From positions 287 through 64,286 of the forward strand of contig JARBUG010000010.1 of NCBI GenBank assembly GCA_029239785.1: a stretch of 64,000 nt of DNA, written 5' to 3'. Of this stretch, positions 1-64,000 are shown one piece after another. The notes under the pieces are model-generated. The model saw nothing but the letters and a program-made list of their open reading frames with translations, did not search any database and was not told where the DNA came from. How positions within the stretch are numbered: position 1 is the stretch's first letter; each line of letters opens with the position of its first letter. The DNA comes from Symbiobacteriaceae bacterium. GTDB taxonomy: Bacteria > Bacillota > Sulfobacillia > Symbiobacteriales > Symbiobacteriaceae. Made by a program: the position numbers and the translations under genes.

Positions 1-595
1 CGTCACCCCTAGTGGGAGAGTTGATGGCGCCCTTGGGCGGGTTGATCCGCAGGGCGGGCATGGTCCGGTTCGGATTGGCGAGCCCACGGATCCAACGGGT
101 GCCGCCCTTCTCCTGCTCCAGCTTGTCGATTTCGCCGAAGCTGATCAACTGGAACGGGCAGGCGTCGACGCAGACCGGACGCTTCCCGTCGGCCAGGCGA
201 TCGGCGCAGAAGTCGCACTTGCCGACCTTGCCGCTTTCGGGGTTGTACTGGGGTGCGTCATACGGGCAGGCCCAGACGCAGCTCTGGCAACCGACGCAGC
301 GGTCCGGATCGACCATGACCACACCGTCCTCCGCCCGCTTGTGCATGGCACCGGTCGGGCAGACGTGAACGCAGGCCGGGTTCTCGCAGTGGTTGCAGGA
401 GACGGAGAGCCAGTAGGCGGTCACGTTGGTGACCCAGGCGTTGCCCTTCTTGACCCAGTCGCCCTCTTCATGCTTGACGACCTTGCGGTAGAGCTGGCCA
501 ACTTCCAGGTTGGCCCGGTCCTTGCAAGCGACCTGGCAGGTCTTGCACCCGGCACAGTTCGCTGAGTTGACGTAGAAACCCAACTGCTTGCTCAT
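1..595 (-). CDS. DmsB-type 4Fe-4S ferredoxin (electron-transfer subunit of the upstream Mo-oxidoreductase); 3' end runs off the window
   Basis: Absent from the ORF track because no stop lies in the window. ATG at 595 has GGAGGTG 11 nt upstream. Own translation MSKQLGFYVNSANCAGCKTCQVACKD..CNHCENPACVHVCPTGA..CVGCQSCVWACPYDAP..CDFCADR shows four Cys clusters and is clearly paralogous to 6511..7065. Confidence 0.85.
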   Translation of the reverse strand, partial: MSKQLGFYVNSANCAGCKTCQVACKDRANLEVGQLYRKVVKHEEGDWVKKGNAWVTNVTAYWLSVSCNHCENPACVHVCPTGAMHKRAEDGVVMVDPDRCVGCQSCVWACPYDAPQYNPESGKVGKCDFCADRLADGKRPVCVDACPFQLISFGEIDKLEQEKGGTRWIRGLANPNRTMPALRINPPKGAINSPTRGD

Positions 596-613
596 ATACC
601 TAACGCCACCTCC

Positions 614-2995
614 TTATAGCTTGGCCACCTGAACCAGATTGGTGTGCTGCGGGTTGCCCTTGGCGCCCGGGGTCGGGTGGTACTTGGTGATGGTGTTGAT
701 GCAGCCGCGAATATCGACGCCATCCTTGTCTGGGGTATGCCAGGCGCCCTGGGGCAGGTCGGCGACGCCGGGCATGATGCCCTTGCTGACCCGGCAGACC
801 ACATGAATGGTGCCGCGGTCGTTCCAGATCTTGACCATGTCGCCATCCTTGATCCCGCGCTCGGCGGCATCAATCTCATTCAGGGTAATCGCCTGCTGCT
901 CCACCTCTTCCATCCACGGGTTGTTGTCGTGGGTGGAATGGACGCGCCGCTTCACATGGTGGCCGATCAGCTGAAGCGGGTACTTCTCCTTGAGGGGCGA
1001 CTCAGGCCCTTCCCAGGCGGGCACGTACTTCGGAATGGGGGGCAGTTCGGCCGCCAGGCCCCAGTCCTGGCCCATTTTGGCCAGCTGCGGCGAGTAGATT
1101 TCGATCAGGCCGGACGGCGTCGCCAGCTTGTTCTTGACCGGATCAGCAATAAAGGTGGCCATGCCCACGGTGGGCGGGGTCTCCTTGGACTTGATGATCG
1201 GGTTCTTCTTCAGTTCTTCGAAGGTGGGGAAGGTCGGAGTCTTCTTGCGGGTCTCCTCCACCATCCACTGCTGCCACTGCTCCATGGTGCGGCCTTCGCT
1301 GAACTTGTCGGCCACGCCCAGCTTTTCGGCAAGGCGCAGGCAGACTTCGTAGACGTCGCGGGTGTCATAGAGCGGCTCGATGGCGCCCGGGGTGTAGAAG
1401 ATCCGGTCGCCCTGGCTGGTGGCGTCGCGGCCCATTTCGGTCCGCTCGAAGGAGGACCGGTCAGGCAGCAGAATGTCGGCGAACTTGGCGCTGGGCGTCA
1501 TGAAGATATCGTGGACGAGAATGAACTCGACCAGCGACTCGTCCGCCAGGATCTTCTTGGCGTGGTTGATGTCGCCGTGCTGGTTGATCAGGGTGTTGCC
1601 GGCGTAGTTCCAAATCATCTTGATGTTCGAGTCCAGCTTGTCAACGCCGCGCAGGCCGTCCTTCGCCCGCAGCTCGGTGCCATGGGTGATGGCGTCGGGC
1701 CACTGGAAGCAGGAGATGGAGGCCTTGACCGGGTTGGTGCCGAGCGGGAAGCCGGTCAGGCTGACCGACGACTTGCCGCCGGGGCGGGTGCCGTTGCCGC
1801 CGCCCTTCCGGCCGATGTTGCCGGTCATGGCAGCGAGCGTGGGCAGGGCGCGCACGGGCTGCTCGCCATAGGCGTGCCGCTGCCAGCCGAGGCCCTGAAT
1901 CAGGCAGGTCGGCTTGGTACCGGCGATTTCACGGGCGAGGCGGACGATGGTCTCGGCGGGCACGCCGGTGATGGACTCGGCCCAGGCCGGGGTCTTGGGC
2001 ACGCCGTCGGCAGCGCCGAGGACGTAGCTCTTGAAGGAGGAGTTGGCGGGGGCGCCGGCGGGCAGGTGACTCTCGTCAAAGCCGACGCAGTACTTGTCCA
2101 GGAAGGCCTGGTCGTGCAGGTTCTCGGTGATCATCACGTAGGCCAGGGCGTTGATCAGGGCGTTGTCGGTGGTCGGCCGAATGGGAATCCACTCGTCGGC
2201 AATCGCCTTCGCCGTGTCGGAGAGGCGCGGGTCGATGACGATCACCTTGGCGCCGGCCTGCTTCGCCTTGAGGTACCACTGGTACTGGCCGCCGCCGCCC
2301 AGGCGGGTCTCGGCGGGGTTGTCCGCGAAGAGGACGATCAACCGGGAGTTGACCATATCGTCAACGCTGTTGTTGGAGCCGCCGCCCAGAATGTAGGGCG
2401 CAGCAAAAGAATAGGCGGCGGAGCTATAGGTACCGTAGTAGTTCAGGTAGCCACCGATCTGGTTGAGCAGGCGGTTGACGATACCCGTGGGCCAGGACTT
2501 GAAAACGGGGCTCAGTACGCCGGAGGCGTAGTGGTAGAAGATCGCCTGGTTGCCGTACTTCTTGATGATACGGTCCAGATTCGCGGCGATGGTCGTGTAG
2601 GCTTCGTCCCAGGTGATGGGCTCGAACTTGCCTTCGCCGCGCTTGCCCACCCGCTTCATCGGCTGCTTCAGCCGGTCGGGATGGTAGAGCTGCTGGCGCA
2701 TGGAGCGGCCGCGCTGGCAGCCGCGCTGGGCCGGCGACCAGGCCAGGTCCTGCTGGTCGGTGTCGATGCGGGTGACGACGCCATCCTGCACCTCAAGGTT
2801 AAGTACACAGGAGCCGCCGCCGCAGTTCATCGCGCAAACGTGGGGCGTGACTGTGATCGGGGCCGCCGCCTTGTCGGCCGATGCCGTTGGCACCAGCAGA
2901 TCGTTGCTGCTGCCGGCCAGTACACCGGTTGCAGCACCTGCGCCAAGGACAGCCGACCACTTTAGAAAGCTCCTTCGTGACAGATCAGGCCGCAT
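614..2995 (-). CDS. Molybdopterin oxidoreductase catalytic subunit, DMSO-reductase family, Tat-exported
   Basis: 793-aa ORF with twin-arginine motif SRRSFLKW and N-terminal Cys cluster HVCAMNCGGGSC. GGAGGAGG lies 7 nt before ATG 2995. A DmsB-type gene follows directly. Confidence 0.9.
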   Translation of the reverse strand: MRPDLSRRSFLKWSAVLGAGAATGVLAGSSNDLLVPTASADKAAAPITVTPHVCAMNCGGGSCVLNLEVQDGVVTRIDTDQQDLAWSPAQRGCQRGRSMRQQLYHPDRLKQPMKRVGKRGEGKFEPITWDEAYTTIAANLDRIIKKYGNQAIFYHYASGVLSPVFKSWPTGIVNRLLNQIGGYLNYYGTYSSAAYSFAAPYILGGGSNNSVDDMVNSRLIVLFADNPAETRLGGGGQYQWYLKAKQAGAKVIVIDPRLSDTAKAIADEWIPIRPTTDNALINALAYVMITENLHDQAFLDKYCVGFDESHLPAGAPANSSFKSYVLGAADGVPKTPAWAESITGVPAETIVRLAREIAGTKPTCLIQGLGWQRHAYGEQPVRALPTLAAMTGNIGRKGGGNGTRPGGKSSVSLTGFPLGTNPVKASISCFQWPDAITHGTELRAKDGLRGVDKLDSNIKMIWNYAGNTLINQHGDINHAKKILADESLVEFILVHDIFMTPSAKFADILLPDRSSFERTEMGRDATSQGDRIFYTPGAIEPLYDTRDVYEVCLRLAEKLGVADKFSEGRTMEQWQQWMVEETRKKTPTFPTFEELKKNPIIKSKETPPTVGMATFIADPVKNKLATPSGLIEIYSPQLAKMGQDWGLAAELPPIPKYVPAWEGPESPLKEKYPLQLIGHHVKRRVHSTHDNNPWMEEVEQQAITLNEIDAAERGIKDGDMVKIWNDRGTIHVVCRVSKGIMPGVADLPQGAWHTPDKDGVDIRGCINTITKYHPTPGAKGNPQHTNLVQVAKL

Positions 2996-3231
2996 TGGGA
3001 AACCTCCTCCTGCATCAAATGAGCGATGGTTTTGGCATCGCTCATATCTTAATAATGTATTGCAGGGTTATTGATAAGATATGGCCCGATCGAGCCTCGT
3101 TGGCGCGAATTGGTTCTGGTATGGGAATAGCGGAAACGCTTCAGATGCATAAGCAGAGGGAAGAGCCGGTGCACCTCGGATTGGGTGTGCCACCGGCGCG
3201 CCGTACCAGACCTGGTGGTTGTCGCTGTGAC

Positions 3232-3270
3232 GTAAGGAGGCGAATCCCGCCGGGGGATTCGCCTCCTTCC
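3232..3270 (-). terminator. 15-bp-stem hairpin just after the small ORF (no clear U-tract)
   Basis: AAGGAGGCGAATCCC-ccggc-GGGATTCGCCTCCTT read on the minus strand. It could be a terminator or an RNA stabiliser. Confidence 0.35.
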
Positions 3271-3277
3271 TGCTGCC

Positions 3278-3382
3278 TTACCGCCAGCGGCGGCGACTTG
3301 ATTCCAATACGGCTCCGGCCGTGAAGATGGCCACCAGTACGCCCCCGAACCAGAACCCCGTCACGAACGCTGCGTCTTCCAT
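3278..3382 (-). CDS. 34-aa single-TM small protein (MEDAAFVTGFWFGGVLVAIFTAGAVLESSRRRWR)
   Basis: Below the ORF-track size cut-off. AAAGGAGG lies 8 nt before the ATG. Hydrophobic core with an Arg-rich tail, and a strong hairpin follows. Confidence 0.35.
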   Translation of the reverse strand: MEDAAFVTGFWFGGVLVAIFTAGAVLESSRRRWR

Positions 3383-3408
3383 GGCCCTGTCCTCCTTTAT
3401 TCGGGCCC

Positions 3409-3448
3409 AAAACAAAACGAAACTACAGCCCTAAACGGCGTAGTTTCG
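3409..3448 (-). terminator. Intrinsic terminator acting as a leader attenuator
   Basis: Minus strand CGAAACUAC-13 nt loop-GUAGUUUCG followed by UUUUGUUUU. It sits immediately 5' of the small-ORF RBS, and no upstream minus-strand gene exists for it to terminate. Confidence 0.55.
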
Positions 3449-3560
3449 CAGTTTGGGCCTTCGGCAACCCCGCTACCGTGGCCCGTGGCGGGCTGTAGGC
3501 CGGAGGCTTTGCGACCCCGACTTTCGCCGGGTGTGCCTTTTCGGTGACACCAAGGTCAGG
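3449..3560 (-). promoter_or_regulatory. Structured leader with antiterminator pairing (candidate riboswitch or sRNA, ligand unknown)
   Basis: CCUACAGCCC (3499..3490) can pair with GGGCUGUAG (3431..3423), which is the 3' arm of the terminator. GCCUCCGG (3507..3500) is complementary to the downstream SD. Confidence 0.3.
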
Positions 3561-3897
3561 ATACGCCAATGGGTCCTCGGCTGAAATCCGCACGAATGCC
3601 CAATGTGAGTGTCACTCTCACTGCGAGGTCCTGGGACCTTGGTCCTGATGGCCCGATCGGGCCTACTTGACAAATAAAGGCCCGGCTCCATGGGTTCTGC
3701 TCCGGACAATTCCGGCTCAAAAGCAGCTACTTCGATTGATTGACGATACGAACTATCCTACGATCAAGACAGTATCTTCACCAGATTGCCATCAGGAATC
3801 CGGTGGAGCATCTCGGAGGCGATGTGATAGCCCTACTTGTCGAGTCACCATGAACCGGATTGTGAAACCGGGAACGAAGACATGGAGGTGTAGGCTC

Positions 3898-6495
3898 TTG
3901 GATAACCCCATCAAGACTGCAGGCGAGCACAGACTGAGCCGGCGCAGCTTCCTCGGTTGGAGTGCAGCAGCCACCGGCACGGCGGTTTTGCTTGGCAGCC
4001 AGACCGGGCTGATTCAGCTCGGCGACGGCACTGCCTCGGCAGCAGCTCCCGCCCAAGAAGGCAAATGGGTCTCGGCAGCCTGCTGGCACAACTGCGGCGG
4101 CAAGTGTCTCAACAAGGCCCTGGTTCGTGAAGGCGTGGTCATCCGGCAGAAGACCGATGATACCCACCCCGACAGCCCCGACACCCCGCAGCAGCGCGGC
4201 TGCGCCCGCGGCCGCTCCCAGCGGCAGCAGGTCCTGGGCGCCGACCGGCTCAAGTATCCGATGAAGCGGAAGAACTGGGCGCCGGGCGGCGGCAAGAAGG
4301 AACTGCGCGGCATCGACGAATGGGAGCGCATCTCCTGGGATGAGGCGCTCGACCTCGTCGCCGGCGAGCTGAAGCGGATCAAGGGCGAAGTCGGCAACAA
4401 GGGCTTCGTGATGCCGCGCATTAACTCCAAGCTGATGAACGCCTACGGCGGCGCCATGACCACCTGGGGCGTCGGCTCCGACGGCTCCTGGCCGCAGGTC
4501 GAACAGCAGATGACCGGCGGCTCGCTGCAGCAGAACGACCGCCTTGACTGGCGCAACGCCCGGCTGATCGTGCTGTGGGGTTCCAACCCCGCCTGGTCCA
4601 GCGCCGGCTCGCCCGCCTACAACCTGCTCCAGGCCAAGAAGGCCGGCGCCAAGATCATCTGCGTCGACCCGATGTATGGTGCCACGCACCAGATGCTGGC
4701 CGATGAGTGGATCCCCGTCCGCCCCGGCACCGATGCCGCTCTGCTGCTCGGCATGGCCCACCACATGATCACCGAGGGCCTGTACGACAAGGAGTTCATC
4801 AAGAAGTACACCGTCGGTTTCGATTATCTCTCCATGCCGTCGGGCACCGACTTCAAGGAGAACTTCAAGGACTACGTCCTCGGCACGCACGACAAGATGC
4901 CCAAGACGCCTGAGTGGGCCTCGGAGATCTGCGGCACCGACCCCGATGTGATTCGGCACTTCGCCACCGAGATCTGCTCGGTCAAGCCGATGATCTGGAC
5001 CTCCACCCCCGCCCCTGCCCGTACCCACCGGGGCGAGCAGTTCTGCCAGGCCTTCCTCACGGTCGGCTGGATGACCGGCAACGTCGGCATTTCGGGCGGC
5101 GGTGTCTGGAAGGCGTACCACTCTAACCAGTCCTACGGCTCCCGGACGCTGGTCTCCGCCGGCGGCACCGGTGCGGCTGGCGTGGCCAACCCGGTCTTCC
5201 CCTACGCCGGCTACGGCTTTGCCGACCCGGACAAGGACAACTGGTGGAGCCCGGCCTACGAGGAGCTGTATGACGCAATCCTCAAGGGGCAGTACCACCG
5301 CGGCGTCCATGGCATGGAAAAGTGCGATATTCGCGCCATCTACTCCATCCGGACCAGCGGCGGCGGCAACTTCTTGAACCAGTCGGCCAATATCAACAAG
5401 GGCATCGAGGCGATTCGCAAGGTCGAGTTCTTCGTCACCAGCGATATCGTTCTCTCCACTGTCTCCAAGTACGCCGATATCGTGCTGCCTGAGACCACCT
5501 GGTGGGAGAAGGTCGGCACGGTGGCCAGCGGCAACCCCGAGGCGATCGTTGTCAACAAGCAGGTGATCGAACCCCGGTTCGAAGCCCGCGATGGCGAGTG
5601 GATCGAACGGGAGCTGGCCAAGCGGCTGGGCCTCGATCCGCTGAAGGTTCATTCGGTGGATATGCAGCAGCAGTTCTTCAACCAGATCGCCGGCGCCAAG
5701 GTGATGAAGAAGGACGGCTCGGGCATGGAGCCCCTGGTCACCATCACAGATGCGGATATCGCCGCCATGAAGGCGACGGGCAAGCCCCAGCAGGGCCGGA
5801 TCAGCATGGCGGAGCTGCTCGAGCAGGGCGTCTACCAGGTGGAGCGGCGCGAAGGGGACAACTTTGGCTTTATCGCCATGAAGGCCTTCCGCGACGATCC
5901 TGTCAAGAACCCGCTCAAGACGAAGTCCGGCAAGCTGGAGATTCACTGCCAGTCGCTGGCGAACAAGATCGCCCAGTACGGCTTCAGCAAGTGCGCCCCC
6001 ATCGCCCAGTACACGCCGCCCGAAGAGGGCTACGAGACGACCTTTGCCGATTTCAAGGCGAAGAAGAAGGGCGAGTTCCCGCTCCAGCTCTTCACCATCC
6101 ACTACCCGCGGCGCTCGCACTCGACGTTTGACAACATCCGTCAGCTGCGTGAGGCCTTCCCGCAGGAGTTCTACATGAACCCGGCTGACGCCGCCGAGCG
6201 CGGCATCAAGGAAGGCGACACCGTCAAGATTACCTCGCCGCACGGCGCCGTGATCCGGCCGGTCTATCTGACCGAGCGGATTATGCCTGGCGTGGTCACG
6301 CTGCCCCAGGGCGCCTGGGTGGAGCGGGACGAGAAGACCCTGATTTGCAAGGCCGGCGCGACCAACGTGCTGAGCGGCACCCACCTGACCGGCCAGGGCG
6401 AAGAGCCGTGGAACACGGTCAACGTGCAGGTTGAGAAGTGGACCGGCGAGACCCTGGCTCCGGACGTCACCTGGCCGCAGCGGATTATGCTCTAA
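3898..6495 (+). CDS. Molybdopterin oxidoreductase catalytic subunit, DMSO-reductase family, Tat-exported (second paralog)
   Basis: The track ORF starts at 3667. The likely start is TTG 3898 (GGAGGTG 7-9 nt upstream), or ATG 3850. Tat motif SRRSFLGW and Cys cluster CWHNCGGKC. Confidence 0.9.
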   Translation: MDNPIKTAGEHRLSRRSFLGWSAAATGTAVLLGSQTGLIQLGDGTASAAAPAQEGKWVSAACWHNCGGKCLNKALVREGVVIRQKTDDTHPDSPDTPQQRGCARGRSQRQQVLGADRLKYPMKRKNWAPGGGKKELRGIDEWERISWDEALDLVAGELKRIKGEVGNKGFVMPRINSKLMNAYGGAMTTWGVGSDGSWPQVEQQMTGGSLQQNDRLDWRNARLIVLWGSNPAWSSAGSPAYNLLQAKKAGAKIICVDPMYGATHQMLADEWIPVRPGTDAALLLGMAHHMITEGLYDKEFIKKYTVGFDYLSMPSGTDFKENFKDYVLGTHDKMPKTPEWASEICGTDPDVIRHFATEICSVKPMIWTSTPAPARTHRGEQFCQAFLTVGWMTGNVGISGGGVWKAYHSNQSYGSRTLVSAGGTGAAGVANPVFPYAGYGFADPDKDNWWSPAYEELYDAILKGQYHRGVHGMEKCDIRAIYSIRTSGGGNFLNQSANINKGIEAIRKVEFFVTSDIVLSTVSKYADIVLPETTWWEKVGTVASGNPEAIVVNKQVIEPRFEARDGEWIERELAKRLGLDPLKVHSVDMQQQFFNQIAGAKVMKKDGSGMEPLVTITDADIAAMKATGKPQQGRISMAELLEQGVYQVERREGDNFGFIAMKAFRDDPVKNPLKTKSGKLEIHCQSLANKIAQYGFSKCAPIAQYTPPEEGYETTFADFKAKKKGEFPLQLFTIHYPRRSHSTFDNIRQLREAFPQEFYMNPADAAERGIKEGDTVKITSPHGAVIRPVYLTERIMPGVVTLPQGAWVERDEKTLICKAGATNVLSGTHLTGQGEEPWNTVNVQVEKWTGETLAPDVTWPQRIML

Positions 6496-6510
6496 GGAGG
6501 TGAAGTAGAC

Positions 6511-7065
6511 GTGGCTCAGAAAGGCTTTTACTTTGACATGACCGCCTGTGTCGGTTGCAAAACCTGTCAGATCGCCTGTAAGGACAAGAACGACAACCCG
6601 ATCGGCGTCAACTTCCGGCAGGTCCACACCTTCGAGGGCGGCAAGTTCCCGAAGCCCTGGATCTACTTCCTCTCCGTCGCCTGCAACCACTGCGAAAATC
6701 CGCGGTGCGTCCAGAACTGCCCCACCGGTGCCACCACCAAGCGGGCGGAAGACGGTCTGGTTGTGATCGATCAGGATGCATGCATTGGCTGCCAGTACTG
6801 CGTCTGGTCCTGCCCTTACGGCGCCCGCCACTTCCTCGAGGAGAAGAACGTGGTTGGCAAGTGCAACGGCTGCGTGGATCTGACGGCTGCCGGCGGTATG
6901 CCCGCCTGCGTCGATGCCTGCGTCATGCGGGCGCTGGAGTTCGGCGATATCGAGGAACTGAAGGCGAAGCATCCGGGTGCGGTGCCGATGGTGGCCGGCC
7001 TGCCGGGCGCCGACCTGACCGGCCCGATGCTGCTGGTCACCCCCAAGCCGGAAGCCAAGAAGTAG
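6511..7065 (+). CDS. DmsB-type 4Fe-4S ferredoxin subunit
   Basis: GTG start after AAGGAGGTG. Four Cys clusters (CVGCKTCQIAC, CNHCENPRC, CIGCQYCVWSC, CNGC..CVDAC). Confidence 0.9.
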   Translation: MAQKGFYFDMTACVGCKTCQIACKDKNDNPIGVNFRQVHTFEGGKFPKPWIYFLSVACNHCENPRCVQNCPTGATTKRAEDGLVVIDQDACIGCQYCVWSCPYGARHFLEEKNVVGKCNGCVDLTAAGGMPACVDACVMRALEFGDIEELKAKHPGAVPMVAGLPGADLTGPMLLVTPKPEAKK

Positions 7066-7078
7066 GAAGGAGGCAGGC

Positions 7079-7936
7079 ATGATGGAACTGAAGGAGTTTG
7101 CCCTGATTCTGTTTACAGTCCTGAGTCAGGCGGCCATCGGGGCGTTTATCCTGCTGGCCTGGCTGCGGCTGCAGAGCAAGGATGCGGCGCTGGATGGCGT
7201 CTACCGCAAGTCGACGGTTGTGGTGCTGGGCGTGAGCGCCGTGGGCCTGCTGGCCTCGGTCTTCCACCTGGGCCGGCCGCTGCTGGCCATGACGGCCATG
7301 AAGCATCTGGCGACCTCGTGGCTTTCCCGGGAGATCTTCTTCTCGGGCGGATTCTTTGTGCTGCTGCTGGCGGTGGTGCTGCTTGAGAAGCAGGCTGCCG
7401 TGCGCAAGGTGCTGAGCGGTCTGGCTGCGCTGTCGGGCGTGCTGGCCGTGGTCAGCATGAGCGCTTCGTATGATGCGACGATCTACCCGGCCTGGCAGGG
7501 CTGGGGGACCTATGCGGCCTTCATTGGCACGGCTGTGCTGGTGGGCCTGGGCCTGGTGGCCGGACTGATCGCCGGCTTTGGCCGGAAGGTGGAGACGAAG
7601 GGCGCCGCCCTGCAGCGCCTGGTGGGCGCCACGGTGGTGGCGCTGGGCGTGGGCCTGGTGGCCTACCCCCTCTACCTCGCCACGCTGGGTGCCGGCGGCA
7701 TGGAGGCGCAGGCGACGCTGAAGCTGCTGGGCGGCGAGTTTGCCTGGGTGCTGGCCCTGCGCTGGGCGCTTACGCTGGTGGGCGGCCTGGTGCCCCTGGT
7801 GCTGACCTGGCGCCGGATGGCCTCGGGCAAGGCGACGAGCGGTCTGGTCTTCACAGCCGCCTGCTGCCTGCTGGCCGGTGAGCTGGCTGGCCGGTACCTC
7901 TTCTACGTGACCGGCGTGCCGATCTCCATCGGGTAA
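7079..7936 (+). CDS. DmsC/NrfD-like polytopic membrane anchor subunit
   Basis: 285 aa with about 8 hydrophobic segments. GGAAGGAGG RBS, positioned after the A and B subunits. The family call is by position and hydrophobicity only. Confidence 0.7.
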   Translation: MMELKEFALILFTVLSQAAIGAFILLAWLRLQSKDAALDGVYRKSTVVVLGVSAVGLLASVFHLGRPLLAMTAMKHLATSWLSREIFFSGGFFVLLLAVVLLEKQAAVRKVLSGLAALSGVLAVVSMSASYDATIYPAWQGWGTYAAFIGTAVLVGLGLVAGLIAGFGRKVETKGAALQRLVGATVVALGVGLVAYPLYLATLGAGGMEAQATLKLLGGEFAWVLALRWALTLVGGLVPLVLTWRRMASGKATSGLVFTAACCLLAGELAGRYLFYVTGVPISIG

Positions 7937-7942
7937 GGAGAC

Positions 7943-8090
7943 ATTTTTTACCGCGGATTACGCTGATTATGGGATTACGCAGATCACTTGGTTGGCATTC
8001 CTGGTCATTATGCCCCGATATTGACCCGGTTTACATTCCCGGTGAGTTCATCTGCGTAATCCCGAAATCCGCGAAATCCGCGGTAAAAAT
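7943..8090. repeat. 148-bp MITE-like palindromic element (CGCGGAT family) inside the operon
   Basis: Terminal inverted repeats ATTTTTTACCGCGGATT / AATCCGCGGTAAAAAT plus an inner inverted repeat GGGATTACGCAGAT / ATCTGCGTAATCCC. Related copies lie at 55651..55838 and 56304..56407. Confidence 0.65.
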
Positions 8091-8109
8091 GTTTGAAAAA
8101 GGAGCATCA

Positions 8110-8814
8110 ATGATGAACACAAACGCACAGGCCCTGGCAAGCAAGGGCGAGTTGGGCGCCGTGTTGGAGGACCGTGGTTTTGCCTACGGACTGCTCATGC
8201 AGGCCTTTTTGGCCGAGCCGCGGGCTGAGCAGGTGCGGTACCTGGCCGAGAGCGGGGCCGTTTCGCTCTTTCCGTTTGGGGAGCGATCGGACCTGATCCG
8301 GCAGGGGATGGAGCGGGTCGGGGCCTACCTCGCTGACCCCGAAAACCTGACCGACGAGGCCATGGGCCGCCTCCGCTGGGACTATACCCGGCTCTTCATC
8401 GGGCCGGACCGGCTGCCGGCGCCACCGTGGGAGTCGGCCTACCGGACCGAAGAGCACGTGCTTTTTGGCGAAGAGACCCTGGCCGTGCGGCGGGCGTTCC
8501 TTAGCTACGGCCTCGTGCCCAAGGCGATGGGCTCTGAACCGGATGACCACATTGGCCTGGAACTGAATTTCATGTTTGAGACCTGCCGGCTGGCCGCCGA
8601 GGCCGCCGAGGAGGGCGATGGCGCCCGGGCGGATCGCGTCCTTCGGGACCAGCAGACGTTTCTGACCGAGCATCTGCTAAGGTGGGCGCCCGAGTTTGGG
8701 GCCGACGTGGCCAAAGACGCACAGACCGGTTTCTATCAGGGAATGGCCCTTATGCTGACTGGCCTGCTGGCCGTTGACCGTGCTACGCTACAAGAACTGT
8801 TACAAGAAAACTAG
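8110..8814 (+). CDS. TorD/DmsD-family redox-enzyme maturation chaperone
   Basis: The track ORF from 7969 reads through the repeat. ATG 8110 follows AAAGGAG. Family-like motif SEPDDHIGLEL. Confidence 0.7.
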   Translation: MMNTNAQALASKGELGAVLEDRGFAYGLLMQAFLAEPRAEQVRYLAESGAVSLFPFGERSDLIRQGMERVGAYLADPENLTDEAMGRLRWDYTRLFIGPDRLPAPPWESAYRTEEHVLFGEETLAVRRAFLSYGLVPKAMGSEPDDHIGLELNFMFETCRLAAEAAEEGDGARADRVLRDQQTFLTEHLLRWAPEFGADVAKDAQTGFYQGMALMLTGLLAVDRATLQELLQEN

Positions 8815-8837
8815 ATATCGCTGGGGGGATCTGCCCT

Positions 8838-10157
8838 TTGATCGTAGAGATGAATCGTGAGCGGCTGGCCGCCGTGAAGAATGAACAACTGCGTGCCCAT
8901 GCGGAAACCTACGTGGAGATCTACGAAGAGTTCCTGGAGGCCGTGAAGGGGTATGGACTTGACTTTGATCCGGTCAGCTGCGAAGCCGAGGTTGCGGCAC
9001 GTCGGCAGTCTCTGCGCGCCAAGGGCGCCATCTTCCGCAACAACGACCACTCCATTTACACCGGTCGGATTTCGCCGGCCTGTGAGGCGTGCCAGAAAGG
9101 CGTTGGCAGCCTGACGTTTTATGTATCGCTGAAGTGCCACCGGAAGTGTTTTTACTGCTTCAACCATAACCAGGAAGACTACCAACTGCATACCGAGACG
9201 AAGCGGGATGTGGTTGCTGAGGTAGATGAATTTGCCGCCACGGGGCTGGGACTGAGCCACGTCGCGCTGACGGGCGGCGAGCCCCTGCTCTATCCGCAGG
9301 AGACGATGGATTTCTTCGCGGCGGCGGGTCAGCGGTTCCCGGGCGTCCATACGCGGCTCTATACGTCGGGCGACCAGATCGACCGGGAGATGCTGAGCCG
9401 GCTCAAGGAGTCGGGGCTGCAGGAGATTCGCTTCAGCGTGCGGGCCCACGACGGCGAGAAGGGCCGCCGGCATACGTACGAACGGATCGCCCTGGCCCGC
9501 GAGTACATCCCGCAGGTGATGGTCGAAATGCCGGTGCTGCCGGGCACGCAGGAGATCATGAAGGAAGTGCTGCGTGAGTTGGACCGGCTCGGGGTCTTTG
9601 GAATCAACCTGCTGGAGTTCTGCTACCCCCTATTTAACGCCGATGAGTACCAGGCGCGGGGATACCAGGTCAAGCAGCAGCCCTATGCGACGCTGTATGA
9701 TTATTGGTACGCCGGTGGCCTGCCGGTGTCGCGCAGCGAGCTGGAGTGCCTGGAACTGATGGAGTGGGCCCTGGATGAAGGGCTTTGCATCGGCATCCAT
9801 TACTGCTCGCTGGAGAATAAGCACACCGGCCAGATCTTTCAGCAGAACTACGGCCAGAAGCTCTCGCCGGTCGTGCACTTCTCAGAGCGGGATTACTTCT
9901 ACAAGACCGCCAAGGTCTTCGGCAAGGACGTAATGCCCGTGTACAAGGCCCTGTCCAAGGCCGGCCGGGGCGGGTATGTTGTGAGCGAAGGCTTCATCGA
10001 GTTCAACCCGCTGTTCATCGGGCGGCTCAAGGACCTGGATGTGGAGGTCGGCATTTGCACCCAGGTGGCCGAGCAGCGGGAAGACGGGCTGGTGCTCCGG
10101 GAGCTGAAGGTCGGGGTGACGACGCCCCGGACCTTTGAGCCGGACCGGGACCTGTAA
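8838..10157 (+). CDS. Radical SAM domain protein, function unknown
   Basis: CHRKCFYC (CxxxCxxC) and LTGGEPLL motifs. Start is TTG 8838 (or ATG 8850). It lies 23 nt after the chaperone gene. Confidence 0.8.
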   Translation: MIVEMNRERLAAVKNEQLRAHAETYVEIYEEFLEAVKGYGLDFDPVSCEAEVAARRQSLRAKGAIFRNNDHSIYTGRISPACEACQKGVGSLTFYVSLKCHRKCFYCFNHNQEDYQLHTETKRDVVAEVDEFAATGLGLSHVALTGGEPLLYPQETMDFFAAAGQRFPGVHTRLYTSGDQIDREMLSRLKESGLQEIRFSVRAHDGEKGRRHTYERIALAREYIPQVMVEMPVLPGTQEIMKEVLRELDRLGVFGINLLEFCYPLFNADEYQARGYQVKQQPYATLYDYWYAGGLPVSRSELECLELMEWALDEGLCIGIHYCSLENKHTGQIFQQNYGQKLSPVVHFSERDYFYKTAKVFGKDVMPVYKALSKAGRGGYVVSEGFIEFNPLFIGRLKDLDVEVGICTQVAEQREDGLVLRELKVGVTTPRTFEPDRDL

Positions 10158-10168
10158 GAGATAAGCGT

Positions 10169-10199
10169 AACCGGGAGGAGATTATCCTCCCGGTTTTAT
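10169..10199 (+). terminator. Intrinsic terminator of the Mo-enzyme operon
   Basis: AACCGGGAGG-agattat-CCTCCCGGTT followed by TTATC. Confidence 0.7.
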
Positions 10200-10213
10200 C
10201 ATAGTAAACTATC

Positions 10214-10242
10214 TTGATTTTATTATTATTAGTGACATAATA
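10214..10242 (+). promoter_or_regulatory. SigA-type promoter
   Basis: TTGATT, 16-17 nt spacer, CATAAT(A), in an AT-rich island upstream of the CPBP gene. Confidence 0.45.
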
Positions 10243-10290
10243 ATCGCAGGATGATACAAGTCCCTATCAAATGGAAAGAAGGCGCGTCCC

Positions 10291-11034
10291 GTGGAACAGA
10301 GGAAGGGTTCACACCCGGCCGCAGGCAGGCTGGCCCCGTTCATCGACCGGCGCCCCGTGGTTTCAGCCCTATTTGTGCTGATCGCATTCTTGATTGTTTC
10401 TTTCCTGTTCGGTATCGGTGCCGAGGCGCTGCTCCCCCAGTACCAACCTGAGTTTGTCGCCGTGATCGGGCTGACGGTGGTCGTGCTCGGGGCGCTGGCC
10501 GCCCTGCGCTGGTGGCGGGAGACCGGCTTCAACGCCCCCGCCCGTTGGCGAGACGCCCATCTCCTGTTGGTGCCCGCCATCATCGTGGCGGTCCTGCCCT
10601 TTCTCAGGGGCTTCAAAGGCCAGAACACCGGCATGTTCGTCTATCTGCTGGCTGCCTACGCACTGACCGGCATCATGGAAGAAGGACTCTTCCGGGGCAT
10701 TGTCATGCGAATCCTGCGCCCAACCGGCGTCGCGCGGTCCGTGTGGATTTCGGCTCTCCTCTTCAGCTTTGCGCATGTCGGCAATATGCTGTACCGTAAC
10801 CCGGTCATTGTGCTGTCGCAGATGGTCGGAGCGTTTGTGTTTGGCATCGGCGCGGCGGCCATCCGCCTGCGTACCAATACCATTTGGTTCATGGTCGTAC
10901 TTCACGCTGTTCATGACCTGGCGCTGCAGTACTCCAACTTCCCTCTGATTCCCCTGGATGTGGCGCAGGTAACGCTGCTGATGCTCTACGGGCTCTACCT
11001 GCTCAGGGCCAAGGAGCGCCTGACGACTGACTAA
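10291..11034 (+). CDS. CPBP (CAAX/Abi) family intramembrane metalloprotease
   Basis: Motifs EEGLFRG, FSFAHV and HAVHD in a polytopic protein. Confidence 0.8.
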   Translation: MEQRKGSHPAAGRLAPFIDRRPVVSALFVLIAFLIVSFLFGIGAEALLPQYQPEFVAVIGLTVVVLGALAALRWWRETGFNAPARWRDAHLLLVPAIIVAVLPFLRGFKGQNTGMFVYLLAAYALTGIMEEGLFRGIVMRILRPTGVARSVWISALLFSFAHVGNMLYRNPVIVLSQMVGAFVFGIGAAAIRLRTNTIWFMVVLHAVHDLALQYSNFPLIPLDVAQVTLLMLYGLYLLRAKERLTTD

Positions 11035-11041
11035 GATTTCG

Positions 11042-11080
11042 GGAGGGGCCACCGGTTTGGTGGCCCCTCCTGCCATCTTT
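11042..11080 (+). terminator. Intrinsic terminator
   Basis: 12-bp stem GGAGGGGCCACC / GGTGGCCCCTCC, then a T-containing tail. Confidence 0.6.
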
Positions 11081-11144
11081 ACATCCACCAGCAGGTTCAG
11101 TAGCATGAGAATTGTTTGACGGCCAACCACCGGAGGAACTCCAC

Positions 11145-11948
11145 ATGCGGCCCTACCTGACACTCTTCCGCATCCAACTGCTGGCGCTGCTCCAGTACCG
11201 GGCGGCGGCCCTGGCCAAACTGGGTCCCCCCCTCTTCGTCGGTCTGGTGCAGGTAATGTTCTTCACGGCCTTCTACCGCGGGCGCAGCGCCGGCCTGCCG
11301 ATGAGCTTATCGCAAACGATAACCTATTGCTGGATCGTCCAACTGCTGGTCTCCATCCAGCCGTGGACCGGCGATCCGGAGGTTTTGCGCGTCATTCGCA
11401 CGGGCCAGATCGCCTACGAACTCTGCCGGCCCATGGACCTCTATTTCCACTGGTTCAGCCGCCTGGCAGCCCGGCGGCTGGTGCCGCTGGTGACCAGTTC
11501 GATTCCGCTGGGGCTGATCGCCGCCTTCCTGACGCCGGCGGAGTACCGGCTGGGCGGTCCGGCATCGGTCGGGGCGGCCGTGGCCTGTGGCGTTGCCCTG
11601 GTCGGTGCGGTGCTGATGAGTGCAGCGCTTTCCAACATCCTCGGCATCATCACGGTCTGGACGATTTCGGGCGAGGGGATTTACTTCCTGGCACCGGTCA
11701 TCTTCGTGGTGCTGTCGGGGGCTGCGGTACCGCTGCCCCTTTTCCCACGGGCCCTGCAGGGGGTCATACAGTTCCTGCCCTTCCGGGGCCTGCTCGATAC
11801 GCCGGCCCAGGCCTACCTGGGGCTGGCAGCGCCGGGGCAGGTGGCGCTTCTGGTCGGTATCCAGTTGCTTTGGACGGTGGGGTTTGTACTGGTCGGGCGG
11901 TTGTTGCTGGCCCGGGCGCTGCGGTCGGCGACGATCCAGGGGGGCTGA
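11145..11948 (+). CDS. ABC-2-type transporter permease (putative)
   Basis: ATG 11145 after GGAGGAA. Polytopic protein resembling uncharacterised ABC-2 permease families; not verifiable here. Confidence 0.6.
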   Translation: MRPYLTLFRIQLLALLQYRAAALAKLGPPLFVGLVQVMFFTAFYRGRSAGLPMSLSQTITYCWIVQLLVSIQPWTGDPEVLRVIRTGQIAYELCRPMDLYFHWFSRLAARRLVPLVTSSIPLGLIAAFLTPAEYRLGGPASVGAAVACGVALVGAVLMSAALSNILGIITVWTISGEGIYFLAPVIFVVLSGAAVPLPLFPRALQGVIQFLPFRGLLDTPAQAYLGLAAPGQVALLVGIQLLWTVGFVLVGRLLLARALRSATIQGG

Positions 11949-11952
11949 TTAC

Positions 11953-12753
11953 ATGGATGATCTGCGGCTCTATCTGCGGTATGTGCGGGCCTATGCGGCG
12001 GGGCTGATGGCGTACCGGATCGCCCTGTTCGCCCGGCTGGCTGCGTATCTGGCAGGGGCCTTGCTCGAAGTGGTCGCCATTTGGGTGCTCTTCTCGCAGT
12101 TCGGCACGCTCGGCACCTGGACGATGACCGAAACGCTGCTCCTCTTTTCAGTGGCGAGCATGTCGTTTGGGCTGGCGGAGTGGTTCGCACGGGGCTTTGA
12201 TAAGTTCCCACCCTATGTGGCGTCCGGCGAGTTTGATGTGATGCTTTGCCGGCCCCGGTCGACGGTGCTTCAGGTGCTTGGCACCCGGTTCGAAATGGCC
12301 AAGGCCGGGCGGGTGGCCCAGGGCGCCCTGCTGGCCGCCTGGTGCCTGGGCGCACTCGGCGCCGTGATGACGCCGGCCAAGGCGATGCTGCTGGTGCTGG
12401 CCGTCATCGGGGGGGCATGTGTCTATGCGGGCGTCTTCATCATCTTTGCGGCGTTCTCGTTCTGGACGGTGCAGAGCGTGGAGTTAGCCTATGTGCTGAC
12501 CAACAACACGCTGGAGATGTTCCAATACCCGGTTGAGATCTACGGGAAGTGGCTGCGGCGCTTCTTTACGTTTGTGGTGCCGCTGGCGTGCATTACCTAC
12601 TACCCGATGGTGGCGATTCTGGAGAAGCCGGATTTGACCGGCATGCCGGGCTGGTTCCCCTGGGCGGCCCCGGGGGTGGGGCCGCTCTTCCTGGCAGGGG
12701 CGCTGGCGTTCTGGCACTACGGGGTGCGGCATTATCAGTCGACGGGGAGTTGA
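11953..12753 (+). CDS. ABC-2-type transporter permease (putative, second subunit)
   Basis: The ORF-track start (11620) overlaps the upstream gene. ATG 11953 (MDDLRLYLRYV) gives a polytopic protein. Confidence 0.6.
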   Translation: MDDLRLYLRYVRAYAAGLMAYRIALFARLAAYLAGALLEVVAIWVLFSQFGTLGTWTMTETLLLFSVASMSFGLAEWFARGFDKFPPYVASGEFDVMLCRPRSTVLQVLGTRFEMAKAGRVAQGALLAAWCLGALGAVMTPAKAMLLVLAVIGGACVYAGVFIIFAAFSFWTVQSVELAYVLTNNTLEMFQYPVEIYGKWLRRFFTFVVPLACITYYPMVAILEKPDLTGMPGWFPWAAPGVGPLFLAGALAFWHYGVRHYQSTGS

Positions 12754-12758
12754 GTGGC

Positions 12759-13274
12759 GTGGTGACGATTCGGGCGTTGGAGGCTGATGATGCCGCTGCC
12801 TACCTTGCCTGGCGAGGCGGGGATGTATATAAGAATGATGTCGTTGGCCGGGAGTTGGCGGAGCATACAGCGGGCAACCGTGTGATCTTCGTCGCCGTGG
12901 ATGACGGAGCGGCCGATGAAGTTCAGTTCGTGGGCACGGTGCAATTGGTTTTTGCGCACGCCGACCCTGAGTTAGGCGATGGGGCCGGTGTGGCCTATGT
13001 GATGGCCCTGTGGGTGCAGGAGAACCTCCGTGGGCGCGGCATTGGGGCCGGCCTGATGTCGGCGACCGAAACGGAGGCGGTCCGGCGGGGGTGCCGGCGG
13101 CTGACGTTGATGGTGGAGCCAGAGAACGCCGTGGCACTTGCGATGTATGAAAAGCTTGGGTACGTTGTTTTCAAGAAGTCGGTCTGGGTGTGGCGCGGGA
13201 AGGAGCGCCGGACGCTCTGCATGGGGAAACGAATTGGCGAAGCCAGACAGGTCCACCTAGCAAACCAACACTAA
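12759..13274 (+). CDS. GNAT family N-acetyltransferase
   Basis: GTG 12759 after GGGGAG. Motif A-like LRGRGIGAGLM and a C-terminal YEKLGY. Confidence 0.75.
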   Translation: MVTIRALEADDAAAYLAWRGGDVYKNDVVGRELAEHTAGNRVIFVAVDDGAADEVQFVGTVQLVFAHADPELGDGAGVAYVMALWVQENLRGRGIGAGLMSATETEAVRRGCRRLTLMVEPENAVALAMYEKLGYVVFKKSVWVWRGKERRTLCMGKRIGEARQVHLANQH

Positions 13275-13534
13275 AAGTTCGCTTAAACCACACTGTAACT
13301 GCATGTTATGCCGTTTACCAGCCCGGCCCCTGGGGTCAGTGAGTTCGGCGACCTGACTGCCAATTGGCAGGACAAGCTCGATCTGACGATCGGGGAGAAG
13401 ACGATCAAGGTTGCTGATTCTGGCGATGCGCTGTGGCTTGTGGCCCGCATTGTGGCCGAGGGCCAGGGTCGCCGGCGCTGGTCGTTCCCTGGGGCCCGGT
13501 GGCGCAGAACGCTTAGGAAAATAGTCAGGAGGAC

Positions 13535-13562
13535 CTCAGCGCCAACGCTGAGAACTTTTTTC
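13535..13562 (+). terminator. Intrinsic terminator
   Basis: CTCAGCG-ccaa-CGCTGAG followed by AACTTTTTT. Confidence 0.6.
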
Positions 13563-13623
13563 GGTTGGCCCACAGAAGGAGCATCCGGCCAGCCGGGCGA
13601 ATTCCCTTATATTTCCATTCGAG

Positions 13624-14613
13624 GTGAGCGACATAGATGTGAAGGTGCCCGGTGCGTTGCTCCTGGAACAGTCTCTGACTCCATCGGCCAAACTCCTCTG
13701 GATGGTGCTCCAAACCTCCCACCAGAAAGAACCGACCCGCCTGCTCTCACGATCCGGTCTGTCTCGCCAGTCGGTGCTGCGAGGGCTTGCGCAACTGAGG
13801 GCATCGGGCTGGGGCGGGCCGACTGGCGCCACCTATTCAGGATGTGCGGTGGTTCCGGTTGATCTCATTGGCGACCGGCGGGTACGTGCACAGGGAAAGT
13901 TGGTCTACGCCCATCTCGCGCTGGAGTCCGGGGGTGGCCCCGGGGAGTTCACCTACCCTGATCTTGCTCTCAGCACCGGACGCGGCCCAAACACCCTGAA
14001 GCGCGCGATCGGCGACTTGCGCGCTCATGGATGGATACAGACCGTGCAGACGCATCGGACCGGTCCCACCAGGTTTGCTCTGCGCAATCCGACGGCCGAG
14101 CGGCAAGCATCGGAGGTCGCAATGGTCAAACGCCGCGTTGAGAAAGCAGAGAATGTCGGCGAACAGATCATGCGCGAGTTCCTCTCGCTGCTGGTCGATA
14201 GTGATGAGTATGAGGACGAATCGGCCCCGGGGTTTCTGGTCAATCCGCTCAGCGGCGAGCTGTTGCGCTACGACCGCTACTACCCGCCTCGGGTTGGGGT
14301 GGAGTTCAACGGCCCGCAGCACTATGGCCCGACGGACCGCTATCCTGATCCGCAACAGGCCGCCCAGCAGCAAGCTCGTGACTATATGAAGATCGGCTTG
14401 AGCGTGCGCAAAGGCATGGCTGTCGTGGTTGTGCACGCCGAGGACTTGTCGCTGGCGGGTATGCGGGCGAAGGTGGAGGGCCTGCTCCCGCTGCGGAATC
14501 TGAAGAACCACGGGCAGCTGGCGGAGTACCTGGAGAAGGTCGGGCGCCGGTATCGGGCGAAGGTGGCCAGGGAAGGGCGGCTGGCGACCGAGAGACAGCA
14601 ACGGACCAGTTGA
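13624..14613 (+). CDS. wHTH protein with C-terminal Vsr/DUF559-like (PD-(D/E)XK-type) nuclease domain (putative)
   Basis: 329 aa. The C-terminal block NPLSGELLRYDRYYPPRVGVEFNGPQH resembles the D...ExDGxxH core of Vsr/DUF559 enzymes. A paralog lies at 61756..62711. Confidence 0.6.
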   Translation: MSDIDVKVPGALLLEQSLTPSAKLLWMVLQTSHQKEPTRLLSRSGLSRQSVLRGLAQLRASGWGGPTGATYSGCAVVPVDLIGDRRVRAQGKLVYAHLALESGGGPGEFTYPDLALSTGRGPNTLKRAIGDLRAHGWIQTVQTHRTGPTRFALRNPTAERQASEVAMVKRRVEKAENVGEQIMREFLSLLVDSDEYEDESAPGFLVNPLSGELLRYDRYYPPRVGVEFNGPQHYGPTDRYPDPQQAAQQQARDYMKIGLSVRKGMAVVVVHAEDLSLAGMRAKVEGLLPLRNLKNHGQLAEYLEKVGRRYRAKVAREGRLATERQQRTS

Positions 14614-14619
14614 GGTAAC

Positions 14620-14658
14620 GGGCATGCGTCCCAGGGGGATGCATGCCCGCTTTTGTTG
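14620..14658 (+). terminator. Intrinsic terminator
   Basis: GGGCATGC-13 nt-GCATGCCC followed by GCTTTTGTTG. Confidence 0.75.
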
Positions 14659-14663
14659 ACTCC

Positions 14664-14857
14664 GTCCGATTTGGAATGGTGGGGCGTCGGTGGAGGTTTC
14701 CAAATCAGACGCAAACGGGCCTTACGGACGCATCTATGGGGGTCATTGACCCAGGTTCGGCGGTTTTCGGGCCCGAGGCGGAGCAAAAACGCCGTCTCAC
14801 GAGACGTAGCGTCCGATATGGAATGGATCGGTCTCCCTGAGGTATTCCAAAGTGGAC
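14664..14857. repeat. Two related hairpins (GTCCGAT-TGGAA stems)
   Basis: GTCCGATTTGGAA / TTCCAAATCAGAC (14664..14710) and GTCCGATATGGAAT / ATTCCAAAGTGGAC (14811..14857). Confidence 0.6.
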
Positions 14858-14871
14858 GTAGCCCGTGGCGT

Positions 14872-14910
14872 CAGAAGACCGCCGGCCCCTGAGGTGGGTC
14901 CGGCGGTCTT
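14872..14910 (-). terminator. Hairpin downstream of pheT
   Basis: 11-bp stem AAGACCGCCGG / CCGGCGGTCTT with a weak U-tract. Confidence 0.45.
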
Positions 14911-14941
14911 GGCAGCGGGGGCCGGGGGCCACGGGGCCGGC

Positions 14942-17608
14942 CTACGACCTGAGCTCGGCGCCCAGCGCCTGGAGCGCTTCCCGCACCCGGCCGTGGGCCG
15001 CCTCGATATCGGCGTCGGTCAGGGTCCGCTCCAGCGACCGGTAGGTAATCCGGTAGGCCAACGACCGGTGCCCGGCCTTCACATGCTCGCCCTGGTACAG
15101 GTCGAAGAGCGCCACCGACTCGACCAGCGCCCCGCCCGCAGATGCGATCGTCTCCGCCACCCGGGCTGCCGGGAGCTCATCAGCCACGATCAGCGCCACG
15201 TCACGGGTGACCGCCGGGAACCGGGGCACGGGGCGGTAGGCCTTCTGGGCCCGGGCCGCGGCCACCAGGGGCTCGAAGTCAATCTCGGCCACGTAGGTCC
15301 GGTTCGGCAGGTCCCAGGCCGCCTGGGCGTTCGGATGGAGCTCTCCAAACACGCCCACGGAAACCCCGCCCACCAGCAACGCCGCCTGGCGCCCGGGGTG
15401 CAGGGCCGGGTGCGAGGAACGCGCCACCGACCAGCCCTCGACGGCCATGGCATCCAGCAGGCGCTCAACCACGCCTTTCAGTACGAAGTAATCGACCGGC
15501 TGCGCCTGCGCATTCCAGCCAGCGGGCGACCAGTTGCCCGCCATGGCAACGCCAAGGCGCAGGGGCTCGTCGGGCAGGGTCTGCCCCTCCCGGGGCAGGT
15601 AGACGTGGCCCAGTTCGAAGATGGCCAGATCCTTCATCTGCCGGTTGGCGTTGTGCGCCACCGCATCGAGCAGGGTGGGCAGCAGCGTCGTCCGCAGAAT
15701 CGACCGGTCCTCGTACAGGGGGTTGGCGATGGAGAGCGCCCGACTCTCCGGCGCGTCTTCAGGCAGGCCCAGCCGCTCGAAACCCTTGGGCGTGGTCAGC
15801 CCGTGCAGCATCACTTCATCCAGGCCGGCGCCGGCCAGGGTCCGGCGGGCTTCCAGCACCCGGCGGGCCAGGGGCGACCGCCCGCCCGGCGACGAAGGCA
15901 GCATGGCCAGTTCGGTGGGAATGGCATCGTAGCCTTCCGACCGGGCAATCTCCTCGATCAGGTCGACTTCAATGGCGATATCAAGCCGGCGGGTGGGCAC
16001 CACGACGACCAGGGCCTCCTCCTCGCCGACCTCCTCCAGCCGGGCGCCGGCCTTTTCGACCTCGGCCCAGGCCGCATCAGCCCAGCGGTCGTAGGCCAGC
16101 CCCTCCCCCGGCACCAGCCGGGCAAAGGCCGGGCCGCCCGGGCCCTCGTCGGCCAGCTTCTTGAGCGGCACCGGCGATACCTGGTGCATCGCCGTCCAGA
16201 CCCGACGCCCGCCCAGGTCGTCGCCTTCTTCCTCCTCGATCTCGGGGCGCCCGGCGGCCACGTCCGTCGCCAGGTCGACCGGGGCCAGCACGGCCATCCC
16301 CAGCCGCTCCAAATGTGCAGTCATATGGTCGGCCGAAAGGTTCATGCCCAGGTGCGCATTCACCTTCGCCGTCCGCAGTACGATCACAGCCGGCACATCG
16401 GGCCGGGGGTACTCGTCCACATGGCCCTGCATCACGCTGCCGCCGGCCAGAGCCGCAATCAGTTGCGCCGCCCGGTCGGCCGCCCGCACGGCACCGCTGG
16501 GATCCACACCCTTGGTGAAGCGCCGGGCAGCCTCGCTGGGCAGGTTGTAGCGCAGCGCCGTCCGCCGGTTGTTGATGTTGTCGAAGTGCGCCGACTCAAT
16601 CAGGATGTCGGTGGTGGCGTCTGTCACTTCCGACTCCAGCCCGCCCATGACGCCCGCCAGCGCCACCGGCCCTTCGCCGTCGGCGATGACCAGTACGTCC
16701 GGATCAAGCGTCCGCTTCTGTCCGTCGAGCGTGGTGAACTCCTCGCCCGGCGTCGCCCGCCGCACAATGACCTGCCGGCCGCGAATCTTGCTGTAGTCAA
16801 AGTGGTGAAGCGGCTGGCCCAACTCCATCATCACGAAATTCGAGATATCGACGATGTTACTGATGGGCCGCATGCCCGCAGCCCGCACCCGGGCCTGGAG
16901 CCAGAGCGGCGAGGGACCAACCTTGACGCCCCGCACGATGCGGGCCGCATACCGCGAGCAGAGCTCGGGGCTATCGATGCGGATGGAGATCATGTCGGCG
17001 GCGTTGGTGTTGACCTGATTTTCGGTGTAGTACTCAGGCAGGTTGACCGACGTGCCGAGAATGGCTGCGACCTCCTGCGCCACGCCGATCATCGACTGGG
17101 CGTGGGAGGCGTAGTTCGCCGTCAGGTCCAGCTCCAAAATCCAGTCGTTCATACCCAGCACTTCGGCCGCATCCATGCCCGGCTCCAAATCTTCAGGCGG
17201 CAGAATCATGATGCCGTCGCCGTCGTCGCCCAGCTTCAACTCGGTCTCCGAGCAGAGCATGCCGTTGGACTCCAGTCCACGGAGCTTCTTTACTTCCATC
17301 GTCATGCCAGGTATACGAGAACCCGCAATCGCGGCCGGCACAACAGCCCCTTCGAACACATTCTGGGCGCCCGTCAGAATCTGCAGGACCCGGCCCCCGC
17401 CCACATCCACCTGGCAGACCCAGAGGGTATCGGCATTCGGATGCTTCTCCATCGAAACAACCTTGCCGATGACGACACCTTCGACGCCGGGGTTCAGGTA
17501 CTCCATCGTCTCAACGACCACGCCCCGGGAGGTGAGCGCCTTGGCCAGCTCCTGCGGGGAGAGGTCGAAATCGACATAATCCTTGAGCCAGTTATAGGAT
17601 ACACGCAT
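14942..17608 (-). CDS. pheT: Phenylalanine--tRNA ligase beta subunit
   Basis: MRVSYNWLKDYVDFDLSPQELAKALT N-terminus. ATG 17608 follows GGAGGAGG; the track start at 17644 is an upstream extension. Confidence 0.95.
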   Translation of the reverse strand: MRVSYNWLKDYVDFDLSPQELAKALTSRGVVVETMEYLNPGVEGVVIGKVVSMEKHPNADTLWVCQVDVGGGRVLQILTGAQNVFEGAVVPAAIAGSRIPGMTMEVKKLRGLESNGMLCSETELKLGDDGDGIMILPPEDLEPGMDAAEVLGMNDWILELDLTANYASHAQSMIGVAQEVAAILGTSVNLPEYYTENQVNTNAADMISIRIDSPELCSRYAARIVRGVKVGPSPLWLQARVRAAGMRPISNIVDISNFVMMELGQPLHHFDYSKIRGRQVIVRRATPGEEFTTLDGQKRTLDPDVLVIADGEGPVALAGVMGGLESEVTDATTDILIESAHFDNINNRRTALRYNLPSEAARRFTKGVDPSGAVRAADRAAQLIAALAGGSVMQGHVDEYPRPDVPAVIVLRTAKVNAHLGMNLSADHMTAHLERLGMAVLAPVDLATDVAAGRPEIEEEEGDDLGGRRVWTAMHQVSPVPLKKLADEGPGGPAFARLVPGEGLAYDRWADAAWAEVEKAGARLEEVGEEEALVVVVPTRRLDIAIEVDLIEEIARSEGYDAIPTELAMLPSSPGGRSPLARRVLEARRTLAGAGLDEVMLHGLTTPKGFERLGLPEDAPESRALSIANPLYEDRSILRTTLLPTLLDAVAHNANRQMKDLAIFELGHVYLPREGQTLPDEPLRLGVAMAGNWSPAGWNAQAQPVDYFVLKGVVERLLDAMAVEGWSVARSSHPALHPGRQAALLVGGVSVGVFGELHPNAQAAWDLPNRTYVAEIDFEPLVAAARAQKAYRPVPRFPAVTRDVALIVADELPAARVAETIASAGGALVESVALFDLYQGEHVKAGHRSLAYRITYRSLERTLTDADIEAAHGRVREALQALGAELRS

Positions 17609-17628
17609 GATTGATTGCCTCCTCCGTT

Positions 17629-17772
17629 TAGACCCTCTCGGCATGGGCCGGTCAAGCTTTGGCCCACGCCTGCCGGGCTACGGCACCCATTGAGGGTGCC
17701 TAGACCCTCTCGGCATGGGCCGGTCAAGCTTTGGCCCACGCCTGCCGGGCTACGGCACCCATTGAGGGTGCC
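17629..17772. repeat. Perfect 72-bp tandem duplication (2 copies) in the pheS-pheT spacer
   Basis: 17629..17700 is identical to 17701..17772, and the next 4 nt (TAGA) begin a third unit. The unit contains the hairpin GGCACCC-tcaa-TGGGTGCC. Confidence 0.95.
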
Positions 17773-18803
17773 TAGAATTGCCGCAGGAACCGCACGTCGC
17801 CCGACGTGAAATGCCGCAGATCTTCGATCTGATAGGCCAGCATGGCCACCCGCTCGATGCCGTAGCCGAAGGCCCAGCCCGAGACCTGTTCGGGATCATA
17901 CCCGCCGGCCTTCAGGACGTTGGGATGGACCATGCCCGACCCGCCAATCTCCACCCAGCCCGACTGCTTGCAGATGCGGCAGCCGTTTCCGCCGCAGAAC
18001 GGGCAGGAGACGTCCATTTCAGCGCTGGGCTCGGTGAACGGGAAGTAGCTGGGGCGCAGCCGCACCCGGGCCTGGGGCCCGAAAATGCCCCGGAACATCT
18101 CGGTCAGGGCGCCCTTCAGGTGCGCCATGGTGATCCCCTTGTCGATCATCAGCCCTTCGACCTGGTGGAAGACCGACCCGTGGGTCGCATCTTCAAAGTC
18201 ACGCCGGAAGACCCGCCCCGGGCAGATGATCTTGACCGGCGTCCGGCCCTTGGCGACCTCCAGCATATAGCGAATCTGCGTGTTGGACGTGTGCGTCCGC
18301 AGCAGCACCTCATCGGTGATGAAGAAAGAGTCCTGCGCATCACGGGCGGGGTGGCCCTTCGGAATGTTGAGCGCTTCGAAGTTGTACCAGTCGGTCTCCA
18401 CAATGCGAGATTCCGCCACCTCGTAGCCCATGGCGATGAAGATCTCTTCGATCTTGGTCCGCACCTGGTTCATCAGGTGCAGGTGGCCGACCGGCGCCGG
18501 CGTGCCCGGCAGGGATACATCGATCGACTCCGCCGCCAGGCGGGCGGCCAGTTCGCCCTTGGCGAGCTCAGCCTCACGGGCGTCCAGCGCGCCCGAAATC
18601 GCCATCTTCACCTCGTTGCCAAGTGCGCCCATCGCCTTGCGCTCATCGATGGTGGGCAGCTTGCCCAGCCCGCCCAGCACGACCGAGAGGTCGGACTTCT
18701 TACCCAGGTACCGGACCCGCATCTCCTGAACTGTGGCGCTCTCCGTCGCCGTGGCGATGGTGGCCAGCGCCTCTTCCTGCACCCGCAGGAGTTGTTCCTT
18801 CAT
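17772..18803 (-). CDS. pheS: Phenylalanine--tRNA ligase alpha subunit
   Basis: ATG 18803 (MKEQLLRVQEEAL) after GGAGGTG. The longer track ORF reads into the T-box leader. Confidence 0.95.
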   Translation of the reverse strand: MKEQLLRVQEEALATIATATESATVQEMRVRYLGKKSDLSVVLGGLGKLPTIDERKAMGALGNEVKMAISGALDAREAELAKGELAARLAAESIDVSLPGTPAPVGHLHLMNQVRTKIEEIFIAMGYEVAESRIVETDWYNFEALNIPKGHPARDAQDSFFITDEVLLRTHTSNTQIRYMLEVAKGRTPVKIICPGRVFRRDFEDATHGSVFHQVEGLMIDKGITMAHLKGALTEMFRGIFGPQARVRLRPSYFPFTEPSAEMDVSCPFCGGNGCRICKQSGWVEIGGSGMVHPNVLKAGGYDPEQVSGWAFGYGIERVAMLAYQIEDLRHFTSGDVRFLRQF

Positions 18804-19146
18804 CTTTGCACACCTCCAGCAAAATAAAAAACGCCTTCGTGCCCGACACTTCCCCCTGGAAGTTCGGGACGAAAGCGCATGCTTCCGCGGTACCACCCGG
18901 ATTGAGCCCGCACCCATGGCCGGCTCCTCCTCAAACAAGGCGCTGACACGCCTGCCCCCTGTAACGGGAGGGACCCGTACTCGCCTACCGGCGCCGGCCT
19001 GCACGGCCCAACGCGTTCAGCCAGTCTGCTCCGGAGGGAACTTCACTCGGTTGGCGGAGAGCGGGGTTTCAGTCGCGCCCCAGCTTCCCTGGACACCGCC
19101 GCGGCCGGTTACTTTCCTCCATCGTCGCTGTTAGGTATTGGAATTG
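18804..19146 (-). promoter_or_regulatory. T-box leader (Phe)
   Basis: Minus strand shows stem I AGCGACGAUGGAGGAAAGUA, a UUC in the GAAGUUCC loop and the T-box AAUCCGGGUGGUACCGCGGAAG. A ~20-bp terminator stem (18831..18879) with UUUUUUAUUUU follows. Confidence 0.85.
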
Positions 19147-19152
19147 GGTTCG

Positions 19153-19181
19153 ATTATACCAAGCGGCTAATGAACTGTAAA
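19153..19181 (-). promoter_or_regulatory. SigA promoter of the pheST leader
   Basis: TTTACA, 17 nt spacer, TATAAT (with TGG just upstream). Confidence 0.6.
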
Positions 19182-19265
19182 GCGCCTGTAGAGCAGGTAG
19201 GCAAAGACGGACCCGGTGTTCGTAAAGATTGTCCAGAACACGTCAGCCGCAGTGGCGTTCGGCAT
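19167..19265 (-). CDS. 32-aa hydrophobic small protein (MPNATAADVFWTIFTNTGSVFAYLLYRRFTVH), YvrJ-like?
   Basis: GGGGGAG lies 7 nt before the ATG. Below the ORF-track cut-off. Its 3' end overlaps the pheST promoter. Confidence 0.3.
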   Translation of the reverse strand: MPNATAADVFWTIFTNTGSVFAYLLYRRFTVH

Positions 19266-19337
19266 GGGGACCACTCCCCCTACAGGTTTACCTGATTTGT
19301 CAGACACCTCGTATTATAGCACAGAGGGTCTTGCCAC

Positions 19338-20141
19338 TCAAGGAGTTGACTGTCGCCCCGCCCGCTGCCGCATGGCCTCGTAGATGAGCAGGCTGGCCGC
19401 CACCCCCGCGTTGAGCGATTCCGTCGGCCCTTCCATGGGGATGGAGACGATGCCATCAGCCGCTTGTCGAGCCGTGTCGGACGGGCCGTTTCCCTCATTG
19501 CCGATGACCAGGGCGACGTTGCCGGCCAGGCCCGCCGACCAGGGCGTCAATTCGCCCCCGGCGTCGGCGACCAGGACCCGCCGGCCCTGCCGCTTCAGGG
19601 CCGTGAGTACCGGCCCGATTTCGCCCTTGACGACGGGCAGCCGGAAAAGCGAACCCATGGCCGAACGGACAACCTTGGGGCTCATGTGATCAACGCCCCC
19701 GGCTATGACCAGGCCGGCGCCGCCCAGCGCCTCCAGCGACCGGATCACCGTGCCCAGGTTGCCCGGGTCCTGCAGGTTATCCAGCACAACCACCAGGCCC
19801 GGCGGAAGCTGCTCCAGCTGCCAGGCCCGGGGCCGGAAGACCGCCAGAATGCCCTGCGGCGCCTGGGTGTCGGCAGCCCGGGCCAGCGTGTCCGGGGCAA
19901 CTGCATACAAGGCAACGCCCGCCGCCGCCAAGGCGCCCAGCAGCGCCGCCCCCCGCTCCTTGCGGGCCAGCTCCTCGGTATAGAGCGCATACTCGACAGC
20001 CACGCCCGCGGCCACGGCCTCCTCGGCCAGGCGCACGCCTTCCAGCACGGCCAGGCCCAGCGAGTCCCGCAGGCTCCGGTCGCGGCCCAGCTCCCGGGCC
20101 TGTGCGACCTTGGGGTTCCGGGGGCTTAGCAGCTCACTCAT
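19338..20141 (-). CDS. TrmH/SpoU-family RNA 2'-O-methyltransferase
   Basis: Motifs LVIGNEGNG and IPMEGPTESLNAGVAASLLIYE. ATGA overlap with the upstream gene. Confidence 0.85.
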   Translation of the reverse strand: MSELLSPRNPKVAQARELGRDRSLRDSLGLAVLEGVRLAEEAVAAGVAVEYALYTEELARKERGAALLGALAAAGVALYAVAPDTLARAADTQAPQGILAVFRPRAWQLEQLPPGLVVVLDNLQDPGNLGTVIRSLEALGGAGLVIAGGVDHMSPKVVRSAMGSLFRLPVVKGEIGPVLTALKRQGRRVLVADAGGELTPWSAGLAGNVALVIGNEGNGPSDTARQAADGIVSIPMEGPTESLNAGVAASLLIYEAMRQRAGRQSTP

Positions 20142-20803
20142 GCTTCCTGCAACATCCTCTCCAGGCGATGGAGCCCTTCCGTGCTGCCCAGCAGCACCAT
20201 CGTTTCGCCCTGGTGAACCCGGTCGGTCGCCAGGGGCGCGGCGTTGATCATCTCGCCGGATTTGATCGCCATGACGTTAATGCCGTACAGCGCCCGCAGG
20301 TTCAGATCGCGCAGCGATTTGCCCACAAACCCGGGCGGCGCAACCAGCTCCATAATGGTGTACTCCGGCGACAGTTCGATGTAATCCATCACGCTGCCGG
20401 TCAGGAGGCTGTGGGCGATGCGGGCGCCCATATCGCGCTCGGGATAGACGACCTTGTCGGCGCCCACCTTCTCCAGCGTCCGTCCGTGCAGCTTGCCGGC
20501 GGCCTTGGCGACCACAAAGGGTACCCCGATCTCCTTGACCAGCACAGTCGCCAAAATGGAAGCCTGCACGTCGTGGCCGATGGCGATAACGGCGCAGTCA
20601 AAGTTGCGCAGGCCCAGGGCCCGCAAGCTATCTTCATCGGTCACGTCGCAGGCGACGGCGTGGGTCAGGTCGCGCGACAGCAAATCGACCAGGTCGGGGT
20701 TGCCGTCAACGCCCAGCACTTCGTGCCCGAGCGAAGCCAGTGTACGGGCCACGCTGGCGCCGAACCGGCCCAGCCCAAGTACGGCAATCTGCTTCTTGCT
20801 CAT
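20138..20803 (-). CDS. TrkA/KtrA-type RCK potassium-uptake regulatory protein
   Basis: GLGRFG Rossmann motif; 221 aa with TrkA-N plus TrkA-C layout. Confidence 0.85.
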   Translation of the reverse strand: MSKKQIAVLGLGRFGASVARTLASLGHEVLGVDGNPDLVDLLSRDLTHAVACDVTDEDSLRALGLRNFDCAVIAIGHDVQASILATVLVKEIGVPFVVAKAAGKLHGRTLEKVGADKVVYPERDMGARIAHSLLTGSVMDYIELSPEYTIMELVAPPGFVGKSLRDLNLRALYGINVMAIKSGEMINAAPLATDRVHQGETMVLLGSTEGLHRLERMLQEA

Positions 20804-22173
20804 CCGATCATCACCCTGTCTTCCGGGAAATGAATGGGCGACCGGGACAGGTTCCGCTTAGCTAAGGCCACGGCCGCGGTCAGGGGGCCGACCCGCCCAA
20901 TGAACATGGTCATGGTAATGAGCAGTTTGCCGGCCACGCTCAGCGAGGGCGTCAGGCCCGTGGTCAGGCCGACCGTGCCGAAGCCGGAGACCACTTCAAA
21001 GAAAACGTCGAGCGCCGAATGCTGCGAGCCAGGGGCCTCCATGATAGGGCGTTCCGTCAGGAGCAGAATCGCCGTTACGCCGACGACCAGGATTGCGGCG
21101 AGTGACATGATCACAAACGCCTTCTCGATCAGATCCCGCGGGATCTTCCGCCCCATGATGGTGACATCTTCCTTGCCGGTGCTGGTCGCCCCCAGCGACA
21201 TGATGATCATGGCGAAGGAGGTCGTTTTGATGCCGCCGCCCGTACCGCCGGGGCTGGCGCCGATGAACATCAAAATGATGGTGAGCAGCAGGGAAAACTC
21301 GCGCAACGCCCCGGTCATAATCGATTCCCAGCCCGCCGTGCGCGGCGTGACCGCCGCAAACCATGCGTTGGTGACTTTGTGGTACCACTCCAGGGGGCCA
21401 AATGTCTTGGGGTTCGTCCATTCGGCGGCCAGGAAGAGCACGGTGCCGATGAGAATCAGAATCCAGGTCATACGGATGCTGAGCCGTGTATGTAGAGTGA
21501 ACTTCTCCCAGCGGCGGTTGCGCCAGATATCTTCCAGCACGGGAAAGCCGATACCGCCGATAATGATCAGCATGCCGATGACGAACAGGACCCAGGGATC
21601 TCTGGCAAAGATTTTGGCCGACGCCGTGGTCACATCGAAACCGGCGTTGTTAAACGACGAAACGGAGTGGAACAGGCCCCAGTAAATCGCCTTGGGCCAG
21701 GGGTGCTGACCCAGAAAGCGGATGCTGAGCAGCGCCGCGCCGGTCAGTTCGATGGCGATGGTCGCGAAGATGATGTTTCGGGTCAGCCGCACGACGCCTG
21801 CGATGGAGAAAGAGCCGAGCGCCTCCTGCATGAGCAGCCGGTCCTTCAGGCCGACCCGCTTGCCCATGAGCAGCACCATAATGGCCGACAGCGTCATGAT
21901 ACCCAGGCCGCCGGCCTGAATCAGGCCGATGACGACCAGTTCGCCGAAGAGGCTGAACTGCGTGGCCGTGTCTGCGACGATCAAACCCGTCACACAGACG
22001 GCCGATGTGGCGGTAAAGAGCGCATCGACAAAGCTGAAGGTCTTGCCCGGCTCGTGAGAGATGGGCAGCCAGAGCAGAAAGGCGCCAACGAGAATGAGGG
22101 CGGCAAAGCCCAGCACCAGCACCTGTGGGGGCGTAAACTGGAACCGGGGCCGCCGTAAGGGGGTCTCCTGCAT
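20800..22173 (-). CDS. TrkH/KtrB-family cation transporter
   Basis: ATG 22173 after GGAGGGGA. About 10 TM segments with repeated pore-loop glycine motifs (NNAGFD, RTAGW, TVGLTTG). Confidence 0.9.
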   Translation of the reverse strand: MQETPLRRPRFQFTPPQVLVLGFAALILVGAFLLWLPISHEPGKTFSFVDALFTATSAVCVTGLIVADTATQFSLFGELVVIGLIQAGGLGIMTLSAIMVLLMGKRVGLKDRLLMQEALGSFSIAGVVRLTRNIIFATIAIELTGAALLSIRFLGQHPWPKAIYWGLFHSVSSFNNAGFDVTTASAKIFARDPWVLFVIGMLIIIGGIGFPVLEDIWRNRRWEKFTLHTRLSIRMTWILILIGTVLFLAAEWTNPKTFGPLEWYHKVTNAWFAAVTPRTAGWESIMTGALREFSLLLTIILMFIGASPGGTGGGIKTTSFAMIIMSLGATSTGKEDVTIMGRKIPRDLIEKAFVIMSLAAILVVGVTAILLLTERPIMEAPGSQHSALDVFFEVVSGFGTVGLTTGLTPSLSVAGKLLITMTMFIGRVGPLTAAVALAKRNLSRSPIHFPEDRVMIG

Positions 22174-22186
22174 AGCTGGTCCCCTC

Positions 22187-22843
22187 CTACTTTTGTTCGC
22201 CCTGAAGGCGTTCAATACCGCCGGCCTCGCCGATGACGACCATGACGTCAGCGGCCAGGAGCTGTTCGTCGGCACCCGGGGAGACGATGAGGCGGGCGCC
22301 CCGTTTGATCGCCATGACGTTCAGGCCAAAGCGGTTGCGCATCTCCAATTCGCCCAGGGTGTGACCGATCAGCGCTTCGGGCGTTTCGAGCTCGGCCATG
22401 CCGTAGTGCTCGGAGAGACGGATGAAGTCGATCAGGCCGCCGGCGGCGATATTGTGGGCAACTCGGGCGCCCATATCCCGCTGCGGGTAGACGATGCGGT
22501 TGACGCCGAGCCGTTCGAGAATGCGCCCGTGGGCGTCATCCTGCGCCTTGGCCACGATATTTTTGACACCCAAATCCTTCAGGTTCAGACAGGTGATCAC
22601 GCTCGCCTCGACATGGTCGCCCAGTGCGACCACCACGGTGTCATAGTCGGAGACACGCAGCGCCTTCAGCGCTTCCGGATCGGTGGTATCCGCCCGCACG
22701 ACGCGCTGAAGATAGGTAGCCAGTTCACTGACCGCCTCCGGGTCCGTGTCTACGGCGAGTACTTTCTGTCCCATGTCGGTCAGCGTCCGGGCGACGCTTG
22801 ACCCAAACCGCCCCAGACCGATTACCGCAAACCGCTTCTGCAC
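22187..22843 (-). CDS. TrkA/KtrA-type RCK potassium-uptake regulatory protein
   Basis: GTG start after GAGAGGAG. GLGRFG motif; 218 aa. Confidence 0.85.
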   Translation of the reverse strand: MQKRFAVIGLGRFGSSVARTLTDMGQKVLAVDTDPEAVSELATYLQRVVRADTTDPEALKALRVSDYDTVVVALGDHVEASVITCLNLKDLGVKNIVAKAQDDAHGRILERLGVNRIVYPQRDMGARVAHNIAAGGLIDFIRLSEHYGMAELETPEALIGHTLGELEMRNRFGLNVMAIKRGARLIVSPGADEQLLAADVMVVIGEAGGIERLQGEQK

Positions 22844-22900
22844 ACGATAGCTCCTCTCAACGGCTCGCTTTGCCGCCCTGCCGCGTGGGAATCTCGCTCC

Positions 22901-22929
22901 ATTATAGTGCGGACAAAGTGTTTCGTAAA
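22901..22929 (-). promoter_or_regulatory. SigA promoter of the ktr operon
   Basis: TTTACG, 17 nt spacer, TATAAT. Confidence 0.55.
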
Positions 22930-22949
22930 TGCGTCCCTGAACGTAACAC

Positions 22950-22982
22950 GGCCCGACACCCTTTGTACTCGGGTGTCGGGCC
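22950..22982 (-). terminator. Hairpin terminator after rplT
   Basis: 12-bp stem GGCCCGACACCC / GGGTGTCGGGCC. Confidence 0.55.
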
Positions 22983-23003
22983 GCTTGGATCTCCTGGATT
23001 GGC

Positions 23004-23357
23004 TTACAGGGCGCCCTTGACCTGGTCGACCAGAGCGGTGAAGCCGGCGGCGTCGTGGACGGCGATGTCGGCCAGAACCTTGCGGTTCAGGTTGATGCCG
23101 GCCTTGGTGAGGCCGTTGATAAAGACGCTGTAGCTCAGGCCGTTCATGCGGGCAGCCGCATTGATACGGGCGATCCAGAGGCGGCGGAAGTTGCGCTTCT
23201 TCTGCCGGCGGTCGCGACGAGCGTACCAGAGCGCCTTCATGACGGTTTCGTTGGCGGGACGGAACAGGCGGTGCTTGCCGCCCCAGAAGCCCTTCGCGAG
23301 CTTCAGGATCTTCTTATGACGAGCGCGGGAGGTCTTACCCGACTTGACACGTGCCAT
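23004..23357 (-). CDS. rplT: 50S ribosomal protein L20
   Basis: [26 protein letters not shown] is the canonical L20 N-terminus. Confidence 0.97.
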
Positions 23358-23415
23358 TTTTGTATCCTCCTCAAAGAACCCGGAGCCCGGCCCCGGAGAT
23401 AGTTTTGACTAAAGC

Positions 23416-23610
23416 CTAGTGGGGCAGGATCTCACGCAGGTTCTTCTGGAAAGCCTTGGACAGCACGGTTTCCTGCTTCAGCTTGCGGATGCGGCCGCCA
23501 CGCTTCTTAACGTTCTTGTGAACCTTGGCGGACGGGTAATGCATTACCAGACCGCTGCCGGTCACCTTAAAGCGCTTGGCAGCGCCCCGATGAGACTTCA
23601 TCTTAGGCAT
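23416..23610 (-). CDS. rpmI: 50S ribosomal protein L35
   Basis: MPKMKSHRGAAKRFKVTGSG. ATG 23610; the track start at 23667 is an extension. Confidence 0.95.
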   Translation of the reverse strand: MPKMKSHRGAAKRFKVTGSGLVMHYPSAKVHKNVKKRGGRIRKLKQETVLSKAFQKNLREILPH

Positions 23611-23629
23611 ATGGAGCCCCTCCTCTTGC

Positions 23630-24181
23630 TTATTCGCTGACCTGCTGCTGGGCCTTCGGCTGTTCAACGGTGGCAGCCTTGGGCGCCAGTATCATGATCA
23701 TGTTCTTGCCTTCGAGCTTGGCGGGGCGTTCGACGATGCAGAGGTCCTTGACGGTTTCCAGCAACCGGTCCAGAACTGCCTTCCCCAACTCGGAATGAAC
23801 GACCTCACGGCCGCGGAACATGATGGTCGCCTTGATCTTGTCGCCTTCCTTAAGGAACTGCTCGGTCTGCCGGCGACGTACGTCGAAGTCGTGGTCCTCG
23901 ATGTTGGGCCGCATTTTGACCTCTTTGATGGTGACGACCTTCTGCTTTTTGCGGGTTTCCCGGTCGCGCTTGGACTGCTCGTACTTGTACTTACCAAAGT
24001 CCATGATGCGGCAGACGGGGGGCCGTGCAGTGGGGGCTACTTCGACGAGGTCGAGCCCACGTTCCTGGGCTTCGCGCATCGCATCCCGCGGGGCCATGAC
24101 GCCAAGCTGTTCGCCAGCTTCTGTGACAACCCGGACCTCACGGGCCCGGATCATCTCGTTTACCCGGAGCTGTTCTTTGAT
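23630..24181 (-). CDS. infC: Translation initiation factor IF-3, probable non-AUG (AUC) start
   Basis: The conserved core starts at IKEQLRVNEMIRAREVRVV. UAGGAGGUG lies 7 nt before the in-frame AUC at 24181. No ATG, GTG or TTG lies between the RBS and Met at 24154. Confidence 0.85.
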   Translation of the reverse strand: MKEQLRVNEMIRAREVRVVTEAGEQLGVMAPRDAMREAQERGLDLVEVAPTARPPVCRIMDFGKYKYEQSKRDRETRKKQKVVTIKEVKMRPNIEDHDFDVRRRQTEQFLKEGDKIKATIMFRGREVVHSELGKAVLDRLLETVKDLCIVERPAKLEGKNMIMILAPKAATVEQPKAQQQVSE

Positions 24182-24210
24182 ACCCGGACACCTCCTAAAA
24201 ATGTGGCGAC

Positions 24211-24247
24211 GGAAACAACAAAAGCGGCCGGCATGTTTGCCGCCCGC
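24211..24247 (-). terminator. Attenuator-type terminator just upstream of the infC RBS (L20-leader-like)
   Basis: Minus strand GCGGGCGGCA-aaca-UGCCGGCCGC followed by UUUUGUUGUUU, 20 nt before the SD. Confidence 0.4.
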
Positions 24248-24704
24248 TAAAGAAGCTGATGAAGGTGCACCGTAAAGGTGCGGACTTCGATCAACCCTCG
24301 ACCGTACTAGCAACCGGCTGTACGGTGAGAAGCGGGGAGCTTCTGCTTGTGAGAGTTGGAACTGTTGTAGTTGACTTTGTGATAGTACCACGGGCGTGGG
24401 AGTGATGTCAAGCACTGGGCTTTGTGGGTTTTGCGGCAGAGGCTCCGAGCTGGCGGCTCCGGGCTGGCAGGGCAGCTTCCCGGGCATCGGTCCGGTTTTG
24501 TCCAAACTTCACACGCCAAGTTGAGAAAAACGGATTGATGGAGCCCTGGAACGGGGTTTTCCTCGTTCTCGAGGGGCTGCGGCACCCTTTCGCAGGCGAA
24601 AAAGCCCGTTTGCGGGTTCGTTGCGTCCGACTTTGTACACGACCCGTCAAGTGGGCTGGACAAATACAGACTGATGGCCCGGCCCCTCTTGTTTACCCCG
24701 GTGC

Positions 24705-25355
24705 CTACCTGAGCAGTGCAGCCGTGACCGACGGCGTCGCCCAGACCTGGATGGCCGTGGCAAGCGCCAGTAGCACCAGGGCCGGTCCCACGAGGCGCTT
24801 GATCTCTACCCAGGCCTCGAACGTGGCCCGCTGGAGGCTGGCGACCCGGACGCCCCGGAGGAGCCAGTAGAGCGGAGCGCTTAAGATGAAGGAGATGGCG
24901 GCCACCTCAATGAGTGCGTGGGGCAGGCCGCTGCTGAGGAGCCGAATGCCCAGGGGTTTGGCGATTTGGAGGCCAAGGGCGTGGGTCACCGTCGCAACGC
25001 CGGCGGCCCGGTGGTAGATGTGGACGATCAGCTGGGCGCCCACCGCCAGGACGGCGAGGTACTTGAGCGCCGCCAGCCACCACGGGGTGCGGCGGCCCGG
25101 GTGGAAGGCGGTGAACCAGGTCAGCCCCAGGCCGAGCAGCATGGGCACCAGGCCGGTCAGGAAGAAGGTGAAGGCCACCTTCAGGTCGCCAGCCGCGTTG
25201 GTCGGGAGCCACCTCACGGAGCGAGCATAGAAAGCCGCGATGGGCAGGCGGTCGCGCAGGTCCCAGGGGCCGCCGGCCAGGTAGGCCATGGCGACGGCCA
25301 GAGCCAGGAAGATCAGGACAGGCATCCAGACCAGCTTGCGGTACAACCGAGCCAC
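24705..25355 (-). CDS. Polytopic membrane protein, SpoIIM/DUF95-like
   Basis: 216 aa. GLPHALIEVAAISFILSAP resembles the PHGxxE core of the SpoIIM family, and the C-terminus is similar in style. Confidence 0.45.
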   Translation of the reverse strand: MARLYRKLVWMPVLIFLALAVAMAYLAGGPWDLRDRLPIAAFYARSVRWLPTNAAGDLKVAFTFFLTGLVPMLLGLGLTWFTAFHPGRRTPWWLAALKYLAVLAVGAQLIVHIYHRAAGVATVTHALGLQIAKPLGIRLLSSGLPHALIEVAAISFILSAPLYWLLRGVRVASLQRATFEAWVEIKRLVGPALVLLALATAIQVWATPSVTAALLR

Positions 25356-25385
25356 CTCCTCGGGGGGCGAGCGTGCCTTGGTGCC

Positions 25386-26231
25386 CTATGACGTGGCCAG
25401 CCGGGGCGCCGCCACCATCCGGCCCAGTTCCTGGGACCGCTGGGTGGCCCGGGCGACAGCCCTGACCATCGCCTCCCGGAACCCGGCCTCGTTCAGCACC
25501 TGCAGGCCGGCCATGGTCGTGCCGCCCGGCGAGGTCACTTTCTGCCGGAGCTCGGCCGGGTCCTCGCCGGTCTCCACCAGGGTCCGGGCGGCGCCCAGCA
25601 GCGTCTGGACGGCCAGTTCCCGGGCGACCTGCTCAGAGAGACCCACGCCACGGCCGGCTTCAACCATCGCCTCGATCATCAGGTAAATGTAGGCCGGACC
25701 GCTGCCCGACAGGCCGGTGACAGCGTCGAGCTGGGCCTCGGGCACCTCGACCACCCGGCCCACGGCGCCCAGAATCGCCCGTGCCACCAGGCGGGCCTCC
25801 TCGCCGGCGCCTTCGCCCAGGCAAATCGCCGTGGCCGACTCACCCACCTGGCATGAGGTATTCGGCATCGCCCGGACTACCCTGACGCCCGGGGCCACGC
25901 CATCGGCCAGAAGCGACGTGCTCACGCCCGCCGCCACCGAGAGCAGGACCTGCCCCCGGGAGGTGTAGGGCCGAATCTCAGCGAGCAGGTCGGCCACATC
26001 CTTCGGCTTGCAGAGCACCACCAGGACATCCGCCTCGGCCACCAGCGTCGCCTTGCTGGCGGCGGTCCGCACGCCATAGCGCATCTGAAGGGTCTCCAGG
26101 CGCTCCCGGTTGGAGCGGTTCGTGACGATCATCTGCTGAGGTCGCACAACACCGCCTTGAATCAGCCCGCGCATGAGCGCCTCGGCCATGGAGCCTGCCC
26201 CCAGGAAACCGATCGTCTTACCGTGAAGCAT
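25386..26231 (-). CDS. proC: Pyrroline-5-carboxylate reductase
   Basis: ATG 26231 after GGGAGGGAA. GFLGAGSMAEAL dinucleotide motif and VTSPGGTT. Confidence 0.9.
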   Translation of the reverse strand: MLHGKTIGFLGAGSMAEALMRGLIQGGVVRPQQMIVTNRSNRERLETLQMRYGVRTAASKATLVAEADVLVVLCKPKDVADLLAEIRPYTSRGQVLLSVAAGVSTSLLADGVAPGVRVVRAMPNTSCQVGESATAICLGEGAGEEARLVARAILGAVGRVVEVPEAQLDAVTGLSGSGPAYIYLMIEAMVEAGRGVGLSEQVARELAVQTLLGAARTLVETGEDPAELRQKVTSPGGTTMAGLQVLNEAGFREAMVRAVARATQRSQELGRMVAAPRLATS

Positions 26232-26562
26232 CCTGATTCCCTCCCTTATCTTCGATCGCTCAACACAAAAAACCCTTCGCGCTTCCCCAAAGGGAAGGGC
26301 GAAGGGCTTAGCCTCCGTGGTACCACCTTCATTGGTCTTTCGGGATATGCCGAAAAGACCCACTCAGTAACCGGGTCCAACAACCCGGAGCCGCTGGTAA
26401 CGGGTAGCTAACCCGGCCGGCTCGTCGCCGGCGGCTCAGGGGTGGGTTCGGGCGTCAGGTCCGTTCCGGGCTCACAGCGCCGTGCGGTTTGCACGGGCCC
26501 GGACTCTCTGGCGGCTCTGGTCTGCCTTACTGTTCCCCATCATCGCTGATGTGCTGGTATTG
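26232..26562 (-). promoter_or_regulatory. T-box leader (probably Pro, CCU specifier)
   Basis: Stem I CAGCGAUGAUGGGGAACAGUAAGGC, CCAGAGAG box, GAACGGACCUGA loop and T-box AAUGAAGGUGGUACCACGGAG. Terminator 26271..26309 with UUUUUUGUG. Confidence 0.8.
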
Positions 26563-26568
26563 ATATGC

Positions 26569-26597
26569 ATACTAGCACCGGATGGCGCACGGGTCAA
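26569..26597 (-). promoter_or_regulatory. SigA promoter of the proC leader
   Basis: TTGACC, 17 nt spacer, TAGTAT. Confidence 0.6.
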
Positions 26598-26698
26598 GAA
26601 CCATTTTGAAAACTTTCCCGTAGCAAAAGGTCGCGGTCGATCGACAGATCGATCCGCCGGAGCCGCCGGCAGGAGGTGTCTCTACCTCCGAGAGGCAA

Positions 26699-28369
26699 CT
26701 AATTGACCCGCAGCGCCCGAATCTGGCGGCTTAGCTCGACGAACTCGGCGTTCACCCGCTCCTTCTCCCCCTCGGGCGCCCGGGCCAGCTCATGCCCCAG
26801 GCAGGCCAGCCGCATTTCGAGCAAGATGCGCTGCGCCTGCCGATCCACGTCCCCCCCGCCCCGGGTGAACTCCTCGTACCCGCCCCCAAAGGCCGACAGC
26901 TTTCCGCCGTTCACGCTGATCACCCGGGTCGCCACCCGCCGCAGCAAATACCGGTCATGCGAAACCAACAGCAACGTGCCCGGGAAGGACTCCAGTGCCT
27001 CCTCCACCCGCTCGCGGGACGGCAAGTCCAGGCCGTTGGTCGGCTCATCGAGCACCAGCACGTCGGGCGCCGACAGCAGAATCTTCGCGAGCGCCAGCCG
27101 CACCCTCTCGCCGCCGCTCAGGACGGCGACCGGCTTCAGCACATCCTCACCCGAAAAGAGCAGGCACCCCAGAAGCGAGCGGGCATACGCCTGATCCATG
27201 GCCGAGTTGCCCGTGGCCTCGGTCAGCACGGAATTCGAAGGACCCAACGCCGAAAGCTCCTGCGCCAGATAGGCCACCCGCCGGGGCGAGCAGTAGAGCC
27301 GCCCCTCGGTAGGCGCCAGCTCCCCGAGCAGCAGTCGGAGCAGCGTCGTCTTGCCAGCGCCGTTCGGGCCGACGATCGCCACCTTCTCTCCGCGCTGCAC
27401 GTAGAAACCGGCGTGGCGGAAGAGCCAGCGGGCGCCGTCGTACGTGAAGCCCAGGTTCTCGGCCAGGACCAGATTCCGCCCACCGGCCTCGCCGCCGCCG
27501 TCAAGCCGCAGGTTAATCGATCGTGCCTCGCGCGGCCGATCAACCCGGAGCCGCTCAATTCGCTTCTCCATGTTCTTGACGCCCTTCCAGAGGTCGCGGG
27601 CAGCATCCTTGTTCATGCCGAGCTGCACCTTGCCTTCGGTACGGGGCGGCTTATCGTTATGCGCTTTCACCGCCCACTCCATCTGGCGGCGAATCGCCTC
27701 CTCCAGGCGTTTCTTCTCACGCACGTAGTTCCGGTACTCGCTTCTCGCCCGCTCCAGTTCCATCTGCTTTTGCCGGGCGTACGCCGAGTAATTGCCGGGA
27801 TACGCCCTGACCTGCCCCTGATCCATCTCTAAAATGCGGGTGGCAACCCGGTCCAGGAAGTAGCGGTCGTGGCTGACCACCAGTACCGTCCCCCGGTATG
27901 CGGAAAGGAGCGACTCCAGCCAGGCCAGACCGTCGGTGTCGAGGTGGTTGGTCGGTTCGTCGAGCAGGAGCAGATCGGCCCTTCCCGCCAGGGCCCGGGC
28001 CAGGGCGGCCCGGGTCTTCTGTCCGCCGCTCAGCCGCCCCGGCGTGCGGTTGAGCAGCGAACGGCTGATGCCGCACTTCGCCAGCAGCTCATCCGAAACA
28101 GCGCCCATCTGCTCGGCCAGCGGCACGTCGGGCGCCCAGGCACCGTCCTGGCTCAGGTAGGCCCGGGAAAGCCCGGGCGTCACCCAGGTCAAAGACCCGC
28201 CATCGGCGGTCATCTCGCCGGCGAGAATCTTCATGAACGTCGATTTGCCGCAGCCGTTGGCGCCGACGAGACCAACCCGCTCGCCACCGGCCAGGTGGAA
28301 CGTAACGCCGGTCAAGACCGGCATCCCCTGATACGCTTTGATCACTTGATTCGCTTGTAAGACCATCAT
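26699..28369 (-). CDS. ABC-F family ATPase (ribosome-protection/ARE-like)
   Basis: Two ABC cassettes (GANGCGKST/LSGGQKTR and GPNGAGKTT/LSGGERVR), a long charged inter-domain linker and no TMD. Confidence 0.9.
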   Translation of the reverse strand: MMVLQANQVIKAYQGMPVLTGVTFHLAGGERVGLVGANGCGKSTFMKILAGEMTADGGSLTWVTPGLSRAYLSQDGAWAPDVPLAEQMGAVSDELLAKCGISRSLLNRTPGRLSGGQKTRAALARALAGRADLLLLDEPTNHLDTDGLAWLESLLSAYRGTVLVVSHDRYFLDRVATRILEMDQGQVRAYPGNYSAYARQKQMELERARSEYRNYVREKKRLEEAIRRQMEWAVKAHNDKPPRTEGKVQLGMNKDAARDLWKGVKNMEKRIERLRVDRPREARSINLRLDGGGEAGGRNLVLAENLGFTYDGARWLFRHAGFYVQRGEKVAIVGPNGAGKTTLLRLLLGELAPTEGRLYCSPRRVAYLAQELSALGPSNSVLTEATGNSAMDQAYARSLLGCLLFSGEDVLKPVAVLSGGERVRLALAKILLSAPDVLVLDEPTNGLDLPSRERVEEALESFPGTLLLVSHDRYLLRRVATRVISVNGGKLSAFGGGYEEFTRGGGDVDRQAQRILLEMRLACLGHELARAPEGEKERVNAEFVELSRQIRALRVN

Positions 28370-28435
28370 AAAGGGCAGCAGCCTCCTCAGATTTCAAAAC
28401 GAGGTCGGCTGGCCCCGCCACCGGACGGGGGCACG

Positions 28436-28468
28436 CGAAAAGACCATGGGTCGGAATCCCCATGGTCT
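28436..28468 (-). terminator. Leader attenuator terminator of ABC-F gene 1
   Basis: AGACCAUGGGG-auuccg-ACCCAUGGUCU followed by UUUCG. The stem is conserved with 30441..30466. Confidence 0.6.
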
Positions 28469-28568
28469 GTCAGTGGCGTGCTTACAAATGCGCGCACCGC
28501 AGGCGGGACCGGCCTTTCTGGGGTGACGGGTACGCCAAAGAAACCGCGTACGGGTCACCGGTATCCAG

Positions 28569-28592
28569 TTAGAGCACGGTCGTCTTTTTCAT
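28569..28592 (-). CDS. 7-codon leader peptide MKKTTVL
   Basis: GGAGGU lies 9 nt before the ATG. Same length and position as the leader ORF of the paralog. Confidence 0.5.
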   Translation of the reverse strand: MKKTTVL

Positions 28593-28634
28593 TGCTGCGG
28601 TACCTCCGCCTTTGTGGCAACAATCTCTTTCATC

Positions 28635-28663
28635 ACTGTACGCAAATGGCCGGCTCCAGTCAA
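28635..28663 (-). promoter_or_regulatory. SigA-type promoter of ABC-F leader 1
   Basis: TTGACT, 17 nt spacer, TACAGT. Confidence 0.45.
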
Positions 28664-28686
28664 CCGGACGGAATGAGTTGATTCGT

Positions 28687-30387
28687 TCAATCCGATCGGC
28701 GGTTCTCTTTCAGTTGGCGCAGTTCACGGCTCACCGCGATGAACTCCTGGTCGAGCCGCTCCTTCTCCTCGGGCTTTGGCGCGATCAGCGCCGCCGACAA
28801 CTGGGCGAGGCGGTTCTCCAGCAGCAGCCGCCGCTCCTCGTCGGCCTGGCGGCCGGCATGCTGAGCGGCATCCGCCCGCCCGAGGAATGCTTCATACCCG
28901 CCGCTGAACGACGTGACCCGCGCGCCCTCCACATGCAGCACCTTCGAAGCCAGCTTCCGCAGCAAATACCGGTCGTGCGAGACCAGCAGCAGCGTGCCGG
29001 GGTAGCCTTCCAGCGCCTCTTCCACCCGCTCGCGGGACGCCAGGTCGAGGCCGTTGGTCGGCTCGTCGAGGACCAGCAGGTCGGGACCTGCCAGCAGAAT
29101 CTTCGCCAGCGTCAGCCGGATCTTCTCCCCGCCGCTAAGGACCGACACGGGCTTGAGCACCTGCTCCCGGGAAAAGAGCAGGCAGCCCAGCAGCGTGCGG
29201 ACGTAGGCCTGATCCATGGCCTTGTTGCCCCCCGTCACCTCGGTCAGGACGGTGTTTTCGGGGTTCAGGTGCTCCATCTCCTGGGCGAGATAGGCGACCC
29301 GCAGGGGCGAGCGGTAGAGCGTGCCTTCGGTCGGGGCCAGTTCGCCCAGAATCAGGCGGACCAGCGTCGACTTGCCGGAGCCGTTCGGCCCGATAATGGC
29401 CACCTTTTCGCCTCGCTGCACATAGAACCCGGCGTCACGGAAGATCCAGCGCTGGCCGTCATAGGTGAAGCCGAGGCGCTCGGCCAGGATCAGGTTGCGG
29501 GCGGCGCCGCCGGCATCATCCATGCGGATGTTGATCCGGGTCGCTTCCCGGGGCTTCTCGACCTTGATGCGCTCCAGGCGCTTCTCCATCGACTTGGCGA
29601 CCTGCATGTGCGCCTTGGCCAGGGCGCCCTGGTAGGGCCGCCAGTTGGGCGGCGCATCGTGCGGGGGCTTGAAGTTGACGTTAGCCTGCGCCCACGAAGT
29701 CTGGCGGCGAATCGCTTCTTCCAGGTGCTTCTTCTGCACCACGTACTGCCGGTACTCCTCCTGGGCCCGCTCCAGTTCCATCCGCTTCTGCTCGGCGTAG
29801 GCCGAGTAGTTGCCGGGGTACTCCTTCACCTTGCCGTTCTCCATCTCGATGATGCGGGTGGTGACACGGTCCAGGAAGTACCGGTCGTGGCTGACGACCA
29901 GCACGCTGCCCCGGTAGGAAGTGAGCAGTGACTCCAGCCAGGCCAGGCCCTCGGTGTCCAGGTGGTTGGTGGGCTCGTCGAGCAGGAGCACGTCCGGCGA
30001 GCGGTGGAGCGCACGGGCCAGGGCGGCCCGGGTCTTCTGGCCGCCGCTCAGGGCGCCGGGTTTGCGGGAGAGCATCTCCCGCGTGATGCCGCAGCGGGCG
30101 AGCAGGGCGTCGGGAATGGATTTGAGCTGCCGGCCCAGGGTCTGGCCCGGGTCGAAGGGCGCCTCCTGGCTCAGGTAGGCCCGGGAGAGGCCATCGGTCA
30201 CCCACCGGATGGACCCCGACCCGTGCGCCAGCTCGCCGGCGAGGATCTTCATGAGCGTTGATTTTCCGCACCCGTTGGTGCCCACGAGGCCGACCCGCTC
30301 ACCCCCGGCCACGTGAAACGTGACGCCGCCGAGCACGGGAGCGCCTTCATATTCCTTGATCAGATCACGTACTTGCAGAACCATCAT
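28687..30387 (-). CDS. ABC-F family ATPase (paralog, ARE-like)
   Basis: ATG 30387 (MMVLQVRDLIKEYEG). GTNGCGKST/LSGGQKTR and GPNGSGKST/LSGGEKIR. The track start at 30534 reads into the leader. Confidence 0.9.
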   Translation of the reverse strand: MMVLQVRDLIKEYEGAPVLGGVTFHVAGGERVGLVGTNGCGKSTLMKILAGELAHGSGSIRWVTDGLSRAYLSQEAPFDPGQTLGRQLKSIPDALLARCGITREMLSRKPGALSGGQKTRAALARALHRSPDVLLLDEPTNHLDTEGLAWLESLLTSYRGSVLVVSHDRYFLDRVTTRIIEMENGKVKEYPGNYSAYAEQKRMELERAQEEYRQYVVQKKHLEEAIRRQTSWAQANVNFKPPHDAPPNWRPYQGALAKAHMQVAKSMEKRLERIKVEKPREATRINIRMDDAGGAARNLILAERLGFTYDGQRWIFRDAGFYVQRGEKVAIIGPNGSGKSTLVRLILGELAPTEGTLYRSPLRVAYLAQEMEHLNPENTVLTEVTGGNKAMDQAYVRTLLGCLLFSREQVLKPVSVLSGGEKIRLTLAKILLAGPDLLVLDEPTNGLDLASRERVEEALEGYPGTLLLVSHDRYLLRKLASKVLHVEGARVTSFSGGYEAFLGRADAAQHAGRQADEERRLLLENRLAQLSAALIAPKPEEKERLDQEFIAVSRELRQLKENRRSD

Positions 30388-30435
30388 ACAGGGCAACGCC
30401 TCCGAGTTTGGGCTCTGCCCGCCTGCTTGACAGCA

Positions 30436-30466
30436 CAAAAAGACCATGGGCAAGTACCCATGGTCT
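30436..30466 (-). terminator. Leader attenuator terminator of ABC-F gene 2
   Basis: AGACCAUGGG-uacuug-CCCAUGGUCU followed by UUUUGUG. Confidence 0.65.
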
Positions 30467-30561
30467 GTTGGTTTGCGCGCTTGCAACCGTGCGCAACGCA
30501 GACGGGACCGGCCTAACTTGCGCGACGAACCCACTTCGGTAGGTGCCGTCGCCGTATACAG

Positions 30562-30585
30562 TTAGCGCGCGGTGTTGTTGATCAC
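30562..30585 (-). CDS. 7-codon leader peptide MINNTAR (GTG start)
   Basis: GGAGGU lies 8 nt before the GTG; 8 codons including the stop. Confidence 0.5.
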   Translation of the reverse strand: MINNTAR

Positions 30586-30608
30586 GTCTGCGTACCTCCG
30601 GCTTTGCC

Positions 30609-31253
30609 TCAAGATTTCACTTCATGATATGCCGCCGGGGCGTAGCCTGTCAACAGGGAGAGCGCCAGCACCAAGACCCAAAGCTCAAACCCGCCAATCG
30701 TCATCCGTTCGAAGATGCCGAAGTAGGGCGATTTCAGGGCCATGCCCGCCGTCGACATGCCGCCGGTGATGAAGACGAAGAGGGCGTTCCACACGGCGAA
30801 CCGGCGCAAATGCTGGAGCGGCAGGTAGCGCCGGGCGCCGGCCCCGGTCAGGAGCATCGTCAGGATGGTGAGAACGGCGGTGCCGAGGGCGAGGATCAGG
30901 TGAACGGTGCCGGCGGTGGTCGGGGCGCTGCCGATGGGGTCCTGCGGGAAGAAGTACATGAGCAGGCTCAGAATCGGTACGACGGTAAGCGCCAGGGCGG
31001 CCCCGACGAGGGTGCCGGGGCGGCGGGCGGCGGTGACCTCCCGGAGCAGGCCGGCGGCAAAGGCGAGGAGCAGGCAATTATAGAGGATGAAGCCGGGGTC
31101 GATCTTCCAGCGGAGCGGAGCGCCCGCCTCGACCAGTGAGCTGATGGCGTGGGCGACGTGGCTGTAGCCCGGGGTAATGGCGGCGCCATAGATGACGGTA
31201 ACGACGTAAGCGATGGGAGCCAGGATGCCGCAGGTCAGGTAAAGCTTGCGCAT
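30609..31253 (-). CDS. Polytopic membrane protein, DUF998-like
   Basis: 214 aa. AAAGGAGA RBS. The N-terminus ...AITPGYSHVAHAISSL resembles the DUF998 signature. Confidence 0.55.
   Translation of the reverse strand: MRKLYLTCGILAPIAYVVTVIYGAAITPGYSHVAHAISSLVEAGAPLRWKIDPGFILYNCLLLAFAAGLLREVTAARRPGTLVGAALALTVVPILSLLMYFFPQDPIGSAPTTAGTVHLILALGTAVLTILTMLLTGAGARRYLPLQHLRRFAVWNALFVFITGGMSTAGMALKSPYFGIFERMTIGGFELWVLVLALSLLTGYAPAAYHEVKS
30624..30653 (-). promoter_or_regulatory. SigA-type promoter of ABC-F leader 2
   Basis: TTGACA, 18 nt spacer, TATCAT, overlapping the 3' end of the upstream CDS. Confidence 0.45.
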
Positions 31254-31286
31254 GGTGATACGTCTCCTTTGATGTGGCGGCCCCGC

Positions 31287-31754
31287 TCAGCTCCGAGCGA
31301 ACCGCAGGCGAAGCTGCTGGGCCAGTGAAAGGTGGTGGGGCTTGGACAAGAGGTACTGCAGCGCCAGGGCGAGCACGGGGTTGGCGAGGGTGCTCATGCT
31401 GAACGGGCTGCTGCCCATGAGGAAGATGATGCCCATGATCAGGCCCACCTGGGTGCGGCGCCCACTTGCAAGGATGAGCAGGCCGACGGTGGTCTCGTAT
31501 GCGACAGCGATCACGCCGAAGAGGACCGGTGCGGCGCCAACGAGATCCGTGAAAATGGTGCGGTAGAACGGAATGAACGATCCGCTGCCCAGGCCTACGA
31601 AGGAAGGCGGGTCCATCAGTGTGATGGTGAAGTTGACGCCCCAGGCCATAAGCAGGAAGAAGATGCCGAGAAAGATGCGGCCGGCGTTGGGCTTCCAGAG
31701 TGCGAGTGCCAGGATGGTCGCGTAAACGAGCAGGGAGACGAGCAACTGTTCCAT
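31287..31754 (-). CDS. 4-TM membrane protein, unknown function
   Basis: 155 aa. A GGAGGA RBS is embedded in the end of the upstream gene. Confidence 0.6.
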   Translation of the reverse strand: MEQLLVSLLVYATILALALWKPNAGRIFLGIFFLLMAWGVNFTITLMDPPSFVGLGSGSFIPFYRTIFTDLVGAAPVLFGVIAVAYETTVGLLILASGRRTQVGLIMGIIFLMGSSPFSMSTLANPVLALALQYLLSKPHHLSLAQQLRLRFARS

Positions 31755-31760
31755 GGTGGG

Positions 31761-32168
31761 TTATCCTCCAATCAAATAGAGCGATCCGTCGGTCAGGCGA
31801 TAGATGGTGGAACCAAGGGCGGCGATCTCCGGGTCGGCGGTGGCGAGGATGACGGTTCGGGCCACCGGTACGCTTTGGGTCATGGCGTGGGTGGGTTCGT
31901 CAAGCAGCAGCAGATCGGGCTGCAGGTCGTTGGTGGTGAGGCCGGTGATCAGGCGGCCTTCGTAGTACAGGTCGCCGTGTGTGGGCGGCTCCTGAAGTCC
32001 CAGAATCCGGAGCAGGGTGCTCTTGCCGGCGCCCGGGGCGCCCAGAATGGTGATGAAGTCGCCGGCGTAGATGCGGAGGTCGATGTTGCGCAGTGCCCAG
32101 ACGGGGTCGGGGCCGTCGGGGCGGTGGACCTTTGCGATGCGGCAAGCCTGCATGAGCAGCTTCCGCAT
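31761..32168 (-). CDS. Internally deleted mini-ABC ATPase (Walker A and Walker B retained; Q-loop, signature and most of the H-loop region missing)
   Basis: GAPGAGKSTLLRILG and LLLLDEPT lie only ~35 aa apart. There is no LSGGQ. The start is uncertain (ATG 32168 or 32153; the track gives 32198). Confidence 0.55.
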   Translation of the reverse strand: MRKLLMQACRIAKVHRPDGPDPVWALRNIDLRIYAGDFITILGAPGAGKSTLLRILGLQEPPTHGDLYYEGRLITGLTTNDLQPDLLLLDEPTHAMTQSVPVARTVILATADPEIAALGSTIYRLTDGSLYLIGG

Positions 32169-32176
32169 GGGCGGTT

Positions 32177-32248
32177 TCACCGGGCTGCCGGCGCCCACCC
32201 GTAGATGGCGGCCGGCAGAGTGGCGAGGTTGCCGATGATTGCTTTCAT
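32177..32248 (-). CDS. 23-aa peptide ORF MKAIIGNLATLPAAIYGWAPAAR
   Basis: GGAGG lies 9 nt before the ATG. It is the first ORF after the repeat-containing promoter. Below the ORF-track cut-off. Confidence 0.4.
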   Translation of the reverse strand: MKAIIGNLATLPAAIYGWAPAAR

Positions 32249-32279
32249 GTGTTTGCGCCTCCGTGTGTGATCTGGGTTC

Positions 32280-32322
32280 AGATTAAGGGAGGGCGCTGAA
32301 CAAGTGCTGAAGGAGCGCTGAA
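32280..32322 (-). promoter_or_regulatory. Promoter with three direct TTCAGC(G/A)C repeats at 11-bp periodicity (SARP/OmpR-type activator site)
   Basis: Minus strand TTCAGCGC tcc TTCAGCAC ttg TTCAGCGC, starting at 32322, 32311 and 32300. The heptamer TTCAGCG ends 8 nt before TAATCT (32285..32280). Confidence 0.45.
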
Positions 32323-32357
32323 AAGAGAAAACCGCACCCATGTTCAGTGGGTGCGGT
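32320..32357 (-). terminator. Intrinsic terminator of the ABC-exporter operon
   Basis: ACCGCACCCA-cugaaca-UGGGUGCGGU followed by UUUCUCUUUUC. The stop codon lies in the loop. Confidence 0.75.
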
Positions 32358-34110
32358 CGCCCTCCAGGATGGCCCGGAACTCATCGGAAGCGGCCAGCAG
32401 CTGCGGGGCGGTACCGATCATCTCCACCCGCCCCTGGCTCATCAACAGAATCTGATCTGCCGCCTCCAGCACCGCCGGCCGGTGGGAGACCGCCAGGCAG
32501 GTTGTTTCTTTGCGCGCCCGCAGCCGCTCCCACAGTTTCTCCTCCGTCTCCTCATCCAGGGCACTGGAGAGATCATCAAAGACGAGCAGCTCCGGTTCCC
32601 GCACAAACATGCGGGCGGCGGCAGTTCGCTGCACCTGCCCGCCCGACAGCTTCACGCCCCGGGCGCCCACCTCGGTCTCCAGCCGTTTCTCCAGACCTGC
32701 CACATCCTGCTCCAGCACGGCGGCGTGCACGGCCCCGGCCAGATCAGCCTCCGCCTCGGGCAGCCCGAGCAGAATGTTCTCCTTCAGCGTGGCGCTGAAG
32801 AGCACAGGCACCTGCGGCGTGTAGCTGCTAATGGGCGGCTGGAAGAACGAACCCGGGTGGTCAACCACGCGGCCGTTCCAGTGCACCGCTCCACCCTGTG
32901 CGGGCAGCAGCCCCAGCAGCGCCCGCAGCAACGTGCTTTTCCCGGAGCCAACCCGGCCGGTGATCACCGTCAGCGTGCCGCGGGTGAGCGTGAACGTGGC
33001 CCCCCGGACGCCCCGCCCCGAGTCCGGGTACTCGTAGGTCAGGTCCTCCACCTCCAGCCGGTTCAGCCGCTCCTCCGGCTGAAGTGAGCGCCGGTGGCGC
33101 TCCGGCAGGGGAGTATCCAGATAGAGCGGGCTATGCGCCGCCAGGGCCACAGCCGGCGCATCCTCCAGCAACGCCTGCATCCGCCGTAAGGAGACACCCA
33201 TCTGCTTGTAACTGGCCAGCAGATCGCCTACGACGCCGGTAAACCCCGCCAGCCGCCCGACATAGGCCGCAAACAACGCAAAGTCGCCCACAGTAAAGGT
33301 GCCGGACCGCATCGATCCCGCCGCCAGCAACAGTACCAGGCCCGTGCCCAGGTTGGCGGTGTTCAGATAGACCGACCGGAGCAGCTCGGTGAACAGGCTG
33401 TCCTGCACGGCATGGGCCCGCCGCTGGTCTCCCAGACGGCGCAGGTGGCCGGCCACGTTCGCCTCGGCGCCGGCCAGCTTCAGCGCGGGCACCATGGTGA
33501 AAATCTCGCCGAGCATCCCCGTCACCCGGGCGGCGGCGGTCCGGCTCCGGTCGCGGTACCGGCCGATTCGCTGTCCCGCAGCCTTTGCCACAATCATCAC
33601 CCCGACGAGGGGCAGCACGGCCGCAACCGTCACAAACGCGTTGATATGTAGCATGAGCCCCAGCGTGACGCCTGCGCTCAAGGCCTCGGCGACGGCGCTG
33701 ATCACTGTGATCATCGAAGCGAACAGCGCTACGGCGTCGGCATCGTCGCGAAAGCGGCTGATCGCATCGCCGGTCGACCCGGGCAGGGCCCGGGCGCCGG
33801 GCCGGCGCAGGATCTGCTCCAGCATATTGGTAGTGAGCAGTGCGCTGACCGTAAAGCGCTGGAGCACACTGACGGGCACGCTGAGCCAGGTAACCAGCAG
33901 GCGCCCGCTCTGCACGGCGACGGGCAGCACGGCCAACAGCCAGAGGCTGTCTAGAGCCGGTGCGCTGCCCGACAGGGCATTGAAGAAGGACCGGGCCACC
34001 AGACCGAGCCCGGTCGGCGTCAGGGAGATCAGCACCCAACTGAGAAAGCAGGCGGCCACCAGCCAGGGCCGGTATGCCAGCAGGCGGAGCACAGTTCGCC
34101 ACGGTTTCAT
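32344..34110 (-). CDS. ABC exporter, fused TMD-NBD subunit
   Basis: 588 aa. GRVGSGKSTLL, LSGGQVQR and LLVFDDLSSALD, with an N-terminal 6-TM domain. Confidence 0.9.
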   Translation of the reverse strand: MKPWRTVLRLLAYRPWLVAACFLSWVLISLTPTGLGLVARSFFNALSGSAPALDSLWLLAVLPVAVQSGRLLVTWLSVPVSVLQRFTVSALLTTNMLEQILRRPGARALPGSTGDAISRFRDDADAVALFASMITVISAVAEALSAGVTLGLMLHINAFVTVAAVLPLVGVMIVAKAAGQRIGRYRDRSRTAAARVTGMLGEIFTMVPALKLAGAEANVAGHLRRLGDQRRAHAVQDSLFTELLRSVYLNTANLGTGLVLLLAAGSMRSGTFTVGDFALFAAYVGRLAGFTGVVGDLLASYKQMGVSLRRMQALLEDAPAVALAAHSPLYLDTPLPERHRRSLQPEERLNRLEVEDLTYEYPDSGRGVRGATFTLTRGTLTVITGRVGSGKSTLLRALLGLLPAQGGAVHWNGRVVDHPGSFFQPPISSYTPQVPVLFSATLKENILLGLPEAEADLAGAVHAAVLEQDVAGLEKRLETEVGARGVKLSGGQVQRTAAARMFVREPELLVFDDLSSALDEETEEKLWERLRARKETTCLAVSHRPAVLEAADQILLMSQGRVEMIGTAPQLLAASDEFRAILEGDRTH

Positions 34111-35777
34111 CCTGCCACCACCTCCTCCGGGCCGGACTGGAGCGACAGGACCTGCCCGGCACGCCGCAGTGTCGACAGCCTGTGGGCAATAAGGATCGCT
34201 GTCCGGCCCAGGAGGAGCCGGTCGATGGCCTGCTCCAGCCGCTGTTCGGTAACGGGGTCGAGCCGGGAGGAGGCCTCATCCAAAATGACGAGGCCCGGAT
34301 CTTTCAGGAAGACACGTGCGAAGGCGAGCAGCTGGGCCTCGCCCGCCGAGAGGCCGCCGCCAGATGCCAGCTCGGTATCGAGGCCGTTAGGAAGGGAGGC
34401 CGCCCACTCCCGCAGGCCCAGCTCATCGAGTGCCGCCCAGATGCGGCTGTCGGCGACGGTGGCATCGAACAGGGTCAGGTTGTCGCGCAGAGTGCCGCGG
34501 AAGATCTGCACTTCCTGGGTCACCACGCCCACCCGCCGGCGCAGGTCGGCGAGGCGGACCGAGCGCACATCGACGCCACCGAGGCGGATGCTGCCGCCGA
34601 CCGGGTCATAAAGGCGTGCCACCAGCCGGGCAAGGGTCGATTTGCCGATGCCGGTCCGCCCCCGCACGCCCAGCACCTCGCCGGGCTTCAGGGCAAAGGA
34701 GAGGTTCTCGAGCACGGGCACCCCGGGGATATATCCAAATGTCAGGCGGTCGACTGCGAGGGCCAGCGGCCCGTCGGGCAGCGGCGCCCCCTCCCCGTGC
34801 ACCGCCAGAGTGCTGCGCATGGCCAGCAGGTCGCCAATCCGGCTGATGCTGGCGCCGGCCCGGGCCAGGTCCTGCATCTGTTGGACGATCTGTTCGGTGG
34901 GACGCCGGAGTTGCTCCGTATAAAAGAAGATCATGTAAGCAGTGCCGACCGAAATGGCGCCCGCCCGTACCAGCGCAAGCCCGACGCCAAAGGCCGTGGA
35001 CGTGCCCACCGCCAGCAGCCCGAAGGAGACGACCAGCATGATGGCCATGCCGCGGCCGGCCTTCAGCTCGGCCTGCAGCCGGGTGCGAAGTGCCTGTACA
35101 AAGCCCAGTCGGACAGCGTGCTCGGCGCCGTTGGCCCGAATCTCCTCCAGCCCCGCCAGCCGTTCGCCCAAATAGCCGAAGAACTGGCTGCTGGCCTGCC
35201 GGGACGCCTGCCAGCCGGGCATGGCGCTGTGCCGGGTGCGCAGCAGCACCGTCAGGTGAAGCGCGGCGAAGCCCGACAGTGCCAGACCCGCCCGCCAGTC
35301 CACCGTGTAGAGAACTGCCAGGACGCCGGCCAGCAGGAGTGCGTTGGCGGCCACCTGCACCACGAAGGCGGAGAAGAAGTTGGCCAGCGGGGTCACGTCG
35401 CCATCGATGCGTTCGATCATTTCGCCGGCGGTGCGGTCCTTGTGATAGGAGAGATCGAGTCCCAGGAGATGCTCGGTCAGCTCGGCGCGCAGTTCGTTGG
35501 TCGCCCGCCAGCCGATCTCCTGACCGAGATACGTGGCCCACAGCGCCAGCAGTTGGTTGGCGATGGCCAGACCCAGGAAGAGCGCTGCCAGGGCGAGCAG
35601 GCGCAGGCCCGGCGTACCGGCCCCCGCCTGGTCAATAAACCGCTGGAGAACCGTGGGATAGTAAAGTTGCAGCCCGATGCCAGTCAGCAGCAAAATTCCC
35701 AGCAGCAGTACTTTCGGCCCCTGCGGCCGCAGGTATCGGCGCAGCAGGCGCCAGTATTGGGTCAGGGGGATCGACAT
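34107..35777 (-). CDS. ABC exporter, fused TMD-NBD subunit (heterodimer partner)
   Basis: 556 aa. GRTGIGKSTL, LSAGEAQL and LVILDEASSRLD. ATGA overlap with the downstream partner. Confidence 0.9.
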   Translation of the reverse strand: MSIPLTQYWRLLRRYLRPQGPKVLLLGILLLTGIGLQLYYPTVLQRFIDQAGAGTPGLRLLALAALFLGLAIANQLLALWATYLGQEIGWRATNELRAELTEHLLGLDLSYHKDRTAGEMIERIDGDVTPLANFFSAFVVQVAANALLLAGVLAVLYTVDWRAGLALSGFAALHLTVLLRTRHSAMPGWQASRQASSQFFGYLGERLAGLEEIRANGAEHAVRLGFVQALRTRLQAELKAGRGMAIMLVVSFGLLAVGTSTAFGVGLALVRAGAISVGTAYMIFFYTEQLRRPTEQIVQQMQDLARAGASISRIGDLLAMRSTLAVHGEGAPLPDGPLALAVDRLTFGYIPGVPVLENLSFALKPGEVLGVRGRTGIGKSTLARLVARLYDPVGGSIRLGGVDVRSVRLADLRRRVGVVTQEVQIFRGTLRDNLTLFDATVADSRIWAALDELGLREWAASLPNGLDTELASGGGLSAGEAQLLAFARVFLKDPGLVILDEASSRLDPVTEQRLEQAIDRLLLGRTAILIAHRLSTLRRAGQVLSLQSGPEEVVAG

Positions 35778-35789
35778 GGCCGGTTCCTC

Positions 35790-36821
35790 CTAACGGGCGG
35801 GGTGCGGTTCCTCGCCAGGGCCATCCAGAATGCGGCGGGCCGCTTCGATCCCATCGGCCGGGGCCACCCATTCGCCCGGCTGCCTGACCCATGGTTCAGT
35901 CACATAGAAGGGCTGCTTGAGAAAGGCCTCCAGGCGCTCGCCCCGCCGGTAGGTCAGCACTTCGGCGTCGGGAATGCGCTCGATGCCGCGCACCCGGGCC
36001 AGGGCGTGCAGTTCCCGGTACCGCCGGTAGAGCCTGCGGGCCCGCTGCTGGAGCGTCATGTGCGTCTGGTCGGCGTAGGCCCCTTCGAGGATGATCGATG
36101 TGGAGCCAACCGGGTCGATGGCCGGGAAGACGCTCCGGGCCGCCAGGTCGGCATCGAAACGCCAGAGTGTCTCCAGGGGGCCGTAGGGAACCTCTTCATC
36201 CGGCGACTCGCCGCGGGGGTCGACCAGTGCGAAGGTGACCGCATGGCCCGCCCCCCCGGCGAGGCGGGCACGGAGTTCGTCCAACTCCCCGGAAAGGACC
36301 ATCGCCCGGTCGGTCGCCACGAGGACTTCTCTGTCTTTCTGCCAGGCCTTGACCTGTTCTTCCGCCGCCGCCAGGGAATGGGCCACCACCTCTGCTTCGG
36401 GGAGGACGTCCTGAAGGTCAGGATGAAACTCGGCGGGCAGCCAGAGCACCGTGCCATACCCACGCTGGCGGAGCCGGTGGAGCAACTCGGAGAGCACGAC
36501 CATCTGGCCCATGCCTGTGCGGGCGACCAACCCGACGGTGCCCCCCCGCACCAGTGGTGCGAACAGGTCGATCACTTTGATGCCCGTCTCGACCATGGTG
36601 GAACCGGGCCCCCGTATCACCAGGTCGTCCAGCGTGCACCCGGCCAAATCGGCCAACGCGACCAGGGTTCGGACTTCGGCACGCCCGAGCGGAATCTTGC
36701 CGTTGCACAGGTCGGAGACGGTTGCGGAACGCAGGCCCACACTGCGGGCGGCCACCGTCAGGTTCGGGACCAGGCGCCGCAACAGTTGTACGTTGAGTTG
36801 CAGGTCATCAGCCAAGACCAA
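35790..36821 (-). CDS. XRE-type HTH fused to a degenerate F1-ATPase beta-subunit-like domain
   Basis: HTH: SVGLRSATVSDLCNGKIPLGRAEVRTLVALADLAG. Beta-like blocks: ETGIKVIDLFAPLVRGGTVGLVARTGMGQM (P-loop GGAGVGKT lost), SVFPAIDPVGSTS and FLKQPFYVTEPW. Start is probably TTG 36821 or 36815. Confidence 0.75.
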   Translation of the reverse strand: MVLADDLQLNVQLLRRLVPNLTVAARSVGLRSATVSDLCNGKIPLGRAEVRTLVALADLAGCTLDDLVIRGPGSTMVETGIKVIDLFAPLVRGGTVGLVARTGMGQMVVLSELLHRLRQRGYGTVLWLPAEFHPDLQDVLPEAEVVAHSLAAAEEQVKAWQKDREVLVATDRAMVLSGELDELRARLAGGAGHAVTFALVDPRGESPDEEVPYGPLETLWRFDADLAARSVFPAIDPVGSTSIILEGAYADQTHMTLQQRARRLYRRYRELHALARVRGIERIPDAEVLTYRRGERLEAFLKQPFYVTEPWVRQPGEWVAPADGIEAARRILDGPGEEPHPAR

Positions 36822-36848
36822 CCCCCCCTTTCCTCTGTAGCGTAACTC

Positions 36849-36858
36849 AACGTACGTT
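36849..36858. promoter_or_regulatory. Perfect 10-bp palindrome AACGTACGTT (candidate operator)
   Basis: It lies between TTGCAT (-35-like) and TACGCT (-10-like), upstream of the HTH-beta gene. Confidence 0.3.
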
Positions 36859-36897
36859 ACAATGCAATCCCATTGAAAGACATAGCTGCTATGCGCG

Positions 36898-36924
36898 AAA
36901 AAGACCGCCGGAATGCCGGCGGCC
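36898..36924 (-). terminator. Intrinsic terminator after the STAND-SARP gene
   Basis: GGCCGCCGG-cauu-CCGGCGGUC followed by UUUUU. Confidence 0.7.
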
Positions 36925-36938
36925 CTCGTCACGGCCTG

Positions 36939-39683
36939 CTAGTCCAGCAGCCGTCGGTAGAGTTCCTGGGTGCGGGGGCCGGGTTCGAGGCCCAGTTCAT
37001 CGTCGAGCAGGCGGGCGATGGTGCGGTATTGCTGGAGCGCCGCACTCCGATTGCCCAGGGCGGCGTAGGCGGTCATGAGGCCGAGGTGTGCTTCTTCATC
37101 CAACGGGTCGACTTGCAGCAGGAGTTGCAGCGCTTGGGCGGCGTCAGCGTGGCGGGCGGCGGCGGCGCAGTGGACAGCGATTTGGCGCAGGGTCTGCTGG
37201 TAGAGCAGGCGGGCGCGGGCACGGGGCGCCGCTGCCCATGGGTAGTCGAGTCCTTCGGCCAGGTCGCCGCGGTATAGGTCGGCCGCCTTTCGCCAGTCGG
37301 TTTCCGCTTCGGCAGCAGCGAGTTGTTCAAACTGCTCAATGTCAACCGTCAGGTTGGTGCGCTCCATGCGGTAGGCTCCGCCGGCGAAGGTGACCAGCCC
37401 CTCGCCCGGGGCGCCCAGGGTGGAGCGGAGGTTGTAAAGCGTGGTGTGGAGCAGGGTGCGGGCGGCGTCGAAGTCGAGGTCGGGCCAGAGGGCTTCGATC
37501 ACCTGGTCGCGGGGGATGGGGCGGCTGCCCTGCAGCACGAAGTAGGCGAGCAGGTCCCTTGCCTTGGTGGTGCGCCACCGGGGCAGGGGGCGCCCGCCGA
37601 TGGTGACGGTGATGGGGCCCAGCAGGGAGACGGTCAGGCGCGGGGTGGTGCTTTCAGCAGCAGATGCGGAGCCGGGGGCTGGGGTTGTGGCTGCGGCCCC
37701 GGCTCCGGCGGGCTCGGCGGTTGCTGCGGCGGGTGTTGCCCGCAGCAGGGCCTGATAGGCCAGGAGCGCAGCGTCCCTCACCGCAGGGTCATCATCATGC
37801 AACAGGCTGCGGACCGCCTCCGTCGCCGCTTCCCCTCCGGTTACGGACAACGGATAGAGTGCAGCCTGCCGAGCCCGGGGCTCTGGCTGACGGGTCATCT
37901 CCAGGAGCGCCGGCAGCGCCCGCCCACCCATCCGGATGAGTAACTCCTGGCAGAACGGTGCCTCCACGCCCCGAGCCAGGGCGTCCGCAATCAGCCCCGC
38001 CGCCGCCACACGGGGAGCGACCAGGTGCTGCAGATACCCTTCGGCCGCGGCGTATCCCAGCGCCCTGTCAAACGAGCGCCGGGCCTCATCCAACTTGCCT
38101 TCGGCCCAGGCCTTGCGGGCAAAGAGCGTCAGTAGATAATGCAGATAGAAGTTCGCTTCGATCGATGAATGATAGGCAAACGAGGCGACGAGCAGGCGCT
38201 CGGCCGCAGCGTGGTCGCCCCAGGCGACCAGCGCAGCCGCCAACACCATGCCGGTGCAGGCTTCCAGAAAGCGGAACCGGCCACGGGCGGTTCCATAGGC
38301 CGCTTCGGCCAGGCGCCGGAAGGTGGGCATATCGCCGCGGGTCGCCGCCACCAGCGCCCGCTGGCAGGTGGCGGTGATGCCGATGGGCAGGTTGGCCGAG
38401 AAAGTCTGGTGGAGACGCTCGGCCTCGCTTAGGTGCTCCTCTGCCTCCTCAAGGCGGCCCCGGTCCAGAGAGACCTCTCCATAGGTCAGGTGGGCCATGG
38501 CCAGGGCGGTCAGGTCGCCCCGGTTTGCCCGGGCCTCCAGGCAGCGGCGGGCCAGGGCCTCCGCCTCGTCGAGGCGTCCCTGATCGCGCAGGAGGATGAC
38601 TTTGCTGTGGGCGCCCGCCAGTTCGAGCATGGGGTCGATCTCAAACGCCTGCCGATACCACTCCGTAGCGAGCGCGTACTGCCCCAGCACGACGCTGATC
38701 TCCCCCAAGAGCATGGCGGCTGCGGCCATGACGGGCCGGTCGCCGCGGCCCCGGGCGGCGTCCCATACGACGGTGGCCCGCTCGCGGGCCGCGGGCGGGT
38801 GGTCGCAGTAGAGCATGTGAATCTCGCCCAACTCGGTCCAGAGTTGCTCGGCGCCAGGCTGTCCCACGGAGAACTGGTGGGCGAAGGCTGTGAGGCTGAG
38901 GTTGCCGGCGAGCCATTCGCCCACCAGGCTCTTGGCAATTTCGGTGGGGACGTGGCCGGGCAGTTCGGCCAGCATCCGGGAGGTGATAGCTGGCCGCCAG
39001 CCGGCGCCGTGCTGGCGCCAGAGGTCCAGGGCCAGGGGGAAGCCGCCCGTTTTGGTCCAGCACTCTTCCCAGTCGGACTGGGCGCCCAGGAGCGCCGACG
39101 CCTCCTGCCGCGTGAAGGCCAGGTCGGCTGCCAGCAGGGTGCGGCAGTCGGCGCCCGGGTCGACGGGAAGGGGCGCCCGGGTGCTGAGGAGAAGGTGGAG
39201 TTCAGGCGGGGCGTAGCGGAGGAGTAAGGTCAGGAAGTCGGCGAGCCAGGGCTGGCCGAAGGCGGCCTCCAGGCCGTCGAGGGCGAGGATGATGGGGGGG
39301 CGGACGGCGGCCTCGGCGACGAGGTCGGCGGCGAGGTCGGCCACCGGGGCCGGGGCCACCGGGGCCGGGGCCACCGGGGCCGGGGCGCCGACCTCGGGCA
39401 CTGCCCAGTCCGGCCAAACCCGTGCGAACGCCGCACCCAGATGCACGACCAGGGCGCCCCCGCCCTCCCTGTCCTGCGCATCCAGCCGGTAGTAAACGAA
39501 GGGCAGCCCAGTGGCAGGCAACCACTGGGCCAGGAATGCGGTCTTCCCTGCGCCGGCCGGCGCTTGCAGCAGCAGCGCCCGGGGCGGGGCGCCGACGGCA
39601 TCGAGCAGCCGCGGCCGAGGGAGATACCCTGCGCAAGATGGGAGCATCAGCTTGGTGCGAAAGATCCGCTGCACGACGTTCAC
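36939..39683 (-). CDS. MalT-like STAND ATPase - TPR - HEAT - C-terminal SARP (OmpR-type wHTH + BTAD) regulator
   Basis: N-terminus RTKLMLPS..PRPRLL..LLLQAPAGAGKTAFLAQW. HEAT-like LLHDDDPAVRDAALLAY. C-terminus LLGPITVTIGGRPLP..KARDLLAYFVL..LYRGDLAEGL..AHLGLMTAYAALGNRSAALQQY (SARP/BTAD hallmarks). Confidence 0.8.
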   Translation of the reverse strand: MNVVQRIFRTKLMLPSCAGYLPRPRLLDAVGAPPRALLLQAPAGAGKTAFLAQWLPATGLPFVYYRLDAQDREGGGALVVHLGAAFARVWPDWAVPEVGAPAPVAPAPVAPAPVADLAADLVAEAAVRPPIILALDGLEAAFGQPWLADFLTLLLRYAPPELHLLLSTRAPLPVDPGADCRTLLAADLAFTRQEASALLGAQSDWEECWTKTGGFPLALDLWRQHGAGWRPAITSRMLAELPGHVPTEIAKSLVGEWLAGNLSLTAFAHQFSVGQPGAEQLWTELGEIHMLYCDHPPAARERATVVWDAARGRGDRPVMAAAAMLLGEISVVLGQYALATEWYRQAFEIDPMLELAGAHSKVILLRDQGRLDEAEALARRCLEARANRGDLTALAMAHLTYGEVSLDRGRLEEAEEHLSEAERLHQTFSANLPIGITATCQRALVAATRGDMPTFRRLAEAAYGTARGRFRFLEACTGMVLAAALVAWGDHAAAERLLVASFAYHSSIEANFYLHYLLTLFARKAWAEGKLDEARRSFDRALGYAAAEGYLQHLVAPRVAAAGLIADALARGVEAPFCQELLIRMGGRALPALLEMTRQPEPRARQAALYPLSVTGGEAATEAVRSLLHDDDPAVRDAALLAYQALLRATPAAATAEPAGAGAAATTPAPGSASAAESTTPRLTVSLLGPITVTIGGRPLPRWRTTKARDLLAYFVLQGSRPIPRDQVIEALWPDLDFDAARTLLHTTLYNLRSTLGAPGEGLVTFAGGAYRMERTNLTVDIEQFEQLAAAEAETDWRKAADLYRGDLAEGLDYPWAAAPRARARLLYQQTLRQIAVHCAAAARHADAAQALQLLLQVDPLDEEAHLGLMTAYAALGNRSAALQQYRTIARLLDDELGLEPGPRTQELYRRLLD
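39341..39385. repeat. 3 x 15-bp in-frame tandem repeat (APAPV x3) inside the regulator gene
   Basis: CCACCGGGGCCGGGG repeated three times. Confidence 0.9.
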
Positions 39684-39744
39684 CTACCTGTTGTCGTGCA
39701 GATTCTCCTTTGGGCATCAAGTCCCTGCCGGTACCCGGAAAAAA

Positions 39745-39940
39745 GCTATCGGTCCGTTTTTGTACAGCTTGACGCACCAGATTTGCTCAGGTTCGGACTG
39801 ATGAAGGCCGCAGACGCAGCAATCGCCCTCACGGGGACGAGCTTTCACCTCATCGGAAGGGCAGTTATTGCGTCTGCGGCCTCGATCGATCCATTTGCGT
39901 CCAGATGCGTCAAGAGACGTGGACTCAAACGGACCGAAGC
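39745..39940. repeat. Long palindromic element, copy D of the ATCGGTCYGTTTTT family
   Basis: ~85-bp imperfect inverted arms (ATCGGTCCGTTTTTGTAC...GAAGGCCGCAGACGCA / TGCGTCTGCGGCCTC...CAAACGGACCGA) around a ~40-nt spacer. Confidence 0.75.
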
Positions 39941-39994
39941 ATACGCATCCCTACGGTGCAGTCGGCTGACAGCTTGTTTGGCGCCCTGCCGGGC

Positions 39995-40498
39995 CTACAT
40001 CTGCCCCGTCGTAATCTGGATCACCTGGGTCTGGGCCACCACAGCCTGCGCCACCGCATTCACGACCGATTGGATATCGGCCAAGAGCTGCTGTGCAGCC
40101 GCCAAGCCAACGGCGACGGCGCCGCCCATCGCCTGGGCTTGCGTCAGGAGTTGCTGCACGGCACGCAAGGTCGCATTCAGGCTGGCCCGCGCCTGCGCCA
40201 GCACGTTGGCAATTTGCATCTGCCGGGCCCGCACCCGAATATCGATGTCACCCCGGATGCGCACCATCGCCTGCTGCATCTGCCGGACCCGGGCCTGCAC
40301 CACGGCCTCCGCAGCCTGCTGGACCTGTAGGGAGATCGCCTGCAACTGCTGCGCTGAGAGCGCAACGTTGGACTGCCCCGCGGCCTGGGCAGCGGCAATC
40401 GCCTGCTGAAGGGCCTGGACGGTCAGGGAGAGGCTGCTCTGCGCCTGGGCGAGAAGCGCGACCACCTGCATCTGCGTGATGTTGATGTTGAGGTTCAT
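39995..40498 (-). CDS. 167-aa Gln/Ala-rich protein with an internal duplication, unknown function
   Basis: ATG 40498 after AAAGGAGG. MNLNINITQMQVVALLAQAQSSLSLTVQALQQ... Two ~55-aa repeats flank RVRQMQQAMVRIRGDIDIRVRARQMQ. No Lys, Cys, aromatic or Pro residues. Confidence 0.65.
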   Translation of the reverse strand: MNLNINITQMQVVALLAQAQSSLSLTVQALQQAIAAAQAAGQSNVALSAQQLQAISLQVQQAAEAVVQARVRQMQQAMVRIRGDIDIRVRARQMQIANVLAQARASLNATLRAVQQLLTQAQAMGGAVAVGLAAAQQLLADIQSVVNAVAQAVVAQTQVIQITTGQM

Positions 40499-40616
40499 GG
40501 CAGCCGGGCCTCCTTTCAAGGCATGATGGAGCCCGTCCGTATCAGCATATGTGCAACCTGAGGGTTCGGCCCCCATACAGAAAAGCGCCCACCTGCCTAA
40601 TGCAGGTGGACGCTTC

Positions 40617-40862
40617 GACGGTCCGTTTTTCTGTGGCGCTGGCGGAGGGCTCTCCGTCTGTCTTGATCGATTGCAGGAGGAATCGGTTGAAAGAAATGGA
40701 CGGAGACGGCGCATGGCAGACGGTCATCAGCAAGATTAGCCGATTTTCGACCCGTTTTTGGAGCGATTTCTACTCCACCAGTGCCCCGTCAGCCCGGGCG
40801 ACGCCGTGCTCCGTCTCTCTTTTTCGGTGAGCACCGGGGCCAGCCAAAAGAAACGGACGGAG
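40617..40862. repeat. Cluster of CCGTCYGT...ACGGACGG hairpins (same repeat family flavour)
   Basis: CTCCGTCTGTCTTGATCGATT / AATCGGTTGAAAGAAATGGACGGAG and CTCCGTCTCTCTTTTTCGG / CCAAAAGAAACGGACGGAG, plus GACGGTCCGTTTTTCTGT. Confidence 0.6.
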
Positions 40863-40942
40863 GCGGGGCGACACGGCGGCCCGGCGGCCCGGCGACCCTG
40901 GCCCGGCGGCCCCGGCCCCGGCCCGGTGGCGCCAGCGTCGCC

Positions 40943-41908
40943 CTACCCCCAGTAGGGCGCCCGGTCCGGGGCCACCGACGGCCCCGTCACCAGCCTGGCC
41001 CCCTCGGCGGCCAGACCCAACATCAGCGACCTCGCATCGCTGCCGGCCCACGCAAAGGCCCCCTCCATCGCCCTCGCCACCGGCTCGGCGTGCCCCGGCT
41101 CCACGAACGCAATCACACTCGGCCCGGCCCCGCTCAGCGCCACACCCTTGGCCCCGGCATCCAGGGCCGCCTCAAAGACCGCCCGCAGCCCCGGCACCAA
41201 CGACGCCCGGTACGGCTGATGCAGCCGGTCCTGCGTCGCAACACCCAGCAAATCCACCCGCCCCTGGGCCAGCGCCGCCACCAGCAGCGCCGTCCGGTTC
41301 AAGTTGTAGACCGCGTCCTTCAGCGACACCTCGGTCGGCAGCACGCCCCGGGACTTCTCGGTCTTCTTCCCGGTAATCGGCAACTCGGGCATCACCACCA
41401 CGGCCCGCAGGGCCCGGGGCGGGTCGAAGCGCACATGCAGCGGTCCCCGAACCTCATCCATACAAGATACCGTAAAGCCCCCGACCATCGCGGGCGTCAC
41501 ATTATCGGGATGCCCTTCAATCGCCACGGCCATCCGGAGCAGCTCCTCCCGGTCCAGGCCCGGGCGCCCGGTCATCTGCTCCACCAGGGCGTTGGCCGCC
41601 ACCAGGCCGCCCACGATGGCGGCAGCGCTGGAGCCCATGCCCCGGGCGACGGGAATGGCGACCTGCTCGGAAATCCGCAGCCCGTGCGGCTGATAGCCCA
41701 GCCGGTCGAAGACCCGCAGGGCTGCCTGATAGACCATGTTGCTCTCAGGTCGCAAAAGCGCCTCGTGCTGCTGGTCGACCTCAATCACCACATCGAGGAT
41801 GCCCGTCTCTTCCATCTCGATGACGTTCCGCAGTTCGAGCGCGACGCCCAGCGTGTCGAACCCCGGGCCCAGGTTAGCGCTGGTGGCAGGCACAGTTACC
41901 TTGACCAT
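40943..41908 (-). CDS. thrB: Homoserine kinase
   Basis: [18 protein letters not shown] and GMGSSAAAIVGG motifs. Confidence 0.9.
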   Translation of the reverse strand: MVKVTVPATSANLGPGFDTLGVALELRNVIEMEETGILDVVIEVDQQHEALLRPESNMVYQAALRVFDRLGYQPHGLRISEQVAIPVARGMGSSAAAIVGGLVAANALVEQMTGRPGLDREELLRMAVAIEGHPDNVTPAMVGGFTVSCMDEVRGPLHVRFDPPRALRAVVVMPELPITGKKTEKSRGVLPTEVSLKDAVYNLNRTALLVAALAQGRVDLLGVATQDRLHQPYRASLVPGLRAVFEAALDAGAKGVALSGAGPSVIAFVEPGHAEPVARAMEGAFAWAGSDARSLMLGLAAEGARLVTGPSVAPDRAPYWG

Positions 41909-43071
41909 CAGCCCAGCACCATCGCTTCCAGGGCGCCCAACTCCGCCTTCATGCGCAGCGGCGCTGCGGAGACCCGAATCGCCGTATCGGGATCCTTCAG
42001 GCCGTTGCCCGTCAGGACCGCCACCACCCGGGGCCGGCGCTGCCGTCCCGTAAAGGGCAGATAGCGGGGCGCCGGCGCCAAAGCGCCCTCAATGCGCCCG
42101 CCCGCGGCGTCGCCCTCGAAGTAGCCCGACTCGCTCAGCCGAATCAGCCCCGCAATCGAGGCACACGAAGCCGGTTCCGCAAAAACCCCTTCAGTAGCCG
42201 CCAGCCGCCGGTAAGCAGCCAGCATCTCCTCATCGGTGACGGCCCAGAAGGCGCCGCCCGACTCCCGGATGGCGTTCACCGCACCCTGCCGGGTCGCCGG
42301 CCGGCCAATCTTGATGGCGGTGCCCACCGTATGCGGATCATCCACCTCGCCACCGTTGACCAGCGGGGCGGCGCCCGCCGCCTGGAAGCCGAGCATCGTC
42401 GGCCCGGAGGCGAGCAGCCCGCCGCCGAAGGTGTGCTCCACGGCGCCGACGCCGAAGTCGGCGTACTCCTTGAAGCCCATCCAGTAGGCCGTTACGTTGC
42501 CGGCGTTGCCCACGGGAATCGCCAAAAAGTCCGGGTGGGCGCCCAGTGCGTCGACGATCTCGAAGGCCGCGGTCTTCTGGCCCTGGAGCCGGAACGGGTT
42601 GACCGAGTTGACCAGGGCGATTTCGGGGTGGGCGTCGGTCAGGGCCCGCACCAGCCGCAGGCCGTCGTCGAAGTTGCCTTCAATCTGGATGGTCCGGGCG
42701 CCGTACATGAGCGCCTGGGCCAGCTTGCCCATGGCCACCGCCCCATCGGGGATGACGACGAAGCAGGGAATGGACGCCCGGGCCGCATAGGCCGCCGCCG
42801 CGGCGCTGGTGTTGCCTGTGGAAGCGCAAATGACCGCCTTCGCCCCGGCTTCGGCCGCCTTGGACATCGCCATGGTCATGCCCCGGTCCTTGAAGGAGCC
42901 GGTGGGGTTGAGCCCTTCGTACTTGACATACAGGTCAATCCCCAGCTCCTCGCCCAGCCTGGGGCAGGGAATCAGGGGGGTGTTGCCCTCCAGCAGGGTC
43001 ACAACGGGAGTTCGATCCGTCACCGGAAGAAACCGACGATACTTCTGAATCAGACCTTGCCATGCGGGCAT
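41908..43071 (-). CDS. thrC: Threonine synthase
   Basis: PLP-lysine motif [10 protein letters not shown]. One-nt overlap with thrB. Confidence 0.92.
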
Positions 43072-43108
43072 ATCTCTACACCTTCCCCTTTATGAGAAAT
43101 ACATTTTA

Positions 43109-43203
43109 TTACCACAGAGCACACAGAGTACACTGAAAAATACGGATTGGAGCTGCCCAGGATCGAACTCCCAGTTTCAGTGTCCTCTGTGTACTCTGTG
43201 GTA
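43109..43203. repeat. Low-GC 95-bp element: 30-bp inverted repeats (28/30) around a tRNA-3'-end-like core
   Basis: TTACCACAGAGCACACAGAGTACACTGAAA ... TTTCAGTGTCCTCTGTGTACTCTGTGGTAA. On the minus strand the loop reads ..GTTCGATCCTGGGCAGCTCCA. Confidence 0.8.
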
Positions 43204-43221
43204 AATAAATGAAAGACCTAC

Positions 43222-43252
43222 AGGGAGAGGCCAGGTCAAAGACCCAGCCTCC
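43222..43252 (-). terminator. Intrinsic terminator after thrS
   Basis: 13-bp stem (GGGAGGCUGGGUC-uuu-GACCUGGCCUCUCCC) followed by a U-rich tract. Confidence 0.6.
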
Positions 43253-43265
43253 CACCACAAAAACG

Positions 43266-45218
43266 CTACTCCTTCTTCCCCGAAGCCGCCTTGCGCGCAG
43301 CCTCATCCATCACCTTCTCGCGAATCTCACCCAAGGCCAGCGCAACAAAATCCCCAAAAGGCATGGCACCCAGGTCGACCTGCCCACGCCGGCGGACCGC
43401 CACGGCGCCCGCCTCGGCCTCCTTGTCGCCGCAGACCAGAATGAACGGCACCCGGCTCAGCTCCGCCTCGCGAATCTTCTTGCCGATCTTCTCATTTCGC
43501 TCATCCATCTCCACCCGGATGCCCGCAGCCTTCAACTGCTCCACCACACTCCGGGCGTACTCCATATGACGATCCGTAATCGGCAGCACCTTCGCCTGCA
43601 CCGGCGAGAGCCAGGCCGGGAAAACGCCGGCAAAATGCTCCGTCAAAATGCCGATGAACCGCTCCAGCGAGCCCATAATCGCCCGGTGAATCATCACCGG
43701 CCGGTGCTCCTTGCCATCCTCACCCACGTAGGTCAGGCCGAACTGGTTCGGCATCTGGAAGTCAAGCTGCACCGTGGCGCACTGCCACTTGCGGCCCAGG
43801 GCGTCCGTCACATCAAAGTCCAGCTTCGGGCCGTAGAAAGCGCCGTCGCCGGGGTTCAGCTTGTAGGTCCGGCCCATACCCTCCAGGGCCCGGGAGAGCG
43901 AAGCCTCGGCCTGGTTCCAGGTCTCAATTTCGCCCATGAAATCATCCGGCCGGGTCGAGAGCTTGATCTCATACGGCAGGCCCAGCGGCTTGTAGATGGT
44001 GTCCACAAGGCCGATCACCTCACGGATCATCTCCTCGATCTGATCCTGGCGCACATAGAGGTGGGCGTCATCCTGGTGCAGACCCCGGACCCGCATCAAC
44101 CCATGCAGCGTGCCGGACGACTCGTACCGGGAGAGCGGGCCGTACTCGGCCATCTTGATCGGCAGATCGCGATACGAGCGCAGCTCGCTGCGGAAGACCA
44201 CGCAGTGGCCCGGGCAGTTCATCGGCTTGGTGGCAAAGTCCTGATCCTCGGAGCGGATCTGGAACATATTCTCACGATAGTGGCCCCAGTGGCCGGAGGT
44301 CTCGTAGAGCTTCGATGAGAAGATCCACGGCGTGCGGACTTCCTGGTAGCCCAGGGCGCCCTGCAGGTTCCGGCTCCACATCTCCAGCTCCCGGTAAATC
44401 TTATAGCCCTTATCGAGCCAGAAGGCGAAACCGGGGGCCAGGTCTTCGAACCGGAAGAGCCCCAGTTCGGGACCGATCTTGCGGTGGTCACGCCGCTTCG
44501 CCTCTTCGAGGATGAACAGGTACTGCTCCAGGTCCTGCTTCGACTCGAAGGAGGTGCCGTAGACCCGCTGGAGCATTTTGTTGGCCTGGTTGGCCTCCCA
44601 GTAAGCGCCGGCGACGCTCAGCAGCTTGAACGCCTTGATCTTGCCCGTCGACGGCACGTGCGGGCCGGCGCACAGGTCGGTCCACTCGCCCTGGGTGTAC
44701 ATCGAAATCTCTTCGCCCTCGGGCACCTTGTCGACCAGCAGAATCTTATACTCCTCGTTCTTCTCGGCGAAGAACTGCTTGGCATGCTCCCGGCTGACCT
44801 CCGACCGGACGATCGGATAGTCGGCGTCGATGATCTTCTGCATCTCCTTCTCAATGGCGACCAGGTCCTCCGGCGTAAACGGCCGGGGCATGTCGATGTC
44901 GTAGTAGAAGGTATCTTGCAGGGCCGGGCCGACCGTCAGCTTGCAGTCCGGGAAGAGCCGCTTGATGGCCTGGGCCATAATGTGCGTGCTGGTATGGCGG
45001 AAGACCTCGCGGCCCTCCTCATCCTTAAAAGTGAGCACCGCCAGCTTGCAGTCGCCCTCCAGCCGGGTCGACAGGTCGACTACCTGGTCATCGACCTTGG
45101 CGGCCAGGGCGGCCTTGGCCAGCCCCTTGCCAATCTGGGCGACAGCATCGGCGACGCTGATCCCCTGCTCGTACTCACGAATCGAACCATCCGGTAACGT
45201 AACCTTGACCATGGACAT
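43266..45218 (-). CDS. thrS: Threonine--tRNA ligase
   Basis: TGS-domain N-terminus M(S)MVKVTLPDGSIREYE and a class II core. ATG 45218 after GGGGGA. The longer track ORF enters the T-box. Confidence 0.95.
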   Translation of the reverse strand: MSMVKVTLPDGSIREYEQGISVADAVAQIGKGLAKAALAAKVDDQVVDLSTRLEGDCKLAVLTFKDEEGREVFRHTSTHIMAQAIKRLFPDCKLTVGPALQDTFYYDIDMPRPFTPEDLVAIEKEMQKIIDADYPIVRSEVSREHAKQFFAEKNEEYKILLVDKVPEGEEISMYTQGEWTDLCAGPHVPSTGKIKAFKLLSVAGAYWEANQANKMLQRVYGTSFESKQDLEQYLFILEEAKRRDHRKIGPELGLFRFEDLAPGFAFWLDKGYKIYRELEMWSRNLQGALGYQEVRTPWIFSSKLYETSGHWGHYRENMFQIRSEDQDFATKPMNCPGHCVVFRSELRSYRDLPIKMAEYGPLSRYESSGTLHGLMRVRGLHQDDAHLYVRQDQIEEMIREVIGLVDTIYKPLGLPYEIKLSTRPDDFMGEIETWNQAEASLSRALEGMGRTYKLNPGDGAFYGPKLDFDVTDALGRKWQCATVQLDFQMPNQFGLTYVGEDGKEHRPVMIHRAIMGSLERFIGILTEHFAGVFPAWLSPVQAKVLPITDRHMEYARSVVEQLKAAGIRVEMDERNEKIGKKIREAELSRVPFILVCGDKEAEAGAVAVRRRGQVDLGAMPFGDFVALALGEIREKVMDEAARKAASGKKE

Positions 45219-45526
45219 GTGGAAAATCCCCCTTCTGTCGGTTAAAGTTTGCCCAATGACAAAAGCCTCCCGTCCCTGTGAAGGGACGAGAGGCAACTCT
45301 CGCGGTTCCACCCTACTTTCCGGGCGCCCCAAAAGGCCGACCGGCTCGTATGCGCTGTAGAGGGCGCTCCCTCCTTCCTTATCTGCACTGGATTCGCGCA
45401 GTTTCGGAAGACGGCTGTGGGGTGGTTTCCCGCCGGCATGGACCCAGAAGCGCTTGCACCCGGTGGCGCTTCCTCTCTGGAGAGTGTGCTGGCGGTATTG
45501 TCCCCGGTCATTGCCGGTGGAATATT
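45219..45526 (-). promoter_or_regulatory. T-box leader (Thr, ACC specifier)
   Basis: CCAGAGAGG box, GGGAAACCACCCC loop and T-box AGUAGGGUGGAACCGCGAG. Terminator CCUCUCGUCCC-uucaca-GGGACGGGAGG followed by CUUUUGU. Confidence 0.85.
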
Positions 45527-45532
45527 GAACTC

Positions 45533-45561
45533 ACTATAGACCTTGCGCCGCTGCCTGTCAA
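45533..45561 (-). promoter_or_regulatory. SigA promoter of the thrS leader
   Basis: TTGACA, 17 nt spacer, TATAGT. Confidence 0.65.
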
Positions 45562-45592
45562 CCCTATTTGCCAGATACGATTGAAATGAAGC

Positions 45593-46057
45593 CTACTTCC
45601 CGGGCTCCTTATCGAGGAACTTGGCCACCTTTTCTTCATCGAGCGGGGCGTAGATACCACGGGACCAGGCGACCTGGTTGCCCTCGCTGTCGCGGGCCTC
45701 CGCCCGGGCGGCGATGATGCGGGAATTCTGCTTGACGATGCGGGCCGAGAACAGGTAGGTCTGCCCGACGCGCATGGGCCGGCGGTATGTAACCTCAATC
45801 TTGCGGGTGACGGCGAGCTGCAGCTGCGAGTAGATGAGCTGGCTCATCACTTCGTCGAGTGCGGCCGCGACGACGCCGGAGTGGGTGACACCCGGGGCGC
45901 CCTGGAACTCAGCGATGGGGGTGAACTCGGCCTCGGTCCGGTCGCCAACCAGGCGCACGTTCAGGCGCATGCCCAGCCGGTTCTCATCACCGCAGCCAAA
46001 GCAGTGCCAGTGGAGGCCCTGCAGGTGGTTCCGCTCAACGGTATTGGGTTCAGACAT
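45593..46057 (-). CDS. PaaI/hotdog-fold thioesterase (putative)
   Basis: ATG 46057 (MSEPNT). HCFGCG..., GVTHSGVVAAALDE and a size of ~154 aa. Confidence 0.7.
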   Translation of the reverse strand: MSEPNTVERNHLQGLHWHCFGCGDENRLGMRLNVRLVGDRTEAEFTPIAEFQGAPGVTHSGVVAAALDEVMSQLIYSQLQLAVTRKIEVTYRRPMRVGQTYLFSARIVKQNSRIIAARAEARDSEGNQVAWSRGIYAPLDEEKVAKFLDKEPGK

Positions 46058-46104
46058 AGAAAATCGGCTCCTTTCGGCGGGGAGACCCCTCACACAGTAT
46101 TTTA

Positions 46105-48540
46105 CTATAAGGGAAGTCCCACTGCATCATTCTTCGCGGCCACGGCGTGATCCTGCTCCCAGCTTTCGGCCAGGCGCCGGCCAATTTGCTCGGCGGTGCC
46201 GGGCCGGCTGAACCAGTAGCCCTGCCCCAGGGCGCAGCCCAATCCTTCCAGTTCGGCGGCCTGATCCGGCCGCTCAATCCCCTCGGCAACGGCGACCAGC
46301 CCCAGCGCACGCGACAGGTCGACAATGCCCCGCAGGAGGGCGGTCTCCCGCCTGCCCCGTCCAACGCTATCGATGAACGAACGGTCAATTTTGACTGTGT
46401 CGATGGGGAAGCCGCGCAGGTAGCTGAGCGATGAGTAGCCGGTGCCAAAGTCGTCAATGGCCAGGCGGACGCCCAGATCTTTGAGACCATTCAAAGTATC
46501 GGCGGTGGCGGCACCGCTGTGCATCAACACGCTTTCGGTGATCTCCAGCGAGAGGCTCCCGGGAGCCAGGCCCGTCTCGGCCAGGGCCCGGGCCACATCG
46601 GCCACCAGTTCCGGTCCGAGCATGAGCTGCCGGGCCGACAGGTTCACGCTCAGCGTAATCGGCGCCGCACACGCATACAACTGTTGCCACCGGGCGGCCT
46701 GGGCGCAGGCCTCATAGAGCACAAACCGCCCCAGGGGCAGAATCAGGCCGGTCTCCTCCGTCAGCGGAATGAAGTCGGCCGGCGGAACCACGCCGCGCCC
46801 GGGATGCTGCCAGCGGACCAGCGCTTCCACCCCGGCGATCTGGCCCGTCGCCAGTTGCACCACGGGCTGATAGTGCAGGAAGAACTGCTTCTGCTCCAGC
46901 GCAACCCGCAGGTCGGCCTCCATTTCGAGGCGGGCCATGGCCGCCTGGTGCATGCTGTCGCGGAAGATGGCGTGCTGCCCCTGCCCCATGCCTTTGGCCG
47001 TGTACATGGCCACGTCGGCGTTGCGGAGCAGTTCTTCGGCTTCAATGCCGGCGCCCGGATGTGCGATGGCGATGCCGGTGCTGCCAAATACGTAGACGTC
47101 ACGGTGTGCCAGCGAGAAAGGCTTGGCCACGGCCGCAGCGACCCCCTCGGCGACCCGGATGGCGGCCTGTTCGTCGGCCCCGGGCAGGAGCAGGGCAAAC
47201 TCATCGCCGCCCAGCCTGGCCACGGTATCGTCGGGGCCCACACAGGTAAGCAGCCGGGCGGCCACCGCCTGGAGCAGGCGGTCGCCGGCCTGGTGGCCCA
47301 GCGAATCGTTGACGGTCTTGAAGCCGTCCAGGTCGATGAAGAGCAGGGCGACGGGCCGGGCGAACGTCTCCCTTGAGGCCAGTTCCTCCTCCACCCGCGT
47401 CCGCAGCTGCGCCCGGTTGGCCAAGTTGGTCAGCGAGTCGTGAAAAGCCATGTGGCGCAGGTCGTCCAGCAGCTGGGCCCGGCTCGCCAGGAGCCGGCTG
47501 TTCTCGCGCAGGACCAGCACCTGCCGGACCATCACCGTCAGCGTCACCGCCACGGCGCCAAAGAGCAGGCCGCCGGTGGTGGCGTCAACCTGTATGCCGC
47601 CGATGAGCAGGCCAAAGGTGAATACGACAGCCACGTACGGCATAGCCAGCATGACCCAGCCTTGCAGCAGGGCGGCCATGGGGCTGGCGTCCTGGCGCCG
47701 GGGCACCCGGAAGAACCGGTGCTGACCCGCCACCAGCATGACATAGATGCCCGCCAGCCAGAAGCTGTCTGGCCAGTCGCCGCCTTCGTACTGCCCGGCG
47801 AGCGACTGCCGCCCATAGGCGAGATCACCAACGTATAACAGCACCACGCCCAGGGCCAGCAACACCCGTGGTCCGACCGAACTGGTGTCGCGCCGCCGGA
47901 AGAGGACCACCACCAGGCCAAAGAAGAGCAGCAAATCGGCCACTGGGTAGGCGACCGAGAGCATCTTGGCCAGTTGTCCGGCCTGCGATCCGGCTGCGGT
48001 CGGACCAATCACCAGGTACCAAGTGGCGACCCAGCCGGAGATCAGGACCGTGAGGGCATCAAGCCAGAACCGCGTGTGATCGGCACGCTCGGACGGCATG
48101 GACAGTATGCCCCACAGGAGCAGGGGGAACTGCATCAGATAGAACAAATCGGCGACGGAAGGAAAGGGCGCCGTCTGCCGGATGATCTCAAAGTAAAACC
48201 AAGCCAGGTCGCCGGCGAAATAACAGAGCAAGGAGTAGCCAACCAGCCGCCAGCCCCGCCGTCCGGCCGGCGTCAGGCCCGGCCTGCCCGCCGCCCGCAG
48301 CACCAGCGCGCCTGCAGCCAGGGAGACCGGCAGGCCCGCCAGGTCCGAAATCAGCACCCGGTAGGCCGGGCCGCCCCAGCCGCATATCTGCCAGATGAAA
48401 AAGAGCATCAGGTAAACGCCCAGGGCGAGCATGAGGCGGCCGCCCCAGTCACGCAGGGAGTGTTTGAAAAAGGCACGGGCTTCGGCCGTCAGGGTGGCGA
48501 TGAGCTGCTGCATATGACGGAGCACCCACTTTTGATCCAA
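46105..48540 (-). CDS. Membrane sensor with GGDEF diguanylate cyclase and EAL phosphodiesterase domains
   Basis: About 9 N-terminal TM segments. RLGGDEFALLL, EALVRW and DDFGTGYSS. Confidence 0.9.
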   Translation of the reverse strand: MDQKWVLRHMQQLIATLTAEARAFFKHSLRDWGGRLMLALGVYLMLFFIWQICGWGGPAYRVLISDLAGLPVSLAAGALVLRAAGRPGLTPAGRRGWRLVGYSLLCYFAGDLAWFYFEIIRQTAPFPSVADLFYLMQFPLLLWGILSMPSERADHTRFWLDALTVLISGWVATWYLVIGPTAAGSQAGQLAKMLSVAYPVADLLLFFGLVVVLFRRRDTSSVGPRVLLALGVVLLYVGDLAYGRQSLAGQYEGGDWPDSFWLAGIYVMLVAGQHRFFRVPRRQDASPMAALLQGWVMLAMPYVAVVFTFGLLIGGIQVDATTGGLLFGAVAVTLTVMVRQVLVLRENSRLLASRAQLLDDLRHMAFHDSLTNLANRAQLRTRVEEELASRETFARPVALLFIDLDGFKTVNDSLGHQAGDRLLQAVAARLLTCVGPDDTVARLGGDEFALLLPGADEQAAIRVAEGVAAAVAKPFSLAHRDVYVFGSTGIAIAHPGAGIEAEELLRNADVAMYTAKGMGQGQHAIFRDSMHQAAMARLEMEADLRVALEQKQFFLHYQPVVQLATGQIAGVEALVRWQHPGRGVVPPADFIPLTEETGLILPLGRFVLYEACAQAARWQQLYACAAPITLSVNLSARQLMLGPELVADVARALAETGLAPGSLSLEITESVLMHSGAATADTLNGLKDLGVRLAIDDFGTGYSSLSYLRGFPIDTVKIDRSFIDSVGRGRRETALLRGIVDLSRALGLVAVAEGIERPDQAAELEGLGCALGQGYWFSRPGTAEQIGRRLAESWEQDHAVAAKNDAVGLPL

Positions 48541-48607
48541 TCGAATGTAGGCATAGTCAGTTCGTGAACGTGTTGGGAATCTCCTGCGAGTGGCGAAAAG
48601 GCGGCAA

Positions 48608-48640
48608 GTGCAAACAACTCCCCGGCAAAGGGGGAGTTGT
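48608..48640 (-). terminator. Hairpin terminator after the YtxC-like gene
   Basis: CAACUCCCC-7 nt-GGGGAGUUG followed by UUUG. Confidence 0.5.
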
Positions 48641-48653
48641 CGTCAGGGGAGCT

Positions 48654-49580
48654 TTAGTGGCCCAGCGTCATCTGGCTGCTGTCGCTCGAGAGCGGCAGCG
48701 GCAGGGAACATGATTCGCAGCCGTAGCACATGGTAACCCGCTCATCGAAAACGCCGAGAATCGTTTCGATCGACTCGTCGCGCTCCACCGAAGGCACCGC
48801 ATGAACGGTGACCGCCCGTGGCGCCAACGTAATGAGGGCGGAGATCAACAGATCCTCGTAGTTGACTTCGCTCTCGACCATTTCGACCACAAACTCTTCG
48901 AGGTACTCGCTGCGAATGGCGCAGCCCTGGTCATCGACCAGTTTGAACGAGCCTTCGGGTCGGATCAGCACATGGACATGATCCATGCGCGGCTCCTGCA
49001 CGTCGACGAAATACTTGAGGAGCCGGACAAACTCCTTGTACTCCCGTTCCATAAGGAAGTCATCCACCGCACGGTCCACGGCGTCTTCCACTTCCTCGAT
49101 GTAATCCCGCAGCCGGAAGGTAACAAAGCCCTCCAGCACGAGTTCGTCGGCGTTTTCCAGGTAATCGCGCAGCCGGTGCAGGATCTGCGCCTTACGCGTC
49201 ACCTTATAGAGTTGGTCCGTTTCCACCGGCCCTGCGCCAGCGGAAAGCAGCCTGCCGGTCTGCTCAGCGATCTGGCCCTGCTCATCGTGGGAGAAGTAGT
49301 AGTAGCTGCCCCTGATGGTCCGGCGAATCAGCTCCTGCTCCCATTTTTCCACAATGACATCGGAAAGTGCGCTGGCCACGTAATGGCGCAGTAAGTTGCC
49401 TGCTTGGCTCGGGGTGCCCGGATCGCTGTCTACGCAACAGTCGAGAAAAGTGAAGCTCCCACGGTTCGATTGGCCGATGCGAATATTGACGCCTTCTCCC
49501 TGGAGAAACCGAAACTCGTCATCCAGACGCTGGCGGATGTCTTCGATCCCTTCGGCGGTCCCTATCGTGATCGCTTGCAC
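48654..49580 (-). CDS. YtxC-like sporulation protein (putative)
   Basis: 308 aa. GTG start after AGAGGGGTGA. Blocks such as EGFVTFRLRDYIEE and LKYFVDVQEP resemble the YtxC family from memory. Confidence 0.45.
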   Translation of the reverse strand: MQAITIGTAEGIEDIRQRLDDEFRFLQGEGVNIRIGQSNRGSFTFLDCCVDSDPGTPSQAGNLLRHYVASALSDVIVEKWEQELIRRTIRGSYYYFSHDEQGQIAEQTGRLLSAGAGPVETDQLYKVTRKAQILHRLRDYLENADELVLEGFVTFRLRDYIEEVEDAVDRAVDDFLMEREYKEFVRLLKYFVDVQEPRMDHVHVLIRPEGSFKLVDDQGCAIRSEYLEEFVVEMVESEVNYEDLLISALITLAPRAVTVHAVPSVERDESIETILGVFDERVTMCYGCESCSLPLPLSSDSSQMTLGH

Positions 49581-49720
49581 GGCCGTTTCACCCCTCTTTG
49601 CAGGAAATCGGCTCCGAGATCCGCCGGCATGGAGCCGCGCCCGCGAATCAGTCTCGAAGCCGAGGGTATCTGCCGTACTAGTATATGACCCGCCGAAAAA
49701 GAGTTATACGAAGGGGCCAT

Positions 49721-50413
49721 CTACGGCGAGCCATGTTTCAGCCATTTTTGGTAAATGGCGGCACTGCCAGAGGAGAGCGCCTGGGCGAGGCGTTCGCGGT
49801 AGGCGTTGTCGGCCAGGAGCTGCCGGTCCTGGTCGTTGCTGATGAAGCCAAGTTCGACCAGCAGGGCCGGCGCTTTTGTTTTGAGGACGGCGAAGTCTTT
49901 GCGCGGATGGGGTTGTTCCGGGCGGGAGTGGAGCGGCCAGCGCCGCAGGATATCGTCAAAGAGGTAGGCGGCGTCGCGGCCGGTGCGGGAGGGTTGGTAG
50001 AAGATCATCATGCCCCGTTCGCTGGCGTTGCGGGTGTGGTTGACGTGGAGACTGAGCATGAGGCCGGCCCGGCAGTGGTTGGCAATGCGGATGCGCTGGT
50101 TCAGGTCACGGCGCAGGTGGCCGCTGTCCCAGTTGCCGCCCAGGGCGGTGTCGGTGTCGCGGGTGAGGACGACAGGGACTTTGTAGCGGTCGAGGTACTT
50201 TTTGGTGCGGAGGGCGATGTCGAGGACGACCTCTTTTTCGAGCATGCCGGGGACGTTGGTGCCGCCGTCAATGCCGCCGTGGCCCGGGTCGATGACGATG
50301 GGTGGGGTGTCGGGGCACTGGGGCAGGGCTTGTGCAGTGCGGCTGTCTCGGAGCGTCCATAGCGTGGATGCTATGGTTGCCAGTATGAGTGTGGTGATGA
50401 GGGTCTTCTTCAT
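49721..50413 (-). CDS. N-acetylmuramoyl-L-alanine amidase, CwlD-like
   Basis: ATG 50413 after GGGAGG, followed by a signal-like N-terminus. DPGHGGIDGG, SLHVN and ELGFISN motifs. Confidence 0.8.
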   Translation of the reverse strand: MKKTLITTLILATIASTLWTLRDSRTAQALPQCPDTPPIVIDPGHGGIDGGTNVPGMLEKEVVLDIALRTKKYLDRYKVPVVLTRDTDTALGGNWDSGHLRRDLNQRIRIANHCRAGLMLSLHVNHTRNASERGMMIFYQPSRTGRDAAYLFDDILRRWPLHSRPEQPHPRKDFAVLKTKAPALLVELGFISNDQDRQLLADNAYRERLAQALSSGSAAIYQKWLKHGSP

Positions 50414-50744
50414 GGTGACCGCCTCCCGGTGGACATGTATATGTCCGCTTCCCGGGGGTATGCCGCCGTTGGGGGTGGGGCCGCTGGTCGTGTCACCGGG
50501 AACGTCCCTTCGCTGCCCCGGCGGCGCCACTAGCGGCAGTAAGCCCTCCGGTCGGGCGCCGCCGCCTATACCGGGCTTGTCGCCGGCGGCGGCTGAGCAG
50601 TCGGGTCACGGGGCCAACTGCCGCTACGTGTCGCCACCGAACGGCGCTTCAGGAACGCCCCCGGCGCCCCGCCCAGCGACCGGGTTTCATAGGCACAAAC
50701 TCAGTCTCCACCCCGGGTATCTCCGGCCAGATATCCCTGACTTC

Positions 50745-50815
50745 TGCGTTTGCGGTTCTCATCGGTCCGTTTTACGCGGCAACATAGCTTGGACGCCGTA
50801 CAGAAACAGACCGAT
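50745..50815. repeat. Partial (one-arm) copy of the ATCGGTCYGTTTT palindromic family
   Basis: GCGTTTGCGGTTCTCATCGGTCCGTTTTACGCGG ... CAGAAACAGACCGAT. Confidence 0.6.
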
Positions 50816-50877
50816 AGCGCATCGCCGGATTCTGTGCACCTCAGCGCCTCATACTAAGGGCAAAGGAGGCGACCACA

Positions 50878-51072
50878 ATGAGCGACCATCAGCACACCGG
50901 CAAGCGCCACGAAGAAGGCCAGGGACCTGCCAGCCTACATCAGCCCGGTCCCGCGGCGGGGCACAGCCTGGAGGAACTGGGCCAGCCTACCCGCTCCCAG
51001 AACGCCCAGGAAGTCATGGAGGCGCATTTCGACCATCCCAAGCGGCACACGCCGGGCTCCCCGCCCAGGTAG
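50878..51072 (+). CDS. 64-aa hydrophilic His/Pro/Gln-rich protein (minor SASP-like?)
   Basis: AAAGGAGG RBS. A CATACTA (sigG/sigK-like -10) lies at 50850..50856. A strong terminator follows. Confidence 0.55.
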   Translation: MSDHQHTGKRHEEGQGPASLHQPGPAAGHSLEELGQPTRSQNAQEVMEAHFDHPKRHTPGSPPR

Positions 51073-51077
51073 TCCAC

Positions 51078-51128
51078 ACAAAAAACCGGGTGCATGCGAT
51101 TGTCAGCATGCACCCGGTTTCCGTTTTG
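51078..51128. terminator. Bidirectional intrinsic terminator between convergent genes
   Basis: AACCGGGTGCATGC-8 nt-GCATGCACCCGGTT flanked by an A-run and a T-rich tail. Confidence 0.8.
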
Positions 51129-51168
51129 TCCGAAAGAAACAGCCAGGGGCGGCGGTGCCTCCGAGGCC

Positions 51169-51600
51169 CTACTCCTCCTGCCCCGCCCGATACGCCACCA
51201 GGCTCAGCCCGAAGGCGCCAACCATCACCACCGCCGATGCGATACACCAGCGGCACACGGCATGAATCACAAAGAACTCCACGTAGGTCAGCCAGCCCGA
51301 AAAGAGCACGCCCACCAGCGTGGCCCCGAACAGGCCCAGCAACCAGACCTCCCGGCGGGCCTCAAGCCTCAACCCGAGCACCGCCAGGGCCAGAACACCC
51401 GTGTAGCCCACGGCGCCCAGCATGGGCACCGGAATGCCCATGAAATTGGCGTACGGGCTGTGCTGCACAGTCTCGCAGCCGCCGCTGGCGCCGCAAATTG
51501 GCGCCACATCGACCGCATAGGCCCAGGTCAGGTAGAAGGAGATCCCCAGACCGATCAGAGCGAGCAGAATCACGCCCTGAAGGCTCCGCTTCAAGCTCAC
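51169..51600 (-). CDS. VKOR (vitamin K epoxide reductase) family thiol oxidoreductase
   Basis: Loop cysteines CGASGGC and active-site CRWC. 4-TM layout. The start lies 1 nt after the DsbA-like stop. Confidence 0.85.
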   Translation of the reverse strand: MSLKRSLQGVILLALIGLGISFYLTWAYAVDVAPICGASGGCETVQHSPYANFMGIPVPMLGAVGYTGVLALAVLGLRLEARREVWLLGLFGATLVGVLFSGWLTYVEFFVIHAVCRWCIASAVVMVGAFGLSLVAYRAGQEE

Positions 51601-51601
51601 G

Positions 51602-52249
51602 CTACTTCACCGCCTGCTTTACCGCAGTAATGACCTCGCTATAATCCTTCACCTTGAGAACCTTCCCGTTCAGAACAAAGGTCGGGGTGGACTGGATGGC
51701 CAGCGAACGGGCATCCGCCTTCATGCTGTCGATGGTTGCAACGTGCGTCTTCTTGTCGAAGCACTGGTTGAACGACTCCGTTTGCAGACCCAGGTCCTTC
51801 GCCCACTGCTTCAGGTTATCGGTGGTGAAGTTGACCTTGCCCGACTTCTCAAAGAGCATGCTGTTATATGCCCAGAACATGTCCTGGTCACCGGCGCACT
51901 CGTTGGCTTCCGCCGCCCACTGGGACCGGGCGCCGAGCACGACCAGATGCTTGTACTCAAACGATACGTCTCCGGTTTCAATCAGAGCCGCCAACTGCGG
52001 CTCGACGACCTTGTGGGCCGTCACACAGCCGCCTCAGAGGAAGTCGCTGTATTTGACCAGTTTGACCTTGGCATTTGCATTGCCCCATACGTTACGAACG
52101 GCGTTTAGCTCCGTATCGGTCTTGATGACGGACTCTTTGCCGCCGAACTGGTTGATTGCGATCAGGGCTCCGACCAGTACCACGGCACCGCCGACAACCC
52201 ACCAGAGACCCTGGTTGCCGCGTCTATTCACCGGCTTCTTCTTCGGCAT
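51602..52249 (-). CDS. BdbD/DsbA-like thiol-disulfide oxidoreductase with an in-frame TGA at the CxxC position (candidate selenoprotein, U-G-G-C)
   Basis: The track splits it into 52034..52438 and 51602..52024, which are in the same frame. Joined, it reads ..VKLVKYSDFL-TGA-GGCVTAHKVVEPQ.. and is colinear with BdbD (..YKCPSCKVF..). ATG 52249 after AAAGGAG. The C-terminus STPTFVLNGKVL is typical. Confidence 0.6.
51997..52032 (-). promoter_or_regulatory. SECIS-like hairpin starting 1 nt after the UGA
   Basis: GCGGCU-gugu-GACGGCC-cacaa-GGUCGUC-g-AGCCGC (6 bp + 7 bp stems, 5-nt apical loop). Confidence 0.45.
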
Positions 52250-52423
52250 GTGATCGCTCCTTTGGTAAACATGGCTCATCTCATCGTAAAATGTGATGGC
52301 CATAGAAGACAAGAGCCTTTTGGGCCAATCCCTGGCCCCTCTTGGCAGGAATGGATGTACTACTACCAGAACCTTAGGAGGTTGAGAATTACCGCTTCCT
52401 ATTTGACAACGAGCGAGGTTGAG

Positions 52424-54664
52424 TTGCAGTTGGCACACGCAGCAAAGCTACTTCGGTTCACGGGCCTGGCCCTGGTGCTGGCCGTGCTTGCGGTGGGTCC
52501 GTTCTTCCGGGGCCTGTTCTTCTGGACGGAGTTACTGGCGGCCATCGCAGCGGTGGCGGCCGGATTTGGGCTGTGGCTGGCCGGGCGCGGGCTGGGGGCT
52601 GCGGGCCGGTCCAGCGGCACCATCCCCGGGGGCTGGACGACCCTTGCCCTGGTCGCACTCCTGGCCCTCTACCTCCTTCAGTTCCCCTGGGCCGTCTACG
52701 GGCGGGGCAACCTCGACGCGGTCCTGCGGGTCCTGGCCGCCATCTTCGCGTATGTCATGCTCCGGGCGGAAGCCGGCCCCGGGCTCCGGCGCTGGCTCGG
52801 CTGGGCCTTCGCCCTCAGCGCAGCCGCCATCGGCCTCTTCGGCTTCCTTGAATTCTCGGGCTACCTGCTCAAGGACCCCGACCTGGCCCAAATGCTCTCC
52901 GTGGTCGGCCTGAACACCCGCATGTTCACTACCTTCCAGTATCCCAACACCGCCGCCGCCTATTTCCTGGCGGCCATGCTGGCAGCCGCCGGCCTCGGCC
53001 TGGATGACCTGAAGCCCTGGAAGCTAAGCGCCGTCGGCGGGCTCATGACCTTTCTGCTCCTCTCCTTCTTCTTTACGATCTCCCGGGGCGCCCTGGTGGT
53101 GCTGCCCTTCGGCCTCCTCTTCTTCTTCGCCGGGCTGGATAACCGCCGCCGCTGGGCCGGACTGCTTCTCCTCGTCGCAGCAGCGGCGCCCATGATCATC
53201 GCCCTGAAGCCGGTCGGCGTCTTCGCGGATGCCCGCAACTACGTGTCGGCCTTCAAATGGATCGCCGCCGCCACCGCCGGCGGCATGGCCACCAGCCTGG
53301 CGCTCGCCTTCTTTCTGCAGCTAAAGGGCAAGCTACAGGCGGGCATCGCCGGAGCTGCCCTGGTCCTGGCCGTGGCGGCCATCCTCGTTCTGCGCCCGGC
53401 CGGCGGGCTGCTGCCCAAGCAGGCGAGCCGTCTGTTCGACATCAACTTCAAGACCGTCAACGTCGTGATGCGCCTCATTTATGATGAAGACGCCCTGAAA
53501 ATGGCGGCCGACCGGCCCCTGGGCCGGGGCGGCTGGGGCTGGGACCGCGGCTACCGCCAGTATCAGACGTTCAACTATACCGCCCGCGAAACCCACGACC
53601 ACTACGCCCAGACCGCCGTTGAAGTGGGATGGGCCGGGCTGGCCGTTCTGCTGGCCGCACTTGGCACCGCTCTCTGGTCGGCATGGATGCACCGGCGCGA
53701 CAACCCCCTGGGCTGGACCCTGGCCGCCGGCGCCGGGCTGATCGCCGCCCACAGCGCCATCGACTTCAACCTATCGTTCGGCGTGATGTGGCTCCTGCTC
53801 TGGAGCCTGCTGGGCGCCGCTGGCGGACCGACCGCCACCCCCGCCACGGCCCCGCGCTGGCGCCGGGCCATCACCATCGGTGCGGGCACAACGGCAGCGC
53901 TGACCGCGGCCCTTGCCCTCGTTCTGTTTGCGGGTTCCCGTTGGACGGACCAGGCGACCGCCCTCACCGACCTGGCGGCAACCCAGGCGGGCGCCCAGGC
54001 CGAAGCCACCCGCGCAGCCGCCCAAACCGCCGCCCGCCAGGCCCTCCGGTACGACCCCTGGCATTCGGAACCGCTGCTGCTCATCGGCGACCGTGAGTCG
54101 CTGGAGCGGGCAGCCAAACTGGACCCCTACCACTCGGGCATCCGCTTCCAGCTCGCCATCGCCCGGGAGCTGGCAAAAGAGTACGAAGGCGCCCTGACCG
54201 AGGCGAAGGCCGCTCTGGCCAATCAGCCGATGGTCTCTGCCTACTACAGCAAGGTTGCCTCCCTGGAAGGCACGCTGCTCAACGGCGCCCTCCACGACGG
54301 GCGCCAGGATGACGTCGCCCGCCATAAGGAGAGCCTGCTTGCGCTCGGCGCCGATTTCCTGCGGCGCAAGGCGACTGCCGACCCCCTCAAACACTTGTGG
54401 AAGACCGGCGCCAAACTGGAGATGTCCCCCGAATTCAAGCTCCGCTACGGCCAGGCGCTCTTTTTGAGCGGCGACGCCGCCGGCGCCGAACCGCTCCTGA
54501 AAGATGCCGCCAAAGTCGGCCTGCTCGGCTCCGAGGCCGAACTCTGGCTCTACGTGATCGCGGAGAAGCGGGGCGACTCCGCCACCATGAAGGCGCTGGA
54601 GGCGAAGCCCTGGATTCGGTTCCGGAACGCCAACCCCATCTACAAACTGCTCCGCAACATCTAA
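52424..54664 (+). CDS. O-antigen-ligase-like polytopic membrane protein with a C-terminal TPR-like region
   Basis: At least 10 TM segments, then an Ala-rich helical repeat region. The start is uncertain (TTG 52424 or 52430; the track gives 52250). Confidence 0.6.
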   Translation: MQLAHAAKLLRFTGLALVLAVLAVGPFFRGLFFWTELLAAIAAVAAGFGLWLAGRGLGAAGRSSGTIPGGWTTLALVALLALYLLQFPWAVYGRGNLDAVLRVLAAIFAYVMLRAEAGPGLRRWLGWAFALSAAAIGLFGFLEFSGYLLKDPDLAQMLSVVGLNTRMFTTFQYPNTAAAYFLAAMLAAAGLGLDDLKPWKLSAVGGLMTFLLLSFFFTISRGALVVLPFGLLFFFAGLDNRRRWAGLLLLVAAAAPMIIALKPVGVFADARNYVSAFKWIAAATAGGMATSLALAFFLQLKGKLQAGIAGAALVLAVAAILVLRPAGGLLPKQASRLFDINFKTVNVVMRLIYDEDALKMAADRPLGRGGWGWDRGYRQYQTFNYTARETHDHYAQTAVEVGWAGLAVLLAALGTALWSAWMHRRDNPLGWTLAAGAGLIAAHSAIDFNLSFGVMWLLLWSLLGAAGGPTATPATAPRWRRAITIGAGTTAALTAALALVLFAGSRWTDQATALTDLAATQAGAQAEATRAAAQTAARQALRYDPWHSEPLLLIGDRESLERAAKLDPYHSGIRFQLAIARELAKEYEGALTEAKAALANQPMVSAYYSKVASLEGTLLNGALHDGRQDDVARHKESLLALGADFLRRKATADPLKHLWKTGAKLEMSPEFKLRYGQALFLSGDAAGAEPLLKDAAKVGLLGSEAELWLYVIAEKRGDSATMKALEAKPWIRFRNANPIYKLLRNI

Positions 54665-54685
54665 ATCAAGGAGGCAGCCACTGCC

Positions 54686-55651
54686 ATGACCGCACTCTAC
54701 CCCCTCTTCCTCAAACCGATCTTCAAAGAACGCATCTGGGGCGGCCGGAACCTGACGCCCTACTATGGCAACGGACTGCCGGAAGGCGCCATCGGCGAGG
54801 CCTGGGCGCTGGGCGACCACGACCAGGGCACCAGCGTGGTGACCCGCGGCCCCCTGGCGGGCCAGTCGCTGGCCGACCTGCGCCTTGCTTTCGGCGCCCG
54901 CCTGCTGGGCGCCCGGGGTATGGCATCGCCCAGCGGCCGCTGCCCGCTGCTGATCAAGCTGCTGGATGCGCAAGATGACCTGAGCGTGCAGGTCCACCCC
55001 GCCGACGGTTACGAAGGCCTGCCGCCCGGGGAGCTTGGCAAGGCCGAGATGTGGTACATCCTGGCCGCCGAGCCGGAGGCAAAGATTGTGTACGGCCTGG
55101 CCGACGGGGTGGATGCAGCCGCCTTCGCGGCGGCGGTGCGCTCGGGGCAGGTGGAGGCGGCGCTGCGGTACATCCCCGTACAGGCGGGCGATGTGTTCTA
55201 TGTGCCCGCCGGCACCATTCACGCGCTGGGCCGGGGCACGGTGGTGGCCGAAGTGCAGCAAAGCTCAGATACGGTCTACCGGGTGTACGACTACAACCGC
55301 CCCGGGCTGGACGGCAAGCCCCGTGAACTGCACGTGGAGCACGCCCTGCGGGTGGCCCGGTACGATACGCCGGCGCATCCCTTCCGTCCGGCGCGGCCGC
55401 TGTCCAACCAGTGGCAGCGGCTGGTGGAGAGCGAGTTTTTCACGGTAGACCGGGCGGCAGTAGCCGGGCGCTGGCCCCAGGCGACCAGCGATGATTCCTT
55501 CGATGCCCTGCTCGTGCTGGAGGGCGAAGGCTCCATCCACTGGGCCGGTGGCCGCGAGCCCCTGGGCCCGGGCCAGGCCGTGCTGGTGCCCGCCGAACTC
55601 GGGGCGTATGAGTTGACCGGTGACCTTTCCGTGATGCGGTCGCGCGTGTAG
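54686..55651 (+). CDS. manA: Mannose-6-phosphate isomerase, class I
   Basis: LFLKPIFKERIWGG, LSVQVHP and YVPAGTIHALG motifs. Confidence 0.88.
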   Translation: MTALYPLFLKPIFKERIWGGRNLTPYYGNGLPEGAIGEAWALGDHDQGTSVVTRGPLAGQSLADLRLAFGARLLGARGMASPSGRCPLLIKLLDAQDDLSVQVHPADGYEGLPPGELGKAEMWYILAAEPEAKIVYGLADGVDAAAFAAAVRSGQVEAALRYIPVQAGDVFYVPAGTIHALGRGTVVAEVQQSSDTVYRVYDYNRPGLDGKPRELHVEHALRVARYDTPAHPFRPARPLSNQWQRLVESEFFTVDRAAVAGRWPQATSDDSFDALLVLEGEGSIHWAGGREPLGPGQAVLVPAELGAYELTGDLSVMRSRV

Positions 55652-55838
55652 GGCTTTTTGAGGCAGTTATTTCGCCGCGGATTTCGCGGATTACGCTGAT
55701 TTCGGGACAGACGCGGATTTTTACCGAGTACATCATTCCAGGTCATATACTATTTATATTTACCTGGAGCGACTTGCCTGGCAAAAACCCGCGTTTGGCT
55801 TTGAAATCAGCGAAATCAGCGAAATCCGCGGCGAAAAA
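55651..55838. repeat. CGCGGAT-family MITE-like element, long copy (A end + 93 nt + B end)
   Basis: A end GGGCTTTTTGAGGCAGTTATTTCGCCGCGGATTTCGCGGATTAC (55651..55694). B end CCGCGTTTGGCTTTGAAATCAGCGAAATCAGCGAAATCCGCGGCGAAAAAT (55788..55838). Confidence 0.7.
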
Positions 55839-55922
55839 TTTCCCAGACGCCCCCAATAACCCCGAACATTTTTTCGCCCCACTCCGTGTTCTGGGTAGTG
55901 ACACCGAACAGGAGGTCGGGAG

Positions 55923-56315
55923 ATGGGGAAGTTGCTTCATGCCGATATCACCGAGCAGGTATTGGGGGCTGCCTTTGCGGTTCACAGTACGCTGGGTCCG
56001 GGATTTCTCGAATCGATCTACGAAGAGGCTCTCTGCCATGAGTTGCAACTGCGGGGGATGGGCTATGAGCGCCAGGTTACAGTACCCATTACCTACAAGG
56101 GCGCCAAGGTAGGCATACACGTACTGGACTTGATTGTGAACGGTAAGGTAGTCATTGAACTGAAGGCCATCACCGAAGTAGCGGATATTCACCGGGCGAT
56201 TGTCCTGTCTTACCTCGCCGCCTCGAAGTTGTCGGTCGCCATACTCATCAACTTTGGTCAGCAAAGTCTCACTTCCAAACGTGTCGTGCGAGAGGTAAGA
56301 AGTGGGCCTTTTTGA
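55923..56315 (+). CDS. GxxExxY protein (PD-(D/E)XK-like, PDDEXK_3 family)
   Basis: GFLESIYEEAL matches the family signature. 130 aa. GGAGG RBS. Confidence 0.85.
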   Translation: MGKLLHADITEQVLGAAFAVHSTLGPGFLESIYEEALCHELQLRGMGYERQVTVPITYKGAKVGIHVLDLIVNGKVVIELKAITEVADIHRAIVLSYLAASKLSVAILINFGQQSLTSKRVVREVRSGPF

Positions 56316-56407
56316 GGCAGTTATTTCGCCGCGGATTTCGCGGATTACAGTAGAATCCGCGTTTGGCTTTAAAATCCGCGAAATCAGCGAAATCCGCGGC
56401 TAAATAT
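56304..56407. repeat. CGCGGAT-family element, short copy (A end + 8 nt + B end)
   Basis: A 44-45-nt A end (one C indel aside, identical to 55651..55694) and a B end (56357..56407). It overlaps the last codons of the GxxExxY gene. Confidence 0.7.
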
Positions 56408-56427
56408 TTGTCCGGATGAGCCCCACC

Positions 56428-57672
56428 TCACTCGCCAGGCTGAATCTGCTTGATCTGCTCCGTCCCCGTCACCAGGCCGAAGCGGCGGACGCGCATCTTC
56501 GCGGTCACCCTGATCTCCATCTGCCCGATGTGCCTGGCCCAGCCGAAGGCCTCCCAGTCCGACCAGGTCCGGAAGGTCCGGCGCACCTTCAGCCCGTACC
56601 CGACCGGGTCTGCCTCCCATCTCTTCAGCTTCCGGAGCACCCCGGTCGCCGTCTCCACCATAAACTCGGCTGCGGCCTTCTCCAAGGCCTGACGCTTGGC
56701 CGCATCCTGGTAATCCTCATCGCCGGAGAGCACCTCCCCCTCGAAGAGGAGGTTCACATTGCCCCTGGGGCCGGCGGGCGTCAGGCGCACCCGGGTCATT
56801 GGCTTGTTCTCCTGCTGAAACCGGACCAACACCCGCTTCGCCTGATCCTTCGGATGGGGAAACGTCATGTACGCCTTCCCCATCTCGCCGCGCAGGGCCA
56901 GCAGCGCCTGGGTCTCATCCACCGTCAGCAGCCCGACCATCCGCCGTCCCCGAAAGACCGCCGTCCCGGCCACCTCCACCGGGTTGCCGTCAAAACGATC
57001 CAGTTCGCCGGCCAGCGCCGTCTCCGACTCGAGCCCCTCCTCCGGCGGCTCGCCGCCCACCTTCTGGTTGATGGCGACCACGGGTGCGAACGCATCGACC
57101 CCCACGCCGGCAGACCTGTTGATCATGTGGTGCAGTCGGATGGGCGGCGCCAGATGCAGATACTTCGCGACAATCAGCATCCCTTCCGGCACTTTGGCCG
57201 GGTTCGACTCGCCCGTATACCGCGAGGCTTTGATGACATCGACGCAGCGCCCCCGGCAGACCAGAAAGGCCACTGTCTGGCGAACCTCACTGCTGCGCAT
57301 CAGCTCGGCAAACAGATCATGCATACCCGTCCGGGCCACATCTTCGCCAATCAGCAGCGTCCGCATGTGCCGCATGGTGAGCCGTCTGGCCACCGATGCG
57401 TTGATGATCAGCACCGCCTGGGCCACGCTGTCCGACTCAGCGGAAAGAATGCCTCCCGTGGCGCCGGTCTTACCCGCCTGCCCACCCAGCATGCCCGACC
57501 GGACCTCGCCGGGAATCGGCACCCGCAGGGTCACCCGATACCGGCGGCTGGTACCGGCATCAACCGCCACCGTCACCGGAAAGAGCTGGTCCTCCACCTC
57601 GGCCCGGTCCCAGCAGCCCCCCAACAGGGCGGTCAGCAGCAGCGTCACCACCACCTGCCTGACGCGCCTCAT
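56428..57672 (-). CDS. Ger(x)C-family spore germination lipoprotein
   Basis: Lipobox LLGGC followed by WDRAEVEDQLF. 414 aa. Third gene of a gerA-type operon. Confidence 0.85.
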   Translation of the reverse strand: MRRVRQVVVTLLLTALLGGCWDRAEVEDQLFPVTVAVDAGTSRRYRVTLRVPIPGEVRSGMLGGQAGKTGATGGILSAESDSVAQAVLIINASVARRLTMRHMRTLLIGEDVARTGMHDLFAELMRSSEVRQTVAFLVCRGRCVDVIKASRYTGESNPAKVPEGMLIVAKYLHLAPPIRLHHMINRSAGVGVDAFAPVVAINQKVGGEPPEEGLESETALAGELDRFDGNPVEVAGTAVFRGRRMVGLLTVDETQALLALRGEMGKAYMTFPHPKDQAKRVLVRFQQENKPMTRVRLTPAGPRGNVNLLFEGEVLSGDEDYQDAAKRQALEKAAAEFMVETATGVLRKLKRWEADPVGYGLKVRRTFRTWSDWEAFGWARHIGQMEIRVTAKMRVRRFGLVTGTEQIKQIQPGE

Positions 57673-58754
57673 TTGAGCTTCCCCCGCAGCGCCGCTACCG
57701 CCGCACAGAGCGCCGGAAGGGCGAGTGTGACGGTGCCCACCGGCAGCGCCATCGCTTCATTCAGCAAAATGGTCTGCGCCTGATCGACCGGAAAGTAGGC
57801 GAGCGATAGGACCACCGCCGCCATGGGCAGCAGCGACGTCCGAAAGGTGCGCAGCTTATAGGCCCGGGCCATGCACAGGGCGCTGGCGTGCAGCAGCGCC
57901 GACATAAAGGCGATGGTGCTCATCACCCAAATAAAGAGCCAGAGCCCCTCAATGCGCTCGAAAAAGCGACCGCCGATGACCAGCCGGGCCGCCTGATGCA
58001 TGGGAAAGGCCATGGAGAGGCCGGTCGGAAAGGCATAGATCATCACGAGATTCGCTTTGATGATGGCAAAGATGATGCTGCCGATGACCGGTACCATGAG
58101 CAAGGTCTGCACGAGCTGCCTGCGGTCGGAGACGCCGCCCGCCATGGTATAGAGCACGCAGACCGGCCCAAAGTGGAACGCGGCCAGCGGGGCCCGCTGC
58201 AGCAGTGCCACCGGGCCAGGTCCGAGGTATGGCGCGAGAAACCCCGGCGTGGCCCAGCCGATCGTTCCCGCTAAAATCACCAGCAGGCCCACCATCACGG
58301 GGGCGATGGTCAAATGGGCCGCCCAGATCAGCGCGGTCTTGTCGGTCGCCGCCGTCAAAACGGCCGGGGTGAGCAGGGTGATGACCGCCACCGTCTGCGG
58401 GGTGTGGGGGAAGTTGGCCGTCAGGGCCATCTCTGAGGTTTCCCGCAGCACGATCGCACACACAAAGAGCAGGGTGGCCGCCAGCAGCGGCGCGTGGATC
58501 ACCGCTCCCCACTTTCCGAACGCGGCGCAGACCAGATCATGCAGGTTGCCACCAGGCAGGCGGCGCAGGGCCGCCGCTGCCGGCCAGACCATCAGGGTGA
58601 CCATGGCGCCAGCTATCAAAATGAGCAGCCAGGCCGCCGTCTCGCCAAGCTGAAGCATCTGCAGCATGCCTGGGTAGTACTCCTGCGTCGCCAGAAGCAG
58701 CACGCCGAAGATCGCCAGCGAGCGGCTACCGTATTGGAGTCTGCTTTGCGCCAC
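57669..58754 (-). CDS. Spore germination protein, GerAB-type permease
   Basis: 361 aa with ~10 TM segments, between the A and C subunits. Confidence 0.8.
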   Translation of the reverse strand: MAQSRLQYGSRSLAIFGVLLLATQEYYPGMLQMLQLGETAAWLLILIAGAMVTLMVWPAAAALRRLPGGNLHDLVCAAFGKWGAVIHAPLLAATLLFVCAIVLRETSEMALTANFPHTPQTVAVITLLTPAVLTAATDKTALIWAAHLTIAPVMVGLLVILAGTIGWATPGFLAPYLGPGPVALLQRAPLAAFHFGPVCVLYTMAGGVSDRRQLVQTLLMVPVIGSIIFAIIKANLVMIYAFPTGLSMAFPMHQAARLVIGGRFFERIEGLWLFIWVMSTIAFMSALLHASALCMARAYKLRTFRTSLLPMAAVVLSLAYFPVDQAQTILLNEAMALPVGTVTLALPALCAAVAALRGKLK

Positions 58755-60249
58755 GCTGCTTCCCCCCCAATCGATTGGACCGGTTGCTTGCCGCTGCCTC
58801 GGGCGAGGTCAGATGGAAGCCCGAGGGTCCCAGGTAAGGCACTCCCCAGGAACGGCGGTGGGTGAGCACCACAAAGAGCAGTTGGAGCAGGGCTGCCATC
58901 CCGAAAAAGCCAAAGAGCATCGCGGCGATCAGCAGGTAATACCGCCAGGTTCTGGCCATGTACGCACCAACATACCCTGGCAGCGCCAGCGAGGCGACGG
59001 CGCCTATGGTGGCGGCCACGGCCGGGAGCGGGCCGGTAAAGCCCGCGTGCACAGCGAGTGTGAAAATGAGGATGACGACAATGGATGCCGGGCCGATGGG
59101 AATGGCCACTTCCAACCGGAACGAAGCCTCCCGGACCATATCGACCACGAACTCAAGCAAGGCGACTTCGAAGAAGACCCCGAAGGGCGCATTCTCCCGC
59201 GCCGACGCCAGGGCGATCAGGAAGGTGGTCGGAATCATCTCCTGATGATAGTTCATCAGGGCGACCACGCTGCCGGGCAGCATCAGCACCAGAAAGTAAA
59301 GGGCGAGGCGGAACCGGACGAGGAAGCGCCGCAACGGATAGGAGAGACCCGGGTCGCTCGCTGAGAACATATGCGCGCTGGCGACGGTGACGGGCGCCAC
59401 GTAGGCGGTGGCCACACGGTCGATCAGGACGACCACGTACCCGGCCGTGAGGAGGGCTGCGGCCTTGTCCGGCCAGGGGACCGGGTCGAAGCGGGGCGGC
59501 AGGCCGAGGACGCCCCACCGGCCGGGCATCAGGCCGCGTTGGGCGGCCTCTTCGCCCGCGTGGCTGTAGAGCCAGCGGCGGACGGCCCGCAGGACCTTGG
59601 GGTCGGCCCTCCCTTCCTGGTGCAGGAGGGCGACGAGGCCGGCCCGGGGGCGCTTGAGGGTGACCTGCCGGGCAATGAACCCCGGGTCTCGGACCCGCTT
59701 GCGCAGGAGGGCGAGGTTGTAGCGGGCGTCGCGGCCCCAGACGTCGTCCTGCGGGGATGGGGACTTAGCCATGGCCCAGTGGTTGGGCAGGTCGATGAGG
59801 TCGAGCAGCAGGGCCTGGTCCCAGCCGTCGGCGAGGAAGGCGACGGAGCCGGAGAGGCTGGCGTTCGCAATGTCGCCTGGGTCGGCGGAGAGGCGGGGCC
59901 GGTGGGCGGTGAGTGCCTCGGCGACGGCGCCGGGGCCGGGGCTGGGCGCTGCGCCGGGGCCGGGGCCGGGCGCTGCGCCGGGGCCCGGGCTGGGCGCTGC
60001 GCCGGGGCCGGGGCTGGGCGCTGCGCCGGGGCCGGGGCTGGGCGCTGCGCCGGGCGCGGCGCCGAAGGCCTGCCGGAGCGCCGGCAGTATGCTTTGGTCC
60101 AGTTCGTGTACGCTGATCAGGCCGTCGACCCAAATGAGAAGCCCGCGGACGGGGCCGAGGTCAATGTCGCGCATCTCAATGCCCAGGTTGTGGGGCCAGT
60201 GGAGCAACTGGGCCAGCTTCTTCCGGTTGGTCAGCAGGTCTCTTTCCAT
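58726..60249 (-). CDS. Spore germination protein, GerAA-type
   Basis: 507 aa. A soluble N-domain, then a C-terminal TM bundle (..PFGVFFEVALLEFVVDMVREA..). Confidence 0.85.
   Translation of the reverse strand: MERDLLTNRKKLAQLLHWPHNLGIEMRDIDLGPVRGLLIWVDGLISVHELDQSILPALRQAFGAAPGAAPSPGPGAAPSPGPGAAPSPGPGAAPGPGPGAAPSPGPGAVAEALTAHRPRLSADPGDIANASLSGSVAFLADGWDQALLLDLIDLPNHWAMAKSPSPQDDVWGRDARYNLALLRKRVRDPGFIARQVTLKRPRAGLVALLHQEGRADPKVLRAVRRWLYSHAGEEAAQRGLMPGRWGVLGLPPRFDPVPWPDKAAALLTAGYVVVLIDRVATAYVAPVTVASAHMFSASDPGLSYPLRRFLVRFRLALYFLVLMLPGSVVALMNYHQEMIPTTFLIALASARENAPFGVFFEVALLEFVVDMVREASFRLEVAIPIGPASIVVILIFTLAVHAGFTGPLPAVAATIGAVASLALPGYVGAYMARTWRYYLLIAAMLFGFFGMAALLQLLFVVLTHRRSWGVPYLGPSGFHLTSPEAAASNRSNRLGGKQRGAKQTPIR
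59927..60055. repeat. 5.3 x 24-bp in-frame tandem repeat (PSPGPGAA) inside the GerAA-type gene
   Basis: GCGCCGGGGCCGGGGCTGGGCGCT units at 59927, 59951, 59975, 59999 and 60023. Confidence 0.9.
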
Positions 60250-60267
60250 ACAAAGGGTAGGATGCCC

Positions 60268-60310
60268 AAAAAGACCCTGCGCTGATATGCGGTCAGCGCA
60301 GGGTCTTTTT
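60268..60310. terminator. Bidirectional intrinsic terminator
   Basis: AGACCCTGCGCTGA-7 nt-TCAGCGCAGGGTCT flanked by AAAA and TTTT. Confidence 0.8.
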
Positions 60311-60318
60311 CGCGGGTG

Positions 60319-61026
60319 CTATGCTGGCTGGTGCGCGATCAGGGCCAGGAGGTCCGCTTCGGCGGTCTGGTCGGCTTTGCCCAGGGCCCGGGCAGCGGCG
60401 AGGCCTTCAGGCAGGTGGGGCGCCCGGCCCTTCAGGTCATGCGCATCGCTGACGATGTAGGGCGCCACCCCTTCGGCCACAAACTCCTCGGCCAGCGCCT
60501 GTGCCTCCGACCCGAAGCGCCCAATCAGGCTTGATGCCGTGACCATGGCGAGCACGCCCTTGTCGGCCAGGCGGTACATCAGCGCGGGGCGCCGCCGGAT
60601 TTCGTGGTTGCGCTCGGGATGGTTGAGAATCGGGCGGAAGCCGGCGATCATGGCTTCGAAGAGCGCCCGTTCCGTGTACATGGGGAACTCCCGGTGCGGC
60701 AGTTCGACCAGGATGTGGCGGGAGTTGTTCAGGCCGACCGCTTCGCCCGAGCGGAGGGCACGCAGGAGGTCGAAGGTGAGGTAGAGTTCCATGCCGGGCA
60801 GGACCTGGATGCGGCGCCCGATACGGCGCAGTTCGGCGTTGACCATGTCGGTGGCGGCAAGGACCGCGGCCCGGGTGGCGTTGTATTTGCCGTCCAGGGC
60901 ATGGGCCGCAGCTACCACGGTGCTGACCCCCTGCTCGTCCATGGCCTGGAGCAGGGCAAGGGATTCCGCCAGCGTGGCCGGGCCGTCGTCGATGCCCGGC
61001 AGCACGTGGGCGTGCAGATCGATCAT
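60319..61026 (-). CDS. CpsB/YwqE-type PHP-domain protein-tyrosine phosphatase
   Basis: MIDLHAHVLPGIDDGP N-terminus and the later HPERN and SDAHD motifs. Confidence 0.85.
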   Translation of the reverse strand: MIDLHAHVLPGIDDGPATLAESLALLQAMDEQGVSTVVAAAHALDGKYNATRAAVLAATDMVNAELRRIGRRIQVLPGMELYLTFDLLRALRSGEAVGLNNSRHILVELPHREFPMYTERALFEAMIAGFRPILNHPERNHEIRRRPALMYRLADKGVLAMVTASSLIGRFGSEAQALAEEFVAEGVAPYIVSDAHDLKGRAPHLPEGLAAARALGKADQTAEADLLALIAHQPA

Positions 61027-61090
61027 GCCGGCCGCCTCCCCTTAGTAGAATTACGCTTTGAAGTGTAGTCTACATAGTTTAGGTGTGTCA

Positions 61091-61420
61091 ACGCCCGCCC
61101 GGCGGCCGGCGCCCGTAGGGCGCCAAACTAGACGATTCCCTGGGTTAGCGGCCATCGGTCTGTTTTTATCCAGCGGATTCGCAGTGCACCGTGCGAAACG
61201 GACCGATGAAGGCCGCTAACGCCGAAGGCGTGCCTGTGGGACCGGGGGGAGTCCGGTCAGGAAGGAGGTTCAGTGCGTTTGCGGCGTTGATAAGTCCGTT
61301 CTTGTACAGGGTCGGTTGATCGGCCGGACTAAATCGGACTTGGGCGCCCTGCGGGCGCCGACCTCCTGGCTACCCTTCCCGGCGCCAGGCCCAAGGCACC
61401 CGGCCCAGCGGGGCGAATCG
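61091..61420. repeat. ~330-bp long-palindrome unit, copy A
   Basis: Tandem with copy B. It contains ATCGGTCTGTTTTTATCC...AAACGGACCGATGAAGGCCGCTAACGC and the inverted partner GCGTTTGCGGCG...AGTCCGTTCTTGTAC. Confidence 0.8.
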
Positions 61421-61745
61421 TGCCTGGCGGCCGGCGCCGTAGGGCGCCAAAGTAGACGATTCCCTGGGTTAGCGGCCATCGGTCTGTTTTTGTCCAGCCG
61501 ATTCGCAGTGCACCGTGCGAAACGGACCGATGAAGGCCGCAAACGCCGAAGGCGGGCCCGGGGGACCGGGGGGAACGTGGCCCCGAAGGGCACTTAATAC
61601 GTTTGCGGCCTCGATCAGTCCGTTCTTGTACGGTGGGAGCTGCGTCGGCTGGACAATAACGGACTGTGGCGGGGGGCAACACCAGTCGGGCGTTGGGAGA
61701 AGTCTACTTTGGCGCCCTGCGGGCGTCGGCCCCCCGCCCCCTCTT
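61421..61745. repeat. ~325-bp long-palindrome unit, copy B
   Basis: The first ~135 nt are near-identical to copy A. Arms of ~115 bp run from GTAGGGCGCCAAAGTAGAC to GTCTACTTTGGCGCCCTGC. Confidence 0.8.
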
Positions 61746-61755
61746 CATACCCCGT

Positions 61756-62711
61756 TCAGGCCCGGTAGCTCTTACCCACACCCTCCAAATACCTGACCAC
61801 TTTCTCAAGTCCAGTCAGGTCCCGCAAGGTCAGGAGCGTCCCAACCTTCTGCTTCATCACGCTCAGAGATAGCTCCTCGCGGCGGACCTCGACCAGGGCA
61901 ATACCTTCCTTGGCACAGATTCCCCGCTTCATCAGGTCGCGCGCCTCCTGGCTGCGGACCTCCTTCTCAGTGAACTGGTCTGTGTTGCCATCGTGATGCG
62001 GTCCCTGAAACTCAAAAGCCGCCACATGCGGGTAGTAGCGGTCAAACTCCATGCGCTCTCCCGTCCACGGATTGATGAGCACGCCTACCTTCACATTATC
62101 CTGGTACTCCATCGAGTCGATCAACAGGGTCAAATACTCCTGCATGATCGCCTCACCTTTGTGCTTGGCACGCTTGATCCGCCACTGGGCTTTCTTAACC
62201 CACGCGTCTGCCGCTACGGCCTGTGGGTTGACCAAGACAAATTCGATGGGGGCACGCTTATGGCGCTGACAGATTCGCAGCCACTCCGCTGCCGCTAACT
62301 CCAAAAGCGACCGCTTCACCGTATTGATACCGGCTCCCGCCAACCTACTCAGGACCATGTGGGTGAACCGGCCAGTCTGGTCTTCGGCACAGAACTTCGG
62401 CAGCGCCTGGAGCATTCCGTATAAGACCCTCGCCCGGGCGCCGATCCGGCGGTCGAGGAGTAGGTACACCGGCATGGAAGCTGCCTTGGCAGCCCAGGCG
62501 GGCCCCACCGGTGGTGCCCAGCCCGTTGCAACCAGCTGCCGGCATGCTGTTCGCACGGTATGGCGAAACAGACCTGAGTCAGAGGCAGGATCGATGGTTC
62601 TGGTGTGATGCTGCGTGCGGCCGCCTGCAGCATCCAGATTAGTTTGGCAGATGCAGTAAGGTCAGGATGGAGCAGCAAAGCAAACGGTACCCTGATGATG
62701 CTGGTCTCCAT
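61756..62711 (-). pseudogene. Frameshifted paralog of the wHTH/Vsr-like nuclease gene (8-nt insertion)
   Basis: ATG 62711 (GGAGGTG RBS) gives METSIIRVPFALLLHPDLTASAKLIWMLQ, then the frame is lost. Homology resumes in another frame (TQHHTRTIDPASDSGLFRHTVRTACRQLVATGW...). Removing GCGGCCGC (62617..62624) restores a 316-codon ORF colinear with 13624..14613. Confidence 0.7.
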
Positions 62712-62746
62712 GAAGCACCTCCGGTTCGAACAAGCCAGTTTACCAT

Positions 62747-62755
62747 ATTATACCA
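62747..62755 (-). promoter_or_regulatory. Extended -10 (TGGTATAAT) upstream of the paralog
   Basis: It lies in the loop of the inverted repeat TCGAACAAGCCAG / CTGGTGCTTGTTCGA. Confidence 0.4.
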
Positions 62756-62821
62756 AACAGCCGTTCCGTTCCGGAACTGGTGCTTGTTCGACGAGATTCG
62801 ACTCCGTCAGCGACGAAGGGT

Positions 62822-63030
62822 GCAAAGTCGGGCATCGATCTGTTTTTGTCCACGGTTCTGATGATGCACCGTGCTAGACGGACCGATGAAGGCCGCAGAC
62901 GCTGAAGTTGGCTCCGCAGAACCGGAGAAATCTGCGTCCGGAAGGGAGTTAGTGCGTTTGCGACTTCCATAAGTCCGCCATTGTACAGGTAGTTTGACTG
63001 GGCTGGACAAAAACGGACCGATGCCGGGGG
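62822..63030. repeat. Long palindromic element, copy C
   Basis: ATCGATCTGTTTTTGTCC...GACGGACCGATGAAGGCCGCAGACGC / GCGTTTGCGAC...GGACAAAAACGGACCGAT. Confidence 0.75.
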
Positions 63031-63032
63031 CA

Positions 63033-63180
63033 GCGCCGGCAGGGCGCCGGCCCAGGGGCGCCGGCCCTGCGGGCGCCGGCCCAGGGGCGCCGGCCCTGCG
63101 GGCGCCGGCCCTGCGGGCGCCGGCCCAGGGGCGCCGGCCCAGGGGCGCCGGCCCAGGGGCGCCGGCCCAGGGGCGCCGGC
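63033..63180. repeat. Array of nine 15-bp GC-rich tandem units (two variants)
   Basis: GCGCCGGCCCAGGGG (A) and GCGCCGGCCCTGCGG (B) in the order A B A B B A A A A. No spacers. Confidence 0.9.
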
Positions 63181-63203
63181 CACTGAGAACCCCCAACACC
63201 AGC

Positions 63204-63233
63204 AAAAAACCCGGCCCCCCAAAGGGCCGGGTT
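63204..63233 (-). terminator. Intrinsic terminator of the partial gene
   Basis: AACCCGGCCC-uuuggg-GGGCCGGGUU followed by UUUUUG. Confidence 0.8.
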
Positions 63234-63237
63234 CTTC

Positions 63238-64000
63238 CTACCTCCGCCGATACTCATTCAACGCCTGCCCTACCTCCGCCCTGGGTCTGGGCCCCGGCCC
63301 CGGCGCCCCGGCGGGCGCCGAACTCCTGGCCGTGGCCACGCCCTGCGCACTCTCGCCCACCGCTTCCCGGGCCGGCCTGGGCAGCGGCTCGGGCCGGCCG
63401 GCTGGCTCCTCCCGCCCCTCGCCTCCGGTCCGGACCAACCGGAGCCGCAGGCGCCGCAGCTCATCGGAAAGGTCCACGCCCGGGGCCGGCGCAGGCCGCT
63501 CGCGGCCGCCCGGCTCCTGATCCTCCACCCGCAGGGAAGGGCCGCCGGCGGCAGCCGCGGCCACCTCGCGGAACTGGGGAAGCACCTGGGAGACAACCAG
63601 CGCCGCGTCCTGCACCACCTCGCGGCCGGTCGCCCCCGCCGCCACCGTCCGGCGGGAGCGGAACCGCTCGCGCCAGGTGGCGATCTCACGGACCAGGCCG
63701 GGCGAGCCCGACTCACGGCCCCAGCGGAGCCAGGCGAAGCGATACCGGCACAGGGCCGCGACACAGAGCGTAACCAGCAGGCCCTGCGTCAGCCAGCCCA
63801 GGGGCGCGCCCAGGCTGAGCAGCGGCCCGGTCAGGCCGAGGGCCAGCGCCAGCACAGCCAGCAGCACCACCTGCGAAATCAGCGCACCCGCCGCCTTGAC
63901 CAGGGCGCCCCGGGCAACCCGCAGCCCCGACGGATGCCACAGCCCCAGCACCGCCCACAGCGGCGCCAGCGCCAGCATGCCCAGCAGCACAAACTGGTAG
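63238..64000 (-). CDS. Membrane protein with a Pro/Arg/Gly-rich C-terminal tail, unknown function; 5' end may run off the window
   Basis: The frame is open to the window edge, with a possible GVG-type start (GTG) at 63990. The N-terminal half is hydrophobic. A terminator follows immediately. Confidence 0.5.
   Translation of the reverse strand, partial: YQFVLLGMLALAPLWAVLGLWHPSGLRVARGALVKAAGALISQVVLLAVLALALGLTGPLLSLGAPLGWLTQGLLVTLCVAALCRYRFAWLRWGRESGSPGLVREIATWRERFRSRRTVAAGATGREVVQDAALVVSQVLPQFREVAAAAAGGPSLRVEDQEPGGRERPAPAPGVDLSDELRRLRLRLVRTGGEGREEPAGRPEPLPRPAREAVGESAQGVATARSSAPAGAPGPGPRPRAEVGQALNEYRRR

Follow-up and report, generated by a model that had tools for sequence, protein, structure and literature searches.

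SARPs are usually described as regulators of actinomycete antibiotic clusters in which the SARP module is N-terminal (PMC10936776, PMC10972967, PMC11301090), and in all of the SARP classes set out in PMC10972967 the module is N-terminal and any extra domains are C-terminal. The published rule for their promoters comprises direct repeats 11 (or 22) bp apart, of which the 3' repeat lies 8 bp from the -10 element (PMC10936776), and the same heptamer, 11-bp, and 8-bp grammar is given in PMC10972967. Sites with three heptamers have been described for both ActII-ORF4 and DnrI (PMC10972967). At the afsS promoter, the poor -35 element overlapped by AfsR is TTCAGC, and the downstream repeat extends from -29 to -19 (PMC10936776). 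The SARP domain of AfsR retains activity when isolated from the rest of the protein (PMC10936776).

This study analyzed a 64,000-nt stretch of DNA, referred to as the window, from a metagenome-assembled genome of Symbiobacteriaceae (Bacillota) and compared one of its promoters with these systems. Judged from sequence comparison, the SARP promoter grammar is conserved in this Bacillota family, where it stands beside a regulator of opposite domain order. As in the afs box of the "large" SARP AfsR of Streptomyces coelicolor, we found a TTCAGC core and repeats in 11-bp phase that overlap or replace the -35 element, the proximal one lying 8 bp from a weak -10 element; the putative activator, similar to AfsR, combines an OmpR-type winged helix with BTAD. 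The systems differ in that AfsR uses two repeats rather than three, belongs to Actinomycetota, whereas the host of the window is not a Streptomyces, and acts on afsS or a biosynthetic cluster, whereas the target in the window is a small membrane-protein operon. ActII-ORF4, DnrI, and RedD resemble the locus in their three heptamers with 4-nt spacers and 8 bp to the -10 element, and in the placement of a dedicated regulator beside a single target (PMC10972967); they differ in that they are proteins of ~300 aa with the SARP module only, use a TCGAGCG-like heptamer, and belong to actinomycete antibiotic clusters.

The promoter region of the window contains the following features.

32321 to 32358, minus strand: intrinsic-terminator-like hairpin CCGCACCCA ... 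TGGGTGCGG followed by a T-run (-24.6 kcal/mol, z = -5.0)
32316 to 32322, minus strand: heptamer repeat 1, TTCAGCG, predicted at -49 to -43, conserved in alignment A2
32305 to 32311, minus strand: heptamer repeat 2, TTCAGCA, predicted at -38 to -32, where a -35 element would be
32294 to 32300, minus strand: heptamer repeat 3, TTCAGCG, predicted at -27 to -21, 8 nt from the -10 hexamer
32280 to 32285, minus strand: -10-like hexamer TAATCT, from direct reading and alignment A2
32273 (+/-2 nt), minus strand: predicted transcription start, the A in a conserved CAGA, from afsS promoter geometry and alignment A2
32258 to 32262, minus strand: Shine-Dalgarno sequence GGAGG, 9 nt before the ATG at 32248, conserved in all loci
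32177 to 32248, minus strand: relic ORF MKAIIGNLATLPAAIYGWAPAAR of 23 sense codons plus a stop (TGA at 32179-32177)

Direct reading of the minus strand revealed that the heptamers start at 32322, 32311, and 32300, a spacing of exactly 11 nt, and that the 8-nt gap between repeat 3 and TAATCT is CCCTCCCT (32293-32286). No -35 element was found: the hexamers located 16-18 nt upstream of TAATCT (GCACTT, AGCACT, and CAGCAC) match TTGACA at no more than two of six positions, and a sigma-70 scan did not detect a promoter at the repeat site. The anatomy recorded in a first-pass annotation of this DNA, namely three TTCAGC(G/A) repeats at 11-bp spacing, 8 nt between the last of them and TAATCT, a missing -35 box, and GGAGG with a 9-nt spacer before the ATG of a 23-codon ORF, was thus reproduced exactly. 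We placed the transcription start at 32273 because the downstream afsS repeat spans -29 to -19 and because CAGA is conserved in alignment A2; the predicted leader would be ~25 nt long. On the basis of the comparisons described below, we consider it likely that the TTCAG(C/T)(G/A) triple is the operator of a -35-less, activator-dependent promoter under the regulator encoded at 39683-36939, and that the short ORF is a vestige.

The possibility of a chance arrangement was examined in three ways. The two-repeat pattern without mismatch has a single occurrence in the 64-kb window, and the heptamer triple with period 11 and at most one mismatch occurs nowhere else in it; such a triple appeared in 8 of 200 Markov-simulated windows (~0.04), and by itself it is only modestly unlikely by chance. 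Cross-locus conservation, in contrast, settles the reality of the arrangement at the level of the DNA sequence. Each of the 11 related loci examined has between three and five heptamers phased at 11 bp, with 8 nt between the final heptamer and a hexamer of the form xAxxxT, and the repeat motif occurs once per locus (loci of 14-64 kb). The promoter grammar stays among these loci even as the neighboring genes and the short ORF vary. Nine loci (the TTCAG group) retain a set of three TTCAG heptamers together with the 8-nt gap and the xAxxxT hexamer, with an information content of 1.93 bits at the TTCAG positions versus 1.1-1.3 bits in the spacers. The -10-like hexamer in relatives reads TAGTCT, TAAGCT, TATCCT, CATACT, TACGCT, TAAAGT, TAGACT, or TAGAGT. 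Identity between the window and its relatives is 85.7% over the promoter and 73-81% in the adjoining coding DNA.

The more divergent loci retain the 11-bp phase and the 8-nt rule with an altered heptamer sequence. L089 and L090 each contain four heptamers and keep the 8-nt gap to the -10 element, and the paralogue L097 contains five, the last of which, TTGAGCG, lies 8 nt from TACGAT before a MacB-type ABC operon. A second paralogue, L096, was not counted as support: although repeats can be recognized there, they include a 23-nt spacing, and the -10 element is poor. Independent lineages also show the 8-nt distance: among 57 metagenomic TTCAGCG triples that are non-tandem and from high-GC DNA, xAxxxT lies exactly 8 nt downstream in 29 and at 9 nt in 9, and every other offset accounts for three or fewer. 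Five metagenomic TTCAGCG triples lie beside classical AfsR-type SARP genes, and one (L209) neighbors the gene of a further ATPase protein whose C-terminus is a BTAD domain.

The repeats might instead be a functionless 11-bp microsatellite remnant beside a constitutive promoter. Plain 11-bp tandem arrays account for 51 of the 136 metagenomic pattern matches, and the ~0.04 obtained for the triple alone in one window is consistent with such an origin. The heptamer cores, however, are conserved whereas the 4-nt spacers vary, the number of copies (three) and their distance from the -10 element are fixed in loci that share only 50-70% protein identity, and no -35 element is present to support constitutive activity. 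We regard this explanation as highly improbable; the SARP-promoter reading appears well supported by the published rule and by the conservation across loci.

We then turn to the regulator, for which two features are listed.

36939 to 39683, minus strand: regulator gene, 914 codons from GTG (911 aa in the NCBI annotation)
36945 to 37652, minus strand: coding part of the SARP module, residues ~678-913, aligned over its full length to EmbR 6-255 and AfsR chain 33-283

The encoded protein consists, in order, of a Walker-A ATPase (GAGKT, ~43-49), a MalT-like TPR region (~299-555), a HEAT region (~588-647), a disordered linker, a winged helix, and BTAD. Pfam assigned Trans_reg_C (the OmpR-type winged helix) to residues 705-773 and BTAD to residues 789-913, and a phmmer comparison of the C-terminal ~240 residues with PDB matched EmbR (2FEZ, E = 1.5e-18) and AfsR (8HVR, E = 5e-12). 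In NCBIfam, residues 673-913 match positions 19-266 of the AfsR model, with a score of 64 bits that is far below the cut-off of 1430 bits, and residues 18-199 match positions 14-195 of the MalT model (E = 3e-11). TPR_MalT was matched in Pfam, as was AAA_16, weakly. The best PDB folds for an AlphaFold2 model of the protein (pLDDT 89.5) were the EmbR and AfsR SARP structures (8K60 and 8HVR; TMt 0.73-0.76), and its other fold matches were STAND-TPR (6MFV) and MalT domain III (1HZ4). A search of the protein for a GerE/LuxR-type helix-turn-helix output domain returned no match. The SARP-domain regulator that the first-pass annotation had placed 4.6 kb upstream is therefore borne out by the Trans_reg_C and BTAD domains, by the EmbR and AfsR matches, and by the predicted fold. 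Alignment and model indicate that its C-terminus is a true SARP module and that this module is placed C-terminally, not N-terminally, on a MalT-like ATPase-TPR protein.

This order is the reverse of that of AfsR, which runs SARP, NB-ARC, and TPR, whereas the order here is MalT-like ATPase, TPR, HEAT, and SARP. Both proteins nevertheless contain an ATPase and TPRs, and gating by nucleotide or oligomerization is plausible here as well (PMC10936776). The regulator also resembles MalT and the LALs (large ATP-binding LuxR-family regulators) in its N-terminal STAND ATPase, TPR-like sensor, and C-terminal DNA-binding domain; those proteins use a LuxR-type helix-turn-helix and MalT boxes, in contrast to the SARP module and SARP operator grammar of this locus. 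Literature searches on Symbiobacterium with SARP and on BTAD, STAND, and MalT did not find such an architecture described in the papers covered, and a search on BTAD/SARP outside actinomycetes found nothing relevant. The conserved DNA contacts of the AfsR winged helix include Q48, W74, P79, T88, R94, and K95. In a sequence alignment of the residues equivalent to the DNA contacts of AfsR, W74, T88, and R94 are kept, and P79, K95, and R92 are replaced by F, S, and N, respectively. A recognition code at the R92 position was considered, given that within the family TTCAG boxes go with N, and other boxes with H, H, or Y; it was ruled out by the A in L209 and the Q in the AfsR-type L106 and L214, all of which have TTCAG boxes.

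The regulator and the promoter are linked in every related locus with readable upstream DNA. The distance from the end of the orthologous regulator gene to the promoter downstream of it is 0.1-0.8 kb in L001, L004, L005, L007/L008, L089, L090, L091, L092, and L095. The linkage is weaker in the window than in these relatives because the regulator gene ends 4.6 kb upstream of the promoter and is co-directional with three inserted genes, which separate it from the hairpin preceding repeat 1.

Another winged-helix regulator of the PhoP/PhoB type could bind the repeats, in which case the adjoining SARP-type gene would be unrelated to them. The pho boxes of PhoB/PhoP, to which tandem winged-helix domains bind, consist of 7-bp direct repeats separated by 4-nt spacers and take the place of the -35 element, and the promoter described here shares the repeat length, the spacers, and the replaced -35 element. 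Direct repeats in 11-bp phase are general to the binding sites of the OmpR family, and the AfsR and PhoP boxes overlap at afsS; these likenesses and the 4.6-kb distance in the window would suit a regulator encoded elsewhere. Pho boxes, however, serve a phosphorylated response regulator with a regulon, whereas here a single operon has the box, found once per 14-64 kb of locus, and the box moves together with a SARP-type gene. Regulator and promoter have remained adjacent through several rearrangements, down to ~40% identity of the downstream ATPase, and the heptamers change along with the divergent regulators of L089, L090, and L097, which is unexpected for a shared global regulator. In addition, a family profile detected the regulator at 39683-36939 as the only SARP-like ORF in the 64-kb window, with no other winged-helix ORF. 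We consider binding by a PhoP/PhoB-type protein quite unlikely and continue with the linked SARP-type regulator as the candidate activator.

The operon downstream of the short ORF comprises the following features.

31761 to 32168, minus strand: truncated ABC-type ATPase, 135 aa, without its own Shine-Dalgarno sequence
31287 to 31754, minus strand: 155-aa membrane protein of no named family
30609 to 31253, minus strand: DUF998 membrane protein, 214 aa, the last operon gene, assigned by domain match and conserved in L002, L004, L005, and L091
30441 to 30466, minus strand: terminator-like hairpin with T-run closing the operon

The ATPase contains Walker A and Walker B (LLLLDEPT) and lacks the signature motif and the helical subdomain; its H-loop position is A, and its Pfam match is limited to positions 1-50 of the ABC_tran profile. 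By this set of motifs, the gene product is not a canonical ABC transporter ATPase. An exhaustive search for the 155-aa protein yielded ~196 representative relatives, of which 10 were tested for Pfam domains and none contained one. Family searches with the 155-aa protein, the DUF998 protein, and the 130-aa protein described below returned no informative family, and a search for defence systems (PADLOC) returned only trivial P-loop matches.

The short ORF comprises nt 1-19 and nt 341-393 of a 130-codon membrane-protein gene, separated by a 321-nt in-frame gap. The gene is intact in the closest relatives and is present in L095, L091, and L005, and a pairwise DNA alignment with that of L095 yielded 17/19 and 48/53 identities around the single 321-nt gap. 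The peptide keeps 6 N-terminal and ~17 C-terminal ancestral residues. In other lineages, remnants of 40, 32, or 27 codons were found, with deletions of ~270, 294, and 309 nt and distinct breakpoints. All of the remnant deletions are in frame (for four of four, p ~0.012 by chance), and all remnants end at the ancestral stop codon. In L002 and L092, the ORF is wholly absent and the same Shine-Dalgarno sequence is joined to the ATPase start, with the promoter and the rest of the operon intact. These alignments show that the 23-codon ORF is the product of a single 321-nt in-frame deletion in the original first gene of the operon.

The first-pass annotation had placed the ORF product in the size and hydrophobicity range of signaling pro-peptides or small membrane peptides. 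A functional peptide of this kind would fit the good Shine-Dalgarno sequence and ATG, the hydrophobicity of the 23-residue product, and the fact that the remnants keep the reading frame and a C-terminal W-A-P-A-A-R. It accords poorly with the derivation of the ORF by deletion from a 130-aa protein, with remnants that differ in length and content (40, 32, 27, and 23 aa), and with the absence of the ORF from L002 and L092. The conserved 3' end of the relic coincides in part with the region where translation of the next gene is initiated, and this overlap is sufficient by itself to explain the conservation. We therefore consider a functional peptide quite unlikely. The earlier proposal of a SARP promoter driving a peptide is thus divided: its promoter grammar and regulator hold through the published rule, the SARP module, and the linkage, whereas the peptide gives way to a deletion relic found at 130, 40, 32, 27, 23, or 0 codons in related loci.

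The relic ORF probably survives only since its translation brings ribosomes to the next gene. It resembles translationally coupled upstream ORFs, short reading frames that have a Shine-Dalgarno sequence and terminate within a few nucleotides of the start of a gene without one: 8 nt separate its stop codon from the ATPase ATG downstream. It differs from them in that it arose from the in-frame collapse of a full-length gene, with different lineages showing different stages. The coupling is uncertain because Met6 (32153), the start chosen by NCBI, may be where the ATPase begins; a weak GGAAG lies 6 nt upstream of it. A hairpin inside the relic ORF was considered as a coupling structure and rejected; it is conserved, but its covariation is almost nil (term +0.17) and confounded by coding constraint. 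For the region 30300-32600, a search for a riboswitch or leader RNA returned no Rfam match better than E = 0.94.

Taken together, these findings suggest the following mechanism. The activator would be a signal-gated, MalT-like ATPase-TPR-HEAT protein with a C-terminal SARP output. By analogy with the AfsR initiation complex, we infer that its SARP modules would bind side by side on one DNA face, one per 11-bp repeat, with the promoter-proximal protomer at -27 to -21 and the next one over the missing -35 element. The protomers would jointly hold sigma region 4 and the polymerase ("sigma adaptation"), and sigma-A RNA polymerase would then open TAATCT and start near 32273. To our knowledge, all demonstrations of SARP action have used actinobacterial polymerase and HrdB, and the transfer of this action to Bacillota sigma-A is our assumption. 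The resulting transcript would encompass the relic ORF, the truncated ABC ATPase, the 155-aa membrane protein, and the DUF998 membrane protein. The relic ORF keeps the ancestral Shine-Dalgarno sequence, start, frame, and stop, and its likely remaining role would be ribosome delivery to the ATPase start.

More tentatively, MalT-like regulators ending in a SARP module may form a distinct class that performs sigma adaptation with Bacillota sigma-A. STAND oligomerization driven by ATP or ligand might load three modules on the three repeats, and the relic might be a selected minimal coupling ORF whose sole function is ribosome hand-over; we find this broader proposal rather doubtful as a whole.

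If the proposed mechanism is true, the grammar of repeats, 11-bp phase, and 8-bp distance could be carried over to metagenomes as a predictor of SARP targets, and dozens of candidates have already been recovered from them. The locus would also provide a compact system of one regulator and one promoter in which sigma adaptation could be tested with a non-actinobacterial polymerase, and it would indicate that a SARP module can serve as the output domain on a MalT-type chassis. The relic series (130, 40, 32, 27, 23, and 0 codons) clearly illustrates, in nature, how a small ORF can be born of gene decay, and it cautions that a short ORF with a Shine-Dalgarno sequence is not always a peptide gene.

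The terminator-like hairpin, which the first-pass annotation did not contain, abuts repeat 1 on its 5' side and may shield the promoter from upstream read-through. The same hairpin lies 3' of the regulator stop codon in L001, L004, L091, and L095, and other hairpins occupy the equivalent place in L002, L005, L007, and L090. A 54-codon ORF from the ATG at 32341 was considered and rejected; it lacks a Shine-Dalgarno sequence, starts in the hairpin, and runs across the promoter. In the window, the ABC exporter gene upstream has its stop codon (32346-32344) inside the hairpin loop. The loop sequence is CTGAACA, which contains TTCAG in inverted orientation.

We read the minus strand directly over 31900-32600 and found the elements reported by the first-pass annotation: three repeats whose starts are spaced by exactly 11 nt, 8 nt to TAATCT, and GGAGG with a 9-nt spacer before the ATG of a 23-codon ORF.

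Features of the promoter, its operon and the regulator gene (heptamers placed by direct sequence reading)
39683-36939, minus strand: regulator gene, 914 codons
32358-32321, minus strand: hairpin with T-run (-24.6 kcal/mol, z = -5.0)
32322-32316, minus strand: heptamer repeat 1, TTCAGCG
32311-32305, minus strand: heptamer repeat 2, TTCAGCA
32300-32294, minus strand: heptamer repeat 3, TTCAGCG
between repeat 3 and the hexamer, minus strand: 8-nt gap, CCCTCCCT
32285-32280, minus strand: -10-like hexamer, TAATCT
32262-32258, minus strand: Shine-Dalgarno sequence GGAGG, 9-nt spacer, then ATG at 32248
32248-32177, minus strand: small ORF MKAIIGNLATLPAAIYGWAPAAR, 23 codons (ATG 32248, TGA 32179-32177)
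32168-31761, minus strand: truncated ABC-type ATPase, 135 aa, with Walker A and Walker B and without the signature region
31754-31287, minus strand: membrane protein, 155 aa
31253-30609, minus strand: DUF998 membrane protein
30466-30441, minus strand: terminator downstream of the DUF998 gene

The absence of a -35 box, also claimed previously, was borne out: the hexamers located 16-18 nt upstream of TAATCT shared at most 2 of 6 positions with TTGACA, and a consensus scan revealed no sigma-70 promoter at the heptamer site. The hairpin, which the annotation had not included, abuts repeat 1 with its 3' end; the upstream ABC exporter gene runs with its last codons into this conserved hairpin and has its stop codon inside the loop.

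In SARP target promoters, direct repeats lie 11 or 22 bp apart and the 3' repeat is 8 bp from the -10 element; the poor -35 element of the afsS promoter reads TTCAGC and lies within the upstream AfsR repeat (PMC10936776). In the AfsR complex, each repeat holds one of two SARP protomers bound side by side; these touch sigma region 4, the beta flap, the beta-prime zinc-binding domain and the alpha-CTD, an arrangement termed 'sigma adaptation' (PMC10936776). Three-heptamer operators are known for ActII-ORF4, DnrI and others (PMC10972967). On the afsS geometry, repeat 3 of the window promoter would occupy -27 to -21, repeat 2 would lie over the missing -35 and the -10 would span -12 to -7, with a predicted transcription start at A32273, part of a conserved CAGA. 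The window promoter shows every defining feature of a SARP-dependent promoter that could be tested. The prediction that the heptamer site is a SARP-type activator-dependent promoter is supported by strong comparative evidence, with the phylum, the domain order of the regulator and its original position corrected. The comparison with Streptomyces held for the promoter grammar but not for the host, as the family Symbiobacteriaceae belongs to Bacillota, class Clostridia. The truncated ATPase encoded behind the small ORF has 100% identity to a protein of a Symbiobacteriaceae MAG, and the G+C content of the window is ~65%.

Within the 64-kb window, the two-repeat pattern without mismatch and the period-11 heptamer triple with at most one mismatch occurred at this site only, and such triples arose in 8 of 200 Markov-simulated windows (p ~0.04 from the window alone). 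The question of chance was settled not by this statistic but by conservation across related loci, in each of which the heptamer triple occurs once. The loci compared came from contigs that carry genes for truncated-ATPase relatives (39-72% identity), plus one contig found via a 130-aa membrane protein. Their upstream DNA shares one plan, in which a hairpin is followed by heptamers in 11-bp phase, an 8-nt gap, an xAxxxT hexamer and a leader of ~30 nt with GGAGG. The alignment of promoter-region DNA revealed three TTCAG-type heptamers in nine loci, with 1.93 bits at the TTCAG positions versus ~1.1-1.3 bits in the spacers, at heptamer positions 6-7 and in the 8-nt gap. The window promoter was 85.7% identical to that of L095 or L091, versus 73-81% for adjacent coding DNA. 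In the most divergent loci the heptamers differ but the phase and the 8-nt rule are kept, as in L090 (TCAAGTG, TCATGAG, GAAAGTG, TAAAGCG; 8 nt; TAGACT) and L089 (TTGAGCC, TTAAGCA, TCATGAG, TTCAGAC; 8 nt; GATGAT). At L097, the gene for a regulator paralogue (50% identity) is followed by a MacB-type ABC operon, whose promoter carries five TT-heptamers, the last being TTGAGCG, 8 nt from TACGAT; at the locus of a second regulator paralogue, L096, the promoter was ambiguous.

The loop of the terminator hairpin (32341-32347, minus strand) reads CTGAACA, an inverted TTCAG. Its start precedes repeat 1 by 25 nt in five loci (the window, L001, L004, L091 and L095) and by 14 nt in L005, despite a different stem there, so that the offsets differ by exactly one 11-bp turn; it was not present in L002, L007 or L092. 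This inverted TTCAG could be an additional site for the regulator, or it could be coincidental.

In L001, L004, L005, L007/L008, L089, L090, L091, L092 and L095, the promoter follows the end of the orthologous regulator gene at a distance of 0.1-0.8 kb, and ABC exporter genes lie between the two only in the window and L002. The SARP-domain regulator previously placed upstream does exist as the gene at 39683-36939, with Trans_reg_C and BTAD domains, but, as gene order indicates, it originally adjoined the promoter, and exporter genes now intervene. The order going upstream is two ABC exporter genes, a 380-aa F1-ATPase beta-like fragment and the regulator gene. The exporter genes (32344-35777, minus strand), each encoding a fusion of membrane and ATPase parts, are inserted before the promoter hairpin, and a similar pair precedes the L002 promoter (L002 1-3359). 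The 380-aa ORF (35790-36932, minus strand), whose GTG start overlaps the regulator stop codon, matches F1-ATPase beta in pieces only: its C-terminus corresponds to atpD model positions 318-436, and a short P-loop stretch lies near residue 117. This fragment may have degenerated or been put to another use.

Pfam identified TPR_MalT (299-555), HEAT repeats, Trans_reg_C (705-773) and BTAD (789-913) in the regulator, and its N-terminus carries a Walker A motif (GAGKT) with a weak AAA_16 match. Residues 18-199 matched the NCBIfam MalT model, and residues 673-913 matched positions 19-266 of the NCBIfam AfsR model; against PDB sequences, residues 678-913 matched EmbR (E = 1.5e-18) and the AfsR SARP domain (E = 5e-12). 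The AlphaFold2 model (pLDDT 89.5, built on 23 family members) has a disordered linker, residues 649-675, before the last domain. Its best structural matches were EmbR and the AfsR SARP protomers of transcription initiation complexes 8K60 and 8HVR (TM on target 0.73-0.76); a STAND-TPR protein and MalT domain III were also among the matches. On the basis of these sequence and fold matches, the regulator combines a MalT-like ATPase-TPR-HEAT chassis with a C-terminal SARP module that serves as its output. It has the domain content of the SARP family but not the usual domain order, which is the opposite in AfsR and in all SARP classes listed in PMC10972967. Full-length relatives form ~24 clusters, and all those with a source name are from Symbiobacteriaceae; other proteins of 1050-1200 aa with an ATPase, TPR repeats and a C-terminal BTAD exist elsewhere, for example in Dehalococcoidia. 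Literature searches returned no description of a MalT-like ATPase with C-terminal SARP architecture, and the window contains no other SARP-like ORF. A 15-bp perfect tandem repeat of 3.2 copies inside the regulator gene (39339-39386) encodes a APVAPAPVAPAPVA linker, the low-confidence segment of the structure model (residues 97-106) within the ATPase domain.

The 23-codon ORF had been proposed to encode a signalling pro-peptide or small membrane peptide; it is instead a remnant left by gene decay. The first gene of the operon in L095, L091 and L005 encodes the 130-aa membrane protein, with N-terminal MK(A/L)L(I/L)GIL and C-terminal W(A/M/T)PA(A/T)R, an orphan of five clusters without a Pfam or NCBIfam family. 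The window ORF matches the L095 gene in two segments (nt 1-19, 17/19 identical; nt 341-393, 48/53) separated by a single 321-nt gap, and is therefore an in-frame deletion derivative. Remnants in L004 (27 codons, ~309 nt deleted), L001 (32 codons, 294 nt) and L007/L008 (40 codons, ~270 nt) are likewise in frame and end at the ancestral stop codon, which lies 8 nt upstream of the ATPase ATG (11 nt in L005). That all four partial deletions are in frame has a chance probability of ~0.012, their independence being judged by breakpoints and not by phylogeny. In L002 and L092 the small ORF is gone and its Shine-Dalgarno sequence directly precedes the ATPase start. Because the remnants are variable and the ORF is completely lost in some loci, a peptide function seems unlikely. 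The in-frame deletions and the lack of a Shine-Dalgarno sequence at the ATPase ATG (32168) suggest that selection keeps ribosomes terminating beside this ATG, that is, translational coupling. Alternatively, the ATPase might start at Met6 (32153), where NCBI annotates it and which has a weak GGAAG upstream. A hairpin within the relic ORF is conserved but gave no useful covariation.

The truncated ATPase family comprises ~14 ABC-like clusters of 128-164 aa, which keep Walker A and Walker B, whereas the Q-loop-to-signature region has been lost, as has the H-loop histidine; the 155-aa membrane protein gene is always next downstream. In L001, a gene for an Rce1-like (CPBP) membrane protease (10938-11777) replaces the DUF998 gene at the operon end, with serine-recombinase genes and PrkA gene fragments all around. 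Two proteins of ABC-F type (ABC_tran, ABC_tran_Xtn, ABC_tran) are encoded just downstream of the window operon, at 26699-28369 and 28687-30534 on the minus strand; because L005 and L007 have these neighbours too, they represent conserved synteny outside the regulated unit. Searches with Rfam, PADLOC and protein families yielded no additional lead on the system.

An exact scan of metagenomes for TTCAGCG-N4-TTCAGYR-N4-TTCAGYR returned at least 120 contigs, many of the matches being plain tandem arrays. Among the 57 non-tandem matches in high-GC contigs, xAxxxT lay exactly 8 nt downstream in 29 and at 9 nt in 9, with at most 3 at any other offset from 0 to 29. In five of these contigs, a classical AfsR-type large SARP gene (N-terminal winged helix and BTAD, then NB-ARC and TPR) is divergent from the box. 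In L209 (56% G+C), the gene for a 1123-aa protein with an N-terminal AAA_16 and a C-terminal BTAD adjoins a box reading TTCAGCG, TTCAGTG, TTCAGTG; 8 nt; TACACT; GGAGG; ATG. Counting the AfsR-type contigs and L209, SARP-module genes occur together with the box grammar in at least three separate lineages. In the five AfsR-type contigs (L104, L106, L117, L131 and L214; 67-71% G+C), TTCAGCG is repeated three times at 11-bp spacing, with 8 nt to (C/G)A(G)nnT and a conserved GGGTCTTAGCACGAT upstream of the repeats; such a pairing of SARP gene and target is probably widespread in actinobacteria.

Other repeats were present in the window. Three-copy arrays of a 9-mer (CGCGGATTT; complement GAAATCAGC/GAAATCCGC) lie at 55676-55704 and 55803-55830, and also at 8050-8082 and 56372-56398; the arrays, inverted relative to one another, flank an AT-rich core of ~100 bp. 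Similar GGATTACAC arrays occur in L005 (9385-9500), between the regulator gene and the promoter, and the 9-mer arrays look like a family-wide repeat element. A perfect tandem duplication (72 bp, 2.1 copies, 100% match) lies at 17629-17776, and GC-rich tandem arrays lie at 59927-60054 (24-bp unit, 5.3 copies) and 63042-63181 (14-bp unit, 9.8 copies).

Follow-up and report, generated by a model that had tools for sequence, protein, structure and literature searches.

An XRE-type helix-turn-helix domain fused to a shortened F1-ATPase beta-subunit homolog in a probable transcription regulator of Bacillota

A gene from a Symbiobacteriaceae bacterium codes for a two-part protein in which an N-terminal XRE/Cro-C1-type helix-turn-helix (HTH) domain is followed by the nucleotide-binding and C-terminal domains of the F1-ATPase beta subunit. 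The beta-like part is, judging from its motifs, an apparently catalytically inactive copy, and the gene is a probable transcription regulator. The fusion is conserved in ~400 spore-forming Bacillota species. We somewhat favor the view that the protein is an autoregulated one-component repressor carrying a noncatalytic, beta-derived sensor or oligomerization module. The gene was found in a stretch of 64,000 nucleotides (assembly GCA_029239785.1, contig JARBUG010000010.1, positions 287 to 64,286), referred to here as the window, and all positions are those of the whole window (Table 1).

Table 1. Features of the regulator gene and its surroundings in the 64,000-nt window.
Feature	Positions	Strand	Basis or remark
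Terminator-like hairpin and T-run	32330..32358	-	Closes the three-gene operon
ABC exporter half-transporter 2	32344..34110	-	4-nt overlap with half-transporter 1
ABC exporter half-transporter 1 (transmembrane and ATPase)	34107..35777	-	12 nt past the regulator stop codon
HTH-beta-like regulator gene	35790..36821	-	343 aa; open reading frame and sequence
F1-beta-like C-terminal helical domain, residues ~246-338	35808..36086	-	Pfam, NCBIfam, PDB phmmer, alignment
Shortened F1-beta-like nucleotide-binding domain, residues ~75-245	36087..36599	-	PDB phmmer, Foldseek, alignment to canonical beta
Degenerate P-loop A100-R-T-G-M-G-Q-M107 (GGAGVGKT in beta)	36501..36524	-	Alignments
XRE/Cro-C1-type HTH domain, residues 1-70	36612..36821	-	HTH_26 profile, AF2 and Foldseek
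O2-like copy GTACGTTGAGTTGC	36788..36801	+	13 of 14 positions identical to O1, inverted; codons 7-11 (LQLNV)
Shine-Dalgarno region AGGAAAGGGGGGG	36822..36834	-	Orthologs have a conserved AAGTAA(C)AGGAGG in the same place
Third half-site position, GGAA	36830..36833	-	65 of 73 aligned promoters have GTAA; transcription is expected to start here, directly ahead of the Shine-Dalgarno sequence
Putative -10, TACGCT	36839..36844	-	17 nt past the -35; homology to the conserved family promoter
Candidate operator O1, GTAC-gttgag-TTAC	36842..36855	-	In the spacer, overlapping the -10; family GTAA-N6-TTAC inverted repeat
10-bp perfect palindrome AACGTACGTT	36849..36858		Overlaps O1; not the conserved element
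Putative -35, TTGCAT	36862..36867	-	Homology to the conserved family promoter
Hairpin and T-run past the upstream SARP-like gene	36894..36933	-	Insulates the regulator promoter region

The first-pass annotation, made from the nucleotide sequence, had described the protein as a fusion of an XRE HTH to an F1-beta homolog, and this description was borne out by Pfam, a phmmer search of the PDB, Foldseek, and the comparison of orthologs. The AF2 model of the N-terminus (mean pLDDT 76) consists of five helices in a lambda-repressor-like fold, with flanking beta-strands that resemble those of CylR2. Its best Foldseek matches were CylR2, P22 c2, 434, lambda cI, HipB, DdrO, and ImmR, and the HTH-bearing enzymes HppE and HEPD were also found, as was EspR. 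These matches reached a TMt of up to 0.78, yet all of their E-values were above 0.001. The Pfam HTH_26 profile matched residues 25-69 of the window protein with an E-value of 5.9e-4 and 20.5 bits (gathering cut-off, 22), and it matched 26 of 30 family members at E ≤ 0.01 (best, 9.4e-5). When the HTH alone was compared with the PDB by sequence, the only matches to come up were marginal ones to HigA, and XRE proteins were weak (E ~0.5). Conservation within the family is highest in the HTH, with a mean column identity of 79% versus 65% for the whole protein. The HTH stands where true beta subunits carry their beta-barrel, as had been proposed; Pfam gave no match to the barrel model PF02874.

Homology of the remainder of the protein to the nucleotide-binding and C-terminal domains of beta, also claimed in the first-pass annotation, was found consistently by Pfam, NCBIfam, PDB phmmer, and Foldseek. 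Pfam matched ATP-synt_ab at residues 80-126 (E 3.6e-8) and ATP-synt_VA_C at residues 250-308. The best PDB matches were F1 beta chains (E 2.3e-29), aligned in two stretches, residues 75-123 of the query with 128-176 of beta and residues 178-338 with 283-447. These alignments reproduced the motif pairs noted earlier, namely ETGIKVIDLFAPLVRGG, FPAIDPVGSTS, and FLKQPFYVTEP. The NCBIfam atpD match had an E-value of 2.6e-29, with a TIGR01039 score of 102.3 bits versus an equivalog cut-off of 462.85, and Foldseek aligned the protein to F1 beta with an E-value of 2.7e-18 and a TMq of 0.62-0.66. The sequence homology covers the first part of the nucleotide-binding domain, the final strands of that domain, and the entire C-terminal helical domain, where the motif QPFYV(A/T)EP(F/W) matches QPFxVAExFTG of beta. 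The nucleotide-binding fold and the C-terminal helical domain are thus homologous to those of AtpD.

The catalytic apparatus of beta is not conserved. The P-loop lacks its Lys, as the earlier reading ARTGMGQM indicated, the Lys and the Thr being replaced by Gln and Met, and the G105-Q106 pair is invariant in 30 orthologs. The GERxREG region, thought from the outset to be replaced, proved variable across the family. Compared with full-length beta subunits with canonical motifs, the core has lost two segments of ~25 and ~24 amino acids. The switch segment that follows the Walker-B Asp is gone, and most of the DELSEED loop is also missing. The module is predicted to be unable to hydrolyze ATP because it has neither the Walker-A Lys and Thr, nor GERxREG, nor the switch segment. 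Every phosphate- or Mg-binding residue of beta has been lost in the family. The adenine-pocket motif QPF(Y/F)VAEx(F/W/Y)T is kept, and the Tyr that stacks on adenine in beta is Leu, Met, or Phe. Since this Tyr is replaced and the phosphate- and Mg-binding residues are gone, nucleotide binding is far from assured.

A joining or sequencing error had been named as a possible source of the unusual architecture. The gene is a single open reading frame, and full-length orthologs of 341-356 amino acids with 55-84% identity are present in at least 396 species genomes (a protein 100% identical to that of the window, P0001, was also found). The fusion is thus not a product of chance or an artefact, because the same architecture recurs full-length in all of these genomes. 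Among the 80 matches listed, out of the at least 396 species genomes, all belonged to Bacillota. The start codon of the window gene is a TTG preceded by the purine-rich sequence AGGAAAGGGGGGG; an alternative in-frame TTG at 36815 would give a protein that starts with MADDLQLNV and has 341 amino acids, the length of the closest homologs. One family member is located on an 897-kb Paenibacillus plasmid. Other plasmid and phage matches were of lower identity or partial, and most of them were annotated as atpD or came from unannotated records. An identity as a defense-system, phage, or plasmid gene was ruled out, as there were no matches to PADLOC or PHROGs models and this megaplasmid carries the only such member. 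The family occurs in cultivable species of Paenibacillus, Lysinibacillus, and Virgibacillus, making it directly amenable to testing.

The first-pass annotation had placed the gene at the head of an operon with an ABC exporter pair. This arrangement is real in the window, where the gap is 12 nt and the Shine-Dalgarno sequence of half-transporter 1 overlaps the regulator stop codon, but it is limited to the closest Symbiobacteriaceae relatives, including loci L005 and L009, where the layout is the same. A family-wide link to ABC exporters was ruled out, and the exporter operon cannot define the function of the family because it is a feature of the Symbiobacteriaceae clade only. Clustering of the open reading frames of 80 loci revealed no family-wide conserved neighbor, the synteny being local and shared by 19 of the 80 loci at most, and no atp genes were present in any neighborhood examined.

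A conserved cis element, the 14-bp inverted repeat GTA(A/C)-N6-TTAC, was found in the upstream regions of the family. In 10.4 kb of upstream DNA from the family, the pattern GTAA.{6}TTAC was counted 73 times (at 58 of 80 loci), compared with 13 times in ~1 Mb of remaining flanking DNA, densities of 7.02 versus 0.013 per kb that represent a ~540-fold enrichment. A position weight matrix (PWM) scan found 207 matches in the genes' own promoters versus 74 weaker ones elsewhere (~1.2 Mb). Half-sites are located at -33, -23, -11, +12, +22, and +34 relative to the -35 (TTGC at 0) in a fixed register, with a spacing of 10-12 bp that places them on one face of the helix. Bacilli promoters contain 6-7 half-sites, one per ~11 bp, across ~70 bp; Symbiobacteriaceae promoters, including that of the window, contain a single full operator. 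Window half-sites are degenerate (GTAC, GGAA), and TTGCAT and TACGCT each agree with the consensus at three of six positions; a generic sigma-70 promoter scan found no promoter here. The half-sites alternate in orientation along the array, an arrangement unlike that of a simple C6 ring.

Neither the regular expression nor the PWM scan, applied to ~1.2 Mb of loci and to the window, detected a regulon beyond the regulator gene itself. Since no wider regulon was detected in the flanks, autoregulation alone does not explain the strong conservation of the protein. The palindrome reported earlier in the promoter is present, but it is not significant by itself (one or more matches, with up to one mismatch allowed, turned up in 31 of 100 shuffles) and is not the conserved element; it was discarded as the operator in favor of GTAA-N6-TTAC. 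The O2-like copy, whose center is 54 bp from that of O1, forms with O1 a 12-nt perfect inverted repeat that spans the start codon. This repeat was set aside as a second operator or hairpin: 76 of 2000 shuffles contained a repeat at least as long (p ~0.04), and the copy is absent from the relatives' loci L010 and L011. In the inferred leader of ~20 nt, nothing came near significance as an Rfam element.

These features were compared with those of known systems. The beta-like module has the fold and sequence homology of AtpD (TIGR01039; PF00006 and PF22919); unlike AtpD, the regulator has no beta-barrel, Walker-A Lys/Thr, or GERxREG, is short of ~50 residues that include the post-Walker-B segment, is encoded outside an atp operon, and has an HTH at its N-terminus. 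With XRE/Cro-C1 repressors (434, P22 c2, CylR2; HTH_26/HTH_3) it shares the five-helix HTH and, as proposed here from conservation, a 14-bp inverted-repeat operator with N6 spacing over its own promoter. The operator of phage 434 is ACAA-N6-TTGT, and GTA(A/C)-N6-TTAC has the same geometry. Unlike in these repressors, the C-terminal partner is derived from F1 beta instead of being a small dimerization, peptidase, or cupin domain, and the half-site array of Bacilli, at ~70 bp, is unusually long. In NrdR (ATP-cone), a DNA-binding module is combined with a noncatalytic nucleotide-type domain, and tandem operators are found at the promoters. NrdR and the regulator have this concept in common, although their folds are unrelated and nucleotide binding by the regulator is putative. 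The Mycoplasma MMOB1670/MSC_0618 beta-like subunits and FliI/SctN are also beta paralogs in other roles, and were weak matches here; the scores of the regulator for models of F1-like ATPases were far below their NCBIfam cut-offs. The Mycoplasma F1-like proteins and FliI/SctN, however, are active ATPases with alpha-like partners, and none of them has an HTH.

The putative input domain and the DNA-binding domain are part of one cytoplasmic polypeptide whose architecture is kept full-length, as in one-component regulators. We hypothesize that the HTH binds as a dimer to the 14-bp operator and that the bound protein would block RNA polymerase at its own promoter, because the operator covers the spacer, the -10, and the transcription start. 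In the Symbiobacteriaceae lineage, the same promoter would also drive the two translationally coupled ABC-exporter genes, whose layout suggests that the exporter is likewise under the control of the regulator. The beta-derived module may link HTH dimers into a higher-order oligomer, an assembly that the array of 6-7 half-sites in Bacilli would fit. A small effector, most plausibly one containing adenine, might occupy what is left of the catalytic pocket of beta and thereby change the affinity for DNA. The operator and promoter are sharply defined, and in Symbiobacteriaceae the ABC exporter constitutes a built-in reporter operon. The conserved motif could also serve a different factor.

Other explanations were considered for the function of each part. 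At the DNA-binding end, the HTH-like domain could mediate protein contacts while the upstream array serves another, unrelated factor. The HTH_26 score just under the Pfam threshold and the weak PDB sequence matches to XRE proteins agree with this explanation, which is nonetheless very improbable: in structure, the N-terminal model resembles XRE/Cro-type HTH domains most closely, the motif hardly occurs outside the regulator's own promoter, and the near-invariance of the half-sites extends across the same range of taxa as that of the HTH. A further question is how several HTH dimers would be arranged. Rho has a nucleic-acid-binding N-terminal domain before its F1-like RecA-fold domain, in the place of the crown domain, and the regulator is similar in that its nucleic-acid-binding head precedes the F1-like domain and replaces the crown. 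By analogy, a hexamer, or trimer of dimers, could place an HTH crown on three tandem 14-bp operators ~22.5 bp apart and wrap ~70 bp of DNA. The spacing of the half-sites along one helix face and the location of the HTH at the crown position of F1 beta are as such a ring would have them. We nevertheless judge it improbable, since the alternating orientation of the sites conflicts with C6 symmetry, the Symbiobacteriaceae promoters carry one operator, and a protein that has lost the crown barrel and interface segments may be unable to form a ring. Moreover, Rho translocates along RNA as an active hexamer, binds RNA through an OB fold, keeps its Walker motifs intact, and lacks a C-terminal domain of the beta type; the regulator, unlike Rho, has an HTH of the double-stranded DNA type and a degenerate Walker A, and its best matches are to AtpD. 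No Rho family or chain was among the listed Pfam, NCBIfam, and PDB matches.

With respect to the beta-like module, a strict energy-state sensor would bind ATP or ADP without hydrolysis, so that the ATP/ADP ratio would determine how strongly the regulator gene and the ATP-consuming exporter are repressed. The conservation of the fold and of the adenine-pocket motif is compatible with this function, as are G103, G105, the Walker-B-like Asp171, and the adjacent Arg172, which are invariant or nearly so in 30 orthologs, and the GxGK retained by some sister modules. Such a sensor is unlikely, however, considering that the Walker-A Lys and Thr, the catalytic Glu and Arg, the stacking Tyr, and the switch segment were lost family-wide and that most genomes have no energy-related gene nearby. 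That the module is catalytically dead and that it would sense nucleotides or energy are both readings of the sequence. The module could instead act as a mimic that docks on free alpha, gamma, or epsilon as beta does and couples F1 assembly or abundance to transcription. The protein is indeed nearer to true beta than to other F1-like ATPases, and its conservation is unusually high in the beta-specific surface motifs ETGIKVxDLxAP, PAxDPxxSTS, and QPFxVAE. It has no crown beta-barrel, however, a domain that contributes to holding alpha3beta3 together; the core is ~50 residues shorter, little of the DELSEED loop is left, and the gene was never beside atp genes in the neighborhoods examined, all of which makes docking of this kind quite improbable. 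The autoregulated repressor with a noncatalytic beta-derived module is the reading that we prefer.

The first-pass annotation had presented the protein as a member of an undescribed regulator class. This holds insofar as neither Pfam nor NCBIfam was found to have a model dedicated to the fusion, full-text literature searches found no published description of the HTH-beta architecture, and orthologs carry hypothetical or domain-based annotations only. ATP-synthase beta is among the most conserved enzymes, and, to our knowledge, each of its paralogs outside the synthase, whether FliI/SctN, the F1-like proteins of Mycoplasma, or the more distant Rho, works as an active motor. If the assignment is correct, a widespread beta paralog that lost its catalytic motifs and gained a DNA-binding head would mean that this fold has taken a new evolutionary course and that bacterial one-component regulators have a further, new type of input domain. 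A broader proposal, which we regard as speculative and doubtful, is that shortened, largely noncatalytic modules derived from F1 beta form an unrecognized class of input or oligomerization domains of transcription proteins, with an XRE HTH as the fusion partner in Bacillota and ECF sigma-ankyrin proteins as the partners in Chloroflexota, and that the HTH version would form a ring or trimer of dimers that wraps ~70 bp and senses adenine nucleotides or the energy state. The terms 'ATP synth', 'ATPase', and 'ankyrin' are absent from the main text of the 2021 re-classification of ECF sigma factors (PMC7826278). In Chloroflexota, a sister shortened beta-like module is encoded directly after ECF sigma-ankyrin proteins or forms one polypeptide with them, a parallel that gives the module an independent link to transcription, in line with the preferred reading, and suggests a general principle instead of a single oddity. 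In these proteins a transcription protein is again combined with a beta-like module, and DNA recognition is by the sigma factor instead of an HTH.

The HTH-beta protein is related to the F1-ATPase beta subunit beyond its N-terminal domain, as the first-pass annotation had proposed. The Pfam models ATP-synt_ab and ATP-synt_VA_C matched residues 80-126 and 250-308 of the window protein, atpD was the best NCBIfam match (E 2.6e-29, 102 bits against a cut-off of 463), and F1 beta chains were the top phmmer matches in the PDB (E 2.3e-29). The PDB match is split in two: query residues 75-123 align with beta 128-176, and 178-338 with beta 283-447. The alignments reproduced the motif pairs listed in that annotation. 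An AlphaFold2 model of the full protein, built on 30 orthologues (mean pLDDT 80, pTM 0.73), matched F1 beta structures in Foldseek (E 2.7e-18, TMq 0.62-0.66). Listeria monocytogenes records among the plasmid and phage matches (H3, H4, H11-H14) hold a beta homologue, 25% identical over residues 76-338, that aligns to the query as one continuous piece and is annotated atpD in one record.

The 30 orthologues were aligned and then set against full-length beta sequences with canonical motifs. Walker A, GGAGVGKT, has become A-R-(P/T)-G-M-G-Q-(L/M), with G105 and Q106 invariant and the Lys and Thr absent from every member, and there is no conservation at the GERxREG position. Between the GERxREG region and Walker B about 25 residues are deleted, and about 24 more directly after the Walker-B Asp, where beta has NxFRFxQAGSEVSALLGRxPSxVGYQPTL. 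The YVPADDxTDPA motif is replaced, the DELSEED loop is mostly gone, and Leu, Met or Phe stands in place of the adenine-stacking Tyr. The family keeps the opening ETGIKVxDLxAPxxxGG, PAxDPxxSTS, the C-terminal QPF(Y/F)VAEx(F/W)T motif and a Walker-B-like Asp171 with the invariant Arg172 directly after it. From this comparison of lost and retained motifs we strongly infer that the module is catalytically dead.

The N-terminal domain is an XRE-like HTH. HTH_26 matched residues 25-69 of the window protein just below threshold and was found in 26 of the 30 family members. A separate AlphaFold2 model of residues 1-76 showed five helices with two short flanking strands. Its best Foldseek matches, with TMt up to 0.78, were CylR2, P22 c2, the 434 and lambda repressors, HipB, DdrO and ImmR, all XRE/Cro-C1-type domains; the list also included HTH-bearing enzymes such as HppE, and all E-values were above 0.001. 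Sequence-only comparison of the domain with the PDB gave only marginal HigA matches, confined to the turn and recognition helix. Mean column identity in the orthologue alignment is 79% in the HTH versus 65% for the whole protein, and conservation in this family is high for a regulator. The called start of the gene may be two codons too long, since a second in-frame TTG gives the length of the closest homologues.

A word-index search returned more than 120 clusters of full-length homologues (341-370 aa, 54-84% identity), whose source names include Symbiobacteriaceae, Paenibacillus, Alicyclobacillus, Fredinandcohnia, Evansella, Caldalkalibacillus and Ureibacillus. Relatives were found in 396 stretches in a scan of one genome per species, and the best 80 of these 396 were all from Bacillota. 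Both searches showed that the fusion is a single gene and not a joining artefact. The sources annotate these proteins as 'hypothetical protein', 'ATP synthase beta subunit C-terminal domain-containing protein', 'helix-turn-helix domain-containing protein' or 'P-loop NTPase family protein'. No family-specific NCBIfam or Pfam model was found, the protein matched no defence or phage family, and the leader of the gene matched no known RNA family. The suggestion that this regulator class is undescribed held up in full-text literature searches and targeted reading, which found no paper on the HTH-F1-beta architecture. A one-component HTH regulator is an ordinary kind of system; what we did not find described is a widespread, strongly conserved, apparent pseudo-ATPase derived from F1 beta as its input module, one that has a sister lineage joined to ECF sigma factors.

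Alignment of upstream regions identified a common promoter consisting of TTGC(N)T, a 17-nt spacer, TAC(T/G)(A/C)T and, as a short leader, AAGTAA(C)AGGAGG. The putative operator, the inverted repeat GTAA-N6-TTAC, sits within the spacer and overlaps the -10. The 10.4 kb of upstream DNA contained 73 occurrences of the pattern GTAA.{6}TTAC (in 58 of 80 loci) and the remaining ~1 Mb contained 13, or 7.02 versus 0.013 per kb; other spacings were not enriched. Regex and PWM scans gave 207 matches in the family's own promoters versus 74 weaker ones elsewhere; the motif is essentially confined to these promoters. The half-sites have fixed offsets (see the table) and therefore alternate in orientation, 10-12 bp apart, over ~70 bp. 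High-GC Symbiobacteriaceae promoters have a single operator only. The window element reads TTGCAT-tgtaac-GTAC-gttgag-TTAC-GCT...GGAA; its promoter assignment rests on homology because a generic sigma-70 scan reported none in the operator region.

Features of the HTH-beta locus in window coordinates, and promoter half-sites as offsets from the start of the -35 (73 promoters)
Feature	Position	Strand	Remark
HTH-beta gene	35790-36821	-	343 aa
Called start, TTG	36821	-	immediately 3' of purine-rich AGGAAAGGGGGGG
Alternative in-frame start, TTG	36815	-	MADDLQLNV, 341 aa
Operator	36842-36855
Putative -35	36862-36867		by homology
Putative -10	36839-36844		by homology
Palindrome AACGTACGTT	36849-36858
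Second operator-like copy	36788-36801		codons 7-11 of the HTH-beta gene
SARP-like gene	36939-39683	-	914 aa
ORF with partial ABC_tran match	31761-32198	-	145 aa
Gln/Ala/Val-rich ORF	39995-40714	-	239 aa
Half-site GTAA	offset -33		26/73
Half-site TTAC	offset -23		41/73
Half-site GTAA	offset -11		29/73
TTGC (the -35 itself)	offset 0
Half-site G.AA	offset +12		G in 97%; exact GTAA in 45/73
Half-site TTAC	offset +22		63/73
Half-site GTAA	offset +34		65/73

The 10-bp palindrome reported earlier is present and overlaps the operator. It was rejected as the conserved element and is not significant alone. An operator-like 14-mer, GTACGTTGAGTT(A/G)C, occurs twice in the window, in inverted orientation, the centres being separated by 54 bp. 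At 13 of 14 positions the second copy matches the operator. Of 2000 shuffles, 76 gave a perfect repeat as long as the 12-nt one underlying this copy, and the copy was not seen in the two closest genome relatives; it carries little weight as evidence. Most Bacillaceae promoters (loci L010-L089) have a second full unit, GTAA(A)5-6TTAC(G/T)CT-N5-A(G/C)GTAA, ~45 bp upstream of the proximal operator, with A-tract-rich spacers; the DNA may be intrinsically bent across the entire array. Outside the family's promoters, the best operator-like site was TAGTAAATTAGATTACTC, which scores well on both strands and lies at 6225-6242 of locus L004 (Alkalihalobacillus sp. AL-G). It is 35 bp upstream of an unannotated 562-aa gene that is divergent and ~1.8 kb from the family gene. 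The 562-aa gene is a possible regulon member.

The first-pass annotation had placed the gene at the head of an ABC-exporter operon. This is so in the window, where two half-transporter genes with a 4-nt overlap come after a 12-nt gap and a terminator-like hairpin lies behind them, and in the two closest genome relatives (77% and 73% identity), but it does not hold family-wide. The layout is absent from a 66%-identical Symbiobacteriaceae MAG, Alicyclobacillus, Paenibacillus and one Alkalihalobacillus sp. genome, and ORF clustering over 80 loci found no neighbour common to more than 19, those being local synteny. The exporter link is therefore clade-specific, and the HTH-beta gene stands alone in most genomes. 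Upstream, a hairpin with a T-run 3' of the SARP-like gene separates that gene from the HTH-beta gene.

When 1.84 billion representative proteins were searched with a profile, the shortened module was also found, as one continuous match, in other proteins. Some are ~360-aa 'mini-beta' proteins with only the barrel tail left (PVGxxxLGR...), and for both of the two examined an ECF sigma-ankyrin gene lies directly upstream. Others are fusions of 545-780 aa that join an ECF sigma factor, usually with ankyrin repeats, to the module. Relatives of a fusion query formed 918 clusters (E <= 1e-30), some of them sigma-ankyrin proteins that lack the module; full ECF-ankyrin-beta fusions were frequent among the 120 clusters listed, and the few source names point to Chloroflexi, Caldilineaceae, Anaerolineales and Ktedonobacteraceae. 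A 24-aa deletion after Walker B is common to the ECF-associated modules and the HTH-beta family, and the Walker-A Lys is kept in some of the former and lost in others. There are thus at least two pairings of the beta-derived module with transcription proteins, which supports a regulatory rather than a bioenergetic role. Chloroflexota MAG examples are L090 2-2186, L091 3614-5901 and proteins P0152, P0156, P0170, P0193 and P0200. The ECF-associated beta-like proteins form hundreds of clusters annotated only as sigma-70 family factors or ATPase beta, and the 2021 paper re-classifying ECF sigma factors (PMC7826278) contains none of 'ATP synth', 'ATPase' and 'ankyrin' in its main text.

The best-supported explanation is that the HTH-beta protein would act as an autoregulated one-component repressor. 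Phage 434 operators have an ACAA-N6-TTGT-type geometry, the same as that of the 14-bp operator to which HTH dimers would bind. Because this operator covers the -10 and the start of transcription, a bound dimer would block RNA polymerase. In this Symbiobacteriaceae lineage the exporter would be co-transcribed with the regulator and hence co-regulated.

The beta-like module would most likely supply oligomerisation, as suggested by the phased multi-site array in Bacilli. The module would probably also bind an effector in its remnant pocket. An adenine-containing ligand is favoured, though with low confidence, since none of the residues related to phosphate, Mg or catalysis is left. Rival readings of the protein are a strict ATP/ADP sensor, a beta mimic docking on ATP-synthase subunits, a Rho-like ring wrapping promoter DNA and a role that does not involve DNA binding.

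The SARP-like protein carries its SARP parts in an unusual order, with a MalT/AAA_16-like NTPase, MalT-type TPR, HEAT repeats, an OmpR-type winged helix (Trans_reg_C) and BTAD from N- to C-terminus, and its position beside the HTH-beta gene is not conserved in relatives. The 239-aa ORF encodes a long, repeat-like helical sequence rich in Gln, Ala and Val (…QALQQAIAAAQAAGQ…) and has no Pfam match. Just downstream of the exporter operon, the 145-aa ORF matches positions 1-50 only of the ABC_tran profile, with an LLLLDEPT-type Walker B almost directly after Walker A. It is probably what remains of an ABC ATPase gene, or such a gene with an internal deletion.
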